From a virus: a DNA stretch of 64,000 bases. The position numbers and the translations under genes were made by a program. The DNA lies in IMG/VR virus record IMGVR_UViG_3300020183_000039, positions 22,570-86,569 of that record. One strand, 5' to 3'. Positions 1 through 64,000 of the stretch are shown here, piece after piece. Every line of letters starts with the position of its first letter. The stretch's first letter is position 1. The notes below the pieces were generated by a model, which was not told where the DNA came from, searched no databases, and saw only the letters and a program-made list of their open reading frames with translations.

Positions 1-617
1 GCACCGAGAGCGGTGTCTCCCATAGACGCGGGATCCGCAAGCACCAGCGCGGCATTAGCCGATGAGGGCTCCGTAGCCAGAGTCCCGAGCGGCTGAGGGA
101 TTGTAGGCAAAGCTCCCGGATACGACGCCAAGGAGTCGTAAACGGAAACTTCAGCGAAGGTTCTCCTCACTCTGATTCCCCTCTCGCCATACTCGTTGTA
201 CTCAGCCTCGTCGAGTGTGAGTGCGGGACGCGGAGCATTGAAAGCTCCGTTGTCAAATACGAGTTCTTCGACGACAACGTTGAAGTACCAATCGTCGTAG
301 ACGACGAACTCCTCGGCCGCTACGACCTGAAACTCGAAGATGTAGTCGTACTCCTGGTGATACGTCCAGGAGGCCGTGGCGTACGGGTAGAGAGTACCAC
401 CAAGGGTTTCCCACCACTCAGGCAGCTCTACACTGCACTCGATAGAACCATCGGGCTCTTCCTCGCAGGAGTCCTCCTCGATTACTACCGTTTGAGTGTA
501 TGTCCAAGCAGCCGTCTCGTACGGCGAGGGCTTTTGGCTCCCGCCTATCGTTTGCCACCACTTAGGTCGCGGATCGCTAGGCGAAGCGTCTGGGTCTCGA
601 CTGTAGTCCCTTCCCAT
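1..617 (-). CDS. Virion/baseplate-associated protein, N-terminal part (runs off the window)
   Basis: Hand translation from ATG at 617 (MGRDYSRDPD...FDNGAFNAPRPALTLDEAEYNE...). Carries the same DxGxF..P..DxxxY repeat as 1605..6875. GGGTAAAT motif 29 nt upstream. Confidence 0.65.
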   Translation of the reverse strand, partial: MGRDYSRDPDASPSDPRPKWWQTIGGSQKPSPYETAAWTYTQTVVIEEDSCEEEPDGSIECSVELPEWWETLGGTLYPYATASWTYHQEYDYIFEFQVVAAEEFVVYDDWYFNVVVEELVFDNGAFNAPRPALTLDEAEYNEYGERGIRVRRTFAEVSVYDSLASYPGALPTIPQPLGTLATEPSSANAALVLADPASMGDTALG

Positions 618-661
618 CCACGCGATCCGGGCGTCGTTAGGAAGGATTTACCCTGATGAAG

Positions 662-1309
662 TTAAGTCGTGGCTTCGACATCGTCATTGACCTTGCCCTC
701 GCTATCACCATCGCTATCCGCCGCCTGCGACTGGTGGATGTGCTTCAAGTCGATATGACGAACCCATTTGTAGCCGCCTCGATTGAGGCAAACGCATAGC
801 CAGTCATATCCTTGAGGCCCACCCTCCTCTACTATCATGCACCCGATATTGTCCTTGCTAGCCGGAGGGAGCTGGCCGGACGGGTAGACAGGGAGGCGTG
901 TCATAGCGGAGTTCTGAGGCTGCTTAGCCTTGTTGAACTCATTGGGGTCGTAGACCGGATCGCCGAAGTTCAGTCGGTTGGGATCTCCGTCGCGGGGCGT
1001 GATAGGGACCCGAGCCTTCTTGTCGACAAGAGCTTTGGGCTGCTTCCCTTTGAAAGGCACGACCGGGTAGATCCAGTCTGTCTCCGTCGGTTTTCCGCTC
1101 TGGTCAAATCCCTTGCCCTTGAGATAGTCCGGGTTGACCTGATCCAGGACTACTCGCACTCTGCCCTCTTGTTTGGGATCTTCTACGTCGATCACGGTGC
1201 CGTAGGTGCTTTGCATCTGGCCGCTAAGGCTAGCGGCCTGTTGGGCCCCACGGAAAGATCGAAGAAGTATACCGGCCAGCTGGTCGATGTTTGAGCTAGT
1301 ATTGGCCAT
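662..1309 (-). CDS. Baseplate central spike (gp5/gpV-like OB fold)
   Basis: YGTVIDVEDPKQEGRVRV and TDW match the gp5/gpV OB-fold signature. C-terminal HIH resembles the HxH metal site of spike tips. Confidence 0.75.
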   Translation of the reverse strand: MANTSSNIDQLAGILLRSFRGAQQAASLSGQMQSTYGTVIDVEDPKQEGRVRVVLDQVNPDYLKGKGFDQSGKPTETDWIYPVVPFKGKQPKALVDKKARVPITPRDGDPNRLNFGDPVYDPNEFNKAKQPQNSAMTRLPVYPSGQLPPASKDNIGCMIVEEGGPQGYDWLCVCLNRGGYKWVRHIDLKHIHQSQAADSDGDSEGKVNDDVEATT

Positions 1310-1608
1310 CAGCGAGTGATGCTTCTAACGGCAGCTTTTACCCGGCGCTGTGGCACCGCTTTCTTCGGAGTGAGCGGACGAGGCTCTTCGTGATGACGCT
1401 TGACCTCAGGCGCCACAGTCGGTTCTTCAGAAGCCTCAGTGGCCTGAGCAGAGCTTTTCTTCTTGCGAGCACGCTTAGCTTGAGGCTCGCTTCCAAACCC
1501 TTGGGCCGACTCAAAACCGGCTTCGGATTGCTCTTCCGGAAACTCGTTAGTAAGAACTTCCGGTTGCGGTTCGATCACGCTTTCAGCGATGAAGTCGTCC
1601 ATGGTCAT
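1309..1608 (-). CDS. Hypothetical low-complexity protein
   Basis: ORF-track 1309..1677. Start moved to the ATG overlapping the stop of the upstream gene. Confidence 0.5.
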   Translation of the reverse strand: MTMDDFIAESVIEPQPEVLTNEFPEEQSEAGFESAQGFGSEPQAKRARKKKSSAQATEASEEPTVAPEVKRHHEEPRPLTPKKAVPQRRVKAAVRSITR

Positions 1609-4600
1609 TGTACTGTGATAGATGCTTGATTCGAGGTAGCCTGAGACGCCGGAGTACCATTGGAACTGATAAGGCAACGGAAGAGATAGCCATTTGCCAA
1701 AGTCGAGAATGGTCTCACGACGAGGAACGAAGTGTCTGGATAAGTAGCTATGATGACATCATAGCCCTGGTCCGCCACTGTAGCCGTGGGTAGAGGACCA
1801 TCGTACGTGCCGGAATCCAGGGTGGGCTCAGGAGTATTGCCCGTGTCATTGGTGCTGATCAAGCGGCCGAAGTCGTCGATCAGTTCCAGGAGAGACTCAG
1901 TGAGGACCTCCTCAGGAACGAATGTGAATCCGAACTCGTCATTGTCGATCAGAGGCCCGTCACTGATTGTAGTCCAGCCGCCGCCACTGTTAGTGTTCAT
2001 CTGCCACTGGTACGTCAGCGTGCCGCTGTCGTCAGAGTAGGCCTGGATGAAGAAGCTCGCGAGCTCTCTGAGGCCGATAGGGCCGAGATTTTGCGGCTGC
2101 TGAGTGATGTAAATGCCGATGCCGTAGATGACCAAGCGGCCGGGGCCAGTCGAAGTGGCCGGAGGCGCCGTATTGCTCGAGGTAACGATGCAACGGACTT
2201 TGTAGTTGAGCGCGGCAGTCGAAAGAGCAACCACGCGCAGGTTTGGTCCTTCTGGATAGAAGGAAACCAGGCCGTCCCAGGGATCGTCTGTGACGGTGGT
2301 CGGGTAGGGAGCCCCGTCCATGTCTCCGTCATCAAGCGTCTGAGTAGCGGGAGCGGCGATGTCTTCGACAAGTTCGAAACCGTCTTCCGTCTCGAGAATC
2401 AACAGAGATTCTGTTGCGATGTCATCGCCGGAAACGGACGCTCCGATAAGCCCGTTGTCATAGCTTTGGCCGGTGATTGTGACAAAGCCAGACCCGGTGT
2501 CTAGTTGCCACTCGTAGGACAGAGTGCCACCATCGTCGGTGGTAGCATTGACCGAGAAGTAGCCTTCTTCGCGCGTGAAGAGATACAGGTCACTCGGACC
2601 TGTAATCGTGATAGTGCCAGGAAGAACAGTAAGCTGTGCGCTGCTGCTGAACACCGTCGGAGCCCCGCCAGTGCTATTGACAGCGGCACGGTAGAGGCTT
2701 CCGTCGAGAGCAAGGCCAGCCGGCGTGACACCGAGAACCGGAGTCGTGACGCCGGAGAATTGACCTCCATTCGTGAGGTTGATCCAATTCGTACCATTCC
2801 ACTGTTGCCACTGGTACGAGACAACTCCGTTATCGTTCGTCGTTGCGGCGACAGAGAACTGCGCGAGGTTCGTGGAAACGACAGTGGAGTCACCAGGCTG
2901 ACTCGTGATCGTGATCTCCTTGGGAATCACCGTGAGCAAGCAAGGCTCGGAGGTGACGTACGTGAATCCGAGATCAGATTCGACCGCTACTCTGAATTGA
3001 GCCTGATTGTAGAAGTTGTCCTGAGGGGTGATCGTCAGCTTGTAAGTAGTCGCGCCATCGAACGTGGCATTATCGTTGATGTCAACCCACGGAGAAGTCG
3101 GGGTGAGACGAACTTGCCAACGGAAGAAGAACGGCTCGACGACCCCGTTGAGAATGGTGATCTCAACGTCGCCGCTGTCACCAACGAGAAGCGAAAGCGA
3201 GAGTGGCTTGATAGCCACGAACGCGCTTGACCTAGAGCGAGTACCAAGCGGACGGGGAGGACGGGGGAGGAACTCTTTGCGCTCGTGAAGAAGGTAAGCA
3301 GTCTCGGTCTCGACGCAGATGTCGTCGATGACATCCTCCTCATCGATCAGGATCTCGCCGGCCTCTGTGGTGATCTCAAGATCATTCTCCGTGGTGATGG
3401 CAGGGGTGGCGTCCTCTTTGCCGAACAGGCACTCGGTGCGGAAACTGTAGAGCGCCTTGGGATCGAAGACAGGATCATCGCTCGCGGACAGGTCTGCCAC
3501 AAAGTACGCATAGCACACCGCGTAGTTCGAGAAAGACGCGCGATCAACATCGTCCGGGAACTCGACATTAGGAGCGATGAACTCACTGGAATCTCCGAGT
3601 TCAGCTTCGGGGCCGATTGCGTACGTCAGGATGCCCTCGTCCACGTCGGTCTGGAGGAAGCCCGTGAGGAACCGTCTCCGACTGGAGTACTGGAGGTAAC
3701 GGCCAGCGCGAGAGCCATCTGGAAGCAACCGACGATACGCGTAAGCATCGTAGTCTACGATCGTGGATGGGTTGAAAGGCTTCGAGTTGGCGGGGTTCTC
3801 GAAACTGATGATCGCCTGCTGAAATCCAGACTGGTTATCTAGGTCCGTATCGCGGACTTGAGAAACGAGATAGTCCTCCACGTAGAACGTGGTGTAGTCC
3901 GGCAGAGCGGTTCCATCTAGATAGTAGTCCTCGTCATAGAGTCTCGGTCGAAGGCTCGAAGGAGTAGTTTGAGTCTCCGAAGGAGGCAGGAGCCGCGAGA
4001 AGTAGCTCTGGTTCGCAAGTACTGCCTCGGTGCGGTTCCAGAATCTTGCGTTCCGGGGGTACTCGAGAGGCAGTCGAGCAAAATGACGGTACTGAGCCGG
4101 ATCTTCCGGGCCTGTGTTCTTGTCCGCGATCAGCGTGTTAGTGTACGCGGCGTCGTAGCCTACGTCGGCCACATTGAGCACACGATGCTTCCAGAGACGC
4201 AGAGGCGTCTTGGAGTTCATCACCGTCGGACGCATGCGCCAAGCGGGAGACTGGAAGATGATCTGATCCAGACGGACTCGGATGGGCAGAGGAGGGCAAG
4301 GCTCCGGCGGAGGATTTTCCGGATCGCAAGGCTGGCAGAGAAGCTCACCCTTGTCGTAGAAGCCTTCGTCCGCGTCGGAAGTCGGGACTGTGAAGTCGAT
4401 GACCCCGTTGTCGAGATAGCATTGAGGAGGAGGAAGAGGCTTACCGCAGGGCGTGCAAACCGTGGGAAGATACGTATCCGTGTACTCGCCCTGATCAACC
4501 ACTGTCTCAGCGGAATCGTCGCCGAACTCCTCGTCGTTCAGAGTGCAAGTGATCTCCGATGCTACGCCAATGAAACCGTCGTCATAGCCGATGCAGGCGA

Positions 4601-6875
4601 TCTCGGGACTAACTACTCTGTCATATTCCTCGCCGTCGTACAGCACGCAGTCGTCATCGATATCCGCAGAGCCGAGGCCATCGATCCCGGGAGGACCGAG
4701 GAACGGGAGTTGCCCGTAGACGTAAGGACCATTGTCGATGGTGCCGCACTCCTCGCCACAGACCGTGTTGACTAGCGGCGGCGGCAGCGGGTTGCCCACC
4801 GTATAGATCCCGCCATCAGCGTTCTCGCAGAGAGTCGTGGGAGCAAAGTTGCAGAACGGTTGGATCAGCTCGTCGAACTCTCCGTCATCGAACGACAGGA
4901 ATCCAGAGATGAACTTGGCATTGAGGCATCCGACATCGGATTGCTCAGCGTAGAGCACAGCATCGAGTTCTGGTCTGCGATCGAATTCGCCGTCATCGGC
5001 CGTCATCCAGGCGGCTTCGGCCGGGATCGGGAAGTAGGTCTCGTTGTCTAGAGTCGGGTCAAAGACCCACTCCACGCAGGGGAACTCGACTTCGCCGAAC
5101 GTCGTCTTAGCGTTGTACTCGAACGACACCGCACTGAGCTCGAGCCCGTCGAACGCTAGAGCAAAGCCATCGTACTCGCCATCCGAGTCGCTAGCGACAA
5201 GCACGATCTCGTTGAACTGGCCCGGATCAGACATGAGGACAGGACCCGGTTGCCCGTCGACATCGATGATCAAATCATCGTAGTCAATGATACGCTCGAA
5301 ATCCTCTTGAGTGACGTTTCCGTCAAAGGGGCTACGATCGTAGATTCCCTCGTCGACCACGTTCGTGGGCGGGATGGCATCATCGAAGTCCCCATCGTCC
5401 AGGTAGAACTGCCCCAGTGGCTGCTCATACTCCCCATTGTTGATATCTCCGTCGATAGGTCCCAAGAACAGCACGCCATTGCAGCCTATGGCAAAGCTAG
5501 TATCTGGCCCGGGATCCGTAGCGATCTCATCTGGCTCCGGGTCATAAAACTGTCGGAGCGTCATCGTGAAGTTCGGAGTATCGCAGATACCGAACTCGGG
5601 GTCAGGAGGCAGATAGCAAGGCTTGGTATAGATGCTCGCGTCGTCGATGCAGATCTCGAACCCGTTTTCCGTTGCCAGCTCAGTGGGCTCGTCTGTGAAG
5701 AACCCGTCGTCATCCAGACTAGACGTCGGAACGGATGTCAGCGGGTACTCACCATTGCTAACGGTCTCCAGGGGCGGGATCGGATCTTCGAATGTCCCGT
5801 TGTCGGTAATACTAGCACTGCCCTGCGGAGCATTGATGAGAAGTTTGATCGGAGGCTCGGTCTCGACATTGCAAGCCGGGTCTTCGATGGCCAGAAGTTC
5901 GCCGTTGTCCGTCTCCAGATCTTTCAGATCCTGAGTCTGCAGGACAGTCGTTTTCGTCTCGAGAGACACCGTAGGATTATAGACGTCGTCACAGCCTTCG
6001 ACTGAGAAGTTGTAGTGAGACGTGAGGTATGCCGTGGCTGGCCCTGGCTTGAGACCGATAAGCTCAAGAAGTTCGGCAATGGAGATCTCCTTGAGGATGT
6101 CGTCCAGAGACAGCCCTTCTTCTTCGTTGAACCCGTGGACGTCAAGGGCGTCGAAGAGGAAATGACTCGAGATCCAGTTGCCTTTGTTGCCCCAAAGGCC
6201 GAGGAACTGGTTCCTGATCTGCTCAGATCCCCAGTCATTGATGTCTTCCCAGTCTTCGATGAAGAAGAGGAATGGCTCGGCGAGAGAGCCTTCTACAGAG
6301 ATATTGACGCCAGTGCTATCGGAGTTAAGGATCCGGACAGACGTGAGCCGTTGAGATATGTCCTGAGTAACATAGAAAGTCTCGTCGGGACCGCCGGCTG
6401 CCGTGACATCGACAAGCTCATTGAACACGTACTCGCCGCCTACAATCAGGCGAGGAGTGCTTTCGTACAGGACGTCACGAGGCTGGCCAAACGGCACAAC
6501 ATGGGTCTTGCCGTCCTGCGCGAAGACGTCGAAGGCCAGGTCAGCTGAGGCCCCGACTTTAGAGCGGTTGAAAGGGGCCGGACGCTCGGAGTAGTCCCTG
6601 TCTTTATTGTAGACACCGTAAGAGCCGACCTGTACGGCTCGCTTCTCGGATACAGTACGAGGAAGCCCTTCCCACTCGTACGACCCATCGATCGTGGGGA
6701 TCCTTTTCCCCCAGTACGAAGGCCCGTTAAAGCCAAGCAGCTGAGCGTTCCAATCGATCTGGCCGTTAACACGCGCCAGAACCTGACTCAGAGCCTGCTT
6801 CTGCTCTTCGGTGTAAACCGTGGGAAGATGGCCACGGAGCTCGTATTGTTCCCGGTCGAATACGGGGCTCGGCAT
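1605..6875 (-). CDS. Giant acidic virion protein (fibre/baseplate) with DxGxFD repeats and C-terminal Ig-like domains
   Basis: 1756 aa. C-terminal repeats of ITxQP...F.V.A...YQWQ...Y/FR(C/A) are immunoglobulin-like. Located in the tail module. Confidence 0.7.
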   Translation of the reverse strand: MPSPVFDREQYELRGHLPTVYTEEQKQALSQVLARVNGQIDWNAQLLGFNGPSYWGKRIPTIDGSYEWEGLPRTVSEKRAVQVGSYGVYNKDRDYSERPAPFNRSKVGASADLAFDVFAQDGKTHVVPFGQPRDVLYESTPRLIVGGEYVFNELVDVTAAGGPDETFYVTQDISQRLTSVRILNSDSTGVNISVEGSLAEPFLFFIEDWEDINDWGSEQIRNQFLGLWGNKGNWISSHFLFDALDVHGFNEEEGLSLDDILKEISIAELLELIGLKPGPATAYLTSHYNFSVEGCDDVYNPTVSLETKTTVLQTQDLKDLETDNGELLAIEDPACNVETEPPIKLLINAPQGSASITDNGTFEDPIPPLETVSNGEYPLTSVPTSSLDDDGFFTDEPTELATENGFEICIDDASIYTKPCYLPPDPEFGICDTPNFTMTLRQFYDPEPDEIATDPGPDTSFAIGCNGVLFLGPIDGDINNGEYEQPLGQFYLDDGDFDDAIPPTNVVDEGIYDRSPFDGNVTQEDFERIIDYDDLIIDVDGQPGPVLMSDPGQFNEIVLVASDSDGEYDGFALAFDGLELSAVSFEYNAKTTFGEVEFPCVEWVFDPTLDNETYFPIPAEAAWMTADDGEFDRRPELDAVLYAEQSDVGCLNAKFISGFLSFDDGEFDELIQPFCNFAPTTLCENADGGIYTVGNPLPPPLVNTVCGEECGTIDNGPYVYGQLPFLGPPGIDGLGSADIDDDCVLYDGEEYDRVVSPEIACIGYDDGFIGVASEITCTLNDEEFGDDSAETVVDQGEYTDTYLPTVCTPCGKPLPPPQCYLDNGVIDFTVPTSDADEGFYDKGELLCQPCDPENPPPEPCPPLPIRVRLDQIIFQSPAWRMRPTVMNSKTPLRLWKHRVLNVADVGYDAAYTNTLIADKNTGPEDPAQYRHFARLPLEYPRNARFWNRTEAVLANQSYFSRLLPPSETQTTPSSLRPRLYDEDYYLDGTALPDYTTFYVEDYLVSQVRDTDLDNQSGFQQAIISFENPANSKPFNPSTIVDYDAYAYRRLLPDGSRAGRYLQYSSRRRFLTGFLQTDVDEGILTYAIGPEAELGDSSEFIAPNVEFPDDVDRASFSNYAVCYAYFVADLSASDDPVFDPKALYSFRTECLFGKEDATPAITTENDLEITTEAGEILIDEEDVIDDICVETETAYLLHERKEFLPRPPRPLGTRSRSSAFVAIKPLSLSLLVGDSGDVEITILNGVVEPFFFRWQVRLTPTSPWVDINDNATFDGATTYKLTITPQDNFYNQAQFRVAVESDLGFTYVTSEPCLLTVIPKEITITSQPGDSTVVSTNLAQFSVAATTNDNGVVSYQWQQWNGTNWINLTNGGQFSGVTTPVLGVTPAGLALDGSLYRAAVNSTGGAPTVFSSSAQLTVLPGTITITGPSDLYLFTREEGYFSVNATTDDGGTLSYEWQLDTGSGFVTITGQSYDNGLIGASVSGDDIATESLLILETEDGFELVEDIAAPATQTLDDGDMDGAPYPTTVTDDPWDGLVSFYPEGPNLRVVALSTAALNYKVRCIVTSSNTAPPATSTGPGRLVIYGIGIYITQQPQNLGPIGLRELASFFIQAYSDDSGTLTYQWQMNTNSGGGWTTISDGPLIDNDEFGFTFVPEEVLTESLLELIDDFGRLISTNDTGNTPEPTLDSGTYDGPLPTATVADQGYDVIIATYPDTSFLVVRPFSTLANGYLFRCLISSNGTPASQATSNQASITVQ

Positions 6876-6878
6876 GGC

Positions 6879-7082
6879 TTAGAAAGTCCCGTTGTTGACG
6901 AGAGTCGGAAGAGCCGCTTCTATAGCGGCCTTCTGCGCGTCCACGTAAGCCTTGGTAGCTCCTTCGTCGGGGACAAGGGGATAGACATTAACATCGGTCT
7001 CGAGTCCCGTGATGCGATTGCCACGCATATCAAGAACTCCGGTTATCTGAACGTCCGCACCAGAAACCCTAGAAGAAGCCAT
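6879..7082 (-). CDS. Small fibre-like virion protein
   Basis: LDMRGNRITGL...GATKAYVD is typical of phage fibre/adhesin stalk segments. Ends NNGTF. Confidence 0.6.
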   Translation of the reverse strand: MASSRVSGADVQITGVLDMRGNRITGLETDVNVYPLVPDEGATKAYVDAQKAAIEAALPTLVNNGTF

Positions 7083-8565
7083 CGTCCAACGCTGTCGTGA
7101 ATGTTATGTCGACGTATGCCTTTGTCGACAGATCAGACTGCTCAACAGGTGCTCCCAAGTTGATCACTTGCTGTGGAGTTACTGTTGAAGTCTGAACTAT
7201 AGAGACGATATTCTCAGCCAGGACCAGAAATCCAGCTGGGTCCGTGGCTACGTTATCTCGAAGTGGATCAGAAAGAAGATCCGCGTCTCCGACGATCTGA
7301 GTCGGAGGCCTGAGTTCGATAGCTACCGGCTGATCGAATGTCGGAGCTTCGGTGTCCGAGCCGAACTTGAAATTCCCGCGGTCGAGAAGGTCATCATAGA
7401 GTTTGACAGCGCCGGTGACCGGCGACATGTACTCAGCGGAGTACTTCTCTATGGAAGTGAAGAGTTCTCGTAGTGAATTGTCTTGGAAGTCCGTGAGCCA
7501 TTTAGCTACTGGCTCGTATTTGACGGACGTGAAATTACGCTCGTCCGTCGTCTCCACTACGGCTTGTTCCTTGACCTCCAGCGTAGCAAGTACGATGTAA
7601 GGCCGCGGTTCCAGTTGATCAAACTTACCCTCAAGGAAGGGTTGTACTATAGTAACAGAGCCTACTGGCCGCTGATTCGGGTAGACCGCTTGGCCGGTGT
7701 AGAGGACCGAGGTGACTTCGGCGGTGCCGTCCCAGAAGAACAACTTCCAGTAACGCCGGCCCCCGTCGGAATTGCCTCTAACGGTCCAACCAAGATCCTC
7801 TGGCTCCCGGCTATCTTCTATGTGCCAGACGATCGCGTCGATGGAACTGTAGAGCGCGCATTTGGCCGTCCCAAGCAGTGGTTCGGCGACCGAGAGCTTG
7901 AACTCTCTGGCCACGACCGGCACCGTGAAGTCGATGTCGACATACGAAGCGTCTGGGTACTTGCCAGCTACGGCGTATTCAGTAGGACTCCATGATCCGT
8001 CCTCGAAGCTCGAGAACATCGCCGAGACCGGGCGGTACGGAGCGGTCCTATTCGCCTCGTAAAGCGAGGCGCTGCCCCCAAGAGAGTAGTTCTCGACGTC
8101 GAAAACACCGTCAGGCGGGTCTTCAGGCCGAGCGTAGTCTATGTAGTATCCAGCCTGATAGACTCCGTCCTGAACCCCGCCGTCTACGATCGTTCTAAGA
8201 TCGATGGCGAGAGTATCGGTCTGGATCTGGCCATGCTGCCAGGTGATCGTCCCGCTCTCGAAGAGCAAGATATGTTGGTCCTCAGTCCATGCCCCAACTT
8301 CTAGCGAGCCGGGACCACGAGTTGTACCAAACTGCGGGTCGACGTAGACCAGGCCATTGTCCTTCTCCCCAAAGTACTCGAGTTGGAACCCCTGAGAGAT
8401 GCCGGGAAGGCGATTGTAGATCGGAAGACCGTCAGCTCGCCCCCAAACCGTAGGGACCGGAGCGATCCGCTTAATCCTAGCGGCTTCCTCATTGAGAACC
8501 TGGACTTTAGCAAATCCGTCTACAAGAGGCTTCGTTACGATCTTGCTAGGTGGAGCTTTCGTCAT
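7069..8565 (-). CDS. Virion structural protein with discoidin-like beta domain
   Basis: 498 aa. YSSIDAIVW...RRYWKLFF resembles F5/8-type folds. C-terminal DLSTKAYVD...LDDGFF. Confidence 0.5.
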   Translation of the reverse strand: MTKAPPSKIVTKPLVDGFAKVQVLNEEAARIKRIAPVPTVWGRADGLPIYNRLPGISQGFQLEYFGEKDNGLVYVDPQFGTTRGPGSLEVGAWTEDQHILLFESGTITWQHGQIQTDTLAIDLRTIVDGGVQDGVYQAGYYIDYARPEDPPDGVFDVENYSLGGSASLYEANRTAPYRPVSAMFSSFEDGSWSPTEYAVAGKYPDASYVDIDFTVPVVAREFKLSVAEPLLGTAKCALYSSIDAIVWHIEDSREPEDLGWTVRGNSDGGRRYWKLFFWDGTAEVTSVLYTGQAVYPNQRPVGSVTIVQPFLEGKFDQLEPRPYIVLATLEVKEQAVVETTDERNFTSVKYEPVAKWLTDFQDNSLRELFTSIEKYSAEYMSPVTGAVKLYDDLLDRGNFKFGSDTEAPTFDQPVAIELRPPTQIVGDADLLSDPLRDNVATDPAGFLVLAENIVSIVQTSTVTPQQVINLGAPVEQSDLSTKAYVDITFTTALDDGFF

Positions 8566-11500
8566 AGAGCAAGCGTCCCGTCACCGTAGTTCACTGGCTT
8601 GTACGGGAACGCGGTGCCCGTATAGAAAGATAGCTGAGAAGGCTGAGAGCGCGTGTTGGTGTTCTCCCAGACGAATGTCTTGGACGCCAGAGTGTTAGCC
8701 TTGGAGGTCACAGTGATCGTCGCCGTTCCGAGCTTATTAGTTGACACTTGCACACCAAGACGTGACAACAGTCGCTCGGAACCGACCGAAGCTACCACGA
8801 ACTTCAGAAGATTTCCGAAGACCTCTTCGATCCTGGGAGTGTTGATGACCTCTCCAGCCCACGACGTAACTAGGTCCGGCGGAGTGAATGATCGGATGGC
8901 CCGGTAGAACTTCTGAGAGTAGTCGTTCTGATCGATGATCACATCCTCGTAACGATATGTCGGATCGTAGTACTTGACCGTTTCAGCTTTGTCGGTACGA
9001 ACGAAAATCCCGTTATCGAAGTAAACCTCCAAGTCAGTAAGAGGAGTCACATGCTTCGTAGCTTCGTACTGACGGAAGATCGTGCCATTGCGGAACAGAG
9101 CCGCGTCTCCAGGAGCGAACCTAAAGATGTCTCGGAAGACCGGAATGCCACGGGTCTCCACTTGCCAGCCAGAACTGGACCAGAAATAGGATCCCAGCGT
9201 CTCCCCTACTGGCCCGATGACCTGAACTGTCTGACCGAAGATCAAGTCCGTCGGCACTCGGATAGACCCTTGCTCGATCAGCAACTGAGTGATGTCTTGC
9301 GGAGAGAAGAACGAAGGCAGAACGCTCTGATTCAGAGTGTAGTTGTATCGGAAAGTGCTTGCCGGAACTTCGATCATGAACCCGTCTTCGACAAGCTTGT
9401 CCGGATCATCAATACTCGGCGTGAAGTCGACAATCGCCTGGAAGTATCGCGGCAGCGGCAGATTAGCCTCGATCAACCGTTTGCACGAAGGAGTCAGCAC
9501 GTCGCATTGCTCAGCGAGAACAGTACAGTTCTCAAGTTCCGTAGCGTTAAAGCCACCGCGAGCTCTGTAACGAAGGTACTCGCCCAAAGCGAACCGAGCT
9601 TTGTAGCGGAACGGGCTGTCCGAAAAGAGAGGACGGCCAGCGCAGTCGAGATAACTTACTACTTCGATGACCTGCAGGATGCCGTCTGCGACAAGCTGAT
9701 CGACAAGCTCTGAGTAGGTGCCGATAGTGTTGTTGCAGAAGGTAAAGTCCTGAAGAGCTTTGACATAGAGCTGGACAACGCCTTTGAGCTCACTGATGTA
9801 GCAGGAGTCCTCAAGAACCGAGCCAGCAAGAAACTGCTCCTGGGACGGAGTCACGAGGATCTGTCCGGCCGTGTAGACTTGGTCTTCGGCAAGAAGCTGC
9901 ACCGACACGGTGTCAGTTCCAACATAGCCCTGAGCTTGAGCGGTACCAAGGTCAGCGAGGTTGCTCGTGATCGTGAAGTCTTTCTTTGCGACCCATACTG
10001 GGTAGCCAGGACGCAGCGAAAGCGGCACGTAGCTAGGCACGCGAGGCTCGTAGACCTCGTTGTTGAGATCGCTTCTCACGAACTCGACGATCTGCGGGTT
10101 GTATTCGTTTGCGTCGTTGAATGCCTCGATCTCTAAACCAGCGTTCCAATCTGAGAAGCTCTTAGCTGCGGACAACGTGCCATCAAGAACAAGCTCCTGA
10201 GTCGTCTTCTTGCCGGTGTACGTGAAGCTAGCAAGTACCACATGGAGAGTGGCCTGAGCCGCAGTCACCACGCTGATGACCTGGCCGGTAGAGTACTCGC
10301 CAGGAGATAGAGCGCGGATGATTTGGAACGAGAGGTCGTCGATATTAGCATGATACGACTTGTCGCCCGTGATCGGAGTGAACCCGTTAAGCACCTCGTA
10401 GTAGAGGGGCACAAGGCCAGTACGATTGACGACCAGATCGCCTTCTTGAAGAGTATTGCCCGTGCGGAACGACTTCGGAGACACCACTCCGAACGAAGGA
10501 CCAGAGATACTCCTCGGAGTGTAGTATGCTACCAGAGAACCGATGTCCGGATCGATATACTGAGTCTCAGTACCCAGAGTCAGAGACAGAGCCGTTGCTA
10601 ACGCGCCTTCTACGTCTGAGATGTTCGGTTCGTAGCTGACCGGGAACACCGCGTTCGGAGTCAGGATTCCGAACAGAGAGTCACGAACAGTCTGCGTGAG
10701 GTTACGAAGATCCTGAGCGTAAGGCTTGTTCGGATCGTAGCTCAACTGTAACGAGATATCTGCATCGTCCACTTCCATGGAGTAGACCGTGCCAGTGAAC
10801 TCGGTCGGAAGGGAGAAACGAACCAGATTCTGCAGGCTTCTCCGTTGAGCCGAAGTCAGCGGAGTGCCGTCCGGATTGATGACGAAGAACGAGACTGCTG
10901 GGGCGCTGTCGACAAAGTTCTCGTCATAACGATAGAAGTCTTTCTCAGACCGCCTGGGCAGCACATTGACGCCAGTTCCCGGACCAAGTGCGTCAGAGAA
11001 GAAGTCAACCCAGTCCTCAGCAGAGACCGGATTGCGACGTCGAATAAGCGTGAAGAAACGTTCTTTGACCTGAGCTAGCAACTCCGGGTCCGAGCCACCA
11101 CGAGCGGGCTCTGGATTAGTGACACCAAGAACGCCAGCAAGTGACGTTACGGCTGACGTGATGGTATTAGCGTCTACGTTCGTGTTCGATCCACGAAGAA
11201 GCGAGACGGCAGTGATGCGGCCTGTCTCCTCTCCTGCAGGGATCCTGAGATTAGCATTGGTGACGAAAGCGATCGACTGACCGCCGGTCAGATTGGAGTC
11301 GGTGGCGAGTTCGAAGCCTTCGAAAACAACAAACTCCTGGTCTCGCGGCTCGATCGTGAACTTGACCTCTACTACCGAGCCGGCCCCGGTACGCCGTTGC
11401 GCACCAAGAAAGGGTCCGATCCACTCGACAAGTACGGACTCTGGGAACGAGTTAGCGAACGCGAGGAGCTCGGATTGAGCGAAGGCCTGACCCTCGAGCA

Positions 11501-11642
11501 GCGCCATGATCGGCGAGCCGCTAGAGAAGTCATTAAGAGTTTCCCCAGAAGCCTCGTAGACCCTCTGGGCTGCCGCCGCGACCAGCTCCGATTCGTTTCT
11601 CGGATCGAGCTCGATCGGGGGCAAGGGCGCGTAATTCGGCAT
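8562..11642 (-). CDS. Baseplate J-like wedge protein with long C-terminal extension
   Basis: N-terminal LDPRNE...GSPIMALLEG...VTNPEPARGGSDPE...VSAEDW matches the baseplate J/gp47 pattern. Confidence 0.8.
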   Translation of the reverse strand: MPNYAPLPPIELDPRNESELVAAAAQRVYEASGETLNDFSSGSPIMALLEGQAFAQSELLAFANSFPESVLVEWIGPFLGAQRRTGAGSVVEVKFTIEPRDQEFVVFEGFELATDSNLTGGQSIAFVTNANLRIPAGEETGRITAVSLLRGSNTNVDANTITSAVTSLAGVLGVTNPEPARGGSDPELLAQVKERFFTLIRRRNPVSAEDWVDFFSDALGPGTGVNVLPRRSEKDFYRYDENFVDSAPAVSFFVINPDGTPLTSAQRRSLQNLVRFSLPTEFTGTVYSMEVDDADISLQLSYDPNKPYAQDLRNLTQTVRDSLFGILTPNAVFPVSYEPNISDVEGALATALSLTLGTETQYIDPDIGSLVAYYTPRSISGPSFGVVSPKSFRTGNTLQEGDLVVNRTGLVPLYYEVLNGFTPITGDKSYHANIDDLSFQIIRALSPGEYSTGQVISVVTAAQATLHVVLASFTYTGKKTTQELVLDGTLSAAKSFSDWNAGLEIEAFNDANEYNPQIVEFVRSDLNNEVYEPRVPSYVPLSLRPGYPVWVAKKDFTITSNLADLGTAQAQGYVGTDTVSVQLLAEDQVYTAGQILVTPSQEQFLAGSVLEDSCYISELKGVVQLYVKALQDFTFCNNTIGTYSELVDQLVADGILQVIEVVSYLDCAGRPLFSDSPFRYKARFALGEYLRYRARGGFNATELENCTVLAEQCDVLTPSCKRLIEANLPLPRYFQAIVDFTPSIDDPDKLVEDGFMIEVPASTFRYNYTLNQSVLPSFFSPQDITQLLIEQGSIRVPTDLIFGQTVQVIGPVGETLGSYFWSSSGWQVETRGIPVFRDIFRFAPGDAALFRNGTIFRQYEATKHVTPLTDLEVYFDNGIFVRTDKAETVKYYDPTYRYEDVIIDQNDYSQKFYRAIRSFTPPDLVTSWAGEVINTPRIEEVFGNLLKFVVASVGSERLLSRLGVQVSTNKLGTATITVTSKANTLASKTFVWENTNTRSQPSQLSFYTGTAFPYKPVNYGDGTLAL

Positions 11643-12073
11643 CAGAAGAACCCTTCGTCGACTACTGGGAAGTTATTGATCCGCTCGTTGAGGATCTCTT
11701 TGGTGATAGCGTCTGAGTTATCAAGCTGCGCGAACTTGGCCAGGAAGTTCTGCCCGGAACCGCCCTGGTTATACTTAGCGTTGGTGTTCCAGAACTGAGG
11801 GGCGTAGTTCGGGTTGGCGTTAGTCTGGTCGCCGAATTGTACCTGCCCCATGAAGCTCTTGCTTCCGGTGATTGGGGCAACCCCGTAACTCTGGTCCGTG
11901 TCAAGCGTGACGTAGACGCGATCTAACCCGCTATCGCCGCCGCGCTGGATATCATTTCGATTGATTGGGGCATAATGCCAATCCGTGTCAGCGCCATCAA
12001 ACTTGATCTCGCGTGCTCCGTTGAGCCATTGAGACGTGACGATGACTCCTGGCCCGAACAGTGTTTTCGCCAT
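11642..12073 (-). CDS. Tail/fibre-associated protein
   Basis: MAKTLFGPGVIVTSQWLN resembles fibre N-termini. Ends VVDEGFF. Start set at ATG 12073, 29 nt below a GGGTAAAA motif. Confidence 0.55.
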   Translation of the reverse strand: MAKTLFGPGVIVTSQWLNGAREIKFDGADTDWHYAPINRNDIQRGGDSGLDRVYVTLDTDQSYGVAPITGSKSFMGQVQFGDQTNANPNYAPQFWNTNAKYNQGGSGQNFLAKFAQLDNSDAITKEILNERINNFPVVDEGFF

Positions 12074-12112
12074 TCGATCTGGCACTAGACTTCTCGGAGA
12101 GTTTTACCCCGC

Positions 12113-12140
12113 AAAGAAAAAGCCTCCCCGAAGGGAGGCT
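12113..12140 (-). terminator. Rho-independent terminator after tail tube gene
   Basis: AGCCTCCC-TTCG-GGGAGGCT followed by TTTTCTTT on the minus strand. Confidence 0.85.
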
Positions 12141-12160
12141 AGTGTCATCTGATCGGAAGA

Positions 12161-12583
12161 TCAGGCGTAGGTCCAGGAGTTCACAGTAAAGACCAGCTCG
12201 ATGGTCCCTACGTCGCCGCTTTCGCGGTCCATCTCGGCGACGGTCAGCTGTTGCAGCTGGCAGCCATTGAGAATGTAGGGAGTGCTATTGCTGGTGTCAC
12301 CATTACAGGTAGTAGGCTGGATGGTAATGGTGATGAACTCGCAGTTGTAGTTTGCCCAGACTTGTTCGATCGCGTGTGCGAGAGCAGGATCGTACGGGGC
12401 CGTGATGGTGACATCGTCTACGGAACGGGGTCCCACAACTTTGTAGATGCGGTTCCCGGTTCCGTTGGCGTACTGACCACTTTCAGCCGTATCCGAGACC
12501 CCTGAGAATTGCGTCCAGATCGTCTCCAAACCAGAGATGGTGACGATAAACGCTGACTTGGGAATTGGCGTGATGACGGGCAT
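12161..12583 (-). CDS. Tail tube protein
   Basis: 140 aa, beta-rich. FSGVSD...VGP..DDVTIT...IELVFTV fits the gp19-like tube pattern. Confidence 0.7.
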   Translation of the reverse strand: MPVITPIPKSAFIVTISGLETIWTQFSGVSDTAESGQYANGTGNRIYKVVGPRSVDDVTITAPYDPALAHAIEQVWANYNCEFITITIQPTTCNGDTSNSTPYILNGCQLQQLTVAEMDRESGDVGTIELVFTVNSWTYA

Positions 12584-12618
12584 TGGAGGTCCTCCTTATG
12601 TATGAGTACTAAGAAGGA

Positions 12619-13674
12619 TCAAGCGAACACGTCGTCGATATAGAAGCCGGAACCGAAGGCACCAGTCGCGCCGAGACCGGTGATGTTGATCACACGCTCC
12701 ACGGTGATTTCAGCGCGGACCACACGACGCTCGCGAATGTAGTACTCAGGACGAACGGCGGGAGTGCCGGTCAGCTGGTAGGTGTAAGCGTATGCGGGAG
12801 TAGCGGCGTTAGCACCACCAGCGGGCATCACGGAATCGGAAGCGCTCAGCGGGCTGTAGAACAGCAGGACGGCGTTCTCGGGGAACACGGGTTGCAGTTC
12901 GCCGTTGTCGGTCAGACGGCGGCCTTCAGCCACGCGGATGCCGCGCTCGAGACCGAAGTAGCGAGCCAGCACGTCCACGTCGATCGAGTCGGCCGTGGTG
13001 AACTGGATGCGCTCCAGGATCGCGGGGTTGGTCAGCAGGCTGTCGAACACAGCGGTGCCGATCACAGCGCTGTTGGGGCGGATACCGATCTGGTTGGACA
13101 CGGCGCGCTTCCAGTTGAGCACGTCGACGATCGGGTTGTTGGTGGCAGTACCCCAGGGGTTACCACCGGTGGCGATACCGATGGTGGTAGCGTCGGTGTC
13201 GTAAGCGGTCCAGTCGGCGTAACCGAGGCCCAGCGAGCCGCCAGCAACGATATTACCGGGCTCATAATCGGCCACGGTGCTCACGGCGGTGGCGACTTCC
13301 ACCTCGTAGCTGTTCATGAGGCGGCTCATGGCGTTGCGCGTCTCGATGGCGCGCAGGTCAACCTGAGCAGGACCCTCGCCGGCGTTCTCGATCACTTCTT
13401 CGGGAAGTTCCCAAGCGATCACTTCCTGCTGCAGAGCGTATGCAGAGGTGTCGAACCGGCTTTGAACGGCGGGGATATTGGCGCCGTAAGCACGACGGTA
13501 GTCCTGAATAGCAAAGGCTTCTTTGCCAAAGCGCAGGATCTTACCGGCCCGGGTGGGGGTGTCCACCACGGGAGCAATGAAGTTAGCGATGCTGGTCTCG
13601 GGCAGCATGAAGCCCTGGGCCAGCGTGGTCAGAATAGGATCGACACCACCGTAGGTGTCCCTTAGATTCATCAT
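12619..13674 (-). CDS. Major capsid protein
   Basis: 351 aa with VDPILTTLAQG and IGIRPN motifs of Mu/lambda-E-like capsids. Strong codon bias and an AAGGAG RBS. Confidence 0.85.
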   Translation of the reverse strand: MMNLRDTYGGVDPILTTLAQGFMLPETSIANFIAPVVDTPTRAGKILRFGKEAFAIQDYRRAYGANIPAVQSRFDTSAYALQQEVIAWELPEEVIENAGEGPAQVDLRAIETRNAMSRLMNSYEVEVATAVSTVADYEPGNIVAGGSLGLGYADWTAYDTDATTIGIATGGNPWGTATNNPIVDVLNWKRAVSNQIGIRPNSAVIGTAVFDSLLTNPAILERIQFTTADSIDVDVLARYFGLERGIRVAEGRRLTDNGELQPVFPENAVLLFYSPLSASDSVMPAGGANAATPAYAYTYQLTGTPAVRPEYYIRERRVVRAEITVERVINITGLGATGAFGSGFYIDDVFA

Positions 13675-13762
13675 GGACTTTAAGTCTCCTTCTGCAGAAG
13701 GTTAGAGACGGACTTGGGCTTACACGGAAACCCGATGCCAAGGCCTGGAATAATGTTAGCGT

Positions 13763-14209
13763 TCAGCTGAAGCTGACGAGAGCGTACTGGTCGCCGCCGA
13801 TATCCAGCACGTCGCGGATGATCGGGGTCGTGCCGTTCACGGTCACGGCCGTGGAGCCGGCTGTGGCGGCGTCGGAGGCGATGCCGCCGGCGATTACTTC
13901 GAGGGCGGTACCGATGTCGTTGGCGGCCAGGGTGCCATCAGCCTCGACCAGCAGCAGACCGCTGGTGGCCACGGTCAGCATGCGCACGCGATCGGTAGCG
14001 AAGCCGGTAGGAGGAACGTTGTCGTTCACTTCGTACTGGCTCACGCCCACGGCGGCGCCGCCGTTGGATTGCTCCACCAGGAGGGGAGGGTGAGAGCCGG
14101 GGGCGGCGGTCAGTTCCACAACTCGGAACTCGTTCACCGCGGTGCCGTCGGCGACGCGGAAGGACTCAGCGAAGCGGATGTACTGCTTGCCGTATACAGG
14201 AGCTGCCAT
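13763..14209 (-). CDS. Capsid decoration/cement protein
   Basis: 148 aa, Ala/Gly/Val-rich, lies between the scaffold region and the MCP, same strong codon bias. Confidence 0.65.
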   Translation of the reverse strand: MAAPVYGKQYIRFAESFRVADGTAVNEFRVVELTAAPGSHPPLLVEQSNGGAAVGVSQYEVNDNVPPTGFATDRVRMLTVATSGLLLVEADGTLAANDIGTALEVIAGGIASDAATAGSTAVTVNGTTPIIRDVLDIGGDQYALVSFS

Positions 14210-14284
14210 TATCTTAAATGATGGAGGTTGGATTCAACCACTCTATGAGTGGGTCTACACATGGGTCTTTTACCCATCCGGAAC

Positions 14285-15208
14285 CTATCGGTATTCGATG
14301 ACACAACGGCATCGGTCGTGACATTGGCACCGCACGCCTGGCATCGGAAGACTGCCGATAGGCACCCAGCCAAGAGTCTCGTAGTAGCGACAGTCGAGGC
14401 AGACCTTGCGGTCTTTGCGAGTGATGCGCCGCATCTCACGGTACCCTTGATTCTCGCTTTCGTTAAAACGTCCTGTTTGGAACCATCGGTAAAGCGGGGT
14501 TACCAGAAAGCGTTTCAGACGACTCAGGAGCCCGGACCATGTAGCGGGTCCGGCTTGTCGATTACTCGGTCTAGCTGCTCTCTCGGCCGTGGCTAATGCC
14601 GCTTCCGGGTTCGAGAGCTCGCTTCTTGAGAGCGAGGTAGAACGCTGCTCTGTTTCGGATCTTGATGTTTTTGCCGCGTTCATCGCAGCGGTCAGGCTTT
14701 TGGCTCCCTGTACTGGGACAGTGAGACTAGCAGGTTGGGAACTTGCCGCCGTACCGATGCTTTCAATAGCGCTGTCACCGGGGAAACTCGGCCCGGCCAG
14801 AGACTCTTCTATCTCTCCTTCGTCATCCTCCTCAGCGAACTCCTCTTCCTCTTCGCCATACTTGAGGCGGCCCGAACGGAGTGACATCTGGATCTCGTTG
14901 AAGAAGACCCAGAGGTACTGCATCTGGCCCATCGCCTCGGAGTACTCGTTGTCCGTGGCCCTACGGCCCTTAGTTCCGAGCGTGAGAGCTGCCAAAGACG
15001 CGATGAGACTATCCTCAGCCGTGGCACGCTGGAACTCCGAGAAGGAGATCTTCTCGAGCTTAAGTCTCTTTTGCAGCCCTGCGGCCCTGGAGTCCATCTC
15101 CTCTTCCAGCGCTTCCAGAGAGGAGAAGGATTCGGCCAGACGCTCGGCTCTATCGATGTAGTCTTCCCTGCGCCTGGCCGCCTGACCGATGAAGGACAGA
15201 AGCTCCAC
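14285..15208 (-). CDS. Head morphogenesis protein (Mu gpF/SPP1 gp7-like C-terminus)
   Basis: C-terminal CLDC...PMPG..CQCHDRCRC cysteine cluster, in the head module. Confidence 0.6.
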   Translation of the reverse strand: MELLSFIGQAARRREDYIDRAERLAESFSSLEALEEEMDSRAAGLQKRLKLEKISFSEFQRATAEDSLIASLAALTLGTKGRRATDNEYSEAMGQMQYLWVFFNEIQMSLRSGRLKYGEEEEEFAEEDDEGEIEESLAGPSFPGDSAIESIGTAASSQPASLTVPVQGAKSLTAAMNAAKTSRSETEQRSTSLSRSELSNPEAALATAERAARPSNRQAGPATWSGLLSRLKRFLVTPLYRWFQTGRFNESENQGYREMRRITRKDRKVCLDCRYYETLGWVPIGSLPMPGVRCQCHDRCRCVIEYR

Positions 15209-15212
15209 GGGA

Positions 15213-17288
15213 TCAGCCCATCGAGTCGGAGAAGAGGACCGCCTTCAGAGCTTCGGCGTAGTCGATACCCTCTTCTTTAGAGAGCTTCACGGCTCGCTCG
15301 TGGGGATCAAGATCCTCGTCACGGATCACTGGCTCACCGCCGGCGATCTCAGAATAGCAAACCTGGGAGGGAAGATTCTCCAGGATGCGCATCAGAGGGG
15401 TAGCGGCCGTCTCACCTTCCGAGAACTCGAGAGTGCCGTACTCGAGACCTTCCATGTAGCTCACCAGCTCGTCCTGACCGACGATAGCTTCGGTCAGCTT
15501 GCCAGCCTCGTACAGGCTTTCGGCAAACTGCTCCAGGCGCATGCGATTGGCCTGACGCTCAGCAAACTCAGCCTGCTCACGCAGTTTAGCGTTAGCGGCT
15601 TCCAGCTCTTCGAGGCGCGCCATCATGGCGGCCAGAGGATCGGCTTCGGAGTGGTTGATCTCCATCACCCGAACTTTGCCGTTCTTGATCTGCTTACCGG
15701 CACCTTTAGGACCGCCGGTGGCCATGTACTTGCTGGGGTAGCCGGCGGGCTCGGGGCCTTTGCCGGTCATACCGCGCTCTTCAGCCATCTGCGAGGACTT
15801 ACCGGTGTAATCGCCCTTGTAGTTCTTGGCCATCTCACCACCGTCAGAGCCTTTGGCCATGCGGTTCTCTTCTTTGCCAGTACCCTTCATGCCGCGCTGG
15901 GTTTCGCCTTCTACGCCGGCTTTGCCGACTTCGCCACGACCAGACTGGTCGTTGTAAGGATCTTGAGCCTTGCGGCCCTTCATCCCGTCCTGGCCACGCT
16001 TAGGCTGAGTAGTCTTATTGACGTACTTGTTGTTGTCCGTCTCGACGTGCTGTTCGTCGTCGTCCTCGAGCTCGTCTTCGTCCGGCTCTTCGAAGCCGAG
16101 GTTGACGCCCTTAGAGGTCGAGCGAGTGCGGACCAGGCCACCGGGACCACCTTCGGTCTCCTTGGTACCAGAGTCGGTGGCGTTCATGTGGTCGGTACCA
16201 CGCTTCTTCTTCGAAGCCTCGAGAGTAGGCTCTTGGTACTTGTCTTCGTCCTCTTCGACCTGAGGCTCTGCGGCGCCGGACTTAGGATTCTTCTTGACTT
16301 TGGAGGCTTCGGGGCCTTCGCCATCAGACTCCTCAGCTTCAAGGCCAGACATTCCCTTCGGAGCAGGGGATTTAAGACCTTTGACCTTGCCGTCATGCTC
16401 AGCCGTGGCTTCGCCATGCTTCATGTCATCTTCGGCCATAGCTTCGTCCATGGACTTACCGGTAGCTTCAGCTTTCTTCTTAGCAGCCTGCTTCTTCAGC
16501 GGCTCGGGGAGGTCTTTACCTTCCATCTCCTTGGACATCACCTCGTCGTCGTCCTCTTCGTCTTCTTCGGACTTGCCCTCGGTGCCCATCTTACCGCCTT
16601 TCATGGACTTGCCCTTCTTGTGGGCCATGCCGCTCATGTGCTCAGCGTACTCGCCAGCATCCTCACCCTCGGCGGGGGCGTTTTCTTCAACTTGCGGCGC
16701 CTCAAGCTGTTGCTCGGCGCCCAGTTCTTCTGCAGTCATCTGAGAGCGTGCCTCATCGAGTTTTTCTTTAAGGAGTTCGAGGGGTCCGAGGTCCCTCTTA
16801 AGAGTGGGGCCAAGCTCCTTGTCGAACACGTCGTCCGGCATGAGAGTAATGGCCGCGGCGAATTCTAGGACCCCATCGGCGTTTTCCTCGTAAGCGAAGC
16901 CCTTGAGGCCTTTGACGGCCGGAGGCTGAGCACCGAGAAGAGCCACGTGGCGCAATGACCACTTGCCTGGCTCTGGATTGATCTTAGAATCTGGCGAGTA
17001 GAACGAAGCACTCACCTTCTTGTACAGACCATTGTTGATGTAGTCTGCAGCGAGAGGCGAAAAGTCGATCTCGGCGAAGAGCTCATCGCCTTTCACCTTC
17101 ACGTCTTTAACCCAGCCCCAGGCCGGTACTTTGTCGTTGTCCTCGTGCCCGATGCGGATCGGGGCCTCATGAACATCGGGCTTGTAGGAGTCGGCGATCT
17201 GCTTTAGATCATTGACCGAGAACTCCCTAGTCACGCCCTGGGCCGAAGTCTGCGTCCCGGCCTTGAAGATGTGAACTTCTTTGATCAT
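15213..17288 (-). CDS. Mu-like prohead protease fused to a long charged scaffold
   Basis: IFKAG, APIRIGH, PAWGWV, YKKVSASFY, LRHVALLGAQPPAVKGL are Mu gp32/I-type protease motifs. Confidence 0.85.
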   Translation of the reverse strand: MIKEVHIFKAGTQTSAQGVTREFSVNDLKQIADSYKPDVHEAPIRIGHEDNDKVPAWGWVKDVKVKGDELFAEIDFSPLAADYINNGLYKKVSASFYSPDSKINPEPGKWSLRHVALLGAQPPAVKGLKGFAYEENADGVLEFAAAITLMPDDVFDKELGPTLKRDLGPLELLKEKLDEARSQMTAEELGAEQQLEAPQVEENAPAEGEDAGEYAEHMSGMAHKKGKSMKGGKMGTEGKSEEDEEDDDEVMSKEMEGKDLPEPLKKQAAKKKAEATGKSMDEAMAEDDMKHGEATAEHDGKVKGLKSPAPKGMSGLEAEESDGEGPEASKVKKNPKSGAAEPQVEEDEDKYQEPTLEASKKKRGTDHMNATDSGTKETEGGPGGLVRTRSTSKGVNLGFEEPDEDELEDDDEQHVETDNNKYVNKTTQPKRGQDGMKGRKAQDPYNDQSGRGEVGKAGVEGETQRGMKGTGKEENRMAKGSDGGEMAKNYKGDYTGKSSQMAEERGMTGKGPEPAGYPSKYMATGGPKGAGKQIKNGKVRVMEINHSEADPLAAMMARLEELEAANAKLREQAEFAERQANRMRLEQFAESLYEAGKLTEAIVGQDELVSYMEGLEYGTLEFSEGETAATPLMRILENLPSQVCYSEIAGGEPVIRDEDLDPHERAVKLSKEEGIDYAEALKAVLFSDSMG

Positions 17289-17325
17289 CGTATGTGATAG
17301 AAGCTGGGAACAGCCTCAGAGTGTT

Positions 17326-18714
17326 TTACCCGAGAATGTCGTTGATCAGAGCGTCAAATTCTGGATCAGTCGATTCTTCTTGGGCTTGGTCTTCTGTAGC
17401 TTCTGGGACGTCTTCTGCTACCTCTTCCGCGCCTGGAGCATCTTCTGGAGCGATCTCCTGAAGTGGGCCTTCGGCCTTGGTCTCTTCGGGTTCCTCGAGC
17501 TCAACCTTATAGGTCGTTTCGATCCATTCTTTCGTCGGACGATAACCGACTTTCTCGATCATAGTAGCGACGTCCGTCATGGTAAGCTGGCTACCTTCCT
17601 CGACCTTGAAATCGCGTCGGACCCTTGGCGAGACCACGTTGGTACCGTAGTTGAGATCAACCACCCAGCGGACGAGAGTCTCATTCAAGGTTTCGCAGAG
17701 AAGCTCAGCAAGCTCTTTAGACCGCACTTCGCGGACCTGCAGAGCAACTTCGGAGGACGCTCTAGATCCAGCATCAGCGTTGCCGGTCTCGTCTTCGCCA
17801 GTGATGAGCATGTTGATCTCTTTGATCAACGAGTCCCTGAGTTGAGTGAAAGTTTCCGGGGAGCCCTGAGGATTGATGAAGTCGAGATCGTATCCCTCGG
17901 GAAGGATCAGCGCCGTCTCCTGAGACAGGTTAGTCAGGTGGTTGTACAGCGCGTCGATCTCCTGCGTAGTAGCGGCTAGAGGAGCCTTAGCTACAGCGGT
18001 AGGGTTCGCGAAGCGGTCAGAGTAGAGTAGCTGGGACTCCAGAGCACGCCGCTTGAACTTCACGATCGGGTAGAGGATCCGTCCGAGGCCGCAACCGTAC
18101 GGATCTCCATTGGCCTGAGTCCAGTAACGGAAAACCATGAACTTCCGGGCCGGAAGATCTTCGCCTACGAATGTGTTGGAGTAGGTCACCATCTTCATCG
18201 AGAAGCCCATGTCGGCCTCGTCATCGATGGCGAACAGGAATCGACGCTGGTCTCGTGGCCGAATATCGTAAGGCTTCACGCCCTGCTTGGTCCTACGCCA
18301 CATGATCTCTCCCACGGAGAAGCCGACAACGTAGGCCTCCAGCATATTGCGGAAGATCTCGTCCATCGGGAGTTCGTTCAAGATCTCCTCGACGTACTCT
18401 TTCACAGCCATGTCGCCTGGAGAGTCCGAGGCCGGCTCGACAACAAGCTCTCGCGACGTGATCTCCTGGACGACTTTCATCCACGCGGCCTGTACGTTGG
18501 AATCGAACAGAAGCCGCTGGTAGACGATGAGGGCCGAAATGCCACCCTTCTGGATTAGAAGATCGTCATTGGGACGAACGACCAGATTTCCAGGGGTCTG
18601 ACCATTGAAAAGCCCTGGATAGTACCCGTAGATCGTCTGACGAGCATACGGGTTGGTGGCGTACTGGGCTATGTCTCCCTTTGGGATCGGCGGAATGTCG
18701 AAACGTTTTGCCAT
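17326..18714 (-). CDS. Portal protein (DUF935/Mu gp29 family)
   Basis: GFSVGEIMW, DPYGCGLGRILY, DRFANP, LNETLVRWVVDLNYG. 462 aa. Confidence 0.85.
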   Translation of the reverse strand: MAKRFDIPPIPKGDIAQYATNPYARQTIYGYYPGLFNGQTPGNLVVRPNDDLLIQKGGISALIVYQRLLFDSNVQAAWMKVVQEITSRELVVEPASDSPGDMAVKEYVEEILNELPMDEIFRNMLEAYVVGFSVGEIMWRRTKQGVKPYDIRPRDQRRFLFAIDDEADMGFSMKMVTYSNTFVGEDLPARKFMVFRYWTQANGDPYGCGLGRILYPIVKFKRRALESQLLYSDRFANPTAVAKAPLAATTQEIDALYNHLTNLSQETALILPEGYDLDFINPQGSPETFTQLRDSLIKEINMLITGEDETGNADAGSRASSEVALQVREVRSKELAELLCETLNETLVRWVVDLNYGTNVVSPRVRRDFKVEEGSQLTMTDVATMIEKVGYRPTKEWIETTYKVELEEPEETKAEGPLQEIAPEDAPGAEEVAEDVPEATEDQAQEESTDPEFDALINDILG

Positions 18715-19067
18715 CAGATCACGAGAGACAATGTAAGCGGCGGCTGCGGCACGCCATTCGTGGAGTAAGTGACCGTCACCACATAGACTCCGTGCTCTCC
18801 ATTATCCCAATTCCCTTTGACCGAAAGGTCATCTAATCCCCCGACTTGGGTCGAGATAGCTTCTGAGATCTTGGAGTCGATAGCAGCAGGATTCACGGTC
18901 TCGAACGTGTCTTCCATGAGACCGTAATCGGCTCGCATGATACGTTCGAATGGTCGGGTCTCCAGAACCGACACAATTTGCTGCTCTAATATAGCAAAGT
19001 CTTCAGCAAGTGCGAGCTTGCCATTCTGGGCTTGAAGAGGATACGAGAGCCCTCGGATGCTTGTCAT
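18714..19067 (-). CDS. Baseplate wedge protein (gp25/gpW-like)
   Basis: GLSYPL...VLETRPFERIMRADYG matches the GPW/gp25 signature. Confidence 0.8.
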   Translation of the reverse strand: MTSIRGLSYPLQAQNGKLALAEDFAILEQQIVSVLETRPFERIMRADYGLMEDTFETVNPAAIDSKISEAISTQVGGLDDLSVKGNWDNGEHGVYVVTVTYSTNGVPQPPLTLSLVI

Positions 19068-19363
19068 CTAGCGACGTACCTCTTGACAATTTCCGAATTG
19101 ATCTTTCTCATCGAGACTTCCCAGCCTTTGGGACGCTCGGTCCCAAGCCGGGTGACCTCGTTTCGAAGCTTGTCCAAAGGCAAGCTAGGATAGAGTTCGG
19201 GGTCGATTTCAACCGAGCTTTTTATGCTCGCTACTCCATCGAGTCCTGTTTCCAGAAGGGAGGAGCAGAGGGCCCCAAGAGGGACCCCGAGCTCCGCCGC
19301 TTTCTGCTTGAGACTCGAGTGGAGATCATCCTCGACGTCGAACGCCAGGCGTTTCTTAGCCAT
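19064..19363 (-). CDS. Ribbon-helix-helix DNA-binding protein
   Basis: KRLAFDVEDDLHSSLKQKAAELGVPLGAL is an RHH pattern. Confidence 0.6.
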   Translation of the reverse strand: MAKKRLAFDVEDDLHSSLKQKAAELGVPLGALCSSLLETGLDGVASIKSSVEIDPELYPSLPLDKLRNEVTRLGTERPKGWEVSMRKINSEIVKRYVAR

Positions 19364-19384
19364 GTTCGATCTCCTAGGCTAGGA

Positions 19385-22300
19385 TCAGGTAGCCGAGATG
19401 CCGGATGCCTCGAGAGCGGCCGGGATGCCACCGATACCGACGCGGACCAGATCCACCTCGATGCGCTCGAGGGTGGGAACTGGCACCACGAACACCTTCA
19501 CGTTCACGTAGCCATTCTCCAGAGCACCGCCGAGGTTGTTCCGCTCGTCGCAGACCACCTGGTAGGCTTCGGAAGGAGTAGCACCGAACAGAGCACCGGG
19601 CACGTAGAAGAACTCGTACAGGGTGTTGTCGGCGATGGCACGGATCTGGTTGAAGGTCACGGCGCGACCGTCGATCACGCTGAAGATCTGGCCATCGAAG
19701 GCCTGACGCAGCGTGCCGTAGATCACGTTGAGGATCACACGAGTGTTCACGAACTGGTACAGGGCCTGTTCGGAATTGCCACGGTTCACGCGAGTACGGG
19801 AACCCCAGACAAACACGGGGCCGAACACCTCACCGGTGTCTGCATCTACCGTGCTGTAGCCAGGCAGCTGACGCAGGGCATTGAGGCCTTGCGGGTTGCT
19901 GATCTCCTGCTGAGCGTTGGTGATGGCGATCTCGCAACCACGTGCTCCGGCCAAGTTGTACTTCGCACCAGCGGGAGGCAGGCGGAAGCCAGCGGCGGAA
20001 TCGCGGTAGCGGCGAATTGCCAGGCCAGTGACGAACGAAGAGGGCTGGATGAAGAGACCAACGTCGTTCTTGATGTATGGAGCGTAGTAGGCCAGGAAGC
20101 CCTGAGTCGTGCTGTAGGAGGTGGCCTCGTTGAGCAGTCGAGCGTGGTTGTTGATACCAGCTTCGATGACCCGCATCTGAGGAGTGCCGCCGTTGTTCAC
20201 GCCACGCAGAGCCTCGTTCACCAGATCACCAGCGGTGATGGCGTCGAAGTTCCACAGGTTGTTGGGGACGTCAACTTCAGGCTCGAGGAACTCGATGTCC
20301 ACGTAGCCGCCGTACAGGGTGGTGTAGCCTTGGCCGATCTGAAGCACGGGATGAGCATACACGCCGGTAGCCGAGGTGTTGGCCTGATCACCATAGCTTA
20401 GAGGCACGCAGTAGAAGTTGTTCTCGCCAGCGAAGTCCTGAGCAGGGTTGAGAGGACGAGCAAAGTCGTCTTCGGTGTACTGCCAGGTGTAGGGGTTGGA
20501 GATGCTCGTCACGAGGAACTCCACACCGCCAGCGTTGTTCACACCAGCGCTGATGATGTCGATCTCTGTACCAGCAACCGCGTCTGCGGCGGTCTCGGCG
20601 AACTGGATGGTGTTGGGGTCGACCACGATCACGAAGTAGATCCCCGTATCTTCCAGACCACCGGCCAGAGTGGCGTTGGTAGCGGTGTTGACGCTCACCT
20701 CGTCGCCGGTCAGGTAACCGTGAGAAGCGATGGTCACCTCATTGGTCACCACGTCCACGTCAGCGGCTGCGACCTGCCAGACAGGAACGCCAACCGGAGC
20801 AGAACCGTAGGACAGGCGCAGGTCGGTGCTGATGTCAGCGGTGTAGGCAACGCCGTAAGGGTCGTTCACACCGTTCTGGATGGCAACGTTAGCCTCGTCG
20901 CGCACGCCGGCCACCGCGAGAGTCACGTCCAGCTGGTACTTGCGGCCACGGATGTAGCGCAGCACGCCGGAGTCACTGAACTGGCCGCCGTCCACTGCAG
21001 TCGAGAGCTTCTTGTAGAAGCGACGAGCAGCTGTGGTGATGATCGCGGAAGTTGGGAAGTCAGCGAAGGCGTTAGAAGCCAGGTCGGAAGCCGAACGAGC
21101 GAGACGGAAGAAGTTCCGGTCCACCTTCTGAGCGAAGTACACAGTGGTGGAGGTCGGGGTCGTGCCGCGGAAGATCGTCTCGGTGGCGGTCACAATGCTG
21201 CCATCGAAGTACAGCTTGTCAGCGGTAACAACGGGGTGCTCGGAGGAGAACACCATGCAGTCGCGGCCGGTCGTCAGAATAGACTGAGCGGGAGCGCCCT
21301 GAGGGTTCAGCACAGTGGCAGAGTCGGTACCAGCGCCGGGGATGGAGATGTTCGTACCGGAGTTGGCATTGGCCAGCGAGGTGGCCAGCTGGATCGTGTT
21401 ATCGTCGATCCGGATAACAAAGTACTGCGTGCCGGACGTCAGGTTAGTCGGGCTAGCAGCGCCGTCAGAAGGCAGCAGGTAGTAATTGATCGCGTCGCCG
21501 GTGCTATAACCGTGACCGATAACCGTGATCTCGTCGGTGCCAGTGTTGACGTCGGAAGCATTGAAGTACTTCAGAGTCAGGCCGCCGCTCAGGATTGCCA
21601 GAGAGGGGTCAGACAGCTGACGGACCAGACCCTTATAGTCGTGCTGGGTCGTAGGCTTCTGCAGGGTGCCGGGCAGGTGCAGAGTGTTGAAGGACACGGT
21701 GTTCACGCCACCGTTGGCCTCCAGCAGGCTCGAGATCTTGCCCTTGATCTCTACGTTGAACTCCCAAGCAGGAGTGGAATAGTAGAGAACCAGCATGCCA
21801 CCGCCTTGAGGGGTGCCAGCGGTGGTGAAGTTCACGGCTTCGTTGATAGAAGCGCGAGAAGTGCTGGTAGCCAGGCGGATCTGGTTAGGAGCCAGAGTGT
21901 TGTCGATGTCGCTCGCGATCACATAGAACGAACCGAGAAGGGGCTCGTTAGTGATGCCGGTAGCGGTATCGCTGTAGAGAGGAGCGGTGGGCAGCGGATC
22001 GTTCTCGAACAGCTCCACGCTCACGATGGTGCCGGAAGGCAGGGCATCCACGGGCCACTCTTCGGCCAGAGTCATCACGTCAGTCGCCGTGTTCAGACCG
22101 ACATCCACGCGGATGCGCTGGTCGTCCTTCATGGCAAGACGCTCACCGTCGTTCAGAGCGACGTTAGCCGAGTTAGCGGCGTTGGTGGCGTCGTAGTTGG
22201 CGGACGTGAAGAGCAGAGGAGTCGTATCGGTCCACTCGTAGATCACGTTGTCCACGAGATACAGCTCGCCGGGCTCGAAGCCGTTGGAGGGATTCGCGGG

Positions 22301-23302
22301 CGTGAAGTCGCGGTAGATCACGATGTCCGTCACGTTGAACGGACCGCAGTCCACCAGAGCCATCCACTTGTGGTTCTGATCGGAGCAAACCTCTTCCATC
22401 GTCTGGCCGAGGTTCACGCGGCTTGACTTACCGAACTTGCGGAAAGCCGGAGGAGCGATCATGTAGCCCTGGGGCAGGCGAGGCTCTTCGAAAGCGGTGC
22501 GAACGCACTGGATGTAGTCGAAGACAGTCTCGTCGCTCTCGGTGACGTTGGCGATTGCGTAGCCAGCGGCAGCAAGGATGTACAGGGAACCAACGATCTC
22601 GTTGGAGTTCACCACCTCGACAGGTGCGTTGAACACGCGGCCGGTCAGGTAGAGGTATGCGCACTCATCGCAACCAGCGGTACCAACACCTTCCTGGCGG
22701 ACGTACACGCCAGCGGTGATGTCGCTATTAGCGTTGATCGCGTCGGACACCGCATCGCGGATGGCCTCAGAGATCTTGACGTTGTTCGTCAGGTCACCGG
22801 ACACGTAGTCCACGGGGATCTCGACGGGAACACCCAGCCACACGCCGGAAGAGTTCTTCACGCCGAGAGGGATGCCGTTGATCTCCAGCTTGATGTAGAC
22901 GCGATCGCCTGTCTGGAGAGGGCTAGGAGCGGTGACGCCGTTGTCCTTGTTGGCCGACGGATCGAAGGCCACCTGGACGATATTGGAGGGAGTACCAACG
23001 CGCACAACGCGGAGGTCGCCCACAGTGCACTGCTGGAAGAAGGCCTTCACAGCATAGTACGAGTCGAGTTCGGCACGGCCTTCGGAAGGCGCGCCACCGA
23101 TCAGGTTCTCATACTCGTTCAGGCTGCCCACAAAGATGGGGCGGTTGAACGGGAAGACGGCCACGGAAGCGGATTGAGGGGCCTCAACCAGCATGTAGAC
23201 CGTGTTGAAGCTAGCTACCGAGGCGCGAGAAGCAATCGCGGACTCGTAGATGAAAGTACCCGGAGCACCGCCACGGGCGCCACCAAGCGAGATAGTAGCC
23301 AT
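19385..23302 (-). CDS. Contractile tail sheath with large internal insertion
   Basis: N-terminal APGTFIYE. C-terminal YYAPY, PPAG, LNALR, VWGSRT, FVNTR, VVCDERNN, LERIEV are sheath motifs. 1305 aa. Confidence 0.9.
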   Translation of the reverse strand: MATISLGGARGGAPGTFIYESAIASRASVASFNTVYMLVEAPQSASVAVFPFNRPIFVGSLNEYENLIGGAPSEGRAELDSYYAVKAFFQQCTVGDLRVVRVGTPSNIVQVAFDPSANKDNGVTAPSPLQTGDRVYIKLEINGIPLGVKNSSGVWLGVPVEIPVDYVSGDLTNNVKISEAIRDAVSDAINANSDITAGVYVRQEGVGTAGCDECAYLYLTGRVFNAPVEVVNSNEIVGSLYILAAAGYAIANVTESDETVFDYIQCVRTAFEEPRLPQGYMIAPPAFRKFGKSSRVNLGQTMEEVCSDQNHKWMALVDCGPFNVTDIVIYRDFTPANPSNGFEPGELYLVDNVIYEWTDTTPLLFTSANYDATNAANSANVALNDGERLAMKDDQRIRVDVGLNTATDVMTLAEEWPVDALPSGTIVSVELFENDPLPTAPLYSDTATGITNEPLLGSFYVIASDIDNTLAPNQIRLATSTSRASINEAVNFTTAGTPQGGGMLVLYYSTPAWEFNVEIKGKISSLLEANGGVNTVSFNTLHLPGTLQKPTTQHDYKGLVRQLSDPSLAILSGGLTLKYFNASDVNTGTDEITVIGHGYSTGDAINYYLLPSDGAASPTNLTSGTQYFVIRIDDNTIQLATSLANANSGTNISIPGAGTDSATVLNPQGAPAQSILTTGRDCMVFSSEHPVVTADKLYFDGSIVTATETIFRGTTPTSTTVYFAQKVDRNFFRLARSASDLASNAFADFPTSAIITTAARRFYKKLSTAVDGGQFSDSGVLRYIRGRKYQLDVTLAVAGVRDEANVAIQNGVNDPYGVAYTADISTDLRLSYGSAPVGVPVWQVAAADVDVVTNEVTIASHGYLTGDEVSVNTATNATLAGGLEDTGIYFVIVVDPNTIQFAETAADAVAGTEIDIISAGVNNAGGVEFLVTSISNPYTWQYTEDDFARPLNPAQDFAGENNFYCVPLSYGDQANTSATGVYAHPVLQIGQGYTTLYGGYVDIEFLEPEVDVPNNLWNFDAITAGDLVNEALRGVNNGGTPQMRVIEAGINNHARLLNEATSYSTTQGFLAYYAPYIKNDVGLFIQPSSFVTGLAIRRYRDSAAGFRLPPAGAKYNLAGARGCEIAITNAQQEISNPQGLNALRQLPGYSTVDADTGEVFGPVFVWGSRTRVNRGNSEQALYQFVNTRVILNVIYGTLRQAFDGQIFSVIDGRAVTFNQIRAIADNTLYEFFYVPGALFGATPSEAYQVVCDERNNLGGALENGYVNVKVFVVPVPTLERIEVDLVRVGIGGIPAALEASGISAT

Positions 23303-23380
23303 TTAGAGTTTAACTCCTTCTTTGATGTTGATGGGACTAGCAGCTTCGGACAATCTGCTCGTGGTCCCCGTAGGGGCCCA

Positions 23381-23812
23381 TCAACCACGTTGTGAGTCGG
23401 AACTTGCCTGAGGCGAGTCCAGACTGAACCCGTTGAACCGGTTCTTTTCTAGAAGAGCACCGGCGTTGTACCTCGAAAGCCTCTGAGTAAAGGCATCCAG
23501 GGTCTCCCACGGGAAGATAGCGCTTGCAATGTCCTGGATTTCCGGGTTCGGGTTAGCTCCATTCAGGTTGAGAGCAGTACTCAACTGATTGAGAGTGCCC
23601 GGAGTACCGGTAGAAGCGCTCGATGGTGTCTTACCCAGAACCCCGTCGGGCCCGGACACGAAGATAGCGACACCTTGTGCGGGCGTCGTTCGAATATCAT
23701 AGCTCTCGTTGAGCTCAAGCAGAGTGCGAAACTCCCGAGAGTCTCCGTAGTAAGCGTAACCGAGCTTGTTCCAGCTGTCGCCAGTTTTCCAAACTCTTGT
23801 CTTTCCGGCCAT
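23381..23812 (-). CDS. Tail X/LysM-like baseplate protein
   Basis: GDSWNKLGYAYYGD...LLELN matches P2 gpX/LysM-type N-termini. Confidence 0.65.
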   Translation of the reverse strand: MAGKTRVWKTGDSWNKLGYAYYGDSREFRTLLELNESYDIRTTPAQGVAIFVSGPDGVLGKTPSSASTGTPGTLNQLSTALNLNGANPNPEIQDIASAIFPWETLDAFTQRLSRYNAGALLEKNRFNGFSLDSPQASSDSQRG

Positions 23813-24234
23813 TAGAACCTCTGAATCAATCCCCGGTTGATGGCCTTAGCAGCGGCCTCAGTTATCCTCGGCATAGACATCATCGGGACTCCGAGCCATG
23901 GCCTAGCGGGCATCTTAGAAGTTCCGAACATGTGGTAGCGACCGTAGTTCGCGCCCATTGTCGCGTTGAAGAGCCCAGGTGCCCCGGCCGGGCGGATACG
24001 AGTGTTGTCTTGCATCCGTCCGGTGAGACGAAGGATCGGCATGCCAGGAGCGCGCCTGGACTTCCACTGCGCGTAGTTAGGTGACAGAGGAGACCACTTC
24101 GTACCCTCCTGCGGATCTTGCTCTTGGGTCCAAGCAAGACGGTTGTCCTGGAGAAGAATCTGCGCCATCTCGTTCTTGGAGTTGGCCCACCAGTTCTCGT
24201 TGAAAGTAGAGAATGAACCTCGGAACGAGATCAT
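23812..24234 (-). CDS. Virion morphogenesis protein (Mu gpG-like)
   Basis: KWSPLS...ILRLTGRM...YHMFGTSKMPARPWLG signature. Confidence 0.8.
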   Translation of the reverse strand: MISFRGSFSTFNENWWANSKNEMAQILLQDNRLAWTQEQDPQEGTKWSPLSPNYAQWKSRRAPGMPILRLTGRMQDNTRIRPAGAPGLFNATMGANYGRYHMFGTSKMPARPWLGVPMMSMPRITEAAAKAINRGLIQRF

Positions 24235-24686
24235 TTCTTTCTCCGCGCTGCGCGCTTATTCTCCTCGTTCTGCTTTTCTACGAAGTCCGAAAGGATCTTC
24301 GCCATGAGGAGGATCTTGGATACCGGTTGTTCTTCCAACCAGTCGATCGAAGCATCCCATCGTTGTTTGCAGAAGTGAAAAGCCATCTCGAGCCACTGCT
24401 CGACTTTCATGACTTTCTCTTCCAAGATGTTCGGCCCCAACCAACTGGCTAGAGGCTCGACGTATCTAGACGGTATCTTCTCTAGGTCGCTCTCGGTCAG
24501 GCCACTAAGCCTCATGATGATGAGGATCACGAGGTGGTTAGTGGTTATGTCCGGGAAGTCGTTTTCTACGAGGCTGAAGAAGTAGAAGTCCTTCGGAGTC
24601 AGCTCTCTGAGGGTGATCGTCGTGCCATTCGCGAAGGTGATCTCGTAGGTGAAATCCTCTCGCGGGACGACGGTCAGTCGTTTGGG
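24231..24686 (-). CDS. -1 frameshift extension of the tail chaperone (GT-like)
   Basis: C CCA AAC at 24686-24680. The -1 frame is open from there (KRLTVVPREDFTYEITFANG...) into ORF 24231..24530. Confidence 0.7.
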   Translation of the reverse strand, partial: PKRLTVVPREDFTYEITFANGTTITLRELTPKDFYFFSLVENDFPDITTNHLVILIIMRLSGLTESDLEKIPSRYVEPLASWLGPNILEEKVMKVEQWLEMAFHFCKQRWDASIDWLEEQPVSKILLMAKILSDFVEKQNEENKRAARRKK

Positions 24687-25033
24687 TCCTCGTTCTCGTC
24701 AGTGCCGCCGGCTTTGGCAAGCAGGTCGGTCACCTTGCGGAGATCACGCATCTTGAGCTTCTGCAGCTCGTCGAAGGTGATCTTGCCGCTGCCGGTAGAG
24801 AGCCGTGCAGCAAGCTTCAGAGAGCGCTCCATGTCGCCAGCGCTATTGAGCTTCTCTACGAAGAGCAGATCGCTAGCGGTCATCTCGCGAAGGACAACGT
24901 CGCGGCCATCCGAAAGAGTGGCGTAGAACGTGTTGTCGGCCGCTTGGTAGGAAGATTGGACTTCCATCCCTTGAGCCAATTCTTCTGGAGATTTCCGCAT
25001 CACGCGGACGCCGGGCTTCGAAGTTTCTTCCAT
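24674..25033 (-). CDS. Tail assembly chaperone (G-like)
   Basis: LSDGRDVVLREMTASDL...DELQKL..RDL pattern. Ends at a slippery heptamer. Confidence 0.7.
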   Translation of the reverse strand: MEETSKPGVRVMRKSPEELAQGMEVQSSYQAADNTFYATLSDGRDVVLREMTASDLLFVEKLNSAGDMERSLKLAARLSTGSGKITFDELQKLKMRDLRKVTDLLAKAGGTDENEDPND

Positions 25034-25071
25034 GATTGTTTTGAGGTTGCTTCTCGTAGTAACTTTTTACC

Positions 25072-25962
25072 CTAGTTCACACTGACCTTGATGGCCGGGT
25101 GCGGGTTGTAATCGTGGAGCTCAAGATCATCAATCGTGAGACTTTTCGGGTTCAGCCGTTTCAACCACTCAGCGGACAAGGCCATGTTGCACTCGTCGCG
25201 ATGCGGGAGCAAGATCATGTCCCTGACGGTATCATAGCAGTTCTTGTAGATGTGCGAATTGGCACTTGGCATGTAGACATACCGAGCGGTCTTACCAGTG
25301 GCTGCCGCTACGACCTTCAGGATGATCGAGTAGCGCGCGATATCGAGCGGGAAGCCCACGACCATGTCGTTGGACCGAGCGGGAACCATGACGTCGAGCC
25401 AGTTGTCCTTGGCGGGACTGAACTGCATCGCGATGTGGCACGGAGGGCATGCGGGATTGACAGCTGTCGGGTTGTGCGTGATAATCGTAGCCTGCCTGGA
25501 GTTCGGGCTTTCGATAAGCCGAACGATCACGTCGAGAAACTGGTCGACAGAACGGTCGGTGACGAGAGTCTCGTTGGGCATCTCCATTCCAGGAGCAGAC
25601 GGCGGCCACTGTCGCCACTGGCGGCAATACGCGGACGCGCCGAGTTCTCCGTTCTCGTCGGCAAGGAAGTCCCAGAAGTGCTTGGCGGGACCGAGAGCCT
25701 CGACATTGGTGCTGAACCCAATGTCGAACAGGAACTCGCGGCAGATGTTCTTCCAGGGAAGCTTCCGAAGGCGGGTGAGAGGGAAACCGACTCGCAAGTC
25801 GGCCCGAACAGAACAGCCGAAAGCGGAACGGGTCTCCCCGTTGCGGCCCTCAAAAATATCCCCATGATCCAGAAGCAGTTCCAGGTACTGCGAGTAGATC
25901 GAATCCCAATTGGACGAAAGAAGGGCTCGGTCTTCGAAGTTCAGAACGTGACCGCGGGTCAT
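25072..25962 (-). CDS. Thymidylate-synthase-family enzyme, predicted dCMP C5 methylase/hydroxymethylase
   Basis: ThyA motifs GRNG, GFPL, WD..ADENGELG, PNSR, PPCH, HIY, PHPAIK are present. RSNDMVVGFPLD has Asp where ThyA (RSxDxxxGxPFN) has Asn. Confidence 0.8.
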   Translation of the reverse strand: MTRGHVLNFEDRALLSSNWDSIYSQYLELLLDHGDIFEGRNGETRSAFGCSVRADLRVGFPLTRLRKLPWKNICREFLFDIGFSTNVEALGPAKHFWDFLADENGELGASAYCRQWRQWPPSAPGMEMPNETLVTDRSVDQFLDVIVRLIESPNSRQATIITHNPTAVNPACPPCHIAMQFSPAKDNWLDVMVPARSNDMVVGFPLDIARYSIILKVVAAATGKTARYVYMPSANSHIYKNCYDTVRDMILLPHRDECNMALSAEWLKRLNPKSLTIDDLELHDYNPHPAIKVSVN

Positions 25963-26204
25963 ACTCCTCCGTAGATTTTCTTGTTGGTTTTCTCGTAGAG
26001 TTCTTCGAACTCAGGGCTATTGTAGCCCTGCGGCATCTGCACGTAGATCTGAGCGGCTGATCTCAGACTCTCGGCGGCTTGAGACCTGTGGCCCATGTCC
26101 CACCGATCGTTGGCGTCATGGAGCCAATCCATAGCGTACGCTAGCATAGCGTCCGGGTCTCTCATCATTGGGAACGGCATGTGCGTTTGAGAGCTTGAAG
26201 GCAA
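25959..26204 (-). CDS. Hypothetical protein
   Basis: ORF abutting its neighbours. The true start may be one of the downstream Met codons. Confidence 0.55.
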   Translation of the reverse strand: MPSSSQTHMPFPMMRDPDAMLAYAMDWLHDANDRWDMGHRSQAAESLRSAAQIYVQMPQGYNSPEFEELYEKTNKKIYGGV

Positions 26205-26782
26205 AGAGCCAGTGCGGCTCGAGCGTTTGTCTGCTTATCGTGAAGCTGTACGTTGGGGAACATCGTGATGTTCTCGTAGAAGTTCAGCAGTTGCTGGGTG
26301 TACAGCTCGTGCTCCTGCATCCGCGCGATGTACTCGTCGCGGATGAACCAGGGAGAAGCGTCTGGGAAGAGCTCTCGAAGTTCTTGCACATGGAGAGGAG
26401 CCGACCAGTGCCAGGGGCGGAGAACCGCGAGGTGAACCACGTTCTCGACCTGATCCGCTAGCTCGATCTCGAAGTCGATAACGTCTTCAAAGTGGCCAGC
26501 GTTGTGCCGGCGATGCTGCTCTAAAATGTAGCTGCAGGGATAGGCCCGATCGAAGATCGCGTGGGTCTCTCGAAGGCCCCACTTGGCGATGTCTTCGCGG
26601 TAGAAATCGAAGATGTTTTTCTGGTTGCTCGGCGGCGGGCCGTGGTGTGCCACGTAGCAATCGCCATCGAGTTCCTTCATCATGGCATCGATCAGAGTAG
26701 ACTTGCCGACGCGGTCCGGGCCAGAGACGATGATGAGCATGTTGGGATTCTTCACGGTTCCATTATAGCGGTCGGTTGGCAT
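26165..26782 (-). CDS. P-loop deoxynucleoside monophosphate kinase
   Basis: IIVSGPDRVGKSTL Walker A and IFDR motif of the thymidylate-kinase fold. Confidence 0.75.
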   Translation of the reverse strand: MPTDRYNGTVKNPNMLIIVSGPDRVGKSTLIDAMMKELDGDCYVAHHGPPPSNQKNIFDFYREDIAKWGLRETHAIFDRAYPCSYILEQHRRHNAGHFEDVIDFEIELADQVENVVHLAVLRPWHWSAPLHVQELRELFPDASPWFIRDEYIARMQEHELYTQQLLNFYENITMFPNVQLHDKQTNARAALALCLQALKRTCRSQ

Positions 26783-27138
26783 GGTAGTCCTATCTGGATG
26801 TGACGAAAGCCCAGACGGAGTCCTCGTCGTAGTACTCCAGATTTAGTACCACGTCCACGGAGCTGAGCATGCGCCGCTCCTTGTGGTCAAAAAAGTTGAT
26901 CGTTGCGTAAGGCCTGCTCCTCGACAGGAGATCGAGATTGTAGAACTGGGCTTTCTTTTTGCTCATCGGTGGTGTCCTCGGAGGTCAAGGGTGAGTTAGA
27001 TAAGGTGGGACGGGGTACATCGTACTTTGTCCAGAAGTAGTCGTTTCATCGGGTCCTGGTCAATCTCCGCAAGATTGCAGGCCTGAACCAGGTTGCATCG
27101 TCCTCGGTACAGGGCATCGAGGGCTCGTTCTAATTTCA

Positions 27139-30036
27139 TCAAAGCAGTCCTCGCTGCACCATAGAGTACCTTGTCTCGAGCTTCTTCACCCAGCCGAGCT
27201 CGGCCATCTGCTTCATCGAGAACTCCTCGCCATCTGGCTCGTCGTCCCACTGGGACGGGGTCTTGGTGCTCTCGTGGACAGACTTGCGGAGCCGGTCGTC
27301 GATCGCCACGGAGGAGAAGAACGCTCGGCTCAGGGGCACGTCGCACATGCCGACGCCCGCTTGGAACCTCGCCCACGAGTACAGGTGGGCCATCTGGAAC
27401 GCCACCGAGAAAGCTTCAGCCTGCTTCTCGGGGACCATGAACCACGTCTCGTCGTGGATCGACAGGATGAACTGCGCGGAGATCTTGAACCGACGAGCCA
27501 GCCAGTGGGACGCCGTCAGGATCACAGCGAGCATCTCGGCGCCGGAGGACTGGATGGTCCAGTTGATGCGGCCGGTGTGGAAGTCGTCGCCAACAGCCGC
27601 TGGGCGAAGCGCTGTGGAGATCTTCGTTCCGAGACAGGGGAGCTGCGGCACCTTAGTTCGAAGTGCGATGCCCTCCATGTAGTTGTAGCAGCCGCTGTCG
27701 CTGCCGCCCTCGTAGTAGCCATCCGGGCTCTTCTGGCCCTTCTTGAAGGCCAAAGCTCGGTTACCATACTGGCGAAGCTCGTTTGTGCCGCGGTCCTTGA
27801 ACTTTTTCTGGATCGTCCCGGCGATGGTCCGGACCCCTGCGCCATAGAGCATAGCGAAACCGACACCCTTGGCCGTGTCGCGGTCGATGTTGATCGCCTT
27901 AGCGAGCTTGGTGTGAGCATCGGTGCCCTTCTCTTTTGAGCCGGAAAGCACCGTGTGCGCCATCGGAGATGCCCCGATGAACCCGCCCTCCCAAGCGTCC
28001 GCATAGATGCTGGCGATCTGAAGCTCCTGGCCGTCGAAGTCAGCCCCGACGATTTTCCAGCCCGGCGGACATTGGATCCTGGACTTCAGCTCGGTGCCGA
28101 TGCGATGGGACTTCGTGGAGCACATGGTGACCATCAACGACTCGACAGTTCGCCGAGTCACGGTCCCATGAGCGATGATCTCGGGCATCATCATGTTCCA
28201 GTGGTTGCCATACGGGTTGTCAACCTCCAGGAAGATGCGGTCCATGACACGCTTGCGCACAGACGTCCAGTAAGAGGCGGCATTCGCGATCTCCAGAGCG
28301 CGCTTAGCGTCTGGCAATTCGCTGCTAAGCCGCCCTACTTCCATGTCCATGGTAAAGTCTTTCGACAGCAGTTGGCCCACGTTATTGCCATTGCCCTTGG
28401 GATGAGGGATCCGCTGGACCTTGCCGTCCTCGTCTGTGAAGCACCAGCCAAGCTCTTTGGTGTTGATCACCGGGCTGCCCTCCCACTTGAGCTTGAGGAG
28501 CAGATTGGAAAGCTTTGACTTAGTGGTGATTCTCTCGTCAGGGCTAGTGAGAAGCTCGGAGGCCCACTTCGGCTTGAATGCGTACTTGCCGGTGTAACCA
28601 CGAGGAGTCCAGCTGAGCTGTGAGAGCCACGGGTCAGCGGCTACCCAGGCGTCGGAGTTGTGCCTCCAGGCATGACCCTGCTTATCGAAGCCACGAAGAA
28701 CGTCAGTGAACTTCACGGTCTTCTTGCCGCCAAGGCCAGCCAGAGCGATAGCGGTCTCAGGGTCCGTATCGAAGAGCTTCTGCGCCTCGAGAAGATCCTT
28801 ATCAAACTCCTTGTTCCACTCGGCGACGTACCGCTCGACCAGCTTGTGGCAGATGTCGGTCATCTCGCGGTTGTGGTTCTCGAAGACCTTCTCGACCTGC
28901 GCGATCCACTTGGTCCAGTCGGTCGAGACAGGAATGCGCGAGCCATTGAGGAAGTAGTGGCCGGCAAGCCCGACCTTCGAGGGAGTAGCGTCGAGGTACT
29001 TCGGCCAGAGAGCTTGGAACAACTCGGTGGTGTAGAACGCGTCTTTCATCGCGTAGTCGAGTAGGTCGCGCCGCTGAGCCAACTGGTGGATCTCCGTCGC
29101 CTTCACGAAGACGTCTCGGATCTCTTTGTCGGCGTCCCGCATGCGGTGGACCTCCTTGCCGAAATACTCTCGAACCGCCGCAACGTGGAAGTTGTAGACG
29201 TTGACCAGAGCGTTGGTCGAGCCTTCGTCGGCCCAGCGCGGGCGGAAGCGGAGCTTCTTCTTCTCCTCTTCGGTCAGATCCTCTGGGTCCTTGCCCGAGA
29301 GCACGTAGAGCCAGCGTTGCCCTGATGCCAGGCCAGACACGGCGATGTGCGCCGAGAGCGTGTCGAAGTAGAAGTTCTCGGGCTCAGTTCGCTCCAGAGT
29401 GTAGCCATCGCGAGCGCGCACTCGGTCGTAGGAGATGTTGTGGCCGACCACGAAGTTGTCGTCACCGAGCGGGATGAGCCCGTACTGAGTCCACTTGTCA
29501 TGCGGAATGAGCGGATCGCACATCTCAGCGGCCAGCCAGACATACGCTGCTTCAGACGAAAGGCAGGTGCCGATGACCGGAAAGGCTCCGTTGACCACGA
29601 AGGTCTCGGTATCGTACGTGAAGGCGCTCTCAAGCGGGTGAGGCACCGACTCAGTCACCCAGTTGTTGCCCTGCTTGGTGTAGCGGGTCCAGCCAGGTTG
29701 GAACACGAAGTCGTCGTAGCTTGGAACAGCTGGAAGACTGGCTTGAGAGAACTCATTCGCTAGCTCGATGTAGCGATCAACAAATTCCCCGGCCATGAGT
29801 TCGAAGTGCCCTTCGATGCCATCGCCCTGCAGTTCCGGAAAGGGCAGGTCTCCGTCGTAGAGATTGTCCGGGTAGTCTACCGGGACAGGGATCTCGAACC
29901 TACTAAGAAGCCGCCTCGACCGTTCGAGCGTGGAGCTCTTGGGCGCGGGGCGGCTTGCGGAACCGAAGAGCTTTTTGTGGAGGTCACCCTCGAGTACAGG
30001 ATAGCCTTGCTCGTTCAGCTTCATAGACGTTGCCAT
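27139..30036 (-). CDS. Family A DNA polymerase, mitochondrial Pol gamma-like
   Basis: LHKKLFG, PGWTRY, TYDTE (ExoI), VVGHNISYDR (ExoII), DTLSAHIAVSGL, PHPKG..NVG, SYWTS, GTVTRR, IGTELK, VGADFDGQE, RDTAK...YGAG, RINWTIQSSG and SIHDE are all POLG-type motifs. Confidence 0.95.
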   Translation of the reverse strand: MATSMKLNEQGYPVLEGDLHKKLFGSASRPAPKSSTLERSRRLLSRFEIPVPVDYPDNLYDGDLPFPELQGDGIEGHFELMAGEFVDRYIELANEFSQASLPAVPSYDDFVFQPGWTRYTKQGNNWVTESVPHPLESAFTYDTETFVVNGAFPVIGTCLSSEAAYVWLAAEMCDPLIPHDKWTQYGLIPLGDDNFVVGHNISYDRVRARDGYTLERTEPENFYFDTLSAHIAVSGLASGQRWLYVLSGKDPEDLTEEEKKKLRFRPRWADEGSTNALVNVYNFHVAAVREYFGKEVHRMRDADKEIRDVFVKATEIHQLAQRRDLLDYAMKDAFYTTELFQALWPKYLDATPSKVGLAGHYFLNGSRIPVSTDWTKWIAQVEKVFENHNREMTDICHKLVERYVAEWNKEFDKDLLEAQKLFDTDPETAIALAGLGGKKTVKFTDVLRGFDKQGHAWRHNSDAWVAADPWLSQLSWTPRGYTGKYAFKPKWASELLTSPDERITTKSKLSNLLLKLKWEGSPVINTKELGWCFTDEDGKVQRIPHPKGNGNNVGQLLSKDFTMDMEVGRLSSELPDAKRALEIANAASYWTSVRKRVMDRIFLEVDNPYGNHWNMMMPEIIAHGTVTRRTVESLMVTMCSTKSHRIGTELKSRIQCPPGWKIVGADFDGQELQIASIYADAWEGGFIGASPMAHTVLSGSKEKGTDAHTKLAKAINIDRDTAKGVGFAMLYGAGVRTIAGTIQKKFKDRGTNELRQYGNRALAFKKGQKSPDGYYEGGSDSGCYNYMEGIALRTKVPQLPCLGTKISTALRPAAVGDDFHTGRINWTIQSSGAEMLAVILTASHWLARRFKISAQFILSIHDETWFMVPEKQAEAFSVAFQMAHLYSWARFQAGVGMCDVPLSRAFFSSVAIDDRLRKSVHESTKTPSQWDDEPDGEEFSMKQMAELGWVKKLETRYSMVQRGLL

Positions 30037-30058
30037 CTGATAGGTTGTGTTTGCCTTG

Positions 30059-30086
30059 ATTATAGCCTCGACGGTCAGTTGTAAAC
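30059..30086 (-). promoter_or_regulatory. Sigma70-like promoter of the polymerase-kinase-dCMP-modifier operon
   Basis: GTTTACA...TATAAT upstream of ATG 30036 (spacer 15-16 nt). Confidence 0.55.
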
Positions 30087-30251
30087 CGTGAGGAGCCCGT
30101 AGGACCCTTTGCCCTCGCGGAGCTCTTCCGCGATCTCGAAAGCCTGCTCAAGAAGAATCTCGCCTTCGATCTCCATCGAATTAGCAAAAAGCTCGTCGGC
30201 ACGGCTCACAAGGTAGTGAATGCGGTCGACGGCTGAGTCGCGGTAGTCCAT
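30075..30251 (-). CDS. Hypothetical 58-aa protein (paralog of 41666..41935)
   Basis: Hand translation MDYRDSAVDRIHYLVSRADELF...LLEQAFEIAEEL. CATAAT lies upstream. Confidence 0.6.
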   Translation of the reverse strand: MDYRDSAVDRIHYLVSRADELFANSMEIEGEILLEQAFEIAEELREGKGSYGLLTVYN

Positions 30252-30435
30252 GGAAGGGGTCCTGTCTGAGGTATTATGCCTCGAGGAGAGCTAGTGAATA
30301 CTTCGGCTCTTCTCAAAGATTCCTCGGCAGATGTCGATGTCTCTCATCGCTTGCTCGAGAGACTCTGCATTGCCGGCGAAGATTTCGTCCACCGCAGCAC
30401 CGCAATTGAGGACCCAGCGGTACTGGGAGACATGC

Positions 30436-30840
30436 TCACTGAACCAGATCTGGCAAATCGGATGGCTCACGGCGTCGTCCTTTAAGCGCATTTCCGGAGT
30501 CGCGTCTCCAGTTGTAGCCAGATGACAGGTTGACCTTGTCTTCAGGTGGGATGTCCCAGAGGGTTTTACCTATGTCGCCATCGAACAACCCGATATCAAA
30601 GTTGTCGTCAAGCTCTTCGAGGAACTCTCGACGCTCGTTCCACTTCCGGTGTAATCGAAGCCTCCACTTCATGTACTCGTCTCTGGCTCGTCGACTCTTA
30701 GTCGCTTTCCACTGAGAGTACCAGTTCTCGAGCGCGCTCACGATGCCGATTCCGGCTTTCATCTTGAGCTGCCCCAGTTTCTTCTGGTTGGAGTTGGTCT
30801 CTTCAGCCCACTCCTCGAGTCCCCGGATGTTGCTAGTCAA
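30436..30840 (-). CDS. Hypothetical protein
   Basis: 134-aa ORF coupled to the upstream gene. Confidence 0.55.
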   Translation of the reverse strand: MTSNIRGLEEWAEETNSNQKKLGQLKMKAGIGIVSALENWYSQWKATKSRRARDEYMKWRLRLHRKWNERREFLEELDDNFDIGLFDGDIGKTLWDIPPEDKVNLSSGYNWRRDSGNALKGRRREPSDLPDLVQ

Positions 30841-31681
30841 GGTCCGCCTCCAGACGAGTAGTTATGGCCTGTTTGTTGAGCTCTGGGATGCCACTTCCCT
30901 CCCTGACGTCATCTCTGTACCTCTCGATGTTCTCCATTGCGTCGAACACCAGAGGGAAGCTGAGAGCCCGGTTAGCAGGGAAGTCCCGCCAGGCTATCAT
31001 TTCAGCAAGAGTGTAAGGTGAATCTTCTTCCCAAGCCTCGTCTCTGGCACCATACAGGAGCGGGAGGCCGTCATTGACCCACCACTCCCGAACGATGGGG
31101 ACGTACTTGTCCCAAGTACCAGGTTCGACAAGCGATAGTTTGCACTCCTCGCGGAACGCTTTGACGTAGTGGCGCCCGCGCTTGACGACTTCTACCGCGC
31201 TCGGAGGTACCTCCTCGAGGATATAGGCCTCCTCGCCGCTCATGACCCTTTCGTAGACAGACGGGAAGAGGATCGCCTGAGATATCAACTCGAAGTCGGG
31301 AGCAGTATCGCCCTGCTTCGACCAGTTAGATATGTTGAAGAGGATCGAATCGAAGATCGCCACTGTGCGGGCTTTCTTCACGGCCTCGGTCGTCACCGTG
31401 GTCTTGGCTGCCGTGGCATTGGCCTTCTCGAGCTCGGCCTCTAGCTCCTGGATGCGCCTCTGGAGCTTTCGATTCTCAGTCGTCGCAGCCCGCTCGACTT
31501 TGGCTTTGTAGGCGTCTAGACCTTGCCCGATCTTGTCGGCCGCGATCGTCATCTTGCCCATGTGCTCTTCGAGCTTCTGCACCCAGAGGTTGAACGAGTT
31601 CTCGAGCTTCTTGATGTCCGCCACCATCTCATCCTTCTGAGTGTTGAGGCGGTTAAGCTCGTAGTCGATCCAGTGGTGCAT
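30833..31681 (-). CDS. Hypothetical protein with N-terminal coiled coil
   Basis: 282-aa ORF with heptad-rich N-terminus. Confidence 0.65.
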   Translation of the reverse strand: MHHWIDYELNRLNTQKDEMVADIKKLENSFNLWVQKLEEHMGKMTIAADKIGQGLDAYKAKVERAATTENRKLQRRIQELEAELEKANATAAKTTVTTEAVKKARTVAIFDSILFNISNWSKQGDTAPDFELISQAILFPSVYERVMSGEEAYILEEVPPSAVEVVKRGRHYVKAFREECKLSLVEPGTWDKYVPIVREWWVNDGLPLLYGARDEAWEEDSPYTLAEMIAWRDFPANRALSFPLVFDAMENIERYRDDVREGSGIPELNKQAITTRLEADLD

Positions 31682-31705
31682 CAGAGTTGGTTCCTGTTTG
31701 GTGTA

Positions 31706-32311
31706 TTATGCTACCAAGGACGCCCCGGTAGATTTAGATTCCAAGCCGCAACCTCTATCGCTTCGCGTCGACAAAGCCCCTGCTGACGAGCTACGCGGTA
31801 ACGGGTCTCGTACTGCCTCTCTTTTCCTAAGCTTCTGGCTGTCTCCCAGAACGCTCGGCAACGGTTGTCCAATTCGCCATCCATGGCGGTGGTACCTGAC
31901 AAGAAAGCCTTTGAGGGCTCCGTCGTTGACCTCGTCGGGAAGTGGCCTGTGCCCCTTAACGAAAATCCTCCACGAGTCGAAGGCGTATTGCCCACAACCG
32001 TAGAGGCTTCGGGGATCTTTTCGATCCCATTCAATGTACTGCTCCGACATCTTTCTGAGCCGCTTGGCCTTGACGTTCGAGAAACCGTGAGGCTTCAGTA
32101 GTTCCTCAAGCGAGGAATCTGAAGACGCGAGCTCTGCGGCGATCGGCCATCTTTCGAACAAACTTTCTAAGCAGATGTCCCAGGCCTCTGTCCTGCGGCT
32201 CTGATTTAGCAGGATGGCTGAGACAAGGATGTGCCATTCGGTCGGGAGAGACTCTTGGATGAGCCACTCTCTTGCGTAGGAACTCGAGAGGGGCGGGTTG
32301 GTTTCCGACAT
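31706..32311 (-). CDS. MBD4-like HhH DNA glycosylase (T:G/U:G mismatch type)
   Basis: LIQE..WHILVSAILLN...WP...ELLKPHG...AK.L..MSEQY...LYGCGQYAFDSWRIF parallels the MBD4 glycosylase domain (LVQE...LHGIGKYGNDSYRIF). Catalytic Asp retained. Confidence 0.85.
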   Translation of the reverse strand: MSETNPPLSSSYAREWLIQESLPTEWHILVSAILLNQSRRTEAWDICLESLFERWPIAAELASSDSSLEELLKPHGFSNVKAKRLRKMSEQYIEWDRKDPRSLYGCGQYAFDSWRIFVKGHRPLPDEVNDGALKGFLVRYHRHGWRIGQPLPSVLGDSQKLRKREAVRDPLPRSSSAGALSTRSDRGCGLESKSTGASLVA

Positions 32312-32326
32312 CGAATTTGCTTCGTT

Positions 32327-32890
32327 TCACTTCACGCGTCGTACTGATGCTTTGAGCTGGTCCGCGTTGAGGTCTACCACTTCGACCCTGAAATCGAAAA
32401 GCTTCTCGGGATCCGAGAGGAGGTGGAACTGGCCGGAGAAGCAGTCGTTCTCTGAGTCGCGGAGGAACTCGTTAGCGGGAGTCGGAGGCTCGCAGAGCGC
32501 GATGTCTCCAGCAACCTCGGGAGCGGCCTCCTCGATCGCGCGGATCAGGCGAGCGTTGATCGTCGAGGTGATCGCGAACTCTTCCTCAGTCTTGATCGAG
32601 GAGTAGTATTGCTCGTCCTCACTTGGGTGAAGCTCGATGGCATTGCCATTCTGGAGGATCACCTGGACCACCCGCTCGTCCTCGGGCTTCAATCGAAAGC
32701 ACACCTCGGGAGATCCGAACTCGGCATCTTCCTCGCAGTCCGCTTCGAGAATGCGAATCTCGATCAGGTCGTAGAAGGCGCCAGCAAGAGTCTCCCAGTC
32801 CGGACCATCAAGGATCTTGGCGATAGCCATGAAGATCTTCGGGTTGGCCAGCAGTCGCTCCGTGGGGTAGATGATCTGCGTTGTATCCAT
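32327..32890 (-). CDS. Acidic hypothetical protein, probably late-expressed
   Basis: Start set at ATG 32890, 29 nt below a GGTAAAA motif. Confidence 0.6.
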   Translation of the reverse strand: MDTTQIIYPTERLLANPKIFMAIAKILDGPDWETLAGAFYDLIEIRILEADCEEDAEFGSPEVCFRLKPEDERVVQVILQNGNAIELHPSEDEQYYSSIKTEEEFAITSTINARLIRAIEEAAPEVAGDIALCEPPTPANEFLRDSENDCFSGQFHLLSDPEKLFDFRVEVVDLNADQLKASVRRVK

Positions 32891-32933
32891 GAACTCCACA
32901 GGAGGCTTCACGGATTGATTTTACCAATCTAGA

Positions 32934-33632
32934 TCAGAAGTAGATCAACTGCCGGTCTTCGATTCTGTAGACAGGCAGGCGCCCGCCCTCGTTGCCGCAA
33001 GAGCCATCGAGTACGATCGAAGAGTCGCTGATGTGTACGCAGTGGTAGTGGCCAGCAACGCGTGTCCACGGGAAAGTCTTGTCGGTTTCCCACCAACGAA
33101 CGCGCTGCCCGGTCGCGTGGTCGATCTTGCCGTAGAGCATCATGCCGCGAGCCTTGGAGTTAGTGTCCTCGTAGAGCACAGGTCGTGCCATGGCTTCGTT
33201 GATCTCCCCGCCGATCCAGCTAGGGAAATAGGCGTGAGCCGCTCTGTACTCTCTCAAGCGAGAATCTTTGAAGATGTAGCCGTAGTAAGCTTTGGACAGC
33301 CAGGTCCGGATCTCCTCGCGGTCGATGTTCGTATCGTCGAACTCCTTGATCGTGCGTGCCAGCCCTGGCGTCTTAACCAGATCGACCGGGTTGCCCTTGT
33401 AGAACCGGAGGAGCTTGTCCTGGTGGTTCGAATGGATGACCACGGCCCCGAACGCGTCCTGGAAGGTGCGCACTAGGCCGTAGACCTCAGCGGTCTCGGA
33501 CGTGTTACAGCGTGAGTCGAACAGGTCACCGAGGAGGATGACGAGGCAGTCCGGGATCTGAGCCGCGTACTCTAGAGCTTTCTCCAGCGGGCGCGCTTGC
33601 GAGTGCACGTCGCCGATGATCAAAGTTTCCAT
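32934..33632 (-). CDS. Metallophosphoesterase (Pnkp phosphatase-like)
   Basis: IGDVH, LGDLFD, SNH, AHA, GHYH, LDG motifs. Start overlaps the kinase stop (TGATG). Confidence 0.8.
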   Translation of the reverse strand: METLIIGDVHSQARPLEKALEYAAQIPDCLVILLGDLFDSRCNTSETAEVYGLVRTFQDAFGAVVIHSNHQDKLLRFYKGNPVDLVKTPGLARTIKEFDDTNIDREEIRTWLSKAYYGYIFKDSRLREYRAAHAYFPSWIGGEINEAMARPVLYEDTNSKARGMMLYGKIDHATGQRVRWWETDKTFPWTRVAGHYHCVHISDSSIVLDGSCGNEGGRLPVYRIEDRQLIYF

Positions 33633-34081
33633 CAGATGCGTATCGTGGCGGTGAAGCCCTCTTTGTCGATAGACGAGAGCTGGGATTTCAGGATGCACCA
33701 CATGTTCTCCACCACGTGGTCTGGCACCTCGCGGTCCCGAGCCGAGTTGCGGGCCAAGCACTCTTCAAGAGTGGCGTCGACGACCACCCCGATCACGGTC
33801 TCGTACCCGGAGCGTCGTAACAGGTTGATCGCCTCGCGGCGGTAGGAGGTCCTGTAGTGGGTCGCGTCTAAGATAACGGGGTTACCTACGTTAGTGCTGA
33901 CCTTGCGTTCTAGGACCTTCTTGATCTCCGCCCAGTCGCCCTGGATCCTCTCCGACCCGTAGAGCTCCTCTCGGATCGTGTCGGTCGAAACGACAAGAGC
34001 CCCGACTACGTCAGCCAGGACTCTAGCACGTGTGGTCTTGCCAGAGCCCGGGGCCCCGATCATGACATACGCGGCGGTCAT
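33632..34081 (-). CDS. Polynucleotide-kinase-like P-loop kinase (AAA_33)
   Basis: GAPGSGKTT, STDTIR, ILDATH, ECLARN..R.REVP. Confidence 0.85.
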   Translation of the reverse strand: MTAAYVMIGAPGSGKTTRARVLADVVGALVVSTDTIREELYGSERIQGDWAEIKKVLERKVSTNVGNPVILDATHYRTSYRREAINLLRRSGYETVIGVVVDATLEECLARNSARDREVPDHVVENMWCILKSQLSSIDKEGFTATIRI

Positions 34082-34149
34082 CTTGTTCCTTTATGCCATT
34101 CCAATTCTATCCGAGTCTGACTTAAGCAAACCTGGCTTGTACCGGCTGA

Positions 34150-34893
34150 TCAAGTGGTTTCTCTGAGAGCGATACCGGTGATGATGCCAGTGAAGAAAGA
34201 GCCCGTATCGATCCTTAGCACGTCTCCGGTCTTCGTCTCGTAGACCACTGGCTCTCCGTTGCGGCAGATCGTGTGCCCGTGCACTGTCAGATAGTCTTTG
34301 CCGTAGCCTTCGACATGGCGATCCCAGATCAGAACCTCTGGATCTTGCTCGTCAAGCGGGACCCCGGACTCGACCGAAGCGTGGCTCACGAGAAGCTTTC
34401 GAGGCTCGTCGTGCTCCCACTCGATCTCAGAAGGATGCTCGTAGTAGAGCGGAAGAGTCTCCAGCCATGACCACATGTCGGTATCGGTCATGAAGTCGAA
34501 GTTCTCCTTCGTGCCGCCATTCTGCTTCCAGAGCTGGTATTTGCCTTTGGCCAGCCGGAACGGATTGCCCTGGACGTGTTCGTCTTTGGACTCCTTGTAA
34601 GCGTCCAGTGCCATCTGCTCGTGGTTGCCGCGGACTACGTGCACAGCTTTGAGCCCGTACGACTTGGGCTTCTCGTGGATAGCGCGCACCGTGCGAAGCA
34701 CAACGTCACTGTCGTCACCTCGGTCGATCAAGTCGCCAGTGAAGACCAGCGTGCATCTAGTACCATAAACCTGGGCTAGTATCTGACGAAGAGCGTCAGC
34801 GCAACCATGGATGTCACCGATGACCACGACGGATTTGTCGTCGAGCTTGTGATCGGCTAGAAGGACACCTTGCTGTTGGAGTTGGTTTTCCAT
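34150..34893 (-). CDS. PPP-family/ApaH-like metallophosphatase
   Basis: IGDIHG, GDLIDRG, RGNHE, W..NGG, VHGHT, IDTG. Confidence 0.85.
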   Translation of the reverse strand: MENQLQQQGVLLADHKLDDKSVVVIGDIHGCADALRQILAQVYGTRCTLVFTGDLIDRGDDSDVVLRTVRAIHEKPKSYGLKAVHVVRGNHEQMALDAYKESKDEHVQGNPFRLAKGKYQLWKQNGGTKENFDFMTDTDMWSWLETLPLYYEHPSEIEWEHDEPRKLLVSHASVESGVPLDEQDPEVLIWDRHVEGYGKDYLTVHGHTICRNGEPVVYETKTGDVLRIDTGSFFTGIITGIALRETT

Positions 34894-35576
34894 GGGTCCA
34901 TCATAAACTATAAAGGAGCCATTAAGGAGCAAAGTGAATCAATCCGGGAACTGGTCACCTTTGCCACTTAGACTTTTGGCAAAGAGTTCGGTCCACTCCT
35001 CGAGCTCTTCGGTTCGCATGACCGTGAGACCATTGTCTTGGATCAGGTCGTGGAGCTGCTGGACTCTGTCCAGCTCTTCTTGAGTGATCATAATGTCTCT
35101 CATGCGCACAGTCCGTGGTCGGTCGCGTAGCGCCCCTTGTCTCCCTTCTTCAGTCGAAGAGCAAGCATCAGGGAGTCTTCGGCCGAAAGGCTTCTTACCT
35201 CCCCGATGTACTCACCGAAAGGATCCCTAACGCGGACGACGTGGACCGAGCGGCCGCCTGAGCCGCCCAGAGTCCCGTCTTCGTAGAGCTCGAAGATGTA
35301 GCCTGTCATTGACCTCCTTTGTGGTCCTATATGTTCATTCTATACCCGAGCCGAGCAACCGTAAACAACTCTACTGCAATGTGGTCGCCATCTCGAGGGC
35401 GATGCGGCGAAGATCGTCGGACGTCATGTGCTCGAGCCCAGCTTCGTCCATGATGTCCGCGGTCTTCTTCAGGTACGAGATGAGCGAATCGAGGATAGCG
35501 TTGCTCAGGTGCTGCTCGAGCAGTTTCTCGAGCTCCTGCTGAGTGTAGCCAGGTGGAGCGATGATTTGAACTTCGC

Positions 35577-35975
35577 TCATTTGTCTACGTTGAAGACTGG
35601 AGCAGGGATGCTTCCTTGGCTTGGGATCATGTACACGGTCTTGTTACCATTCTTGTTACCCTCTTCAAGGCCCGTGATCCAAAGATATGACAGGTAGTCG
35701 CGGTTGCCCTTGAGGCTATCGCCGATGATCTGGTTGGCCTGAGCGACACCTTTGGCACGTTCGACCTCGGCCTGAGCAAGCTCTTTGGCAGAGTCGAGCT
35801 TGGCCTTGGCCTCGAGCACGGCCACTTGACGGGTGAACTCGGCCTCCTGGAGCTGAGCTTTACCGCTGAGGGTCTTGGTGTACACGCCGTACTGTGGCAA
35901 GCCGAAAGCCAAGCCGCCGACGACGATGGCACCAAGCAGGCCGATGATGATCGCGCTAGACTCGTCGTTTCGCAT
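35577..35975 (-). CDS. Membrane-anchored coiled-coil protein (band-7-related phage family)
   Basis: N-terminal hydrophobic helix followed by AEVERAKGVAQANQIIGDSL. Confidence 0.6.
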   Translation of the reverse strand: MRNDESSAIIIGLLGAIVVGGLAFGLPQYGVYTKTLSGKAQLQEAEFTRQVAVLEAKAKLDSAKELAQAEVERAKGVAQANQIIGDSLKGNRDYLSYLWITGLEEGNKNGNKTVYMIPSQGSIPAPVFNVDK

Positions 35976-36239
35976 TAGTCTTGTGGGTTGTTGTGGACTA
36001 GCAGGTGGTTGAGGAATGCAGCCGAGAAGGCCGAAGCAATCCAAAGAAGGAAGAAGCTCATTCCCAGAACCGATCTCCTAAGCCAAGGGCCATAACCATT
36101 GTAGCATAATCACCCTCAGAAGTAAACCCGGAAGCCGCCCATCGATCGTAGGCGCACTTGTAGACGAAACCCCAGAGCTGCTGCTTCTTGGTCATCTGGT
36201 ACCTCTCAGCCGCGATGCGGGCCTTGTTGATCGTGTCCA

Positions 36240-36869
36240 TCAGATGTCGAGGTCGACGTAGGATAGCTCTCCGAGGCCGATGAACTCGACCCCGTCGAAC
36301 ACGGTGTGGTGATCGAAGTGCCAGTGCCCGTGGATCCAGAGCTCTGGCTTGTGCACGTAGAGCAGGTTGTCGAAGAACTGCCGTGTGACGCTGGGGATGT
36401 CGTACTTGTACTTGTTCTTCACGCTAAGGACGTGGTTCACCATGGTCTCGGGGCACTCGTGGGAGACAACGACCTTCGGACGAGCCTCCTCGTAAGCGTC
36501 CATGAGCGTGAGAAACTCCGAGTAGCTGAGCTCTTCGTCGGCCCACCAGTCCCAGCCCTCCGTGCGAAGATGCTTGTCAATCGACAGAGCACCGCCAACA
36601 CAGAACACGGAATCGTCAACCAACGCACCGTCAGGGATCCAACACTGATGAGAACGGCACTGCGAGGGGTTATCATGGTTGCCTCGGATGAACTTGTGGT
36701 CGCCCTTGGACATGGCGTCAAAAGGCGGGCGGGAGTAGATTTCGGTACGAGGGTTGTAGAACCCTATGCCGAGGTCGCCCACTTGGATCGAGCGAGGGAC
36801 ATCCTTGATGAGCTTCTTGTAGCGAGTCCACTTGCCGTGGACATCACCGATGAAGCGGATAGTGGTCAT
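36240..36869 (-). CDS. Metallophosphoesterase
   Basis: IGDVHG, QVGDLG, RGNHDN, GGALSID, SHECP, HGHWH. Confidence 0.85.
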   Translation of the reverse strand: MTTIRFIGDVHGKWTRYKKLIKDVPRSIQVGDLGIGFYNPRTEIYSRPPFDAMSKGDHKFIRGNHDNPSQCRSHQCWIPDGALVDDSVFCVGGALSIDKHLRTEGWDWWADEELSYSEFLTLMDAYEEARPKVVVSHECPETMVNHVLSVKNKYKYDIPSVTRQFFDNLLYVHKPELWIHGHWHFDHHTVFDGVEFIGLGELSYVDLDI

Positions 36870-37107
36870 GTGTCCATCCACTCCCAGCCAAGCAAGAATC
36901 TGGTCATCAGGCGGCTGAGGCGATTAGGGCGCTTAGCCACGTGGACGTGAAAGTTCCCGTTGATCCTCCAGCAACCGGCGGTCTTCGGAATTTCGATTTG
37001 AGATCCCGCGATCGTGAACGTATTCGGGCAAGTCAATTTAAGCGGCTCCCCGATATTGTTCTCGGTAACTGTCACGCCCCACGGGTCAGGCACGTTAATC
37101 TCGTTGT

Positions 37108-38190
37108 TCATAGGACTGCGATCTCCTGGTACTTCTTCTCTGTCTGCTCGGAGAGCCACTCGGAGAAGCTCGAGTATTTGCCAGCTCTGATACCGAACAT
37201 GGCGCCGCTCACAGCTTTATGGTGCTCCATGACCTGCATAGCGAACTCCTTCTGGTTCAGCTCTCGGTAGAGCCGCACGAAGTCTTCGACCCAGTGGCCG
37301 ATCACGGCGATCTGAGAGACCCGCAGGTCGAACTCCTTGCGATACTCCGGAAAGTAAGTCAAGAACTCTTCGAGATCATCGGCCTTCCAAAGCTCGAAGA
37401 AACTCGGGTCGCCATTGCCCTTGACCTGGTGCATGCGGACGTACGACTCGCCCTTGACCTTCAGTCGGCTACCGTGCTTGTCCACGATGACAAAGCCTTC
37501 GTGCTCTGAGCCCTTGAGTGTGGACGCGCACTCGAGGATCTTGTCCAGAGATCGGAGGTAGGTCCAGGGTTGCGCGACTTGGAATGTCCCGCTGAAGCCT
37601 TCCAAAGGCATCTCGGCCATGGTCGCTTTGTCGCGCACGGCCAGAAGCGGAAGAGTGTCAAACTTGTGGTTGACGACGACCTTGTTGCGCGACGAGCAGA
37701 GCTCGAAGATGTAGACGAGACTCGGTTCCAGATCGTCCTTGGAGTACCCGACCTTGCCGAACACCTGCCAGAAGAGCTGCTCGAATGTCATCGGCATCTC
37801 GCCGAACCGAATGTCCGCTCCGACGGTCCCGGACGTGGAGACCACCCAGGTCCCGTAGTGATTGAAGAGCTTGATGAGAGACCCGTCGTACTTCTCGTAG
37901 ACCCGAGCCGACTTCCAGTCGATCTCAGCGGCCCACGGCTCTCCCGGGTTGAAGAACCGGTCGAACGCGTACGCCACGGTCTGCCACGTGCCGAACCAGT
38001 CCTCGACAACCGCACCACGGCACACTTGCACGATGCGGGAGGACTTGTCAGCTATCGGCCCGTACTTCAAGCAGTAGAGGCCGGTGTGGCGCTGGTCGTT
38101 CGTGATACGGATGCCTTGCTCCTTGAGCGACTCGAGACCATGCTCGGAGATCCACTCTTCGAGGAAGACGACAGATGGGTTCCTTTCCAT
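37108..38190 (-). CDS. RNA ligase (T4 Rnl1-like)
   Basis: CRG, FDRFFN, EKYDGSL (motif I Lys), FEL, EGFVI (IV), LKVK (V). Confidence 0.85.
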   Translation of the reverse strand: MERNPSVVFLEEWISEHGLESLKEQGIRITNDQRHTGLYCLKYGPIADKSSRIVQVCRGAVVEDWFGTWQTVAYAFDRFFNPGEPWAAEIDWKSARVYEKYDGSLIKLFNHYGTWVVSTSGTVGADIRFGEMPMTFEQLFWQVFGKVGYSKDDLEPSLVYIFELCSSRNKVVVNHKFDTLPLLAVRDKATMAEMPLEGFSGTFQVAQPWTYLRSLDKILECASTLKGSEHEGFVIVDKHGSRLKVKGESYVRMHQVKGNGDPSFFELWKADDLEEFLTYFPEYRKEFDLRVSQIAVIGHWVEDFVRLYRELNQKEFAMQVMEHHKAVSGAMFGIRAGKYSSFSEWLSEQTEKKYQEIAVL

Positions 38191-38201
38191 GAGTTGATCA
38201 T

Positions 38202-38229
38202 AAAGAAAGGGCGACCGAGTTAGCCGCCC
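38202..38229 (-). terminator. Probable terminator
   Basis: GGGCGG...TCGCCC hairpin followed by TTTCTTT. Confidence 0.55.
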
Positions 38230-38333
38230 TTGTACCAGTTCATTCGTTGGTCGCTTCGATGATGATCGCAGCTATGACGCCGATGACCCATAGCAGACCG
38301 ATACCGATGAAGATGTTGAGGCTCCAGACTGGG

Positions 38334-38651
38334 TCAGTCATCGTTCTCGAGGAACCAGTTGTCAGGTTTGGTGAACCAACATGCCAGGTCGGTAGGATCT
38401 TGCGGGCCGATGAGGTGGTTCCGAGGGTCCGGGTCTCCGAGGTCGAGGTCGTTGAGGAACTCGTTCATGGAGCCCGGCTCAGGCTTTCCCTGGATGGCTT
38501 CTCGACGCGCTTGGTTGATGATACGAGCCGCGGACCGATTGTGGTCTGCCCACTTCTGTGCCCAGGTCATCTCCTCGAAAGAGACGGCGATGCCGCCCGC
38601 GATGCGGGCCGCGATGTCCTCGAGGCGAAGGCGCGTCTCGGTGGAAAGCAT
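38334..38651 (-). CDS. Conserved cyanophage-type hypothetical protein
   Basis: MLSTETRLRLEDIA...LDLGDPDP. Recalled as a common cyanophage hypothetical. Confidence 0.6.
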   Translation of the reverse strand: MLSTETRLRLEDIAARIAGGIAVSFEEMTWAQKWADHNRSAARIINQARREAIQGKPEPGSMNEFLNDLDLGDPDPRNHLIGPQDPTDLACWFTKPDNWFLENDD

Positions 38652-38685
38652 GTTGATCTCTCGGCCTGAGGGATCTTACCTCGAA

Positions 38686-38757
38686 AGCCTTCGACTGGAT
38701 TTGAACCAGCGACCTGCTGTTTACGAAACAGCTGCACTACCACTGTGCTACGAAGGC
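38686..38757 (-). tRNA. tRNA-Thr(CGT)
   Basis: Acceptor GCCTTCG/CGAAGGC, anticodon arm GCTGT-TTCGTAA-ACAGC, T-loop GGTTCAAATCC. No encoded CCA. Confidence 0.9.
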
Positions 38758-38759
38758 GA

Positions 38760-38897
38760 AGGCCCCGTTTAACACGTGAGACGCCTCAAGGGCGCACAGA
38801 GGTGGGGGCACGAGCGGGGGAGGCCATCCCCCCGACCTACCGAAGTAGGATTTAGTGCCACCGGCATTCCGGTTTATCTTTCCGGCGCAAAGTGGCA
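38760..38897 (-). ncRNA. Structured RNA between the tRNAs (possibly manA-motif-like)
   Basis: Stems TGCCAC/GTGGCA, CCGG-AAAGATAAA-CCGG, CCTAC-TTCG-GTAGG, CGGGGG/CCCCCG, GCCCC/GGGGC and CGCC/GGCG. The family name is from memory. Confidence 0.55.
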
Positions 38898-38898
38898 A

Positions 38899-38970
38899 CT
38901 GGCGTGGCAGGGCTCGAACCTGCGGCCAGCCGATTAACAGTCGGCGGCTCTACCACTGAGCTACACGCCA
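38899..38970 (-). tRNA. tRNA-Asn(GTT)
   Basis: Acceptor TGGCGTG/CACGCCA, anticodon arm GCCGA-CTGTTAA-TCGGC, T-loop GGTTCGAGCCC. Confidence 0.9.
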
Positions 38971-39012
38971 ATGAAGAAAGGGAGCCCTCTCGAGCTCCCA
39001 GTCATCATAGAC

Positions 39013-39645
39013 TCAGCTCTCGAGGGTAAACTTACGAGCGTACTCGTAAGCGAAGTGAGTCCGTGCACCGTGATGGCCCCACCCGATCCACTTGTAAGCG
39101 GTTCGCATGTAGTCGTCGATGGTGCGGCCTGGCTTCAGCATCTTGTCCTCGATGGTTTTCCACTGGGGCTCCTCGAAGATGTAGCTGAGCTGGGCGTGAA
39201 TGGAAGAGGGGTCATGCCCGAGCTTCCGAGCGTGGGTCCCAAGCCCGCGGAAGCGGTTCTCGGATGTCCACTGGATGAGGCCGAAGCCTCCCGAGCGGCA
39301 ACCGTGGTAGCCCGCGCGCGCGCCGCCTTCGCAGACGTTGGGAACGAATGTCGACTCTTGTCGAATGTTCCCCATGATGGTGGCAAGCGCGTTGCGGTCT
39401 TTGATTCCGCGGTCTTGAAGCGTCTGGAGCGCAATCTGTTCGTTTGCGTTGCAGCCCTTACAGATCAGTCGTGGTTCCTTGATTGGTTCTGGAGCGGCCT
39501 CTCGGATGGCTACCTTCGTGTCCGGCTCTTCTCGAATGATCGAGTAGGGGATAGTGGCCGAAGCCACTGGCGAAGGCAGTAGAGCCAATGACGTCGCAGC
39601 AGTACCCACCAGGGACACGGCCGCAATCGTGAGGGACGAAAGCAT
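39013..39645 (-). CDS. Phage-tail-lysozyme-family cell wall hydrolase with signal/anchor peptide
   Basis: ATIMGNIRQES and GFGLIQWT motifs, hydrophobic N-terminus. Confidence 0.75.
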   Translation of the reverse strand: MLSSLTIAAVSLVGTAATSLALLPSPVASATIPYSIIREEPDTKVAIREAAPEPIKEPRLICKGCNANEQIALQTLQDRGIKDRNALATIMGNIRQESTFVPNVCEGGARAGYHGCRSGGFGLIQWTSENRFRGLGTHARKLGHDPSSIHAQLSYIFEEPQWKTIEDKMLKPGRTIDDYMRTAYKWIGWGHHGARTHFAYEYARKFTLES

Positions 39646-39649
39646 TAGA

Positions 39650-39815
39650 TAGGATAGAACTCAGCATCCGTATAGAGGACGGTCACTCGCCCGTCTCAGG
39701 GCGCATTCCTCCACGGCACAGGAAGTTTAAGGGACGTTGCATCCCCGAGTCTCGCCTCGGGTAGGTTCCGAGAAACCCCTCATAAAGATCGCCGTCGTTG
39801 ATACGACCGAGACCT
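39650..39815 (-). ncRNA. Multi-hairpin 5' leader RNA of the hydrolase gene
   Basis: Follows TATAAT at 39820-39825. Stems GTCGT/ACGAC, GGTTTC/GAACC, CCCGAG/CTCGGG, GGGATG/CGTCCC, CCGTGGAGGA/TCCTCTATACGG and CGCCC/GGGCG. Confidence 0.5.
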
Positions 39816-40223
39816 TGTGATTATACACCAATCATTAAACTGTGAACTTGTCTCTCTGCAATTTGATCGACTGGAGGAGCGAATCCACCTGGCAAATCTT
39901 CTCGGTGAGAGCCTCGTCTTCAGCGTAGTCGTGGATGAGTCGTTGGATCCAGAACTCTAAGGCTTCGATGGCCAGGTCGTGGTCGTGAAGGGACAGCAAA
40001 GACATGTCAGTCGCGGTCGGAGATGTCCCAAGTCGTCATCTCGGGAGCCAGGCTCATGCGGCCAGCGCGGATCTCGTTGCGGCGCCACTCCTCGCGCTCT
40101 AGTTGCTTGAGGTACTGCTCCATGACGAGCTGGCAGGCCGGGTCATTCTTGGCGGTCTCGTTGACGAGGAAGGCGCCGTTGTGGACGCGTTGTAGAGGTT
40201 GTTTGTCCATGGTGTTTGCAGAT

Positions 40224-40251
40224 AAGAAGAAAGCCCCGCCGAAGCGGGGCC
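40224..40251 (-). terminator. Rho-independent terminator
   Basis: GGCCCCGC-TTCG-GCGGGGCT followed by TTCTT. Confidence 0.85.
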
Positions 40252-40525
40252 GAAGAAGTCAGGCAGGCTTAGAGTTGAGAGCCAGAGTGCGCATGCCGGG
40301 TCCGGTAACCACCCAGCCGTTCACCTGCTCCCAGCGGATGAGCCCGATCTCGCGGAGCTCGTTGATGCGATGCTCGCGAGTGTGGTGGGAGGTCCAGACT
40401 CTGTGGAGCTCGCCGGTCTGGTAGCCACGGCGGAGGTCTTCACGGAGACCCGTGGAAGCGATGATCGCGAGGAGCGCTTTCTTCTGGAACCTGGAGAGCT
40501 TGATGAAGTTCATTGGCCTTCCTTT

Positions 40526-40563
40526 GACAGATCAATCATATACCATTGACCTGAGAAAGTAAA
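40526..40563 (-). promoter_or_regulatory. Early sigma70-like promoter
   Basis: TTTACT-17 nt-TATGAT-TGATCTGTC. Confidence 0.75.
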
Positions 40564-40566
40564 CCC

Positions 40567-41082
40567 CTAGTCCCAGAACCTGTCCATGGTCTCCACCACG
40601 CGGCGGAAGTGACACCACGCTACGAATCGCCCGTTGTAGAGCCTCTCGTTCAACTGCAGCATGCGGATCTCATGCGCGCAGGCGTGAGTGATCGCATTCG
40701 ACTCGGTGTAGCCCCACGCGCGGAAACAGTCGAACTTCTCAATGTAGACTACAAACGGAAACTGCCGTTGATAGGCTCTGTGAAACACCGCGTCCCGTCT
40801 CAACCCGTCCTTCTGTTTGATCTCGACCTTGCCGTACCCGAACTGGTTGTCGATCTCGTCGATGCTGAAGTCCAGCCCGTCGATGTACTCCTCGGCCAGC
40901 TGCGTGTCGAAGACCACTTCTGTGCGCTGCCAGTCCTCGGTCAGCCCGATGCAATAGTCCTTGAACTCCTTGTCGTGCGCTCGCCACACGATGTTGTGGA
41001 CGAAGAAGGGGTACTGCATCACGGCCTTTGGGTACCGGATGGAGAAGTGCAGGATCTCGAACGAGCGATCGGTGTCGGTCAT
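40567..41082 (-). CDS. Hypothetical protein
   Basis: 171-aa ORF with phage-typical codon usage. Confidence 0.6.
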   Translation of the reverse strand: MTDTDRSFEILHFSIRYPKAVMQYPFFVHNIVWRAHDKEFKDYCIGLTEDWQRTEVVFDTQLAEEYIDGLDFSIDEIDNQFGYGKVEIKQKDGLRRDAVFHRAYQRQFPFVVYIEKFDCFRAWGYTESNAITHACAHEIRMLQLNERLYNGRFVAWCHFRRVVETMDRFWD

Positions 41083-41665
41083 GGCCTCAGAGAGTGGCGG
41101 AGCCCTAGCAGTAGGAACACACAGGCGAAGCCCACGTAGATGTAGAACGTGGCGGCCGGAGCCAAGAGCGTGAGGCCCAGCGAGGCCATCGCCAGGAGGA
41201 AGAAGATCGTAGCTGGTAGTTTCGATGCCCGCATGGTGTCCTCAGTAGTCGGAGCCGTCCGGCCAGTCTTCCTCTTCGGCCCTGTCAGGGTCCCAGAGGA
41301 GGCAATTGAGCATGTCCGATAGATACCTAATCTCCTCCAGTTCGAGGCCCTCCAGGGTCATCAGGGGACCGTCTCCGAAACAGATGGAGATCGAGTAGCC
41401 GAAGTCTGGGCTATAGCCGGAAGTGGCTTGGATGCGAGTCATCGTCCCAGCCTCAGTTTACGCTCAGGGCTTACGGTCGGATTGAACCAGTCGTCGTAGG
41501 GCCAGATGTACTGATCCATCCAGCCGCTTCCGAGTTCCTCCCAGAAGTCCACGTACTCGCAGAGGTAATCGCTTGATTGCGGGATGGACAAAAGAGCCTG
41601 CCACCACTCGAAAGCAAGTCCAAGTCCCTCGAAGCCGTCCCAGAAACGAGTCCATACGATGCGCA

Positions 41666-41935
41666 TCAGAAGCCTCCGAACGAGAGCTCGGAGTCGCAGT
41701 GGAAGAGGTCGAACACGGCTCCTTCGGAGTCGCTCATGGTGCGCCAGTAGCGTACGAAGAAGATGTCCTCCATATCGTCCATGGCGGTCGCGAGGTCCTT
41801 AGCTTCTTCGAGGAGGAGCTGCGAGGTACGAGGCTCGTGCTCGGTGAACTCCAGATCGTGGGCGCGGTCAACCAGATGGCTGATGCGCTCCATAGCAAGG
41901 GCCTCAAGATTCATACGGTACGTGTCAAAGGTCAT
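41666..41935 (-). CDS. Hypothetical protein (paralog of 30075..30251)
   Basis: ERISHLVDRAHDL...LLLEEAKDLA. Confidence 0.6.
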   Translation of the reverse strand: MTFDTYRMNLEALAMERISHLVDRAHDLEFTEHEPRTSQLLLEEAKDLATAMDDMEDIFFVRYWRTMSDSEGAVFDLFHCDSELSFGGF

Positions 41936-42058
41936 GATCGAATCCGTACGGAGCTCGCATCCACTCGTGGAATTCGCGGCCAAGATCGAGAGCCTCCATG
42001 ATAAGCCCCTGGTTAAGCAGGTGCTCCATGCGGCTCTCTGCCCAATCAAGAGTAGCCT

Positions 42059-42340
42059 CTACGAACTGGGTTTTCTCGTCCATGTCGGGTCCCCGGGAAT
42101 GGGTTCCGTGCCGTATTCCCAGTCATCATAGTCGTCCGAGTTCCGGAGTGAACCCGCCATGTCCGACGAGTTTGACAGGTCTTCGGAAGCCAATGAGACC
42201 AAGGAGTCCTTGTACTTCTGGATTCCTTCACGCGCTAGCCTCATGAAGTCCGGTCTAGAGGCCTCGTAGTCAGTCACTAGTTTGGTGGTGCCGAACATGG
42301 TCTTCATGTAGTTCACGTCGCGATCAACTGGCCTGCCCAT
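42059..42340 (-). CDS. Cyanophage-type hypothetical protein
   Basis: YMKTMFGTTKLVTDY...YDDWEYGTEP. Confidence 0.55.
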   Translation of the reverse strand: MGRPVDRDVNYMKTMFGTTKLVTDYEASRPDFMRLAREGIQKYKDSLVSLASEDLSNSSDMAGSLRNSDDYDDWEYGTEPIPGDPTWTRKPSS

Positions 42341-42343
42341 TGG

Positions 42344-42856
42344 TCAACCTCCTTGGAGCCTGCGAGCAACATAGTAGTCGTTCTGGATCATGGTGATCCG
42401 ATCGTCGTAGACCTTCTGGTCGTAGAGTGTGTTGCCGAGGAAGCGCGAGATAAGCGACCTCACGGCGTCCCACAACACGAGCTTCCGGCTCTCGTCATGA
42501 TCCTTCGGAGAGCTCGGGTGAGCACTCAGCTTGGTCTTAGACCCGAAGTAGACGATCTTCCCGATGGTCATCGAGCGAAGCATGTGGAAGCCGTCGGTGA
42601 CCACCATCAGCTCGTCCGCGTTGATCGAGTCGATGATGCGCTTGGTGTTGGTGAAGTTGGTGACCGTGTCCCAGGCCGAATAGTCCAAAGTGGTTCTGGA
42701 CGGGTCCAACCCAGCGATCTTGATCTTCTGGACGCAAGTGACCGGGTCGCTTTCGGACGACACGATGAAGAAAGAGCCGGGATTCTGCTTCACCAGCTCG
42801 ATTGCTTTGTCCATCCGCGCGACGTTCCCGCCGAGCTCAAGGATGACCTTAGTCAT
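42344..42856 (-). CDS. DUF218 (YdcF/ElyC/SanA-like) protein
   Basis: LGG..R...A, AWDTVTN, VVTDGFHMLRS. Confidence 0.75.
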   Translation of the reverse strand: MTKVILELGGNVARMDKAIELVKQNPGSFFIVSSESDPVTCVQKIKIAGLDPSRTTLDYSAWDTVTNFTNTKRIIDSINADELMVVTDGFHMLRSMTIGKIVYFGSKTKLSAHPSSPKDHDESRKLVLWDAVRSLISRFLGNTLYDQKVYDDRITMIQNDYYVARRLQGG

Positions 42857-43413
42857 CTTCCTCCATGATACGAGAGAGTTGGGAGTAGGTGGGAAGGCCC
42901 AACGCTACGCGAAGCGCGTTGTTCTCTCTCACCAGGAGTTTTACCGCGTCGAGCGTGGAGATCTCGCACTGGTCTGGGATCGTGTCTTCGATGGCAACTC
43001 CGATGAGGCCGACGTACTGTCTCCAGTGGCGCTCCTCAGCCTCGATCATCGCCAGCTCTTTGAGCCCCTCGTTATTCTCCTTGTAGAGGCGCTCGACCGC
43101 GGCCAGCGCGCCCTCTTCTCCGTTCATCATTGCCCTCCGATGTGAGTAGTCGCGACGAGGCACGGGTTGCGTGGTACGCACTCGAGCCATTCGCTCCCAT
43201 CGTACACAGCAGGGAAGTACACGTACTTGCCGCCCCATGCGGTGAAGCTGCAGCCCTCGCTACCTCCGTACCCAGCGTCGAACTCACGGTCAAAGACCGG
43301 ATAGTCGATGGGAACGGCCATCGGGGCCATAGGGCGCGCTTCGGACTTGATGACCAGCACCTCGAGTTCGTCCTCGAGACTGACCATCATCGCTTCGAGC
43401 TCTGTTCGCCAGT

Positions 43414-45411
43414 TCATACCACTTCTCCAGGGATAGCGATTCGGTGACCTCGGCCGCCGGGCCACTTGGGCTTCAGCTGGTTGGCCGAGATCTCTCGCGG
43501 CTTGCGCCGCTTGGACGTGTACTCGAGAGTGTAGGTGCCAGTACCGAAGTAGCGTAGCGTAGCACCCTCAGGAAGCCACCGCTTGCCTTTGACCGTGGTG
43601 CGAGACAGCGCGTCCCAAGAAATTGAATTTGCAAATGTACCTTCCGATGTATCCCATACGGCCAACCATAGATTTGACGGCAAATGAGTAGTTGAAACTT
43701 TGCCAAGTACTTTTGTCGGTTGGTTATACACAGGACCCTTAAACCAGGCTCCTACTTTATACACGAAGCCGTTATCGCAGGCCAGAACCATCTTCTCGTC
43801 GGGTTGGACGATCATCGTGGCTCCTCGCGGGCCTTTGAGCTGGGTCAGGATGCCTTTGTCTTCGTCCAGCAGAATGAACCGAGGCTTGGGTCCGACCTGA
43901 GCAACCTGGACCTTCTCCTTGCCAACTTTGACGGTGGTAGCAACGGCTACGTACTTGGGCTCCTCGATAGCTTCGGACCTGCGGGCGTTCCCGTGCCGTT
44001 CGGCCAGATCCTCGACCTCCTTGATGATGTACTCCTTGCGAAGCTTCTCGCTGGATGTCAACCCGAGGATCTCCTTGATACGCTTCTGGATGTCCTTGGC
44101 CTCCTGCTGGAGGTCCGTCTCGTCGAGCTTGGTGAGAGCCGAGAGGCGCATGTCGAGGATGGCGTCCGCTTGCTTCGGCGTGAACTGCATCTTCTCGAGT
44201 CGTTTCTTCGCGTCGGCTCGGTCCTTCGAGGCCCTGATTGTGGTGATCACATCGTCGATGATCGTGAGTGCCGTGATGAGCCCCTGCACCACCTCGAGAC
44301 GACCGCGACGCTTCTCGAGTTCGGCCTTAAGCGCCACCACGAATCGCCCGTCGCGCCACTTCGCCCAGCGGATGAGCATGTCGTGCGGAGCCAGCAGGAC
44401 AGGCTTCAGATGGTCGATCGAGAGGTTGTGGGCCGAGAACTTCGAGTCGAGCGACGTATTGCGGAAGATCTCAGACTCGGCCTTGTCCACGTCGACGTTA
44501 GCCTTGAGCACGAGGACCAAGCGGATGCCACTACGGTCGGTCTCGTCTCGGACATCTGCCACAGTGGAGACCTTGTCCTTCTCGATGGCTTCTTTGATCT
44601 GGTTGCCGATCTGTTCGGTGTTAGAGTGGAGCGGAAGGTTGGTGAACACCAGGGACATGCGCTTAGAGCGCTTGCCGTAGTCGATCTCCTCGCGCTCGCA
44701 CTTGGCACGCATGCGGATCGCCCCGATGCCGGTGTTGAGGTACTCGACCAGACCTTCGTCCTTGACCACGTCGCAGCCGGTTGGGAAGTCCGGAACCAGA
44801 GCGTTCTTCGCGGCCTTGATATCGTCCTCGGCCAGAGCTCGTAGAGCCTTGGCCACGCCACGAAGGTTGTGAGTCGGGACGCGAGTGGCGAAGCCGACGC
44901 CGATGCCCTCGGAGCCATTGAGGAGCAACGCGGGCACTCGAGCGTTGAACTGGATCGGCTCCTGTAGAGACCCATCGTAGTTGTCCTTGGCCGCCCAGGT
45001 TTCAGAGTCCTGGAGCAGAGTCTCCCAGGCGAAGCTCGTGAGCTTTGCTTCCGTGTAGCGAGGAGCGGCCGCTCCGTCAGTCGGACTACCCCAGTTGCCA
45101 TGGCCGTCGACCAGCGGGTGGTTGTTCGTCCACCACGCGGCCGCTGTGACCATCGCTCCGTAAGCCCCGGAGTGCGGGTGGAGCTTGCCCATCGTCTCGC
45201 CCTCGACCCTTGCGGCCTTCATGTAGCGGGCGTCGGGCCGCAGCCCGAGCCACTTCATGGCGGTGAGGACCCTGCGGGTCACCGGCTTCAGGCCGTCGTA
45301 CAGGTCGGGGATGGCGCGCCCGACCAGCACCGCCATGCTGTAGTCGAGGTACGCGGTCTTCATCTCGTCGACCACGCTCACCGGAGTGACCTTGGCGTTC
45401 TCTTCGGTCAC
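43414..45411 (-). CDS. Type IIA topoisomerase A subunit (GyrA/ParC-like) with reduced C-terminal domain
   Basis: YLDYSM...RAIPD..DGLKPV.RR, KAAR, MGKLHPH, DGHGNWGS, AAPRYTEAKL (catalytic Tyr), LLNG..GIGVG.AT, PDFPTG, QADAILDMRL. Confidence 0.92.
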   Translation of the reverse strand: MTEENAKVTPVSVVDEMKTAYLDYSMAVLVGRAIPDLYDGLKPVTRRVLTAMKWLGLRPDARYMKAARVEGETMGKLHPHSGAYGAMVTAAAWWTNNHPLVDGHGNWGSPTDGAAAPRYTEAKLTSFAWETLLQDSETWAAKDNYDGSLQEPIQFNARVPALLLNGSEGIGVGFATRVPTHNLRGVAKALRALAEDDIKAAKNALVPDFPTGCDVVKDEGLVEYLNTGIGAIRMRAKCEREEIDYGKRSKRMSLVFTNLPLHSNTEQIGNQIKEAIEKDKVSTVADVRDETDRSGIRLVLVLKANVDVDKAESEIFRNTSLDSKFSAHNLSIDHLKPVLLAPHDMLIRWAKWRDGRFVVALKAELEKRRGRLEVVQGLITALTIIDDVITTIRASKDRADAKKRLEKMQFTPKQADAILDMRLSALTKLDETDLQQEAKDIQKRIKEILGLTSSEKLRKEYIIKEVEDLAERHGNARRSEAIEEPKYVAVATTVKVGKEKVQVAQVGPKPRFILLDEDKGILTQLKGPRGATMIVQPDEKMVLACDNGFVYKVGAWFKGPVYNQPTKVLGKVSTTHLPSNLWLAVWDTSEGTFANSISWDALSRTTVKGKRWLPEGATLRYFGTGTYTLEYTSKRRKPREISANQLKPKWPGGRGHRIAIPGEVV

Positions 45412-45644
45412 GCGAGCACCTCCTGCTGGTCAAGCAGCAGTTCGTTGATGATGCCTTCGAGCTCAAGAAGAGCCTCGTCGTAGGTCATCGGGTCGTAGCC
45501 CTCGTCGAAGCTAGCCTGGTCGGAGTAGACGCCGTTAGGGTCGTTCTTCTGGAGGAACTCCAGGATCGCCTCGCGTGAACCGATGTCGTAGAGGCGTTGT
45601 GCTTGGCCGAGCATTTTGCGTTGGTTCTGGGAATTCATAGGTCT

Positions 45645-45673
45645 ATCTTAACATGAGAACCTGAGAAAGTAAA
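45645..45673 (-). promoter_or_regulatory. Early sigma70-like promoter (leaderless start at 45638)
   Basis: TTTACT-17 nt-TAAGAT, 6 nt before the ATG. Confidence 0.7.
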
Positions 45674-47015
45674 CCTGTCCCAAGTCAGATGTCGCATTTG
45701 ATGTGAGCTCGGAGCTCCCTGACGAAGATGTCGTAGGTAGCATCGAGGATCTGATCGCAACGGTGATACTCGTCCGACCCTACCACGGTGGAGTTCATCT
45801 GGTAGTAGCGGACCGCGCGGTGGATGAGCTTGGCCTCCTCATCGTTAAAACTGGTTGTCGGGTACGTGGGATCCATCAGTCGTGCATCTGGTTTTATCGC
45901 CCAGATGAAAAGTATAATGAACTAGCTTTCGTCCGATTGTGCGACTTTGTGGCCACAGGCGAAGAGGAACTGCTTGAAGTGATAGAGCATCTCGTCGATG
46001 GACTCGCCCTCGGGCACAGTCATCACGATGCCGTAGCCTGTATTGTCTTCAAGCGTGAAGGTGTACTTGCCTAAGCTCACTTGGACTCCATGCGTGGTTT
46101 GATGATCTCCCAGATAGCCAGGGCTCCGACGGCCTGAGCGTACGTCGCCTGGTAGATCCCGCAGGACGAGAGGATCCACTGGATGACGAAAGCACCGAAA
46201 AGGGTCCCGGCAGCAGACACTAAAAGAAGCCCAGCGGCAACACCGAGGGCTTCTGCGACGCTCTTTGCGGTGAGCGGTTTGGTGAGCAGGGTACTCATTT
46301 CACGTGGTTCGTTGTTTGACGCATCGCTGGAATCTTCGCCACTCGTCATCGGCGATGTTGTCGGTTCCGTAAGGGGCTCCCACGATGGCAGAGCACCATC
46401 GAGCTGTCTCTTCTGGTACCGGGACGGGGACAAAGTCGAACTGGATGATCGTTGACGTAGCTATTATAGCCGCCAACCCCCGTAGTATCATTGTCCCTGC
46501 GAGTAGATGCCGTACTTGGTCAGGCACAGGCCCTGCTGGTTGCAGCAGACCTTGACCCGCTCACCACCGAGCCACACCCAGTACGAGTAGTTGCAAGGCT
46601 GAGCCAGCGCGAGTGTAGCGTTGCCAACAATCAACGCGAAGAGCGCGAACACAGTCGGTTTCATAGTTTCCACCCCGCCGTCGACTCGTACTTCGTTGTG
46701 GTCTTCTCGAAGCCGTCTTGCTTAGCCTTGAGGTACCACTGAGTCGCGGCGACGCAGAGCTCCTCGGTCATGGACGTGATGATCGGAGCGCCTTCCAGAT
46801 CGTACGAGACGAACGTGCCCCAGCGTTGCTTCTTCACCGTGAAAGTTTCGTCATAGAGCACTGGTTTGACGCCCTCTATGATATTGATCTTCGACAGGCC
46901 GGTCATCTTTGATCTCCTGTAGAGTCGTGGAGAGGATAGAGCATTTGTGGCAGAGGGGAAGCCCCGGCGGGGACGCGGAACGAGCCGCATTCGCACAGAG
47001 GCCAGATCTCGCGGA

Positions 47016-47450
47016 TCATCGGGAGAGCCTCAGAGCTTCGACCAGGCGGCGAGTCCAGGTCCGTACGGCCGGAGCTTCGCGCTTATCTAGCTCCCAGTCG
47101 GCCAGCGCCTTGGCGAGTTCGGTGTCGGTGATGCCGAGCACGTGGGCCAGACCCTGGCGAAGCTGAGAGGCCTCGCGGTCAGAGATCGACGGAGCGTAGA
47201 AGCGGAAGAAGTCGCCAGCGTAGGTGTACGGGTAGCGGAAGTCCTTGGAGCGAGGCTTAACCTGGCGAGGGACCACCGGAACGTGCTTGTACATCTTGCC
47301 GTGGACGATCGACGAGATGGTCGGCTCGCTGACGCAGTAGTCGTCGGAGAGGTCCTTGATGCGCCGGCCGTGAGCCCAAGCGGTACGCATCTCGACGATC
47401 TGCTCGTCGGTGAACTGGGGCTTGCGGCCGCTGCGAGTGGTCTCGGTCAT
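47016..47450 (-). CDS. HTH DNA-binding protein
   Basis: FTDEQIVEMR...IKDLSDDYCVSEPTISSIVHGK helix-turn-helix pattern. Confidence 0.65.
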   Translation of the reverse strand: MTETTRSGRKPQFTDEQIVEMRTAWAHGRRIKDLSDDYCVSEPTISSIVHGKMYKHVPVVPRQVKPRSKDFRYPYTYAGDFFRFYAPSISDREASQLRQGLAHVLGITDTELAKALADWELDKREAPAVRTWTRRLVEALRLSR

Positions 47451-47814
47451 GGTGCTGGTTTAGGAAAGTAGGTTCAGGATGCTTGAAGGTCTTGGAGCCA
47501 GGACTCCAGTTGTTCGATCTGCCTCTCGCACTCCCAGCGTGTAGGGTTCGAGTGGTCGTAGAGCCAGAGATCCTCCTCGAGCTCTTTGATCTTGGCGCGG
47601 ACGGCAGTGGCGTCGCGGTAGTCGATAAGGTGCCTCATTGCCCGTCCATGTCAAGGATCTGGTCGATCGCCTCGAGCTTGCCGAGCAGCATGAAGGCTTT
47701 GGGAGAGTCGTAGCCTGGGCCGCACTCGTCCTGGTACTGCCGGTAGACGGCGTTCTTGAGGCGGATGATCGCGTTGCGAGAGACGTCGATCGGGATCTCG
47801 GTAGTGACCATGGC

Positions 47815-48177
47815 TCAGACCTCGTTAAGAACAGACGATGCTAGGGGACCAACGTACTTGAGGACCAGTTCGTTCCACTTGAGAGCGGCTTCGCGCTCCG
47901 TGTGAAAGTGGCCGCCGTAGTACCTACGCCCCTGGTAGCATAGCATTGTCCGCCAGGGCTTCTCCTGGGAGTTAGCCCCGGAATTGCGCTGGACGCCGCG
48001 GTAAGCGGACACAGATCGCTTTGTCTTCCGAGAAGTGAGAGTGATCCAGCGCTCTAGTGGCGTCTTGTTGCTACGCCAGTAACTATTCGATGGAGCCGCA
48101 CTTGGGCGTGGTTGCTGAGGCTTGAACCTACCGGTCTGGTTCCAGTAGTCGATCAGCTGCTCAGTTAGAGCCATCAT
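47815..48177 (-). CDS. AP2-domain DNA-binding protein
   Basis: SAYRGV...KPWR...GRRYYGGHFHTEREAALKWN AP2 signature. Start moved to the ATG overlapping the upstream stop. Confidence 0.75.
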   Translation of the reverse strand: MMALTEQLIDYWNQTGRFKPQQPRPSAAPSNSYWRSNKTPLERWITLTSRKTKRSVSAYRGVQRNSGANSQEKPWRTMLCYQGRRYYGGHFHTEREAALKWNELVLKYVGPLASSVLNEV

Positions 48178-48506
48178 AGCTCCTGGATGCGGACCCGCGC
48201 GATGCCGTCGGTAGGGACACCGAGGATCTTCGCGGCTTTGTACGAGAGGTCGATGCTCGAGCAGTCGCACCGGTCCGTGATCGGAACGACCAGCGACCGG
48301 CCGTTGTGGACCACGCGGACCCGAGAGCCGCAGGGGAGCCACGGGTGGGCGGCTGAGACCCTGTGGTCGGAGTAGGTGCCGCCGCAGGCATCGGCCCGGC
48401 CATGGTACCACTGGTGGTAGACGGTGGCGGTCACGTCGCGTCCGCCGGCGTAGGCCGGGAGGCCGACCACCAGAGAGGCTGCCACGATGTGGAGAAACTT
48501 CTTCAT
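48174..48506 (-). CDS. RlpA-like DPBB protein (lytic transglycosylase family)
   Basis: ATVY...HGR..ACG, AAHPWLPCGS.VRV, ITDR, IDLSY.AA..LG. Signal peptide present. Confidence 0.8.
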   Translation of the reverse strand: MKKFLHIVAASLVVGLPAYAGGRDVTATVYHQWYHGRADACGGTYSDHRVSAAHPWLPCGSRVRVVHNGRSLVVPITDRCDCSSIDLSYKAAKILGVPTDGIARVRIQEL

Positions 48507-48829
48507 GCCGGCACCTTCTTGGCGACGGTGAAGGCCACGCCGGTCTTGGTGGTGATGTCCGCGCGGGTCTTAGCGTCGTCCTCGAGAGTCTTGACCACGG
48601 CCTTGGCGGCTTTGATCTCCATCTCGTCCTGTGGAGTGTAGCTGTAGGTCTTGGTGAGTCGGACCTGAAGCTTGCCTTTGGGGCAGTCCACGGTGGTGAA
48701 ACCGACATCCTCGAGGAGCTCGAGAGCTTCGGCTTTGAGTTCCGCTTCCTGCTGAGCCAGGGCCTCGCGCTTCGCGGCGATTGCGGCGAGCTTGGTGGCG
48801 ATGGTGTTGAGCTGGGTTTGGGTTGCCAT
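48503..48829 (-). CDS. Hypothetical early coiled-coil protein
   Basis: First gene after the TAAGAT-AGATCTGT promoter near 48860. Confidence 0.6.
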   Translation of the reverse strand: MATQTQLNTIATKLAAIAAKREALAQQEAELKAEALELLEDVGFTTVDCPKGKLQVRLTKTYSYTPQDEMEIKAAKAVVKTLEDDAKTRADITTKTGVAFTVAKKVPA

Positions 48830-50779
48830 TGTGGTGGGCGGTATCCCGCCTCGTTTACAGATCTATCTTAAGTCCGCAGGAAGTCTTTTACTTAAGACAT
48901 GTACCACTTTTGGAACTGGTCACCTGATGAGCCCAGTGGCGTGAAGCCGGTTGTAGAGCGACGGCAGGCGACGACCCCACCCTTGCGGAATGTGCGGTCC
49001 GTTGCACTTCCAAGGCGTCACGCAGTTCGGGCACATGTCCTCGTCCCACGGCGACGGCGTGGTGAGCACTCGAGCCACCTTCGGATCGAAGCCGCCGGCT
49101 CTCTTGAGCCGCTTCAGCAAAGCGTCGAAGTTTTTGGCTGACAGCACGACGCGCTTGGCCTTGTGAGCCATCTCGTCGCGAAGCGTGTCCTTGAGCTCCT
49201 CGATGCGAGCGCGACGCTCTGGTGTGAAGTGCTTGGTCAGAGTCGAGAAAGGTCTCATCGATGTGAGCCTCCCCAGCGGGCAAGAACGTCTCGAGCGGCG
49301 GCGGGCCAGTCTTTGTCCCAGATCTCTTCTAGGCCGTTCTCGTGCTCCCAGAACACCGCCATCAGTTCTTCATCCGTCGGCCCTTCCGGCTCGGGCTCGG
49401 CCAGGACGGCGCGGGCGCGGTCAAGAAGTTCGTCCTCTTGATCTGATGTCCAGCCCAGCATTCCACTGCTTCCACGGTGGATGTTGTCAACTAGCTCAGC
49501 GCACAGTGCTCGGAAGTCAGTCATCGGATTCTCCAGGGTCAAGTTCGCAGGCGAGGCTCAGGAGATCATCCGCGGGCACGAGCCACTCGCTCTCTCGTGA
49601 GCACCCGTGGACATGCACCGCCTTCCTCAGTGCGGCGGCGAGGGCTCTTCGGTCGGTCTCGAAGCTCGGCTCCCCGTAGAGGGCGACCCGGTTAAAAGCG
49701 TCGTAGACGAGCCGGGCGTGAGGAGACAGAGGGTCATTGGCGTTGGCCATCAGAAGAACTCCTTAAGCATCAACTTAAGGTGAGCCCAGGCGCTAAGCGG
49801 CTCTTTAGCAGGTCTCACCTCCCACCCTCTTCCCCCGTCCCCGCACAGCTTCTCGTCGTCTCGCGCAAGCACGCGCTTCGTTCTAGTACTCAGTTTCACT
49901 CGGTAGGTTCCTCGAAGTTGAAATAGGTGTCGATCTCGAGCCAGATGGCGTCGGAGATGTTGTCTATGATGGCTCCTTCGCTGGGGTTCTCCACGTGCTT
50001 ATGGGCTCGACGGTAACCTTGAGCGGCCCCGTCCTCGATGCAGCGTTCCAGAATTGTACGAATGTCAGGTCTCATTCCCACGTCCTCCGCTGTGCTGCGT
50101 AAGCTACTTGCATGATCTTATCACATTCGTCATGGGACAAACCCGTGGTCTGACGAATCCACTCGTACTCGCAGTCGTCCGTGAGATGCGCTAGAGCATA
50201 GGCGTAGTCGTCCGCGGTGAAGCTATCGGAGGTGGTCATCTCACCACCTCTGACTGCTCGAGCCGGTCAAGCATCTTTTCGAACTCCTCCTCGGTCTCCC
50301 AGCCCTCACCACAGCCACGTCCCCAGTCATCGAGCTTGTCGAGCCAGAGCTGGACGCTCGTGTGGTCTATGGTGATGTTGCGGTAGACGTAGAGACGATT
50401 GAGGAAAGCCGAGTAGGCTCGAGCTCTGTGGTAGTCGGTGATCATGGCCTGAGGAGGAGGTAGAAGTTGCGAGCCGAGAGCTCGTTCACTTGAGTCTCGC
50501 GAGTGCGGTGCCTGAGCCAATCTTCGAAAGCCGCCCTCCACGATCGGAGGGCCTGTTCGATCACTTCTGCATCGCGTCGCAGGCCCGTTGGACCCCGGCC
50601 TGGCAGTCGCGCCACGTCATCGAATCGAGAGTGGAGCTCAGAGTCCAGAACGCTCCGGCGCTGGCCAGGAGGACGAAAGTCGTAGTGGCCAGAGCCCTGC
50701 GGAACTTTCTTGGGCGAGCGGCCTTGCGAGTGCGGCGGGTACGAGGGAAAGCGGTGGTGGTCATGAGAGGTTCCTGTGT

Positions 50780-50817
50780 TACAGATCAATCTTAAGTTTG
50801 CCACTCGAGAAGGTAAA
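50780..50817 (-). promoter_or_regulatory. Early sigma70-like promoter
   Basis: TTTACC-17 nt-TAAGAT-TGATCTGT. Confidence 0.75.
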
Positions 50818-51735
50818 CGGTTGATGTACCAGTCATAAGATTGGGCCTACCAAGCCTCCTCAGGAGCCACGAAGTCCTCTACTGCTCTGAGGCGTGTGAG
50901 CAGCGAGTTGATACTGGCCATCATGGATTCATCCGAGTGTCGGCGGCCTGCCGAAGGAATTTAGCGATGAAAGCCGGACCCGCTCCGGTTGGCCACCCGT
51001 CCTCTTCCTCGAGGAACGAAGCCACGGCGTGGATGGCCAAACGGGCCTCGGGTCGCGGGTGGTCCGTGGAGCCTATCTTCAGGGCTATCCTCCCTCGTTC
51101 GATCGCGTCGGTGACGTCGTCGACCAGAGGGTGGAAGTCCCAGTCGAAGCGTGAAGTCTTCATCTGGGTGAGTGTCTACAGAGTGATCATAGTGAAAAGG
51201 GCCACTTGTCGGCGGCCCTTGTTCCACTTAGTTAACTGGTCAGACTAGCTGGTCCGGATAGACCACGACGTACGTTCGGTACTCGTCGTGGAGCTGTACC
51301 AGCACGAAGCGATTGTGCCCGTAGCGATGCTCCATTCGGACGACCGTGCACGGCTGCGTCTTACGAAGCCCACTGTCGCTGAGGAAGGCGTCCGCCTTGA
51401 GAGTGCGAACCTCGCCCTCGTAGAACAGATCTCGTGTGGTTTCCATCGTAGGTATCAGTGGGAGAGGTACTCGAGAACTTCGGGGTCCTCGGCGTCGAAG
51501 ATCCCCAGGTAGGCGGCTGTGACCTTGCGGGCCGCTTCGACTGAGGCGAAGGTCATCTCGACTATGGGCCAGCCGTGAGGAGCCTTGCCGAGGAGCTTCA
51601 TCTCCTTGACCTCGCTCTCGTCGATCGCAGCGGCAGTGACCATGTGGGCCACGCCGGCCCAGACGTTCTCGAAGTCGTCGTAGCAGACGTCGTACTGAGC
51701 GGTGAAGGTGGTTTCCATGAGAGGTGGTTTCCTTT

Positions 51736-51773
51736 GACAGATCTATCCTAACCTACTTTCTTACTTTTGTAAA
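51736..51773 (-). promoter_or_regulatory. Early sigma70-like promoter
   Basis: TTTACA-17 nt-TAGGAT-AGATCTGTC. Confidence 0.75.
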
Positions 51774-52356
51774 TAGTCTGGTCGCCGCCGAGCTTCGTTT
51801 ATACTTTGACTCTGGGAGTCGGTTCTAGATGCGCGAACGATAGGTACTACGTACCGTGCAAACGAGATTAACGGTCGAGCCGGTACGCGTAGGTGAAGTC
51901 CAGACCGTAGGCCGGGCACACGTAGAGCACGCTGCCCATGCCGCAATCGTCGTAGTCATCTGACATACCACTGATGAACGGAGCGTCACCGAGCCCGTTC
52001 TTCACAGAGGCGTCCTCGATCTCGGCCTCGCGTACCGCTCGAGCCGCTTCGATGAGCAGGTAGAGGTCCGCGGCGGACATCGTGATCTTCGTCGATTTGA
52101 GGTCGGCGCGACGCAAGTTGCCGAGCAGGTCTACCAGCTCACGGTAGGTCATCCCTGAGCCGTCCGGCCTCTTCAGCGTCACCGGCACGGGCCGCTTCCA
52201 GAATCTCTTGACAACGTTGAACATGACGATTGTAGATCTTGAGCGAGTACATCCCGAGCTTGCCGAACTCGTCGCAGCCGACGAGCGTGTCGCAATACGG
52301 GCAGGTGAACTTCTGAAGGCGCTTGATCATGTCTCTGCGCCTGCGCGGGTGTGGTC

Positions 52357-53280
52357 TCATAGGTCCCAGTCAGGGCGAAATCCGATGAAGGCGGGGTGGC
52401 GCGGCTTGTCCTTCGTGCCGCTCGGCAGGTACCGGAAGGTCACCGTCTGACCCAGAAACTTCTCCTCGTTGTCGTAGATCTCCTTGCGGAGAGCGTGGTT
52501 CATGCCGGTCCCTACGCGGAACCGCACGCCGGGGAAGTCGGAGTCCGGCAGGCCCTCGAGGACCAGGGCCGAGTGGCGACCTTTGGTGGTGCCCCAGAGT
52601 TCCTCGGGTACGGTCTTGAGGCTGGCCCCGTACTTCTCCTCCTCGAATCCCACGACCTTGCCTTCGGTCTGAGCAAGCGGCTTGAGTTTGATCAGCGACT
52701 TGCTGCCTTTGCCAAAGACGTACTTGTCGTCGTGCTTCTCGGTCCGAAGCATGAGGCCCTCGGACGAGTACTCGGCGAACTTGTCCCACGCGGTCTCGAG
52801 ATCCTCTCCAGAGCGGCACTCGTACGTCGGGCAAAGCACTACGTGCTTGCGGATCTCAGGCGGAAGGCCGGCGATGGCGAACTGAGCGAGCGCGAATCGT
52901 CGTATCCACGGAGCGTCAACCAGTGACGGATCGAAGTAGTCGAAGACCCAGTAGATGAAGTCGATCGGCTCGGACGACTTGCGGGTCACCGCCGCGGAGG
53001 ACTGGAACGTGTCTCCAACCGTGAGCTCCCCGTCGAAGTAGGCTGGGACCTGAGATAGGATCTCCTGCACGTAGAGGTTCGGGATGGGCTTCTGTCGTCT
53101 CGACCACGCGCAGGCGCTCTCGCCTGTCTTCTCGGCGGTCACTGGCGGCAGGGTGATGCAGCGGTACCCGTCGAACTTCGGAGATGCAACGACCGGAAAG
53201 CAGTCGACCTGGTCGATGGACTTCAGGGTGCGACCCGCGGCGAGCGGGAGAGGCACGTTGTCGTTTGTTGTCTTGGCCAT
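52357..53280 (-). CDS. ATP-dependent DNA ligase (minimal type)
   Basis: SPKFDGYR (motif I), FDGEL, FD, EGLMLR, LIKLK, VGTG, PRHP. Confidence 0.9.
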   Translation of the reverse strand: MAKTTNDNVPLPLAAGRTLKSIDQVDCFPVVASPKFDGYRCITLPPVTAEKTGESACAWSRRQKPIPNLYVQEILSQVPAYFDGELTVGDTFQSSAAVTRKSSEPIDFIYWVFDYFDPSLVDAPWIRRFALAQFAIAGLPPEIRKHVVLCPTYECRSGEDLETAWDKFAEYSSEGLMLRTEKHDDKYVFGKGSKSLIKLKPLAQTEGKVVGFEEEKYGASLKTVPEELWGTTKGRHSALVLEGLPDSDFPGVRFRVGTGMNHALRKEIYDNEEKFLGQTVTFRYLPSGTKDKPRHPAFIGFRPDWDL

Positions 53281-53332
53281 GGATTGGTTTGACCTATGAT
53301 CATCTTATCATAGATTTGTACTTATGTACATA

Positions 53333-53354
53333 GAAAAAGGGCGCCGAAGCGCCC
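53333..53354 (-). terminator. Rho-independent terminator
   Basis: GGGCGC-TTCG-GCGCCC followed by TTTTT. Confidence 0.8.
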
Positions 53355-53954
53355 TCGACCCCACACATTCCCCTAGGAGCTACGAATATCTATGCTCAAC
53401 TCGGTTGTCGCATCAGAGGTAGATGCCAGAGATATACTTGCAGTTGTCGTCCACGAACTGGACGCGAGTGCGGCGCTCACCGTTAGGGCCGTTCTTGTTC
53501 TTCATCACCACGGCGCGGGAGGCACCCACGTCCCAAGCGATAGAGAGCAACTCGGAGGTCATACGGTTGAGGCTCTTAAGCTCCGCCTTGGTGGCGTGCT
53601 TGATGAAGGAGGGTTGAATACGCAGAGATGCGGCCATGTTGTTTAGCGGAGATCAAGAGGTGGTTGGTGTCCCTCTTGAATAGATAGTAGCCTGAACCGA
53701 CCGAGTGTAAACCCGTTAGTTTCCAGTTGCTAGACTGGTACCAAGGGCGATATGCCGCACCATCCGCGGAGTCGAAGACGACTTCTCAATGAGCTCCAGG
53801 TCGTTCTCGAGCATCTTCTCGATCTCCTCAGTGGTCAACCCGCTCGAGCGCAGCTGGACGACCTCCTCGACGACGTCCGTCAGCTTGTCCCTCATGGCCG
53901 GGCTCAAGGACAGGACGAACATTGCCTCGTGATTGAAGTAGCCCATCTTAGCTC

Positions 53955-53978
53955 AAAAGAAAGGGCTCCGAAGAGCCC
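53955..53978 (-). terminator. Rho-independent terminator
   Basis: GGGCTC-TTCG-GAGCCC followed by TTTCTTTT. Confidence 0.8.
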
Positions 53979-54025
53979 ATGTATCTTGATGGTAACCGGA
54001 ACCGACCTCCGGTATACTCAAAGAA

Positions 54026-54847
54026 TCACGCGAGAGCCAGAGCCGCGTCGATAGCTCTCCGAGCGACGATAGACCCAGTGCCGAAGTTGGCGTAAGCGAA
54101 ACGCTTGTCGTTCTCCTTCTTGGATCTGTGCGTGTTGTACTCGGTGATAGCGTTGAACACGTCGTAGAGAGTACCCTCTCCATTACCAGCCCCGTTGCGG
54201 TAGAGATTCACGATCTCGTCGCGGTGGCGGATGGTCTCCTCGGCTTTCTTGTTGTAGGCAGCACGGATAATGAGATCCACTTGGCTGATTGTAGCCTTGG
54301 TCGAAGCCAGGACCTCGGCCGCCTGCTGGAATTGCTGCATCCGGTCGTTGACGTAGTTGATCGTCTCGGTGATGCCCAGAGCTCGCTCGTTAACGCCCAT
54401 CTTGTGGCGAAGGCGAGTCGACATCTCGGAGTACGCCATCGCGAAGGTGTTCTGGCAGACGACTCGTACGTCGGTGACCCCGGCGGAGAGCTGGGTCGAG
54501 CCGTCGTGGGAGTTGAGCAGAGTCAGCATGCCGCGATGAGGCTCGTCGGCGATCTTGAACTCCTCGGTCATCTGGGCCTGGATGAACACGCTCCGGCCGC
54601 CCTTGAGGTAACCGGTGTTCTTGATCTCCAGAAGCCCTTCGGAGATAAGCGGTTGCAGCAGCCCGGTCAGCACCGAGTTCTGCACGACCTCGTAAGCCTT
54701 GCTCACGATGCTCAGGTGGGCGTTGCTGTCTCCGCGTACCAGAGCCTTACAGCAGCTCAGCTCGCGTTGGCCACCGTCGGGAAGCCCGATCGAAACCGGG
54801 CACTCGACGACAGACCAGTCAAGGGAAACTTGGGTTGCTAGTTCCAT
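54026..54847 (-). CDS. DUF932/DUF945 family protein
   Basis: LDWSV, YEVVQN, LKGGR, LLNSHDG, RVVCQNT, RH, LYDVFNAITEY..H. Confidence 0.85.
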   Translation of the reverse strand: MELATQVSLDWSVVECPVSIGLPDGGQRELSCCKALVRGDSNAHLSIVSKAYEVVQNSVLTGLLQPLISEGLLEIKNTGYLKGGRSVFIQAQMTEEFKIADEPHRGMLTLLNSHDGSTQLSAGVTDVRVVCQNTFAMAYSEMSTRLRHKMGVNERALGITETINYVNDRMQQFQQAAEVLASTKATISQVDLIIRAAYNKKAEETIRHRDEIVNLYRNGAGNGEGTLYDVFNAITEYNTHRSKKENDKRFAYANFGTGSIVARRAIDAALALA

Positions 54848-54942
54848 TTGGAACCTCAGTTGCTTACATATCTATTGTATCATACCGAAGTATGAACAGC
54901 ACATCGCTTAGCGTCGCGCTCTAGAGCGCGCTAGCTACGCGC

Positions 54943-55146
54943 TTAGAAGTGGTCGGCCTCGTCACCAGCGTCTGGACCAGATCCTTTGGTGATAAGCACG
55001 GTGCCATCTTTCTGGATGTCCCAGTTCACCCACTCCCAATCCTCCATGCCGACGGCCTCGGCCACCTCGTCGGGAAAGACCATGTAGAGCTCGCCGGAGA
55101 TGGGATCCATCTCGATCTGAGTTGTTCCGGTGATCGTGTCAGTCAT
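54943..55146 (-). CDS. AbrB-like small protein
   Basis: GELYMVFPDEV...GM....VNW....DGTVLITK swapped-hairpin pattern. Confidence 0.5.
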   Translation of the reverse strand: MTDTITGTTQIEMDPISGELYMVFPDEVAEAVGMEDWEWVNWDIQKDGTVLITKGSGPDAGDEADHF

Positions 55147-55310
55147 CTTTGGCTATGGATGAGAGTAGTCCTGGTCCGATGTTGTGCTTAGCCATGTACG
55201 CCGCGATCTCGTCGAGAACGGCTCGAGCTTTAGGGACGTGCGTGGGCCAGTCGGCCTCGTGGTGCCAGTCGCTAAGCGCCCTAGCCGTGATCTCGATCAG
55301 CTCGTGGACA

Positions 55311-55505
55311 TCATTGTCCTTGGGATTCACCCGCTAACTCCAGTTTCTGAGGTTCCACCGGGACAGTGAAGTACGGCTTCAGAAGCCCCCAGTCCGGGCT
55401 GCCCTCCCACGTCTGCAGGTGCAGGCCAGCTAGGATCGCCCTTACATCCTTAAGAGAGCGGATCTTGTCCGTGTCCAGCTGCCAGTTGCGCTTTGGTTCA
55501 GTCAT
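55311..55505 (-). CDS. Hypothetical protein, tandem paralog 2
   Basis: WQLD...I.SL.DV..IL.GL.L...SP.W...K.YFT. Confidence 0.65.
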   Translation of the reverse strand: MTEPKRNWQLDTDKIRSLKDVRAILAGLHLQTWEGSPDWGLLKPYFTVPVEPQKLELAGESQGQ

Positions 55506-55728
55506 TCTCGAGTTCTCCGTAGCCTTGAGTTTCCATCGCTTCCTTCAGCTCGTCCTCTGTGGGAAGTACCTGAGGGATCTCGATGCGCTTTGTGAAGTAC
55601 TTCTTGATGACGTCCCAGCCGGGTGTGTCAGAGTACGTAGTCAGGTTAAGGCCATCGAGGATGATCTTGACGTCATCGAGAGTTTCGATGGTGGCAACGT
55701 CGAGCTGCCAGGCTTCTTGAACGTTCAT
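55498..55728 (-). CDS. Hypothetical protein, tandem paralog 1
   Basis: WQLD...I.TL.DV..IL.GL.L...TP.W...K.YFT. Confidence 0.65.
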   Translation of the reverse strand: MNVQEAWQLDVATIETLDDVKIILDGLNLTTYSDTPGWDVIKKYFTKRIEIPQVLPTEDELKEAMETQGYGELEND

Positions 55729-56636
55729 GCTACTGCGTATGGTTTGGTCGGATTGTTTGCGGTCAAGCGGAGAGCGTCGGAGATCTTCTTCATGCGCTTT
55801 GCCAGGGCGTTGAACTCGAAGCGCGCGAAGACTTGCTGCGTCTCGAGAAGACTACCTTGACCGAGCTCGAAAGACCCGAAGTCCGTGTCTTGAAGCTCAG
55901 AGACATATGTCGAAGTCACGAGAGGCAGGTTCTTTCGGACCAACTCAACGTGCTCAGCGACCTTCTTGTGAGAAAGGATCTGCTCGAGGCTACCCTGGCA
56001 CTCCTGCACTATCTTCGCGGCGGTTTTCCCGCCGACACCTTTGATACCGGCCACGTTGTCCGATCCATCGCCGGCCAGTGCTTTGACCAGAGGTATCTGC
56101 GACGGGGTTACTCCCCACTTCTCGATGACCTCCGTCAGTCCCATGGAGAAGACCTTCTTAGCCGAGTTGAAGAGCAGCACGCGCGTGCGATCAGAGACGC
56201 ACTGGAGGATGTCCTGGTCACACGTGAAGATCACGACCTCATCAAAGTCGATAGCGTCACGGCTTAGAGTGAAGATCGAGTCGTCGGCCTCGTAGCCCCG
56301 GATCCCAACGGTCTCGATACCGAGTGCCGGAAGCATCTCGTCGAGAACCGCTCTGGCCTCGTAGCGAAAGTCGTCCCAGTCCGCCGAGTCACCACCACCG
56401 CGATTCGCCTTGTAGTCGGCATCGGCCTCCTTGCGCCAGTTGCCGCCCGCGTCGTAGCAGACTGTGACATGCGTGGGCTTCTCGGCGTCGATTGCCGACA
56501 GCAGGTTGTTGGTGAAGCCGTAGATGCCGGTCGTCGGGACCCCGTAAGACGTGCTTAGTCCGCCGGTAGACCGCATGAGGGCATTGCGGCTCCGGTGAAA
56601 CAGAGCATAGAAGTCTACGAGCAGAAGCTTCTTCAC
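55725..56636 (-). CDS. 5'-3' exonuclease/flap endonuclease (Pol I N-terminal-like)
   Basis: LLVD, YKANR, GYEADD, DQD..Q, ALAGDGSDNVAGIKGVGGKTA. Confidence 0.92.
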   Translation of the reverse strand: MKKLLLVDFYALFHRSRNALMRSTGGLSTSYGVPTTGIYGFTNNLLSAIDAEKPTHVTVCYDAGGNWRKEADADYKANRGGGDSADWDDFRYEARAVLDEMLPALGIETVGIRGYEADDSIFTLSRDAIDFDEVVIFTCDQDILQCVSDRTRVLLFNSAKKVFSMGLTEVIEKWGVTPSQIPLVKALAGDGSDNVAGIKGVGGKTAAKIVQECQGSLEQILSHKKVAEHVELVRKNLPLVTSTYVSELQDTDFGSFELGQGSLLETQQVFARFEFNALAKRMKKISDALRLTANNPTKPYAVA

Positions 56637-56792
56637 AGCATAGTCTCCATCATCTTGAAGACATTGAAGTTAAGCTTGAAGTCTTCCTGAGAGACCACCT
56701 CTTTCACGAAGAGAGGTACTCCGGATCGAGACACAAAGGTCATGATACCGTGGCCGCCTTCGCAGTGGAGGTAGTTGATGCGGTCACTCACC

Positions 56793-57143
56793 TTAACGGC
56801 TCGCAGCGACTCGTCTTTGGGATAAGTCGCAATGGGGTCCTTGAGGGTTGCAGACTCGGGCATGAGTTGTGATTCGTTGAAGTTTTGCCTTGCGGAGCTC
56901 AGCCTCGATAAAGGCACGGACCTTAGGGTCAGTAGCCTTTCCAAGCGCCTCCGATAAGCGTCTGAGGTACTCATCTTGCGTCGGAAGATTGCCGATGTGC
57001 TCGCGCTCGGAGGCACCTAGCTCGTTGAGCGTGCTGCCAGCTTTCACTCGGGCCTTGCCGAAGTTCCCAGTGAGAGCGCCCTTGGTGCGAAGCAGATCCG
57101 CGGTTTTGATGCGGTTGACGTTGGTTTGTGGAGTTGTTTCCAT
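56793..57143 (-). CDS. Cyanophage-type hypothetical protein
   Basis: GNFGKARVKAGS.LNELG...TQDEYLRRL. CATAAT lies 6 nt before ATG 57143. Confidence 0.55.
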   Translation of the reverse strand: METTPQTNVNRIKTADLLRTKGALTGNFGKARVKAGSTLNELGASEREHIGNLPTQDEYLRRLSEALGKATDPKVRAFIEAELRKAKLQRITTHARVCNPQGPHCDLSQRRVAASR

Positions 57144-57512
57144 GTGTTGATTATGGAGACTACTCGAGAAAGTTCTCGAGATGGTGGACACTTCTTGGAC
57201 TGGTAATCCCTGAGGGGAGGAACTGCCCCTCCCCGATGGCACTAGCCTCAGGCTTACGGTCGGGTGACCGTGTAGCCGTGATCCTCGAGCAGAAGGATCG
57301 CTTCCGCGATCATGCTGGGCTCTGAGATCGGCTCGTCGTTCGCCATGTCGTTGACCAGAGTCTTCATCTGAGCGAGGCTTTCCAGCATCTGCTGGTCGGT
57401 CTCGTCCGAACGTTGCTTCAGTTCAGCGATCTGAGCGGCGAACGTGTCTGCGATGATTCCCATCGGTTGGATTGTGTAGGCTCCTGACGGTTTCCCGCCT
57501 GAGACCACTATA

Positions 57513-57857
57513 TCATACCTGGCGCTGAATGGTCTGTCTCGAGAGGCAACTCGCCCTGAGTTTCTCGAGTATAGTCGCGAGCCCCGCCTCTGGGTCGGCA
57601 TGATCTCCGCATGTGTAGATGTCCAGCGCGGCCTTGTTAAGCTCGGGCCACGTGTGGATGGAGATATGCGACTCTGCTAAGAGCAGGAAGGCTGTGATGC
57701 CGTGAGGGCTGAACCGATGGTAGGCGGTCTTGAGGATCGTCGCGTGAGCGGCCTTGGCTGCTAGAGTCATGGCCTCAAGGATCAGTTCCGCGTCGTCGAG
57801 CAGGAACGGGTCCTCGGACTTGATGTCCGCGATGATGTGGCGTGATATGGGTGTCAA
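57513..57857 (-). CDS. speD: S-adenosylmethionine decarboxylase proenzyme
   Basis: HRFSPHG.T...LLAESHISIHTWPE...DIYTCG, with the E-S autocleavage site. Confidence 0.92.
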   Translation of the reverse strand: MTPISRHIIADIKSEDPFLLDDAELILEAMTLAAKAAHATILKTAYHRFSPHGITAFLLLAESHISIHTWPELNKAALDIYTCGDHADPEAGLATILEKLRASCLSRQTIQRQV

Positions 57858-57929
57858 TTCGGATACGCGAACACCAGCATGAAATCATACCCTGACCGGG
57901 TAAAAGTGAATCACGAGCTAGCTACTTCC

Positions 57930-59210
57930 ATGAAACCTAGTAAGGATTGCCTCGATCTGATCAAGAGCTTCGAAGGCTACCACAAGAGACTGCCTGACGG
58001 CTCAGCGGCCGCCTACCTCGATCCGGTCAACATCCCGACGATCGGGTGGGGCACCATCCAGTACCCGGACGGAAAAGCCGTGCGGCTGGGCGACGTTCGC
58101 ACAGAAGCTCAGTGCACTGAGTACCTGATGCACGAAGTCGAAGGCAAGGCGGCGGCTGTGGAGAAGCTGGTCAAGGCGCCGATGACGCAGTCGATGTTCG
58201 ACGCGCTAGTATCTTTCGCTTACAACGTCGGAGCCGGCGCGTTCCAGGACTCAACGCTACTACGCATGCTTAACACCGGCAACTACGAGGCTGCCGGGCA
58301 ACAACTGCTGGTGTGGAACAAGGGTGGCGGGCGTGTCCTGCCAGGCCTGGTACGTCGTCGGGACTCCGAGATGGCCCTGTTCTTCAAAGACGGGCGCAGT
58401 GCTGGTGACGCTCAGCCGGCAAAGCTCACTCGGATCGTGGCCAAGGTGGGCACCTGCCTCAAGAAAGAACCTCTCCCGTCCTCAGAGCTCGACAAGAATG
58501 AGAAGGTCGCCGTGCCGGTGGGTCAGAGCTACGACATCGTGTGGCAGAGCAAGGAAGCCGATAACCACATCAAGGTGAGCCTAGCATACGGAGCCGGTAA
58601 CTGGTTCGTTTACGCTCCGCACTGGTCCGGGTTGCAGCAGTCCGCTCCGGCCCCCAATCCGGCTCCTTCTAAGCCGGGTAGCAAGACTCTCAATGTCCCC
58701 TACTACTCGCAGCGCGACAACGCTACGCAGGGCAACGATAACTGGACGCGCACGTGCTTCAGTTCCAGCTGCGCGATGCTCGCAAAGTTTCTGAAGCCGA
58801 GTAGTATCACGGGTGACGACGACTACATCACGAAGCGTCGGAAGTTCGGAGACTCGACCGATCCGAACGCACAGGTGGCCTGCCTGCGGTCTCTTGGCAT
58901 CAAGGCCAGGTACGTGCAGAATCTGAACAATACCGATCTCGTCAAGCAGATCGACCGTGGAGTGCCAGTGCCTGTCGGAATCCTGCACCACGGGCCTACT
59001 TCGGCTCCTACTGGTGGCGGCCACTGGATCATCGTGATCGGGTACGACGACACTGGCTTCATCGTGCACGACCCGTGGGGAGAGATCAATAACGCGACCG
59101 GCACGTACTCGTCTAAGAACGGAAAGAGCCTGCACTACTCGTACAAGCTCTTCGACTCTCGCTGGACCGTGTATGGACCCAGCGACGGTTGGGCTGTCGT
59201 GGTCGACTAA
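57930..59210 (+). CDS. Endolysin: GH24 lysozyme fused to a C39-like peptidase
   Basis: IKSFEG...AYLD...TIGWG, FDALVSFAYNVG, GLVRRR..E, followed by VPYYSQRDN...CFSSSCAM...GGHWIIVIGYD...HDPWG. Start set 25 nt after GGGTAAAA. Confidence 0.9.
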   Translation: MKPSKDCLDLIKSFEGYHKRLPDGSAAAYLDPVNIPTIGWGTIQYPDGKAVRLGDVRTEAQCTEYLMHEVEGKAAAVEKLVKAPMTQSMFDALVSFAYNVGAGAFQDSTLLRMLNTGNYEAAGQQLLVWNKGGGRVLPGLVRRRDSEMALFFKDGRSAGDAQPAKLTRIVAKVGTCLKKEPLPSSELDKNEKVAVPVGQSYDIVWQSKEADNHIKVSLAYGAGNWFVYAPHWSGLQQSAPAPNPAPSKPGSKTLNVPYYSQRDNATQGNDNWTRTCFSSSCAMLAKFLKPSSITGDDDYITKRRKFGDSTDPNAQVACLRSLGIKARYVQNLNNTDLVKQIDRGVPVPVGILHHGPTSAPTGGGHWIIVIGYDDTGFIVHDPWGEINNATGTYSSKNGKSLHYSYKLFDSRWTVYGPSDGWAVVVD

Positions 59211-59660
59211 TCGACCCCGTGGTTGAGCTCCGCGTAGATCAACTTTTCGAGGTCGTCCCGTTCCTTACGCTTCTTGGCCTTCTCAAGGCCCCGAACCAAC
59301 TTGCGCAGGCGCTTGATCTCGTGGTGGATCGAGCGCTCTGCCGCCAAGAGCTCGTCGAACTCCATCTTCCGAGTCGAAGCGAGATTGGCCTTGATCTGAA
59401 GCTCGTAAGCTTTGCGCGAGATCTCTTTGAGGATCTCGATCTTGAGGTCTTCCGACTCCATGGTTTCTCCTACTTGAAGCCTTTGGCCGCTTTGCGGTCC
59501 TTGATCTCGATGTAGCTCATACCCCAGCCGCGATTGAGCATCCAGTGATCACGGAGCTCTTCGTAGTCTTCCCAGACGCTGTGCCCGCCTCCGTCAAGAT
59601 GCAACACGTAGTAGTGGCGATCGTAGAGACCGTCGGAGGTCTGCGTGAAAGTGGCTACCA

Positions 59661-60083
59661 TCAGTTACCCTGAGCTGCGGCAAGCAGGTACATGATGCCA
59701 TTCGCGTCCTCGCAGAGTTGCTCGAGGAGATTCACCAGGCCGACGAACATCTTGTCGTCCTTCGAGGCCTCGCGGAGCTTCACGAGAGCCGCATAGTACG
59801 TGGTGCAGTAGCCCATGAGGAAGTTCACAAGCTCAGGTGCCGCAAACGAAGCAAGCTCACCTCCTGGGCCAGCAAACTCTTCAAAGCTCGGATTGTAGCC
59901 CAGAGGCCTGAGTACCTCCACAAGAGTGTCGGTCTTGTCGCCAGCGGTCTCGTAGATGCGGCCAAAGAGGAGATGAGACTCGTAGAAGTTTGGGCCTCGG
60001 ACACTCCAGTGGGCCATACGAGCCGCGATGGACAGGTCGTTCTGAGCTTTGAGAACGTTGTAGGCCAGGGCCGTATTGAGCAT
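59661..60083 (-). CDS. dps: Dps/ferritin-like protein
   Basis: AHWSVRGPNFYESHLLFGRIYE...D.L.E matches the Dps ferroxidase helix. Confidence 0.75.
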   Translation of the reverse strand: MLNTALAYNVLKAQNDLSIAARMAHWSVRGPNFYESHLLFGRIYETAGDKTDTLVEVLRPLGYNPSFEEFAGPGGELASFAAPELVNFLMGYCTTYYAALVKLREASKDDKMFVGLVNLLEQLCEDANGIMYLLAAAQGN

Positions 60084-60193
60084 CGCCGGACGAAGAGCTA
60101 TAGACTGATTTTACCCGGATCAGAGCAGGGTATAACTATTAGGAGATCCTTTAGATCTCACCTGACCCTTAGTCTATCAAGACCCTCAGGAGT

Positions 60194-60565
60194 ATGTACA
60201 ACTTCAAGACCTCTGGCACGGCCATCGTGCCTAGCACTATCGGTAGTGTCGATCGTATGTTCGACGCTTTATTCAACGAGTTTCCCGCCAAGCAGACTCG
60301 CGGCCTGTCGTACGAGATCAAATCCGACGATGACTCGGTCTACGCTGAGGTGGAAGTTCCGGGCGTCGATCCGAAGGACGTCGCGGTGAGAGTAGAAGGA
60401 CGCGCGATTCACGTGGAGACTCCGCGCGGAAACACCTACTTCACCATCGGATCACGCGTGGACGGCGACCAAGTCAAGGCCTCGGTAAAGCACGGTCTCC
60501 TGACCCTGACTATTCCGAAGCGGCAAGCCAAGACGGTCGCCGTGGTAGTGGAGGACGATAACTGA
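60194..60565 (+). CDS. Small heat shock protein (Hsp20)
   Basis: EVPGV.PKDV.V.VEG...VKASVKHGLLTLTIPK. Confidence 0.85.
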   Translation: MYNFKTSGTAIVPSTIGSVDRMFDALFNEFPAKQTRGLSYEIKSDDDSVYAEVEVPGVDPKDVAVRVEGRAIHVETPRGNTYFTIGSRVDGDQVKASVKHGLLTLTIPKRQAKTVAVVVEDDN

Positions 60566-60583
60566 CGAATCGACCAACAACAA

Positions 60584-60607
60584 GGCCGCCCTCACGGGCG
60601 GCTTTTT
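60584..60607 (+). terminator. Terminator after hsp20
   Basis: GCCGCCC-TCAC-GGGCGGC followed by TTTTT. Confidence 0.8.
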
Positions 60608-60658
60608 CATTGTCTGGAGTTTTTCACTCTGGGTGAAAATGTGCTACGAGTGAAACTT

Positions 60659-60811
60659 TCAGACGTCATAGATCCGACACTCGGGAGCGTCAGGGTTGTA
60701 CTTGCAAAAGTCTCTGAAGCCTGAGAAGATGTGGTCGCACTCGTCTTCGATTGGGCAGCCGCAGGGCTTCACATCTCCAGAGTGAAACTTCTCGTCTTTT
60801 GGGTCGTCCAT
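60659..60811 (-). CDS. cp12: CP12-like microprotein (50 aa, not in ORF track)
   Basis: MDDPKDEKFHSGDVKPCGCPIEDECDHIFSGFRDFCKYNPDAPECRIYDV. The C-terminus matches the CP12 C-x3-P-x4-C-R-x-Y-D motif. Confidence 0.75.
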   Translation of the reverse strand: MDDPKDEKFHSGDVKPCGCPIEDECDHIFSGFRDFCKYNPDAPECRIYDV

Positions 60812-60818
60812 AGCAGTC

Positions 60819-61073
60819 TTACAGGGTCTCTACCCGGAAGATTTCGATAGTGACCTGACCGCCGCCGGCACTCACGGCAACGAATTCGCTATCGGGGTCG
60901 TAGTTTGCTACTGTCTCGACTAGACGATCACTGAACGTAGACGGAAAGTCGGACTTGCTAAGAAGCCCGAACATCTCGTCCCACTGGAAGAATTCGCAAC
61001 TACCAGAGTCGTAGAAATGAACTCCCCTGGTGCCGCGGTGCTTGGCGAAGCTTTTTGTGAGATGGGGAGACAT
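60819..61073 (-). CDS. Hypothetical protein, weak resemblance to carboxysome chaperone CcmS
   Basis: GT.G...V..YDP..E.....G.GQV.I..F pattern, recalled from memory only. Confidence 0.35.
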   Translation of the reverse strand: MSPHLTKSFAKHRGTRGVHFYDSGSCEFFQWDEMFGLLSKSDFPSTFSDRLVETVANYDPDSEFVAVSAGGGQVTIEIFRVETL

Positions 61074-61081
61074 GTCGCACC

Positions 61082-61324
61082 TCAGCGCTTCAGGAACTTG
61101 GCCTTGACTTTGGCAGCACCGTAAAGCACTTCGGCTTTCTTCGGAGCCTCGGCCTTAGGAGCTTCCGCTTTGGGCTTTTCCTTCTTAGGCTTATCGGCCT
61201 TAGGAGCCTCGACTACAGGAGCGGGCTCAGGGACTGGAGCGGGCTCTTGAACTTGAACTTCTGCTTGCTGCTCAAGAGCGTTGATCTCGGCCTCAAGGGC
61301 CTGTAGTTCTTGGTCTTCGGTCAT
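61082..61324 (-). CDS. Low-complexity Pro/Lys/Glu protein
   Basis: EAPK repeats, coupled to the upstream gene. Confidence 0.6.
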   Translation of the reverse strand: MTEDQELQALEAEINALEQQAEVQVQEPAPVPEPAPVVEAPKADKPKKEKPKAEAPKAEAPKKAEVLYGAAKVKAKFLKR

Positions 61325-61683
61325 CGTGGCTCGAATCCTTTTGCTTTAACTTCAGGGAAGAAGCCGATCCCTCGTCCAGCTTTGGGTTTCTGGACTCCAG
61401 GAGTTTCGATCTCTTTCGGGTGCCAGGCTGGATAGCCTTTGTGGGCATGCTCGGACTCTCGCGCCCATTCGCGACCCAAACGGGCCTTCTGGAACTCTTC
61501 GCGTGACGAAGGGTCCCGGCCCATAGAGGCGTGGATGCCCGGCTGGGTGCGTTCGACATCGTACGCGATATCCGAGTCGGGCTCTCGCTCTTTCTTGGTG
61601 AGAGCCTTACGGAACTTCTCATCCTCGGCCTTCATCAGGTCTAGGAGCGAAATCACTTTCTCGTTGAACTGGCCGCCGAGCAT
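61321..61683 (-). CDS. Hypothetical late protein
   Basis: GGAGG RBS and upstream GGGTAAAA motif. Confidence 0.6.
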   Translation of the reverse strand: MLGGQFNEKVISLLDLMKAEDEKFRKALTKKEREPDSDIAYDVERTQPGIHASMGRDPSSREEFQKARLGREWARESEHAHKGYPAWHPKEIETPGVQKPKAGRGIGFFPEVKAKGFEPR

Positions 61684-61812
61684 AGGTCCTCCCTGAAGAG
61701 TGATTTTACCCTCGTCTAGCCGATCTCGAGTTCAAGTACTTGCGAGATGACTACGGTGCCAATGCCACGAGCACCCGGCGTAAAAGTGTAGTTCTCGATG
61801 ACGGTCATAGAG

Positions 61813-62361
61813 CTAGAAGCGAGAAGCATCAAAGGATTTTACCTCCTCACATACTTCCATGCCGACGTAGCGGACCCCGATCAGTCCGGGCTCGGCGTAG
61901 CGTTGCGCCTGCGATAGCACGCAAAGCTGGTCTTCTGTGAAGAGAGGAAACTGGCGACGAAGTTCAGGGTCGATCTTGGGTGATGGATTGAGGAGTTTCC
62001 ACTTCTCGACGGCGAAGTCGACCTCGTCTTCCGCTCGGAGAACCGTATTGTGATAATCGTTATCAAAGTACTCGGAGCCCTTGCCGGTCACCTGCTGAGC
62101 GCGCCCGACGATCTTCTTGGCCTCGTCAGGGGTGATCTTCCGGTCAGCGGAGGCCCGACAAGCAGACGAGAAGAGCCGCGCCAAGTCCCCGTCCGGCAGG
62201 ACCTTCGACACGGAGCACACGAGGTCTCTTGCGAACTCGCCATGCTTCGAAGCCAGGAGCACGTTGCCAAAGTGCGCGATAAGAGACACAGCCGTAGCCG
62301 TCCCGATGGAATAGGCCACCCACTGCTTGATGGTAGGTTTTTGTCGTCCGAAGTGGAGCAT
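61813..62361 (-). CDS. Hypothetical membrane-anchored protein
   Basis: N-terminal hydrophobic segment, 182 aa. Confidence 0.55.
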   Translation of the reverse strand: MLHFGRQKPTIKQWVAYSIGTATAVSLIAHFGNVLLASKHGEFARDLVCSVSKVLPDGDLARLFSSACRASADRKITPDEAKKIVGRAQQVTGKGSEYFDNDYHNTVLRAEDEVDFAVEKWKLLNPSPKIDPELRRQFPLFTEDQLCVLSQAQRYAEPGLIGVRYVGMEVCEEVKSFDASRF

Positions 62362-62397
62362 AGCGCATAGAAAAGGAGGGCTCTCGCCCTCCGAGTA

Positions 62398-62496
62398 TCA
62401 CACGACCCCAGCCGGGAGGTTGTGCTTGTACTGCTTAGCGATGCGAGCGTCGCGCCGCTTGATGACACTCAGCCATGTGAGGAATGCGGGCTTCAT
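62398..62496 (-). CDS. 32-aa basic peptide coupled to the DUF4278 gene
   Basis: MKPAFLTWLSVIKRRDARIAKQYKHNLPAGVV. ATGA overlap, followed by a terminator at 62371-62392. Confidence 0.55.
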   Translation of the reverse strand: MKPAFLTWLSVIKRRDARIAKQYKHNLPAGVV

Positions 62497-62645
62497 AGCT
62501 TGCACTCCCCATACGCCCGGTACTTGAGCCAACGGTAGGTGAACCAGCGGGTGGCATCACAGTGGATGCCGTTCCACCAGTCTCTGAACGTGGCCTGGTG
62601 CTTCTCGGTGTCGTAGCGGACACCGCGGTAGGTGGCAATTGACAT
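62493..62645 (-). CDS. DUF4278 small protein
   Basis: MSIATYRGVRYDT...FTYRWLKY contains two YRG-like motifs and lies directly below the riboswitch-like RNA. Confidence 0.75.
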   Translation of the reverse strand: MSIATYRGVRYDTEKHQATFRDWWNGIHCDATRWFTYRWLKYRAYGECKL

Positions 62646-62671
62646 CGGTCCCCCGAAATGTGGTTGACATT

Positions 62672-62903
62672 TCGCGTTCCTTCAGTCGGCGTTTGCGTCC
62701 CCGAACTTGCAATTACGAGGGACGACCTGCCTGATCTCCCAGACCAGATGGTTCCGAGTGTCTCGAGGCATGTCGTACCGATGGAGTTTGTCTACGATCG
62801 TGGTTGCCTGGGAGCAGGTCAACAGGATCGGTAGAAGCAAATCCATGGGATGAACGATCCGTTCCGCGTCGGCTTACTTCCGTCACCAAGGGTGATGAAC
62901 GTG
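62672..62903 (-). promoter_or_regulatory. Tandem glutamine-riboswitch-like (glnA motif) aptamers
   Basis: Unit 1: CGTTCA-TCACC/GGTGA-CGGAAGTAAG-CCGACGCGGAACG. Unit 2: CGTTCA-TCCC...GGGA-CGCAAACGCCGACTGAAGGAACG. Confidence 0.7.
62682..62846 (-). CDS. 54-aa ORF nested in the second aptamer
   Basis: MDLLLPILLTCSQATTIVDKLHRYDMPRDTRNHLVWEIRQVVPRNCKFGDANAD (hand translation). Confidence 0.6.
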   Translation of the reverse strand: MDLLLPILLTCSQATTIVDKLHRYDMPRDTRNHLVWEIRQVVPRNCKFGDANAD

Positions 62904-62911
62904 ATGAGATT

Positions 62912-63124
62912 TTACCTCTCAGGCGGTTCTCCAGCCCACCCGAGTCGTTCCTCCATGATGTCGATGTAAGCCAGAAGCTGCTTGGTCTGGTGAGTCATGC
63001 GCGTGAGTGTATCGATGGCGCTAGCCAGATTCTCCACGAGCTCGTCCCGCGGCAGCTCAGCAATGTGGCGTTTGATCGACTCGATGCGAAGTTCTTTCTC
63101 GAGCGGGAGTGGTTCCACATTCAT
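62912..63124 (-). CDS. nblA: NblA-like phycobilisome degradation adaptor
   Basis: LPLEKELRIESI...LPRDELVENL...KQLL aligns without gaps to the NblA pattern LSLEQQF.I.SF...MS.DQ...FL...ELL. Confidence 0.55.
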   Translation of the reverse strand: MNVEPLPLEKELRIESIKRHIAELPRDELVENLASAIDTLTRMTHQTKQLLAYIDIMEERLGWAGEPPER

Positions 63125-63399
63125 GATAGCGAGATGGCCAGGTCTAGAGCTTTGCGAGCGGTCTGAGCGAGTGGTCTTCCGAGGCTGAGTCCTCGTTCGT
63201 CGACTTCCTTGGCCATGACGTGCCGCTGCAATTGGAACCCCAGCAGGTCGTCGTCAGGGCCACATACAGTAGACCACCCGACAGGTTCTACGAAAAAGAT
63301 GCCGGCGTGCGCGATAACACGCCAGCCGACATCTACAAACCCGAGCTCACGCAGAGCGCACTCGAGCTTTAGAGAGTAGCAAGCGTCCTCCAGGGTCAT
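63121..63399 (-). CDS. Cyanophage-type hypothetical protein
   Basis: CYSLKLECALRELGFV.VGW...HAGIFFVEP. Upstream GGTAAAA motif. Confidence 0.6.
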   Translation of the reverse strand: MTLEDACYSLKLECALRELGFVDVGWRVIAHAGIFFVEPVGWSTVCGPDDDLLGFQLQRHVMAKEVDERGLSLGRPLAQTARKALDLAISLS

Positions 63400-63671
63400 A
63401 CTCTCCTTTGAAGCTAAAAGGGTTTTACCACCTCATCGGTTGAAAGGAGAGCGGTAGAATCGACGGAAAGCCGTGATGACGATAATCGCCGTAGAGATCA
63501 CTCCGACGAGTCCGAGGGCTGTGACGAGATCTCCGGAGAAGCTGTAGGTTGCAGGCATTCTGGTACCATGGCTGACAGACTATTATAGTCTAAGCCTGGC
63601 CAAGTATCCATCAAGATCTGGAGAGTGTTACCAGAACTCGAGAACTCAAAATACTCTTTGTAAGTGCTCAT

Positions 63672-63697
63672 AAAGAAAGCCCCGCCGAAGCGGGGCC
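63672..63697 (-). terminator. Terminator after psbA
   Basis: GGCCCCGC-TTCG-GCGGGGCT followed by TTCTTT. Confidence 0.85.
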
Positions 63698-63708
63698 CAA
63701 TGAAAAGA

Positions 63709-64000
<292 letters not shown>

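What the first reader, a model, noticed from the sequence alone, without database searches (positions are those of the whole stretch)
25072..32311. Candidate cytosine-modification and repair system: dCMP-type ThyA + kinase + Pol gamma-like polymerase + MBD4-like glycosylase
Seen: the ThyA homolog keeps catalytic PCH and HIY but reads RSNDMVVGFPLD, with Asp at the E. coli Asn177 position. A dNMP kinase and the polymerase lie just upstream on the same strand, and an MBD4-type glycosylase with intact catalytic Asp lies 1.7 kb beyond the polymerase. Established: that Asn selects dUMP, while Asp occurs in T4 dCMP hydroxymethylase and Asn->Asp mutants of ThyA methylate dCMP. MBD4 excises T, U or hmU opposite G, the deamination products of 5mC, C and 5hmC. 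As I recall, the related phage S-TIM5 was reported to have heavily methylated cytosines. Inference: the phage makes 5m(or hm)dCMP, phosphorylates it, incorporates it with its own polymerase and repairs the resulting mismatches. The ThyA-like length and C-terminus favour a methylase. No dCTPase is visible in this window.
Basis: partly seen in the sequence, partly recalled or inferred. Interest (0 to 1): 0.9.

Follow-up and report, generated by a model that had tools for sequence, protein, structure and literature searches.

The report
Cyanophage dCMP-modifying enzyme with kinase partner
A fragment of a cyanobacterial virus carries a thymidylate-synthase look-alike built to modify cytosine rather than uracil nucleotides, always paired with a small kinase, so the virus probably makes DNA with methylated cytosine to escape host nucleases; the idea is known, but this enzyme lineage and its kinase partner are new.

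Summary
The genes lie where stated, and the ThyA homologue has Asp at the E. coli Asn177 position. That Asp is kept in 120 of 120 closest homologues.

- **New lineage.** The enzyme is much closer to canonical ThyA than to the Xp12, T4 or RB69 dCMP enzymes. It shares this lineage with S-TIM5 "ThyA".
- **Product.** Published signatures exclude a T4-type hydroxymethylase (Cys, not Asp/Glu, three residues before the catalytic Cys; ThyA-type C-terminal tail kept). They also exclude a 5-hydroxy-dCMP synthase (Asp169 kept). 5-methyl-dCMP is therefore the likeliest product, but this is unproven.
- **Kinase.** The "dNMP kinase" is a small PPK2-like P-loop kinase. It sits beside the enzyme in 15 of 15 relatives. 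Across five Pol-gamma cyanophage records the two genes are present or absent together.
- **Polymerase.** Pol gamma is not tied to the module.
- **Glycosylase.** The MBD4-like glycosylase is an accessory gene, present in 6 of 14 relatives. The all-5mC phage Xp12 encodes a family member two genes from its dCMP methylase. However, most viral loci with this glycosylase show no nearby ThyA homologue.
- **Completeness.** The contig is only about 39% of a genome. A fuller relative adds ThyX, dCMP deaminase and RNR, but no recognisable dCTPase.

The parts
25072..25962 (-). Thymidylate-synthase homologue with Asp at the Asn177 position. Predicted dCMP C5-modifying enzyme, most likely a 5-methyl-dCMP synthase.
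   Evidence: PF00303 5.1e-50. Site table in E. coli numbering: E58, W80, Y94, C146, H147, R166, S167, D169, H207 and Y209 kept. Changes: L143C, Q165A, C168N, N177D, W83L, R127Q. ThyA-type C-terminal tail kept. Asp177 and Cys143 are each found in 120 of 120 homologues.
25959..26204 (-). Small conserved ORF (about 73 aa from the Met shared with homologues) wedged between kinase and ThyA homologue. It overlaps both. Function unknown.
   Evidence: No Pfam or PHROG hit. Homologues sit at the same place in 8 of the 18 related loci.
26165..26740 (-). Small (about 191 aa) P-loop kinase of a PPK2-like family. Predicted kinase for the modified dCMP.
   Evidence: A family profile matches solved PPK2 / polyP:AMP phosphotransferases at E 4.8e-8 to 2.4e-7, nearly full length (profile 6-180 against chain 68-242). 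Thymidylate kinases match at 5.6e-5. Pfam PPK2 is matched by 7 of 15 members, all below cut-off. The gene lies next to the ThyA homologue in 15 of 15 loci that have upstream DNA. It co-occurs with the ThyA homologue across five Pol-gamma phage records.
27139..30036 (-). Pol gamma-like family A DNA polymerase with a mitochondrial-type exonuclease domain. It is the replicase, not specific to the modification module.
   Evidence: PF18136 3.5e-56 and PF00476 1.3e-10. 48.7% identical to S-CBWM1 Pol gamma. S-CBWM1, A-HIS1 and Mic1 lack the ThyA homologue and the kinase.
31706..32311 (-). MBD4-like HhH-GPD DNA glycosylase, an accessory gene. Predicted to excise T, U or hmU opposite G.
   Evidence: PF00730 31.5 bits against a cut-off of 26.2. 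MBD4 structures match at E 3e-12. In 70 homologues, catalytic Asp112 is kept in 67, Gln19 in 69 and Tyr92 in 61. Present in 6 of 14 related loci that span its insertion point. Family members occur in Xp12 and S-TIM54.

Best explanation
The window is part of an incomplete genome of a Pol-gamma cyanophage. Its ThyA homologue belongs to a separate lineage of thymidylate-synthase relatives that has switched from dUMP to dCMP. It most likely transfers a methylene from 5,10-methylene-tetrahydrofolate to C5 of dCMP and reduces it, giving 5-methyl-dCMP. The neighbouring small PPK2-like kinase then phosphorylates the modified nucleotide, using ATP or possibly polyphosphate. Host enzymes or the same kinase complete the triphosphate, and the phage replicase incorporates it, so virion DNA carries 5-methylcytosine in place of some or all cytosine. 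Thymidylate is made separately, by ThyX plus dCMP deaminase in the fuller relative. In some members of the clade, including this one, an MBD4-like glycosylase removes T (or U) opposite G that arises by deamination. Shown here: the residues, the gene linkage and the distributions. Inferred: substrate, product, kinase substrate and phosphate donor, extent of replacement, and the role of the glycosylase.
For: **Substrate**
- Asp at position 177 is kept in 120 of 120 homologues.
- Gln165, which is Gln in both canonical enzymes of the table, is replaced in all six Asp177 enzymes compared.
- Ser167 and Arg126, the markers of deoxyribose substrates in the MilA paper (PMC5175136, passages), are kept.

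**Redundancy for dTMP**
- The fuller syntenic relative G002 and S-TIM5 each have ThyX as well as the Asp177 enzyme.

**Product**
- The T4-type hydroxymethylase signature is Asp/Glu three residues before the catalytic Cys, with D145N inactive, and no C-terminal tail (PMC6400193, passages).
- Here that residue is Cys in 120 of 120 homologues, and the ThyA-type tail (...PHPAIKVSVN) is kept.
- T4 gp42, the SP8 ThyA homologue and a T4-like metagenomic enzyme all have Asp there and lack that tail.
- The 5-hydroxy-dCMP signature D169N (PMC13326640, section 28) is absent.

**Kinase**
- Adjacency in 15 of 15 loci, including four loci where Pol gamma lies on the other side.
- ThyA homologue and kinase are both present in G002 and S-TIM5 (not adjacent in S-TIM5). 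Both are absent from S-CBWM1, A-HIS1 and Mic1.
- PPK2-like by profile.

**Glycosylase**
- MBD4-like active site conserved.
- Xp12 protein QNN97216.1, two genes from the Xp12 ThyA homologue, matches the family HMM at 6.9e-19 and MBD4 structures at 4.9e-14.
- S-TIM54, a TIM5-like contig (G007) and a contig with a T4-type hydroxymethylase (G010) also pair the glycosylase with an Asp177 enzyme.
Against: - No biochemical or base-composition data exist for this clade.
- Cys at position 143 fits neither published class (Leu in ThyA, Asn in Xp12, Asp/Glu in hydroxymethylases), so the signatures exclude known alternatives rather than prove methylation.
- The enzyme is only 22% identical over 116 residues to the Xp12 methylase (E 7e-6).
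- S-TIM5, whose enzyme shares the same signature, has a gene matching T4 DNA alpha-glucosyltransferase (PF11440, 35 bits, N-terminal 131 of 355 positions). G002 has a 5-hmdU-DNA-kinase-like gene (PF18723, 8.2e-21). Both hint at hydroxymethyl bases in relatives.
- No dCTPase (MazG, dUTPase or gp56-like), no DHFR and no C5 DNA methyltransferase were found in G000 or G002. How dCTP would be excluded, and who recycles dihydrofolate, is therefore open.
- The kinase matches PPK2 and thymidylate kinase only below family cut-offs, and no fold could be predicted.
- The glycosylase is missing from 8 of 14 relatives.
- In 75 of 80 viral loci with this glycosylase, no ThyA homologue lies within the fetched flanks. 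In 12 of 14 long records none was found at all. These records are fragments, 3-61% complete.
Confidence: 0.5

Rival explanations
1. The enzyme is a dCMP hydroxymethylase. It makes 5-hydroxymethyl-dCMP, which in some relatives is further decorated after replication, by glucosylation in TIM5-like phages or via phosphorylation in G002.
For: S-TIM5 carries an alpha-glucosyltransferase-like gene, and TIM5-like genomes are annotated with GT and DNA alpha-GT genes (PMC10087341, figure legend). G002 has a 2OG-Fe(II) oxygenase and a 5-hmdU-DNA-kinase-like gene side by side. The Ser-x-Tyr motif of T4 dCH is present as S110-A111-Y112. W83 is lost, as in T4 gp42. No DHFR was found in the phage records.
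Against: The essential acidic residue three before the catalytic Cys is Cys in 120 of 120 homologues, and D145N kills T4 dCH. The ThyA-type C-terminal tail that closes the folate site is kept, whereas the three enzymes with the hydroxymethylase signature that I compared lack it. Ser-x-Tyr and loss of W83 also occur in the Xp12 methylase. The glucosyltransferase and kinase-like genes are absent from this contig and from the syntenic site.
Confidence: 0.2
2. The invariant Cys three residues before the catalytic Cys (a CPPC motif) marks something not yet described. It could be a redox switch that ties enzyme activity to the host's light or thioredoxin state, or a different fate for the exocyclic methylene intermediate, giving another C5 group.
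For: Cys143 is invariant in 120 of 120 homologues and in S-TIM5, S-TIM54 and G007. Residue 143 lies within 6 A of C5 of the substrate in E. coli ThyA (PMC13326640, section 28). No characterised enzyme in the comparison has Cys there. This family has already yielded unexpected chemistry: flavin-dependent 5-hydroxylation.
Against: This is pure inference from one residue. Every other residue needed for normal methyl transfer is kept. No model could be built to measure the Cys-Cys distance.
Confidence: 0.12
3. The enzyme feeds thymidylate supply rather than DNA modification. 5-methyl-dCMP (or its triphosphate) is deaminated to the thymidine nucleotide, as proposed for part of the Xp12 pool.
For: G002 has a dCMP deaminase. 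5mC-selective deaminases next to Asp177 enzymes are described in bioRxiv 10.1101/2024.12.05.627091 (passages).
Against: G002 and S-TIM5 both already have ThyX. The G002 deaminase lies about 77 kb from the ThyA homologue. A dedicated kinase would be unnecessary.
Confidence: 0.06
4. The glycosylase is a general deamination or mismatch repair enzyme of marine and freshwater phages, unconnected to cytosine modification. It sits near the ThyA homologue here only because both lie in the replication module.
For: At least 525 viral stretches encode relatives. In 75 of the 80 loci kept, no ThyA homologue lies within the flanks. In 12 of 14 records over 30 kb none was found. The recurrent neighbours are a 5'-3' exonuclease, a UvrD helicase, a family A polymerase and a primase. 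Within this clade the gene is present in only 6 of 14 loci.
Against: Among 50,697 isolate records, the window's protein finds only S-TIM54 and the Xp12 protein finds only Xp12-like phages. S-TIM54 and Xp12 encode Asp177 enzymes; I did not check the ThyA homologues of the other Xp12-like records. In Xp12 the gene lies two genes from the methylase. The long records without a ThyA homologue are fragments, 3-61% complete.
Confidence: 0.45
5. It is an ordinary thymidylate synthase acting on dUMP.
For: It scores above the TIGR03284 cut-off (124.2 against 108.35), and its best solved relatives are canonical enzymes.
Against: Asp177 is invariant, and Asn-to-Asp switches preference to dCMP (literature cited in PMC8670742, section 11). 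The protein falls below the cut-offs of the other seven NCBIfam thymidylate-synthase models matched. ThyX is present in relatives.
Confidence: 0.03

Closest known systems
Xanthomonas phage Xp12 dCMP methyltransferase (ThyA homologue QNN97214.1) and its gene cluster
   Same: Asp at position 177. A non-acidic residue at 143. Asp169 kept. A C-terminal segment that aligns with the ThyA tail. An MBD4-like glycosylase of the same family in the same genome, two genes away.
   Different: Only 22% identity over 116 residues (E 7e-6). Xp12 has Pro at 147 and Asn at 143; the window has His and Cys. Xp12 pairs its enzyme with an adjacent dCMP deaminase, DHFR and a hydrolase or pyrophosphohydrolase, and has no ThyX. 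No homologue of the PPK2-like kinase was found in the half of Xp12 searched, bases 30000-63783.
Cyanophage S-TIM5 'ThyA' (AEZ65733.1) and hypothetical protein AEZ65699.1
   Same: Closest isolate homologue (36-39% identity), with the same signature: Cys143, His147, Asn168, Asp169, Asp177 and a full tail. S-TIM5 also has Pol gamma, ThyX and a homologue of the kinase (E 1.5e-27).
   Different: In S-TIM5 the two genes are about 36 kb apart. S-TIM5 has an alpha-glucosyltransferase-like gene. Both proteins carry only generic or hypothetical annotation. Among the isolates, only S-TIM54 has the glycosylase.
T4 gp42 dCMP hydroxymethylase with gp1 dNMP kinase and gp56 dCTPase
   Same: The same logic: a ThyA homologue with Asp177 modifies dCMP before replication, and a phage kinase phosphorylates the product.
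   Different: T4 gp42 has Asp at 143 and Thr at 147 and lacks the tail. Pairwise E is only 6e-4. No gp56-like dCTPase and no glucosyltransferase were found here. The kinase here is PPK2-like.
RB69 gp48 / DLP3 gp80 5-hydroxy-dCMP synthases (PMC13326640)
   Same: A ThyA homologue with Asp177, accompanied by a dedicated kinase. RB69 ORF045, annotated thymidylate kinase and lying three genes from gp48, weakly matches the kinase profile (3.9e-5 among 61 ORFs).
   Different: The diagnostic D169N is absent here. RB69 has Glu at 143 and Thr at 147 and a truncated C-terminus.
Polyphosphate kinase 2 (PPK2) and polyP:AMP phosphotransferases
   Same: GxDxxGK Walker A, the FDR(S/A)(W/Y) motif, and similarity over nearly the whole length to solved PPK2/PAP chains.
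   Different: About 190 aa against the 263-312 aa of the best-matching solved PPK2/PAP chains. Below the Pfam PPK2 cut-off in every member tested. It forms its own family of 185 clusters at 50% identity. Substrate and phosphate donor are untested.
Human and mouse MBD4 glycosylase domain
   Same: Best solved relative (E 3e-12). Catalytic Asp and the base-contacting Gln and Tyr are conserved, and a hydrophobic residue (Phe) stands in the wedge position. The MBD4 residue numbers and roles are recalled, not taken from a call.
   Different: No methyl-CpG-binding domain. The intercalating Arg of MBD4 aligns with Gln, although an invariant Arg lies three residues later. A C-terminal tail of about 60 residues is present in part of the clade only.

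Membership tests
Thymidylate synthase superfamily (PF00303) | Domain match over the whole length, with catalytic Cys146, Glu58, Tyr94, Arg166-Ser167, His207 and Tyr209 | tested here: met
   PF00303 5.1e-50 covering 2-264 of 266 positions. All listed residues are present.
dCMP-specific ThyA homologues | Asp in place of Asn177 | tested here: met
   Asp in the window and in 120 of 120 homologues. Rule taken from PMC8670742 section 11 and PMC13326640 section 24.
dCMP-specific ThyA homologues | Activity on dCMP and not on dUMP | not testable with these tools
   Needs an enzyme assay or in vivo expression with LC-MS.
Deoxyribose-specific members (as opposed to MilA-type CMP enzymes) | Ser at 167 and Arg at 126 | tested here: met
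   Both are present. Rule from PMC5175136 passages.
T4-type dCMP hydroxymethylase | Asp or Glu three residues before the catalytic Cys | tested here: not met
   Cys in the window and in 120 of 120 homologues. Rule from PMC6400193 passages.
T4-type dCMP hydroxymethylase | Ser/Thr-x-Tyr at the proton-abstracting Tyr | tested here: met
   S110-A111-Y112, invariant in 24 of 24 sequences of alignment A3. The Xp12 methylase has it too, so it does not discriminate.
T4-type dCMP hydroxymethylase | No ThyA-type C-terminal tail | tested here: not met
   24 residues align after E. coli position 235, ending ...YNPHPAIKVSVN against ...YDPHPGIKAPVAI.
5-hydroxy-dCMP synthase (RB69 gp48 type) | Asn in place of Asp169 | tested here: not met
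   Asp is kept, in RSND. Rule from PMC13326640 section 28.
Xp12-type dCMP methyltransferase | Asp177 with a non-acidic residue at 143 and a C-terminal tail. This is my working description; no published signature was seen. | tested here: met
   Sequence relatedness to Xp12 is weak, however (E 7e-6), so this is 'works like', not clade membership.
Xp12-type dCMP methyltransferase | 5-methyl-dCMP as product and dihydrofolate as by-product | not testable with these tools
   Needs an assay.
PPK2 (PF03976) | Score above the Pfam gathering cut-off | tested here: not met
   The window protein has no PPK2 match at E up to 1. 7 of 15 family members match, best E 2.1e-5, none reported above the cut-off.
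PPK2 (PF03976) | Profile-level similarity across the kinase core, including Walker A GxDxxGK and the FDRS(W/Y) motif | tested here: met
   A profile of 62 family members against solved PPK2/PAP: E 4.8e-8 to 2.4e-7, profile positions 6-180 of 185.
PPK2 (PF03976) | Polyphosphate-dependent nucleotide phosphorylation | not testable with these tools
   Needs an assay.
MBD4-type HhH-GPD glycosylase | HhH-GPD domain with the catalytic Asp after the hairpin | tested here: met
   PF00730 31.5 bits against a cut-off of 26.2. The Asp aligns with the MBD4 Asp and is kept in 67 of 70 homologues.
MBD4-type HhH-GPD glycosylase | Closer to MBD4 than to Nth or MutY, and lacking the Fe-S cluster loop | tested here: met
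   MBD4 chains match at 3e-12 against endonuclease III at 6.6e-4. The protein ends without a Cys cluster, read directly.
MBD4-type HhH-GPD glycosylase | Excision of T, U or hmU opposite G | not testable with these tools
   Needs an assay.

The most novel reading that the evidence does not exclude
Pol-gamma cyanophages (this clade and the TIM5-like phages) use a previously unrecognised two-gene module to make a modified cytosine nucleotide. The first gene is a ThyA-derived dCMP enzyme whose invariant CPPC motif gives it either redox control or a new C5 chemistry. The second is a miniature PPK2-type kinase that draws on the cyanobacterial polyphosphate store to push the modified nucleotide to the triphosphate. 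MBD4-like glycosylases are the recurrent viral answer to deamination of 5-substituted cytosines.
Probability: 0.15. Interest if true: 0.8.

Novelty: new variant of a known kind. Interest (0 to 1): 0.6.

Why it matters
- **Sequencing bias.** Modified cytosines decide whether phage DNA survives host restriction. They also affect how well it is cut, cloned and sequenced. A widespread cyanophage group with 5-substituted cytosine would bias viromics and change how cyanophage-host defence is read.
- **Limits of current rules.** This enzyme lineage arose from canonical ThyA independently of the T4, RB69 and Xp12 types. Its signature (Cys143, His147) is one that present prediction rules do not cover.
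- **Polyphosphate link.** A PPK2-type kinase as the partner would tie modified-nucleotide synthesis to polyphosphate.
- **Repair link.** The recurrence of MBD4-like glycosylases beside dCMP-modifying enzymes, including in Xp12, gives a testable link between base modification and dedicated repair. It may also yield small T:G or hmU:G glycosylases useful as reagents.
- **Ready test.** S-TIM5 is in culture, so base composition can be tested directly.

Tried and rejected
- **Close phage DNA.** A megablast of the region against 50,697 phage records found nothing.
- **RL38J1 lead.** Rhizobium phage RL38J1 was among the top tblastn hits, and the paper lists that phage as a 5-hydroxy-dCMP producer. 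The matching gene RL38J1_166 turned out to be a canonical ThyA (Asn177, next to DHFR), so the lead was dropped.
- **DHFR argument.** I considered arguing that a host without DHFR would force a hydroxymethylase. I dropped it: the Synechococcus elongatus control has DHFR, and any folate-synthesising cell needs that activity (established knowledge).
- **Kinase alone.** Single-sequence searches with the kinase gave nothing specific. Only profiles reached PPK2.
- **Glycosylase neighbourhoods.** A survey of other viral contigs did not show an association with ThyA homologues. I report this as evidence against a fixed system.
- **Literature.**
  - S-TIM5 + methylated + restriction: 1 paper, irrelevant.
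  - S-TIM5 + cytosine: 6 papers; passages read in two, neither gives base composition.
  - cyanophage + 5hmC + thymidylate synthase + dCMP hydroxymethylase: 14 papers, none on this clade judging by titles and abstracts.
  - MBD4 + bacteriophage + glycosylase + 5mC + Xp12: 41 papers; none of the 15 listed describes a phage MBD4-like enzyme, judging by titles and abstracts.
  - The AXL1 paper notes an ENDO3c-domain protein shared with Xp12 and assigns it no function (passages).
- **Supplements closed.** The alignment figures and supplementary tables of PMC13326640 and of bioRxiv 10.1101/2024.12.05.627091 may show whether any verified 5-methyl-dCMP synthase has Cys at position 143.
- **Weak negatives.** The dUTPase search did not ring in T4, and the gp56 search had no positive control, so both negatives are weak.

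Full report
**What is there.** The window is bases 22570-86569 of a single 86,569-base viral contig. IMG/VR classes the contig as linear, and CheckV rates it about 39% complete. Nearly all genes run on the minus strand. The finding's genes are real:
- a 296-aa thymidylate-synthase homologue, 25072-25962 (PF00303, E 5.1e-50);
- a small ORF with no family hit;
- a P-loop protein, 26165-26782, whose homologues start at the Met at 26740;
- a 965-aa Pol gamma-like polymerase (PF18136 3.5e-56, PF00476 1.3e-10);
- after two unknown genes, a 201-aa HhH-GPD protein at 31706-32311.

No phage record is close at the DNA level. By polymerase, the nearest isolates are S-CBWM1 (48.7%), the TIM5-like phages (about 36.6%), A-HIS1/A-HIS2 (about 31-32%) and Mic1 (about 31%). 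The contig ends inside a psbA-like gene, so the host is a cyanobacterium.

**The enzyme's active site.** Alignment with E. coli ThyA and with typed enzymes shows the following.
- The catalytic machinery is kept: Glu58, Trp80, Tyr94, Cys146, His147, Arg166, Ser167, Asp169, His207, Tyr209.
- Asn177 is replaced by Asp.
- Further changes are L143C, Q165A, C168N, W83L, F176L and R127Q.
- The Asp is present in 120 of 120 closest database homologues, and so is the Cys at 143.
- Ser167 and Arg126, the markers of deoxyribose substrates (PMC5175136, passages), are present.

That Asn177-to-Asp shifts specificity to dCMP is established. It is used routinely to predict modified-cytosine phages (PMC8670742 section 11; PMC13326640 section 24; bioRxiv 10.1101/2024.12.05.627091, passages). 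So the core idea of the finding is a known kind of inference, correctly applied.

**Which product.** Two papers give signatures.
- *T4-type hydroxymethylases.* They need Asp or Glu three residues before the catalytic Cys (D145N is dead). They have Ser-x-Tyr and lack the C-terminal tail that closes the folate site in ThyA (PMC6400193, passages; PMC5175136, passages).
- *5-hydroxy-dCMP synthases.* They have Asn in place of Asp169 (PMC13326640 section 28).

In my nine-enzyme table, T4 gp42, the single ThyA homologue of phage SP8 (whose DNA has 5hmdU in place of T) and a T4-like metagenomic enzyme all have Asp at 143 and no ThyA-type tail. RB69 gp48 has Glu143 and Asn169 and is truncated. E. coli ThyA and RL38J1_166 have Leu143 and the tail. 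The Xp12 methylase has Asn143 and a tail-like end. The window's enzyme has Cys143, Asp169 and a tail ending ...YNPHPAIKVSVN, against ...YDPHPGIKAPVAI in E. coli.

This is exclusion, not proof. Cys143 is unprecedented among the typed enzymes I could compare. With the catalytic Cys it forms an invariant CPPC motif. My estimates are about 0.85 for dCMP as substrate, about 0.6 for methyl, 0.2-0.25 for hydroxymethyl, and the rest for something else.

**An independent lineage.**
- Against canonical enzymes: 30-34% identity (E 1e-34 with E. coli ThyA, 6.5e-43 with RL38J1_166).
- Against the dCMP enzymes: barely alignable (Xp12 E 7e-6, T4 gp42 6e-4, RB69 gp48 8e-3).
- It falls below the cut-offs of seven of the eight NCBIfam thymidylate-synthase models it matches.
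- Its nearest isolate relative is the gene annotated 'ThyA' in S-TIM5 and S-TIM54, which shares Cys143, His147, Asn168, Asp169, Asp177 and the tail.

**It is not the thymidylate source.** I fetched a syntenic relative whole: G002, 149,878 bases, with direct terminal repeats (CheckV 69%) and a ThyA homologue 70% identical to the window's. In the roughly 40 kb that the window's contig lacks, G002 encodes ThyX, a dCMP deaminase and both ribonucleotide reductase subunits. S-TIM5 also has ThyX beside its Asp177 enzyme. Xp12 has no ThyX.

**The kinase.**
- Alone, the protein gives only generic P-loop hits and an N-terminal match to a PHROG called thymidylate kinase.
- A 15-member family profile reaches solved PPK2 enzymes at 2e-5.
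- A 62-member profile, built from a scan of 1.84 billion representatives (185 clusters at E up to 0.001), reaches PPK2 and polyP:AMP phosphotransferases at 4.8e-8 to 2.4e-7 over nearly its whole length. Thymidylate kinases score 5.6e-5.
- Pfam PPK2 is matched by 7 of 15 members and Thymidylate_kin by 4 of 15, none above a cut-off.
- It is thus a small (about 190 aa) PPK2-like kinase family, not a T4 gp1-type enzyme.

Its link to the ThyA homologue is the best-supported part of the 'system'. One search gave 20 loci. Two were set aside as distant (24% identity, and 36% over 61 residues), leaving 18. Fifteen of these have DNA upstream of the ThyA homologue, and all 15 have the kinase there (14 directly beside it, one 2.2 kb away). 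This includes four loci where the polymerase lies on the other side. Across five Pol-gamma cyanophage records, enzyme and kinase are both present in G002 and S-TIM5 (about 36 kb apart in S-TIM5, annotated hypothetical). Both are absent from S-CBWM1, A-HIS1 and Mic1. Five genomes are few, and they are related to one another.

**The polymerase.** It is the replicase of the whole group and occurs without the module, so nothing ties it specifically to modified nucleotides.

**The glycosylase.** MBD4 glycosylase domains are its best solved relatives (3e-12). The catalytic Asp, the Gln and the Tyr that contact the flipped base in MBD4 (roles recalled) align and are conserved: 67, 69 and 61 of 70 homologues respectively.

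It is an accessory gene. Of 14 related loci that span its insertion point between two conserved genes, 6 have it.

*For a link to modified cytosine:*
- Xp12, whose DNA has 5mC in place of all C (PMC7653180, passages), encodes QNN97216.1 two genes from its ThyA homologue. This protein matches the family HMM at 6.9e-19 and MBD4 structures at 4.9e-14, with the Asp aligned.
- Relatives of QNN97216.1 are found in 13 Xp12-like records.
- S-TIM54, a TIM5-like contig and a contig with a T4-type hydroxymethylase also carry both genes.

*Against such a link:*
- The family is large in viral metagenomes. At least 525 stretches encode relatives.
- Only 5 of the 80 loci kept have a ThyA homologue within the flanks.
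- Only 2 of 14 records over 30 kb have one anywhere, although these records are fragments.
- The usual neighbours are ordinary replication genes.

I rate a T/U:G repair activity as likely, and a specific tie to cytosine modification as about even.

**What is missing.**
- No C5 DNA methyltransferase, DHFR, MazG, dUTPase-family or gp56-like gene was found in the window's contig or in G002. Whether cytosine is fully or partly replaced cannot be said.
- G002, but not this contig, has a 2OG-Fe(II) oxygenase and a 5-hmdU-DNA-kinase-like gene side by side at a syntenic site.
- S-TIM5 has an alpha-glucosyltransferase-like gene.
- These two observations keep open the possibility that some relatives carry hydroxymethyl-derived bases.

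**Limits.**
- The 2012 S-TIM5 paper and all supplements were unavailable.
- All functional statements are inference from sequence, linkage and distribution.

**Verdict.** This is a sound observation. It describes a new lineage and variant of a known strategy (pre-replicative cytosine modification by a ThyA homologue), with a new type of kinase partner and an intriguing but not exclusive association with MBD4-like glycosylases.

Noticed in passing
window 63709-63951 (contig end); relative G002 142481-143674: The contig ends inside a gene whose product is 86% identical over 58 residues to the start of the G002 psbA-like protein (PF00124, 6.6e-91). This marks the phage as a cyanophage and suggests the assembly broke at psbA.
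   Followed up: partly
G002 37105-39202 (L030:17105-19202); syntenic site in window about 38190-39013: The relative carries a 2OG-Fe(II) oxygenase (PF13759) directly followed by a protein matching the helical domain of 5-hmdU DNA kinase (PF18723, 8.2e-21). Both lie between the lysozyme-like and RNA-ligase genes. Both are absent at the same place in the window. This is a possible post-replicative pyrimidine hypermodification pair.
   Followed up: partly
window 32934-38190: A cluster of three metallophosphoesterases (32934-33761, 34150-34932, 36240-36881), a polynucleotide-kinase-like AAA_33 protein (33632-34081) and a T4 Rnl1-type RNA ligase (37108-38190). It looks like an RNA (tRNA) repair set.
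   Followed up: no
window 25435-25449 (codons for CPPCH in the ThyA homologue): The catalytic Cys is preceded by an invariant Cys three residues earlier, giving a CPPC motif in 120 of 120 homologues and in the TIM5-like enzymes. None of the typed enzymes I compared has it.
   Followed up: partly
L053-L125 (IMG/VR contigs, median G+C 36%): A large group of low-G+C viral contigs encodes MBD4-like glycosylases 35-42% identical to the window's. These usually sit beside a 5'-3' exonuclease, a UvrD-type helicase, a family A polymerase or an AEP primase. No isolate in the phage collection matched them through the window's protein.
   Followed up: partly
L008:4048-4596 (RB69 ORF045): The gene annotated thymidylate kinase inside the RB69 5-hydroxycytosine gene cluster weakly matches the profile of the window's kinase family (E 3.9e-5 among 61 ORFs).
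   Followed up: no
G002 114660-116567 (L034:14660-16567): The relative encodes a 635-aa protein with a strong tryptophan-halogenase match (PF04820, 4.8e-101), about 0.5 kb upstream of ThyX. This is unusual for a phage.
   Followed up: no
genome 2190-7254, outside the window (L002): Two large proteins have weak protein-kinase / ABC1-like matches at their C-terminal ends (PF00069, PF03109, PF01636; E 3e-4 to 4e-6). Earlier first-reader notes on this genome describe them as a polymorphic array.
   Followed up: no
window 57879-59210 (+ strand): One of the few plus-strand genes: a 443-aa protein that joins a phage lysozyme domain (PF00959, 7.5e-39) to a C39-like cysteine peptidase domain (PF13529, 2.8e-11).
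   Followed up: no
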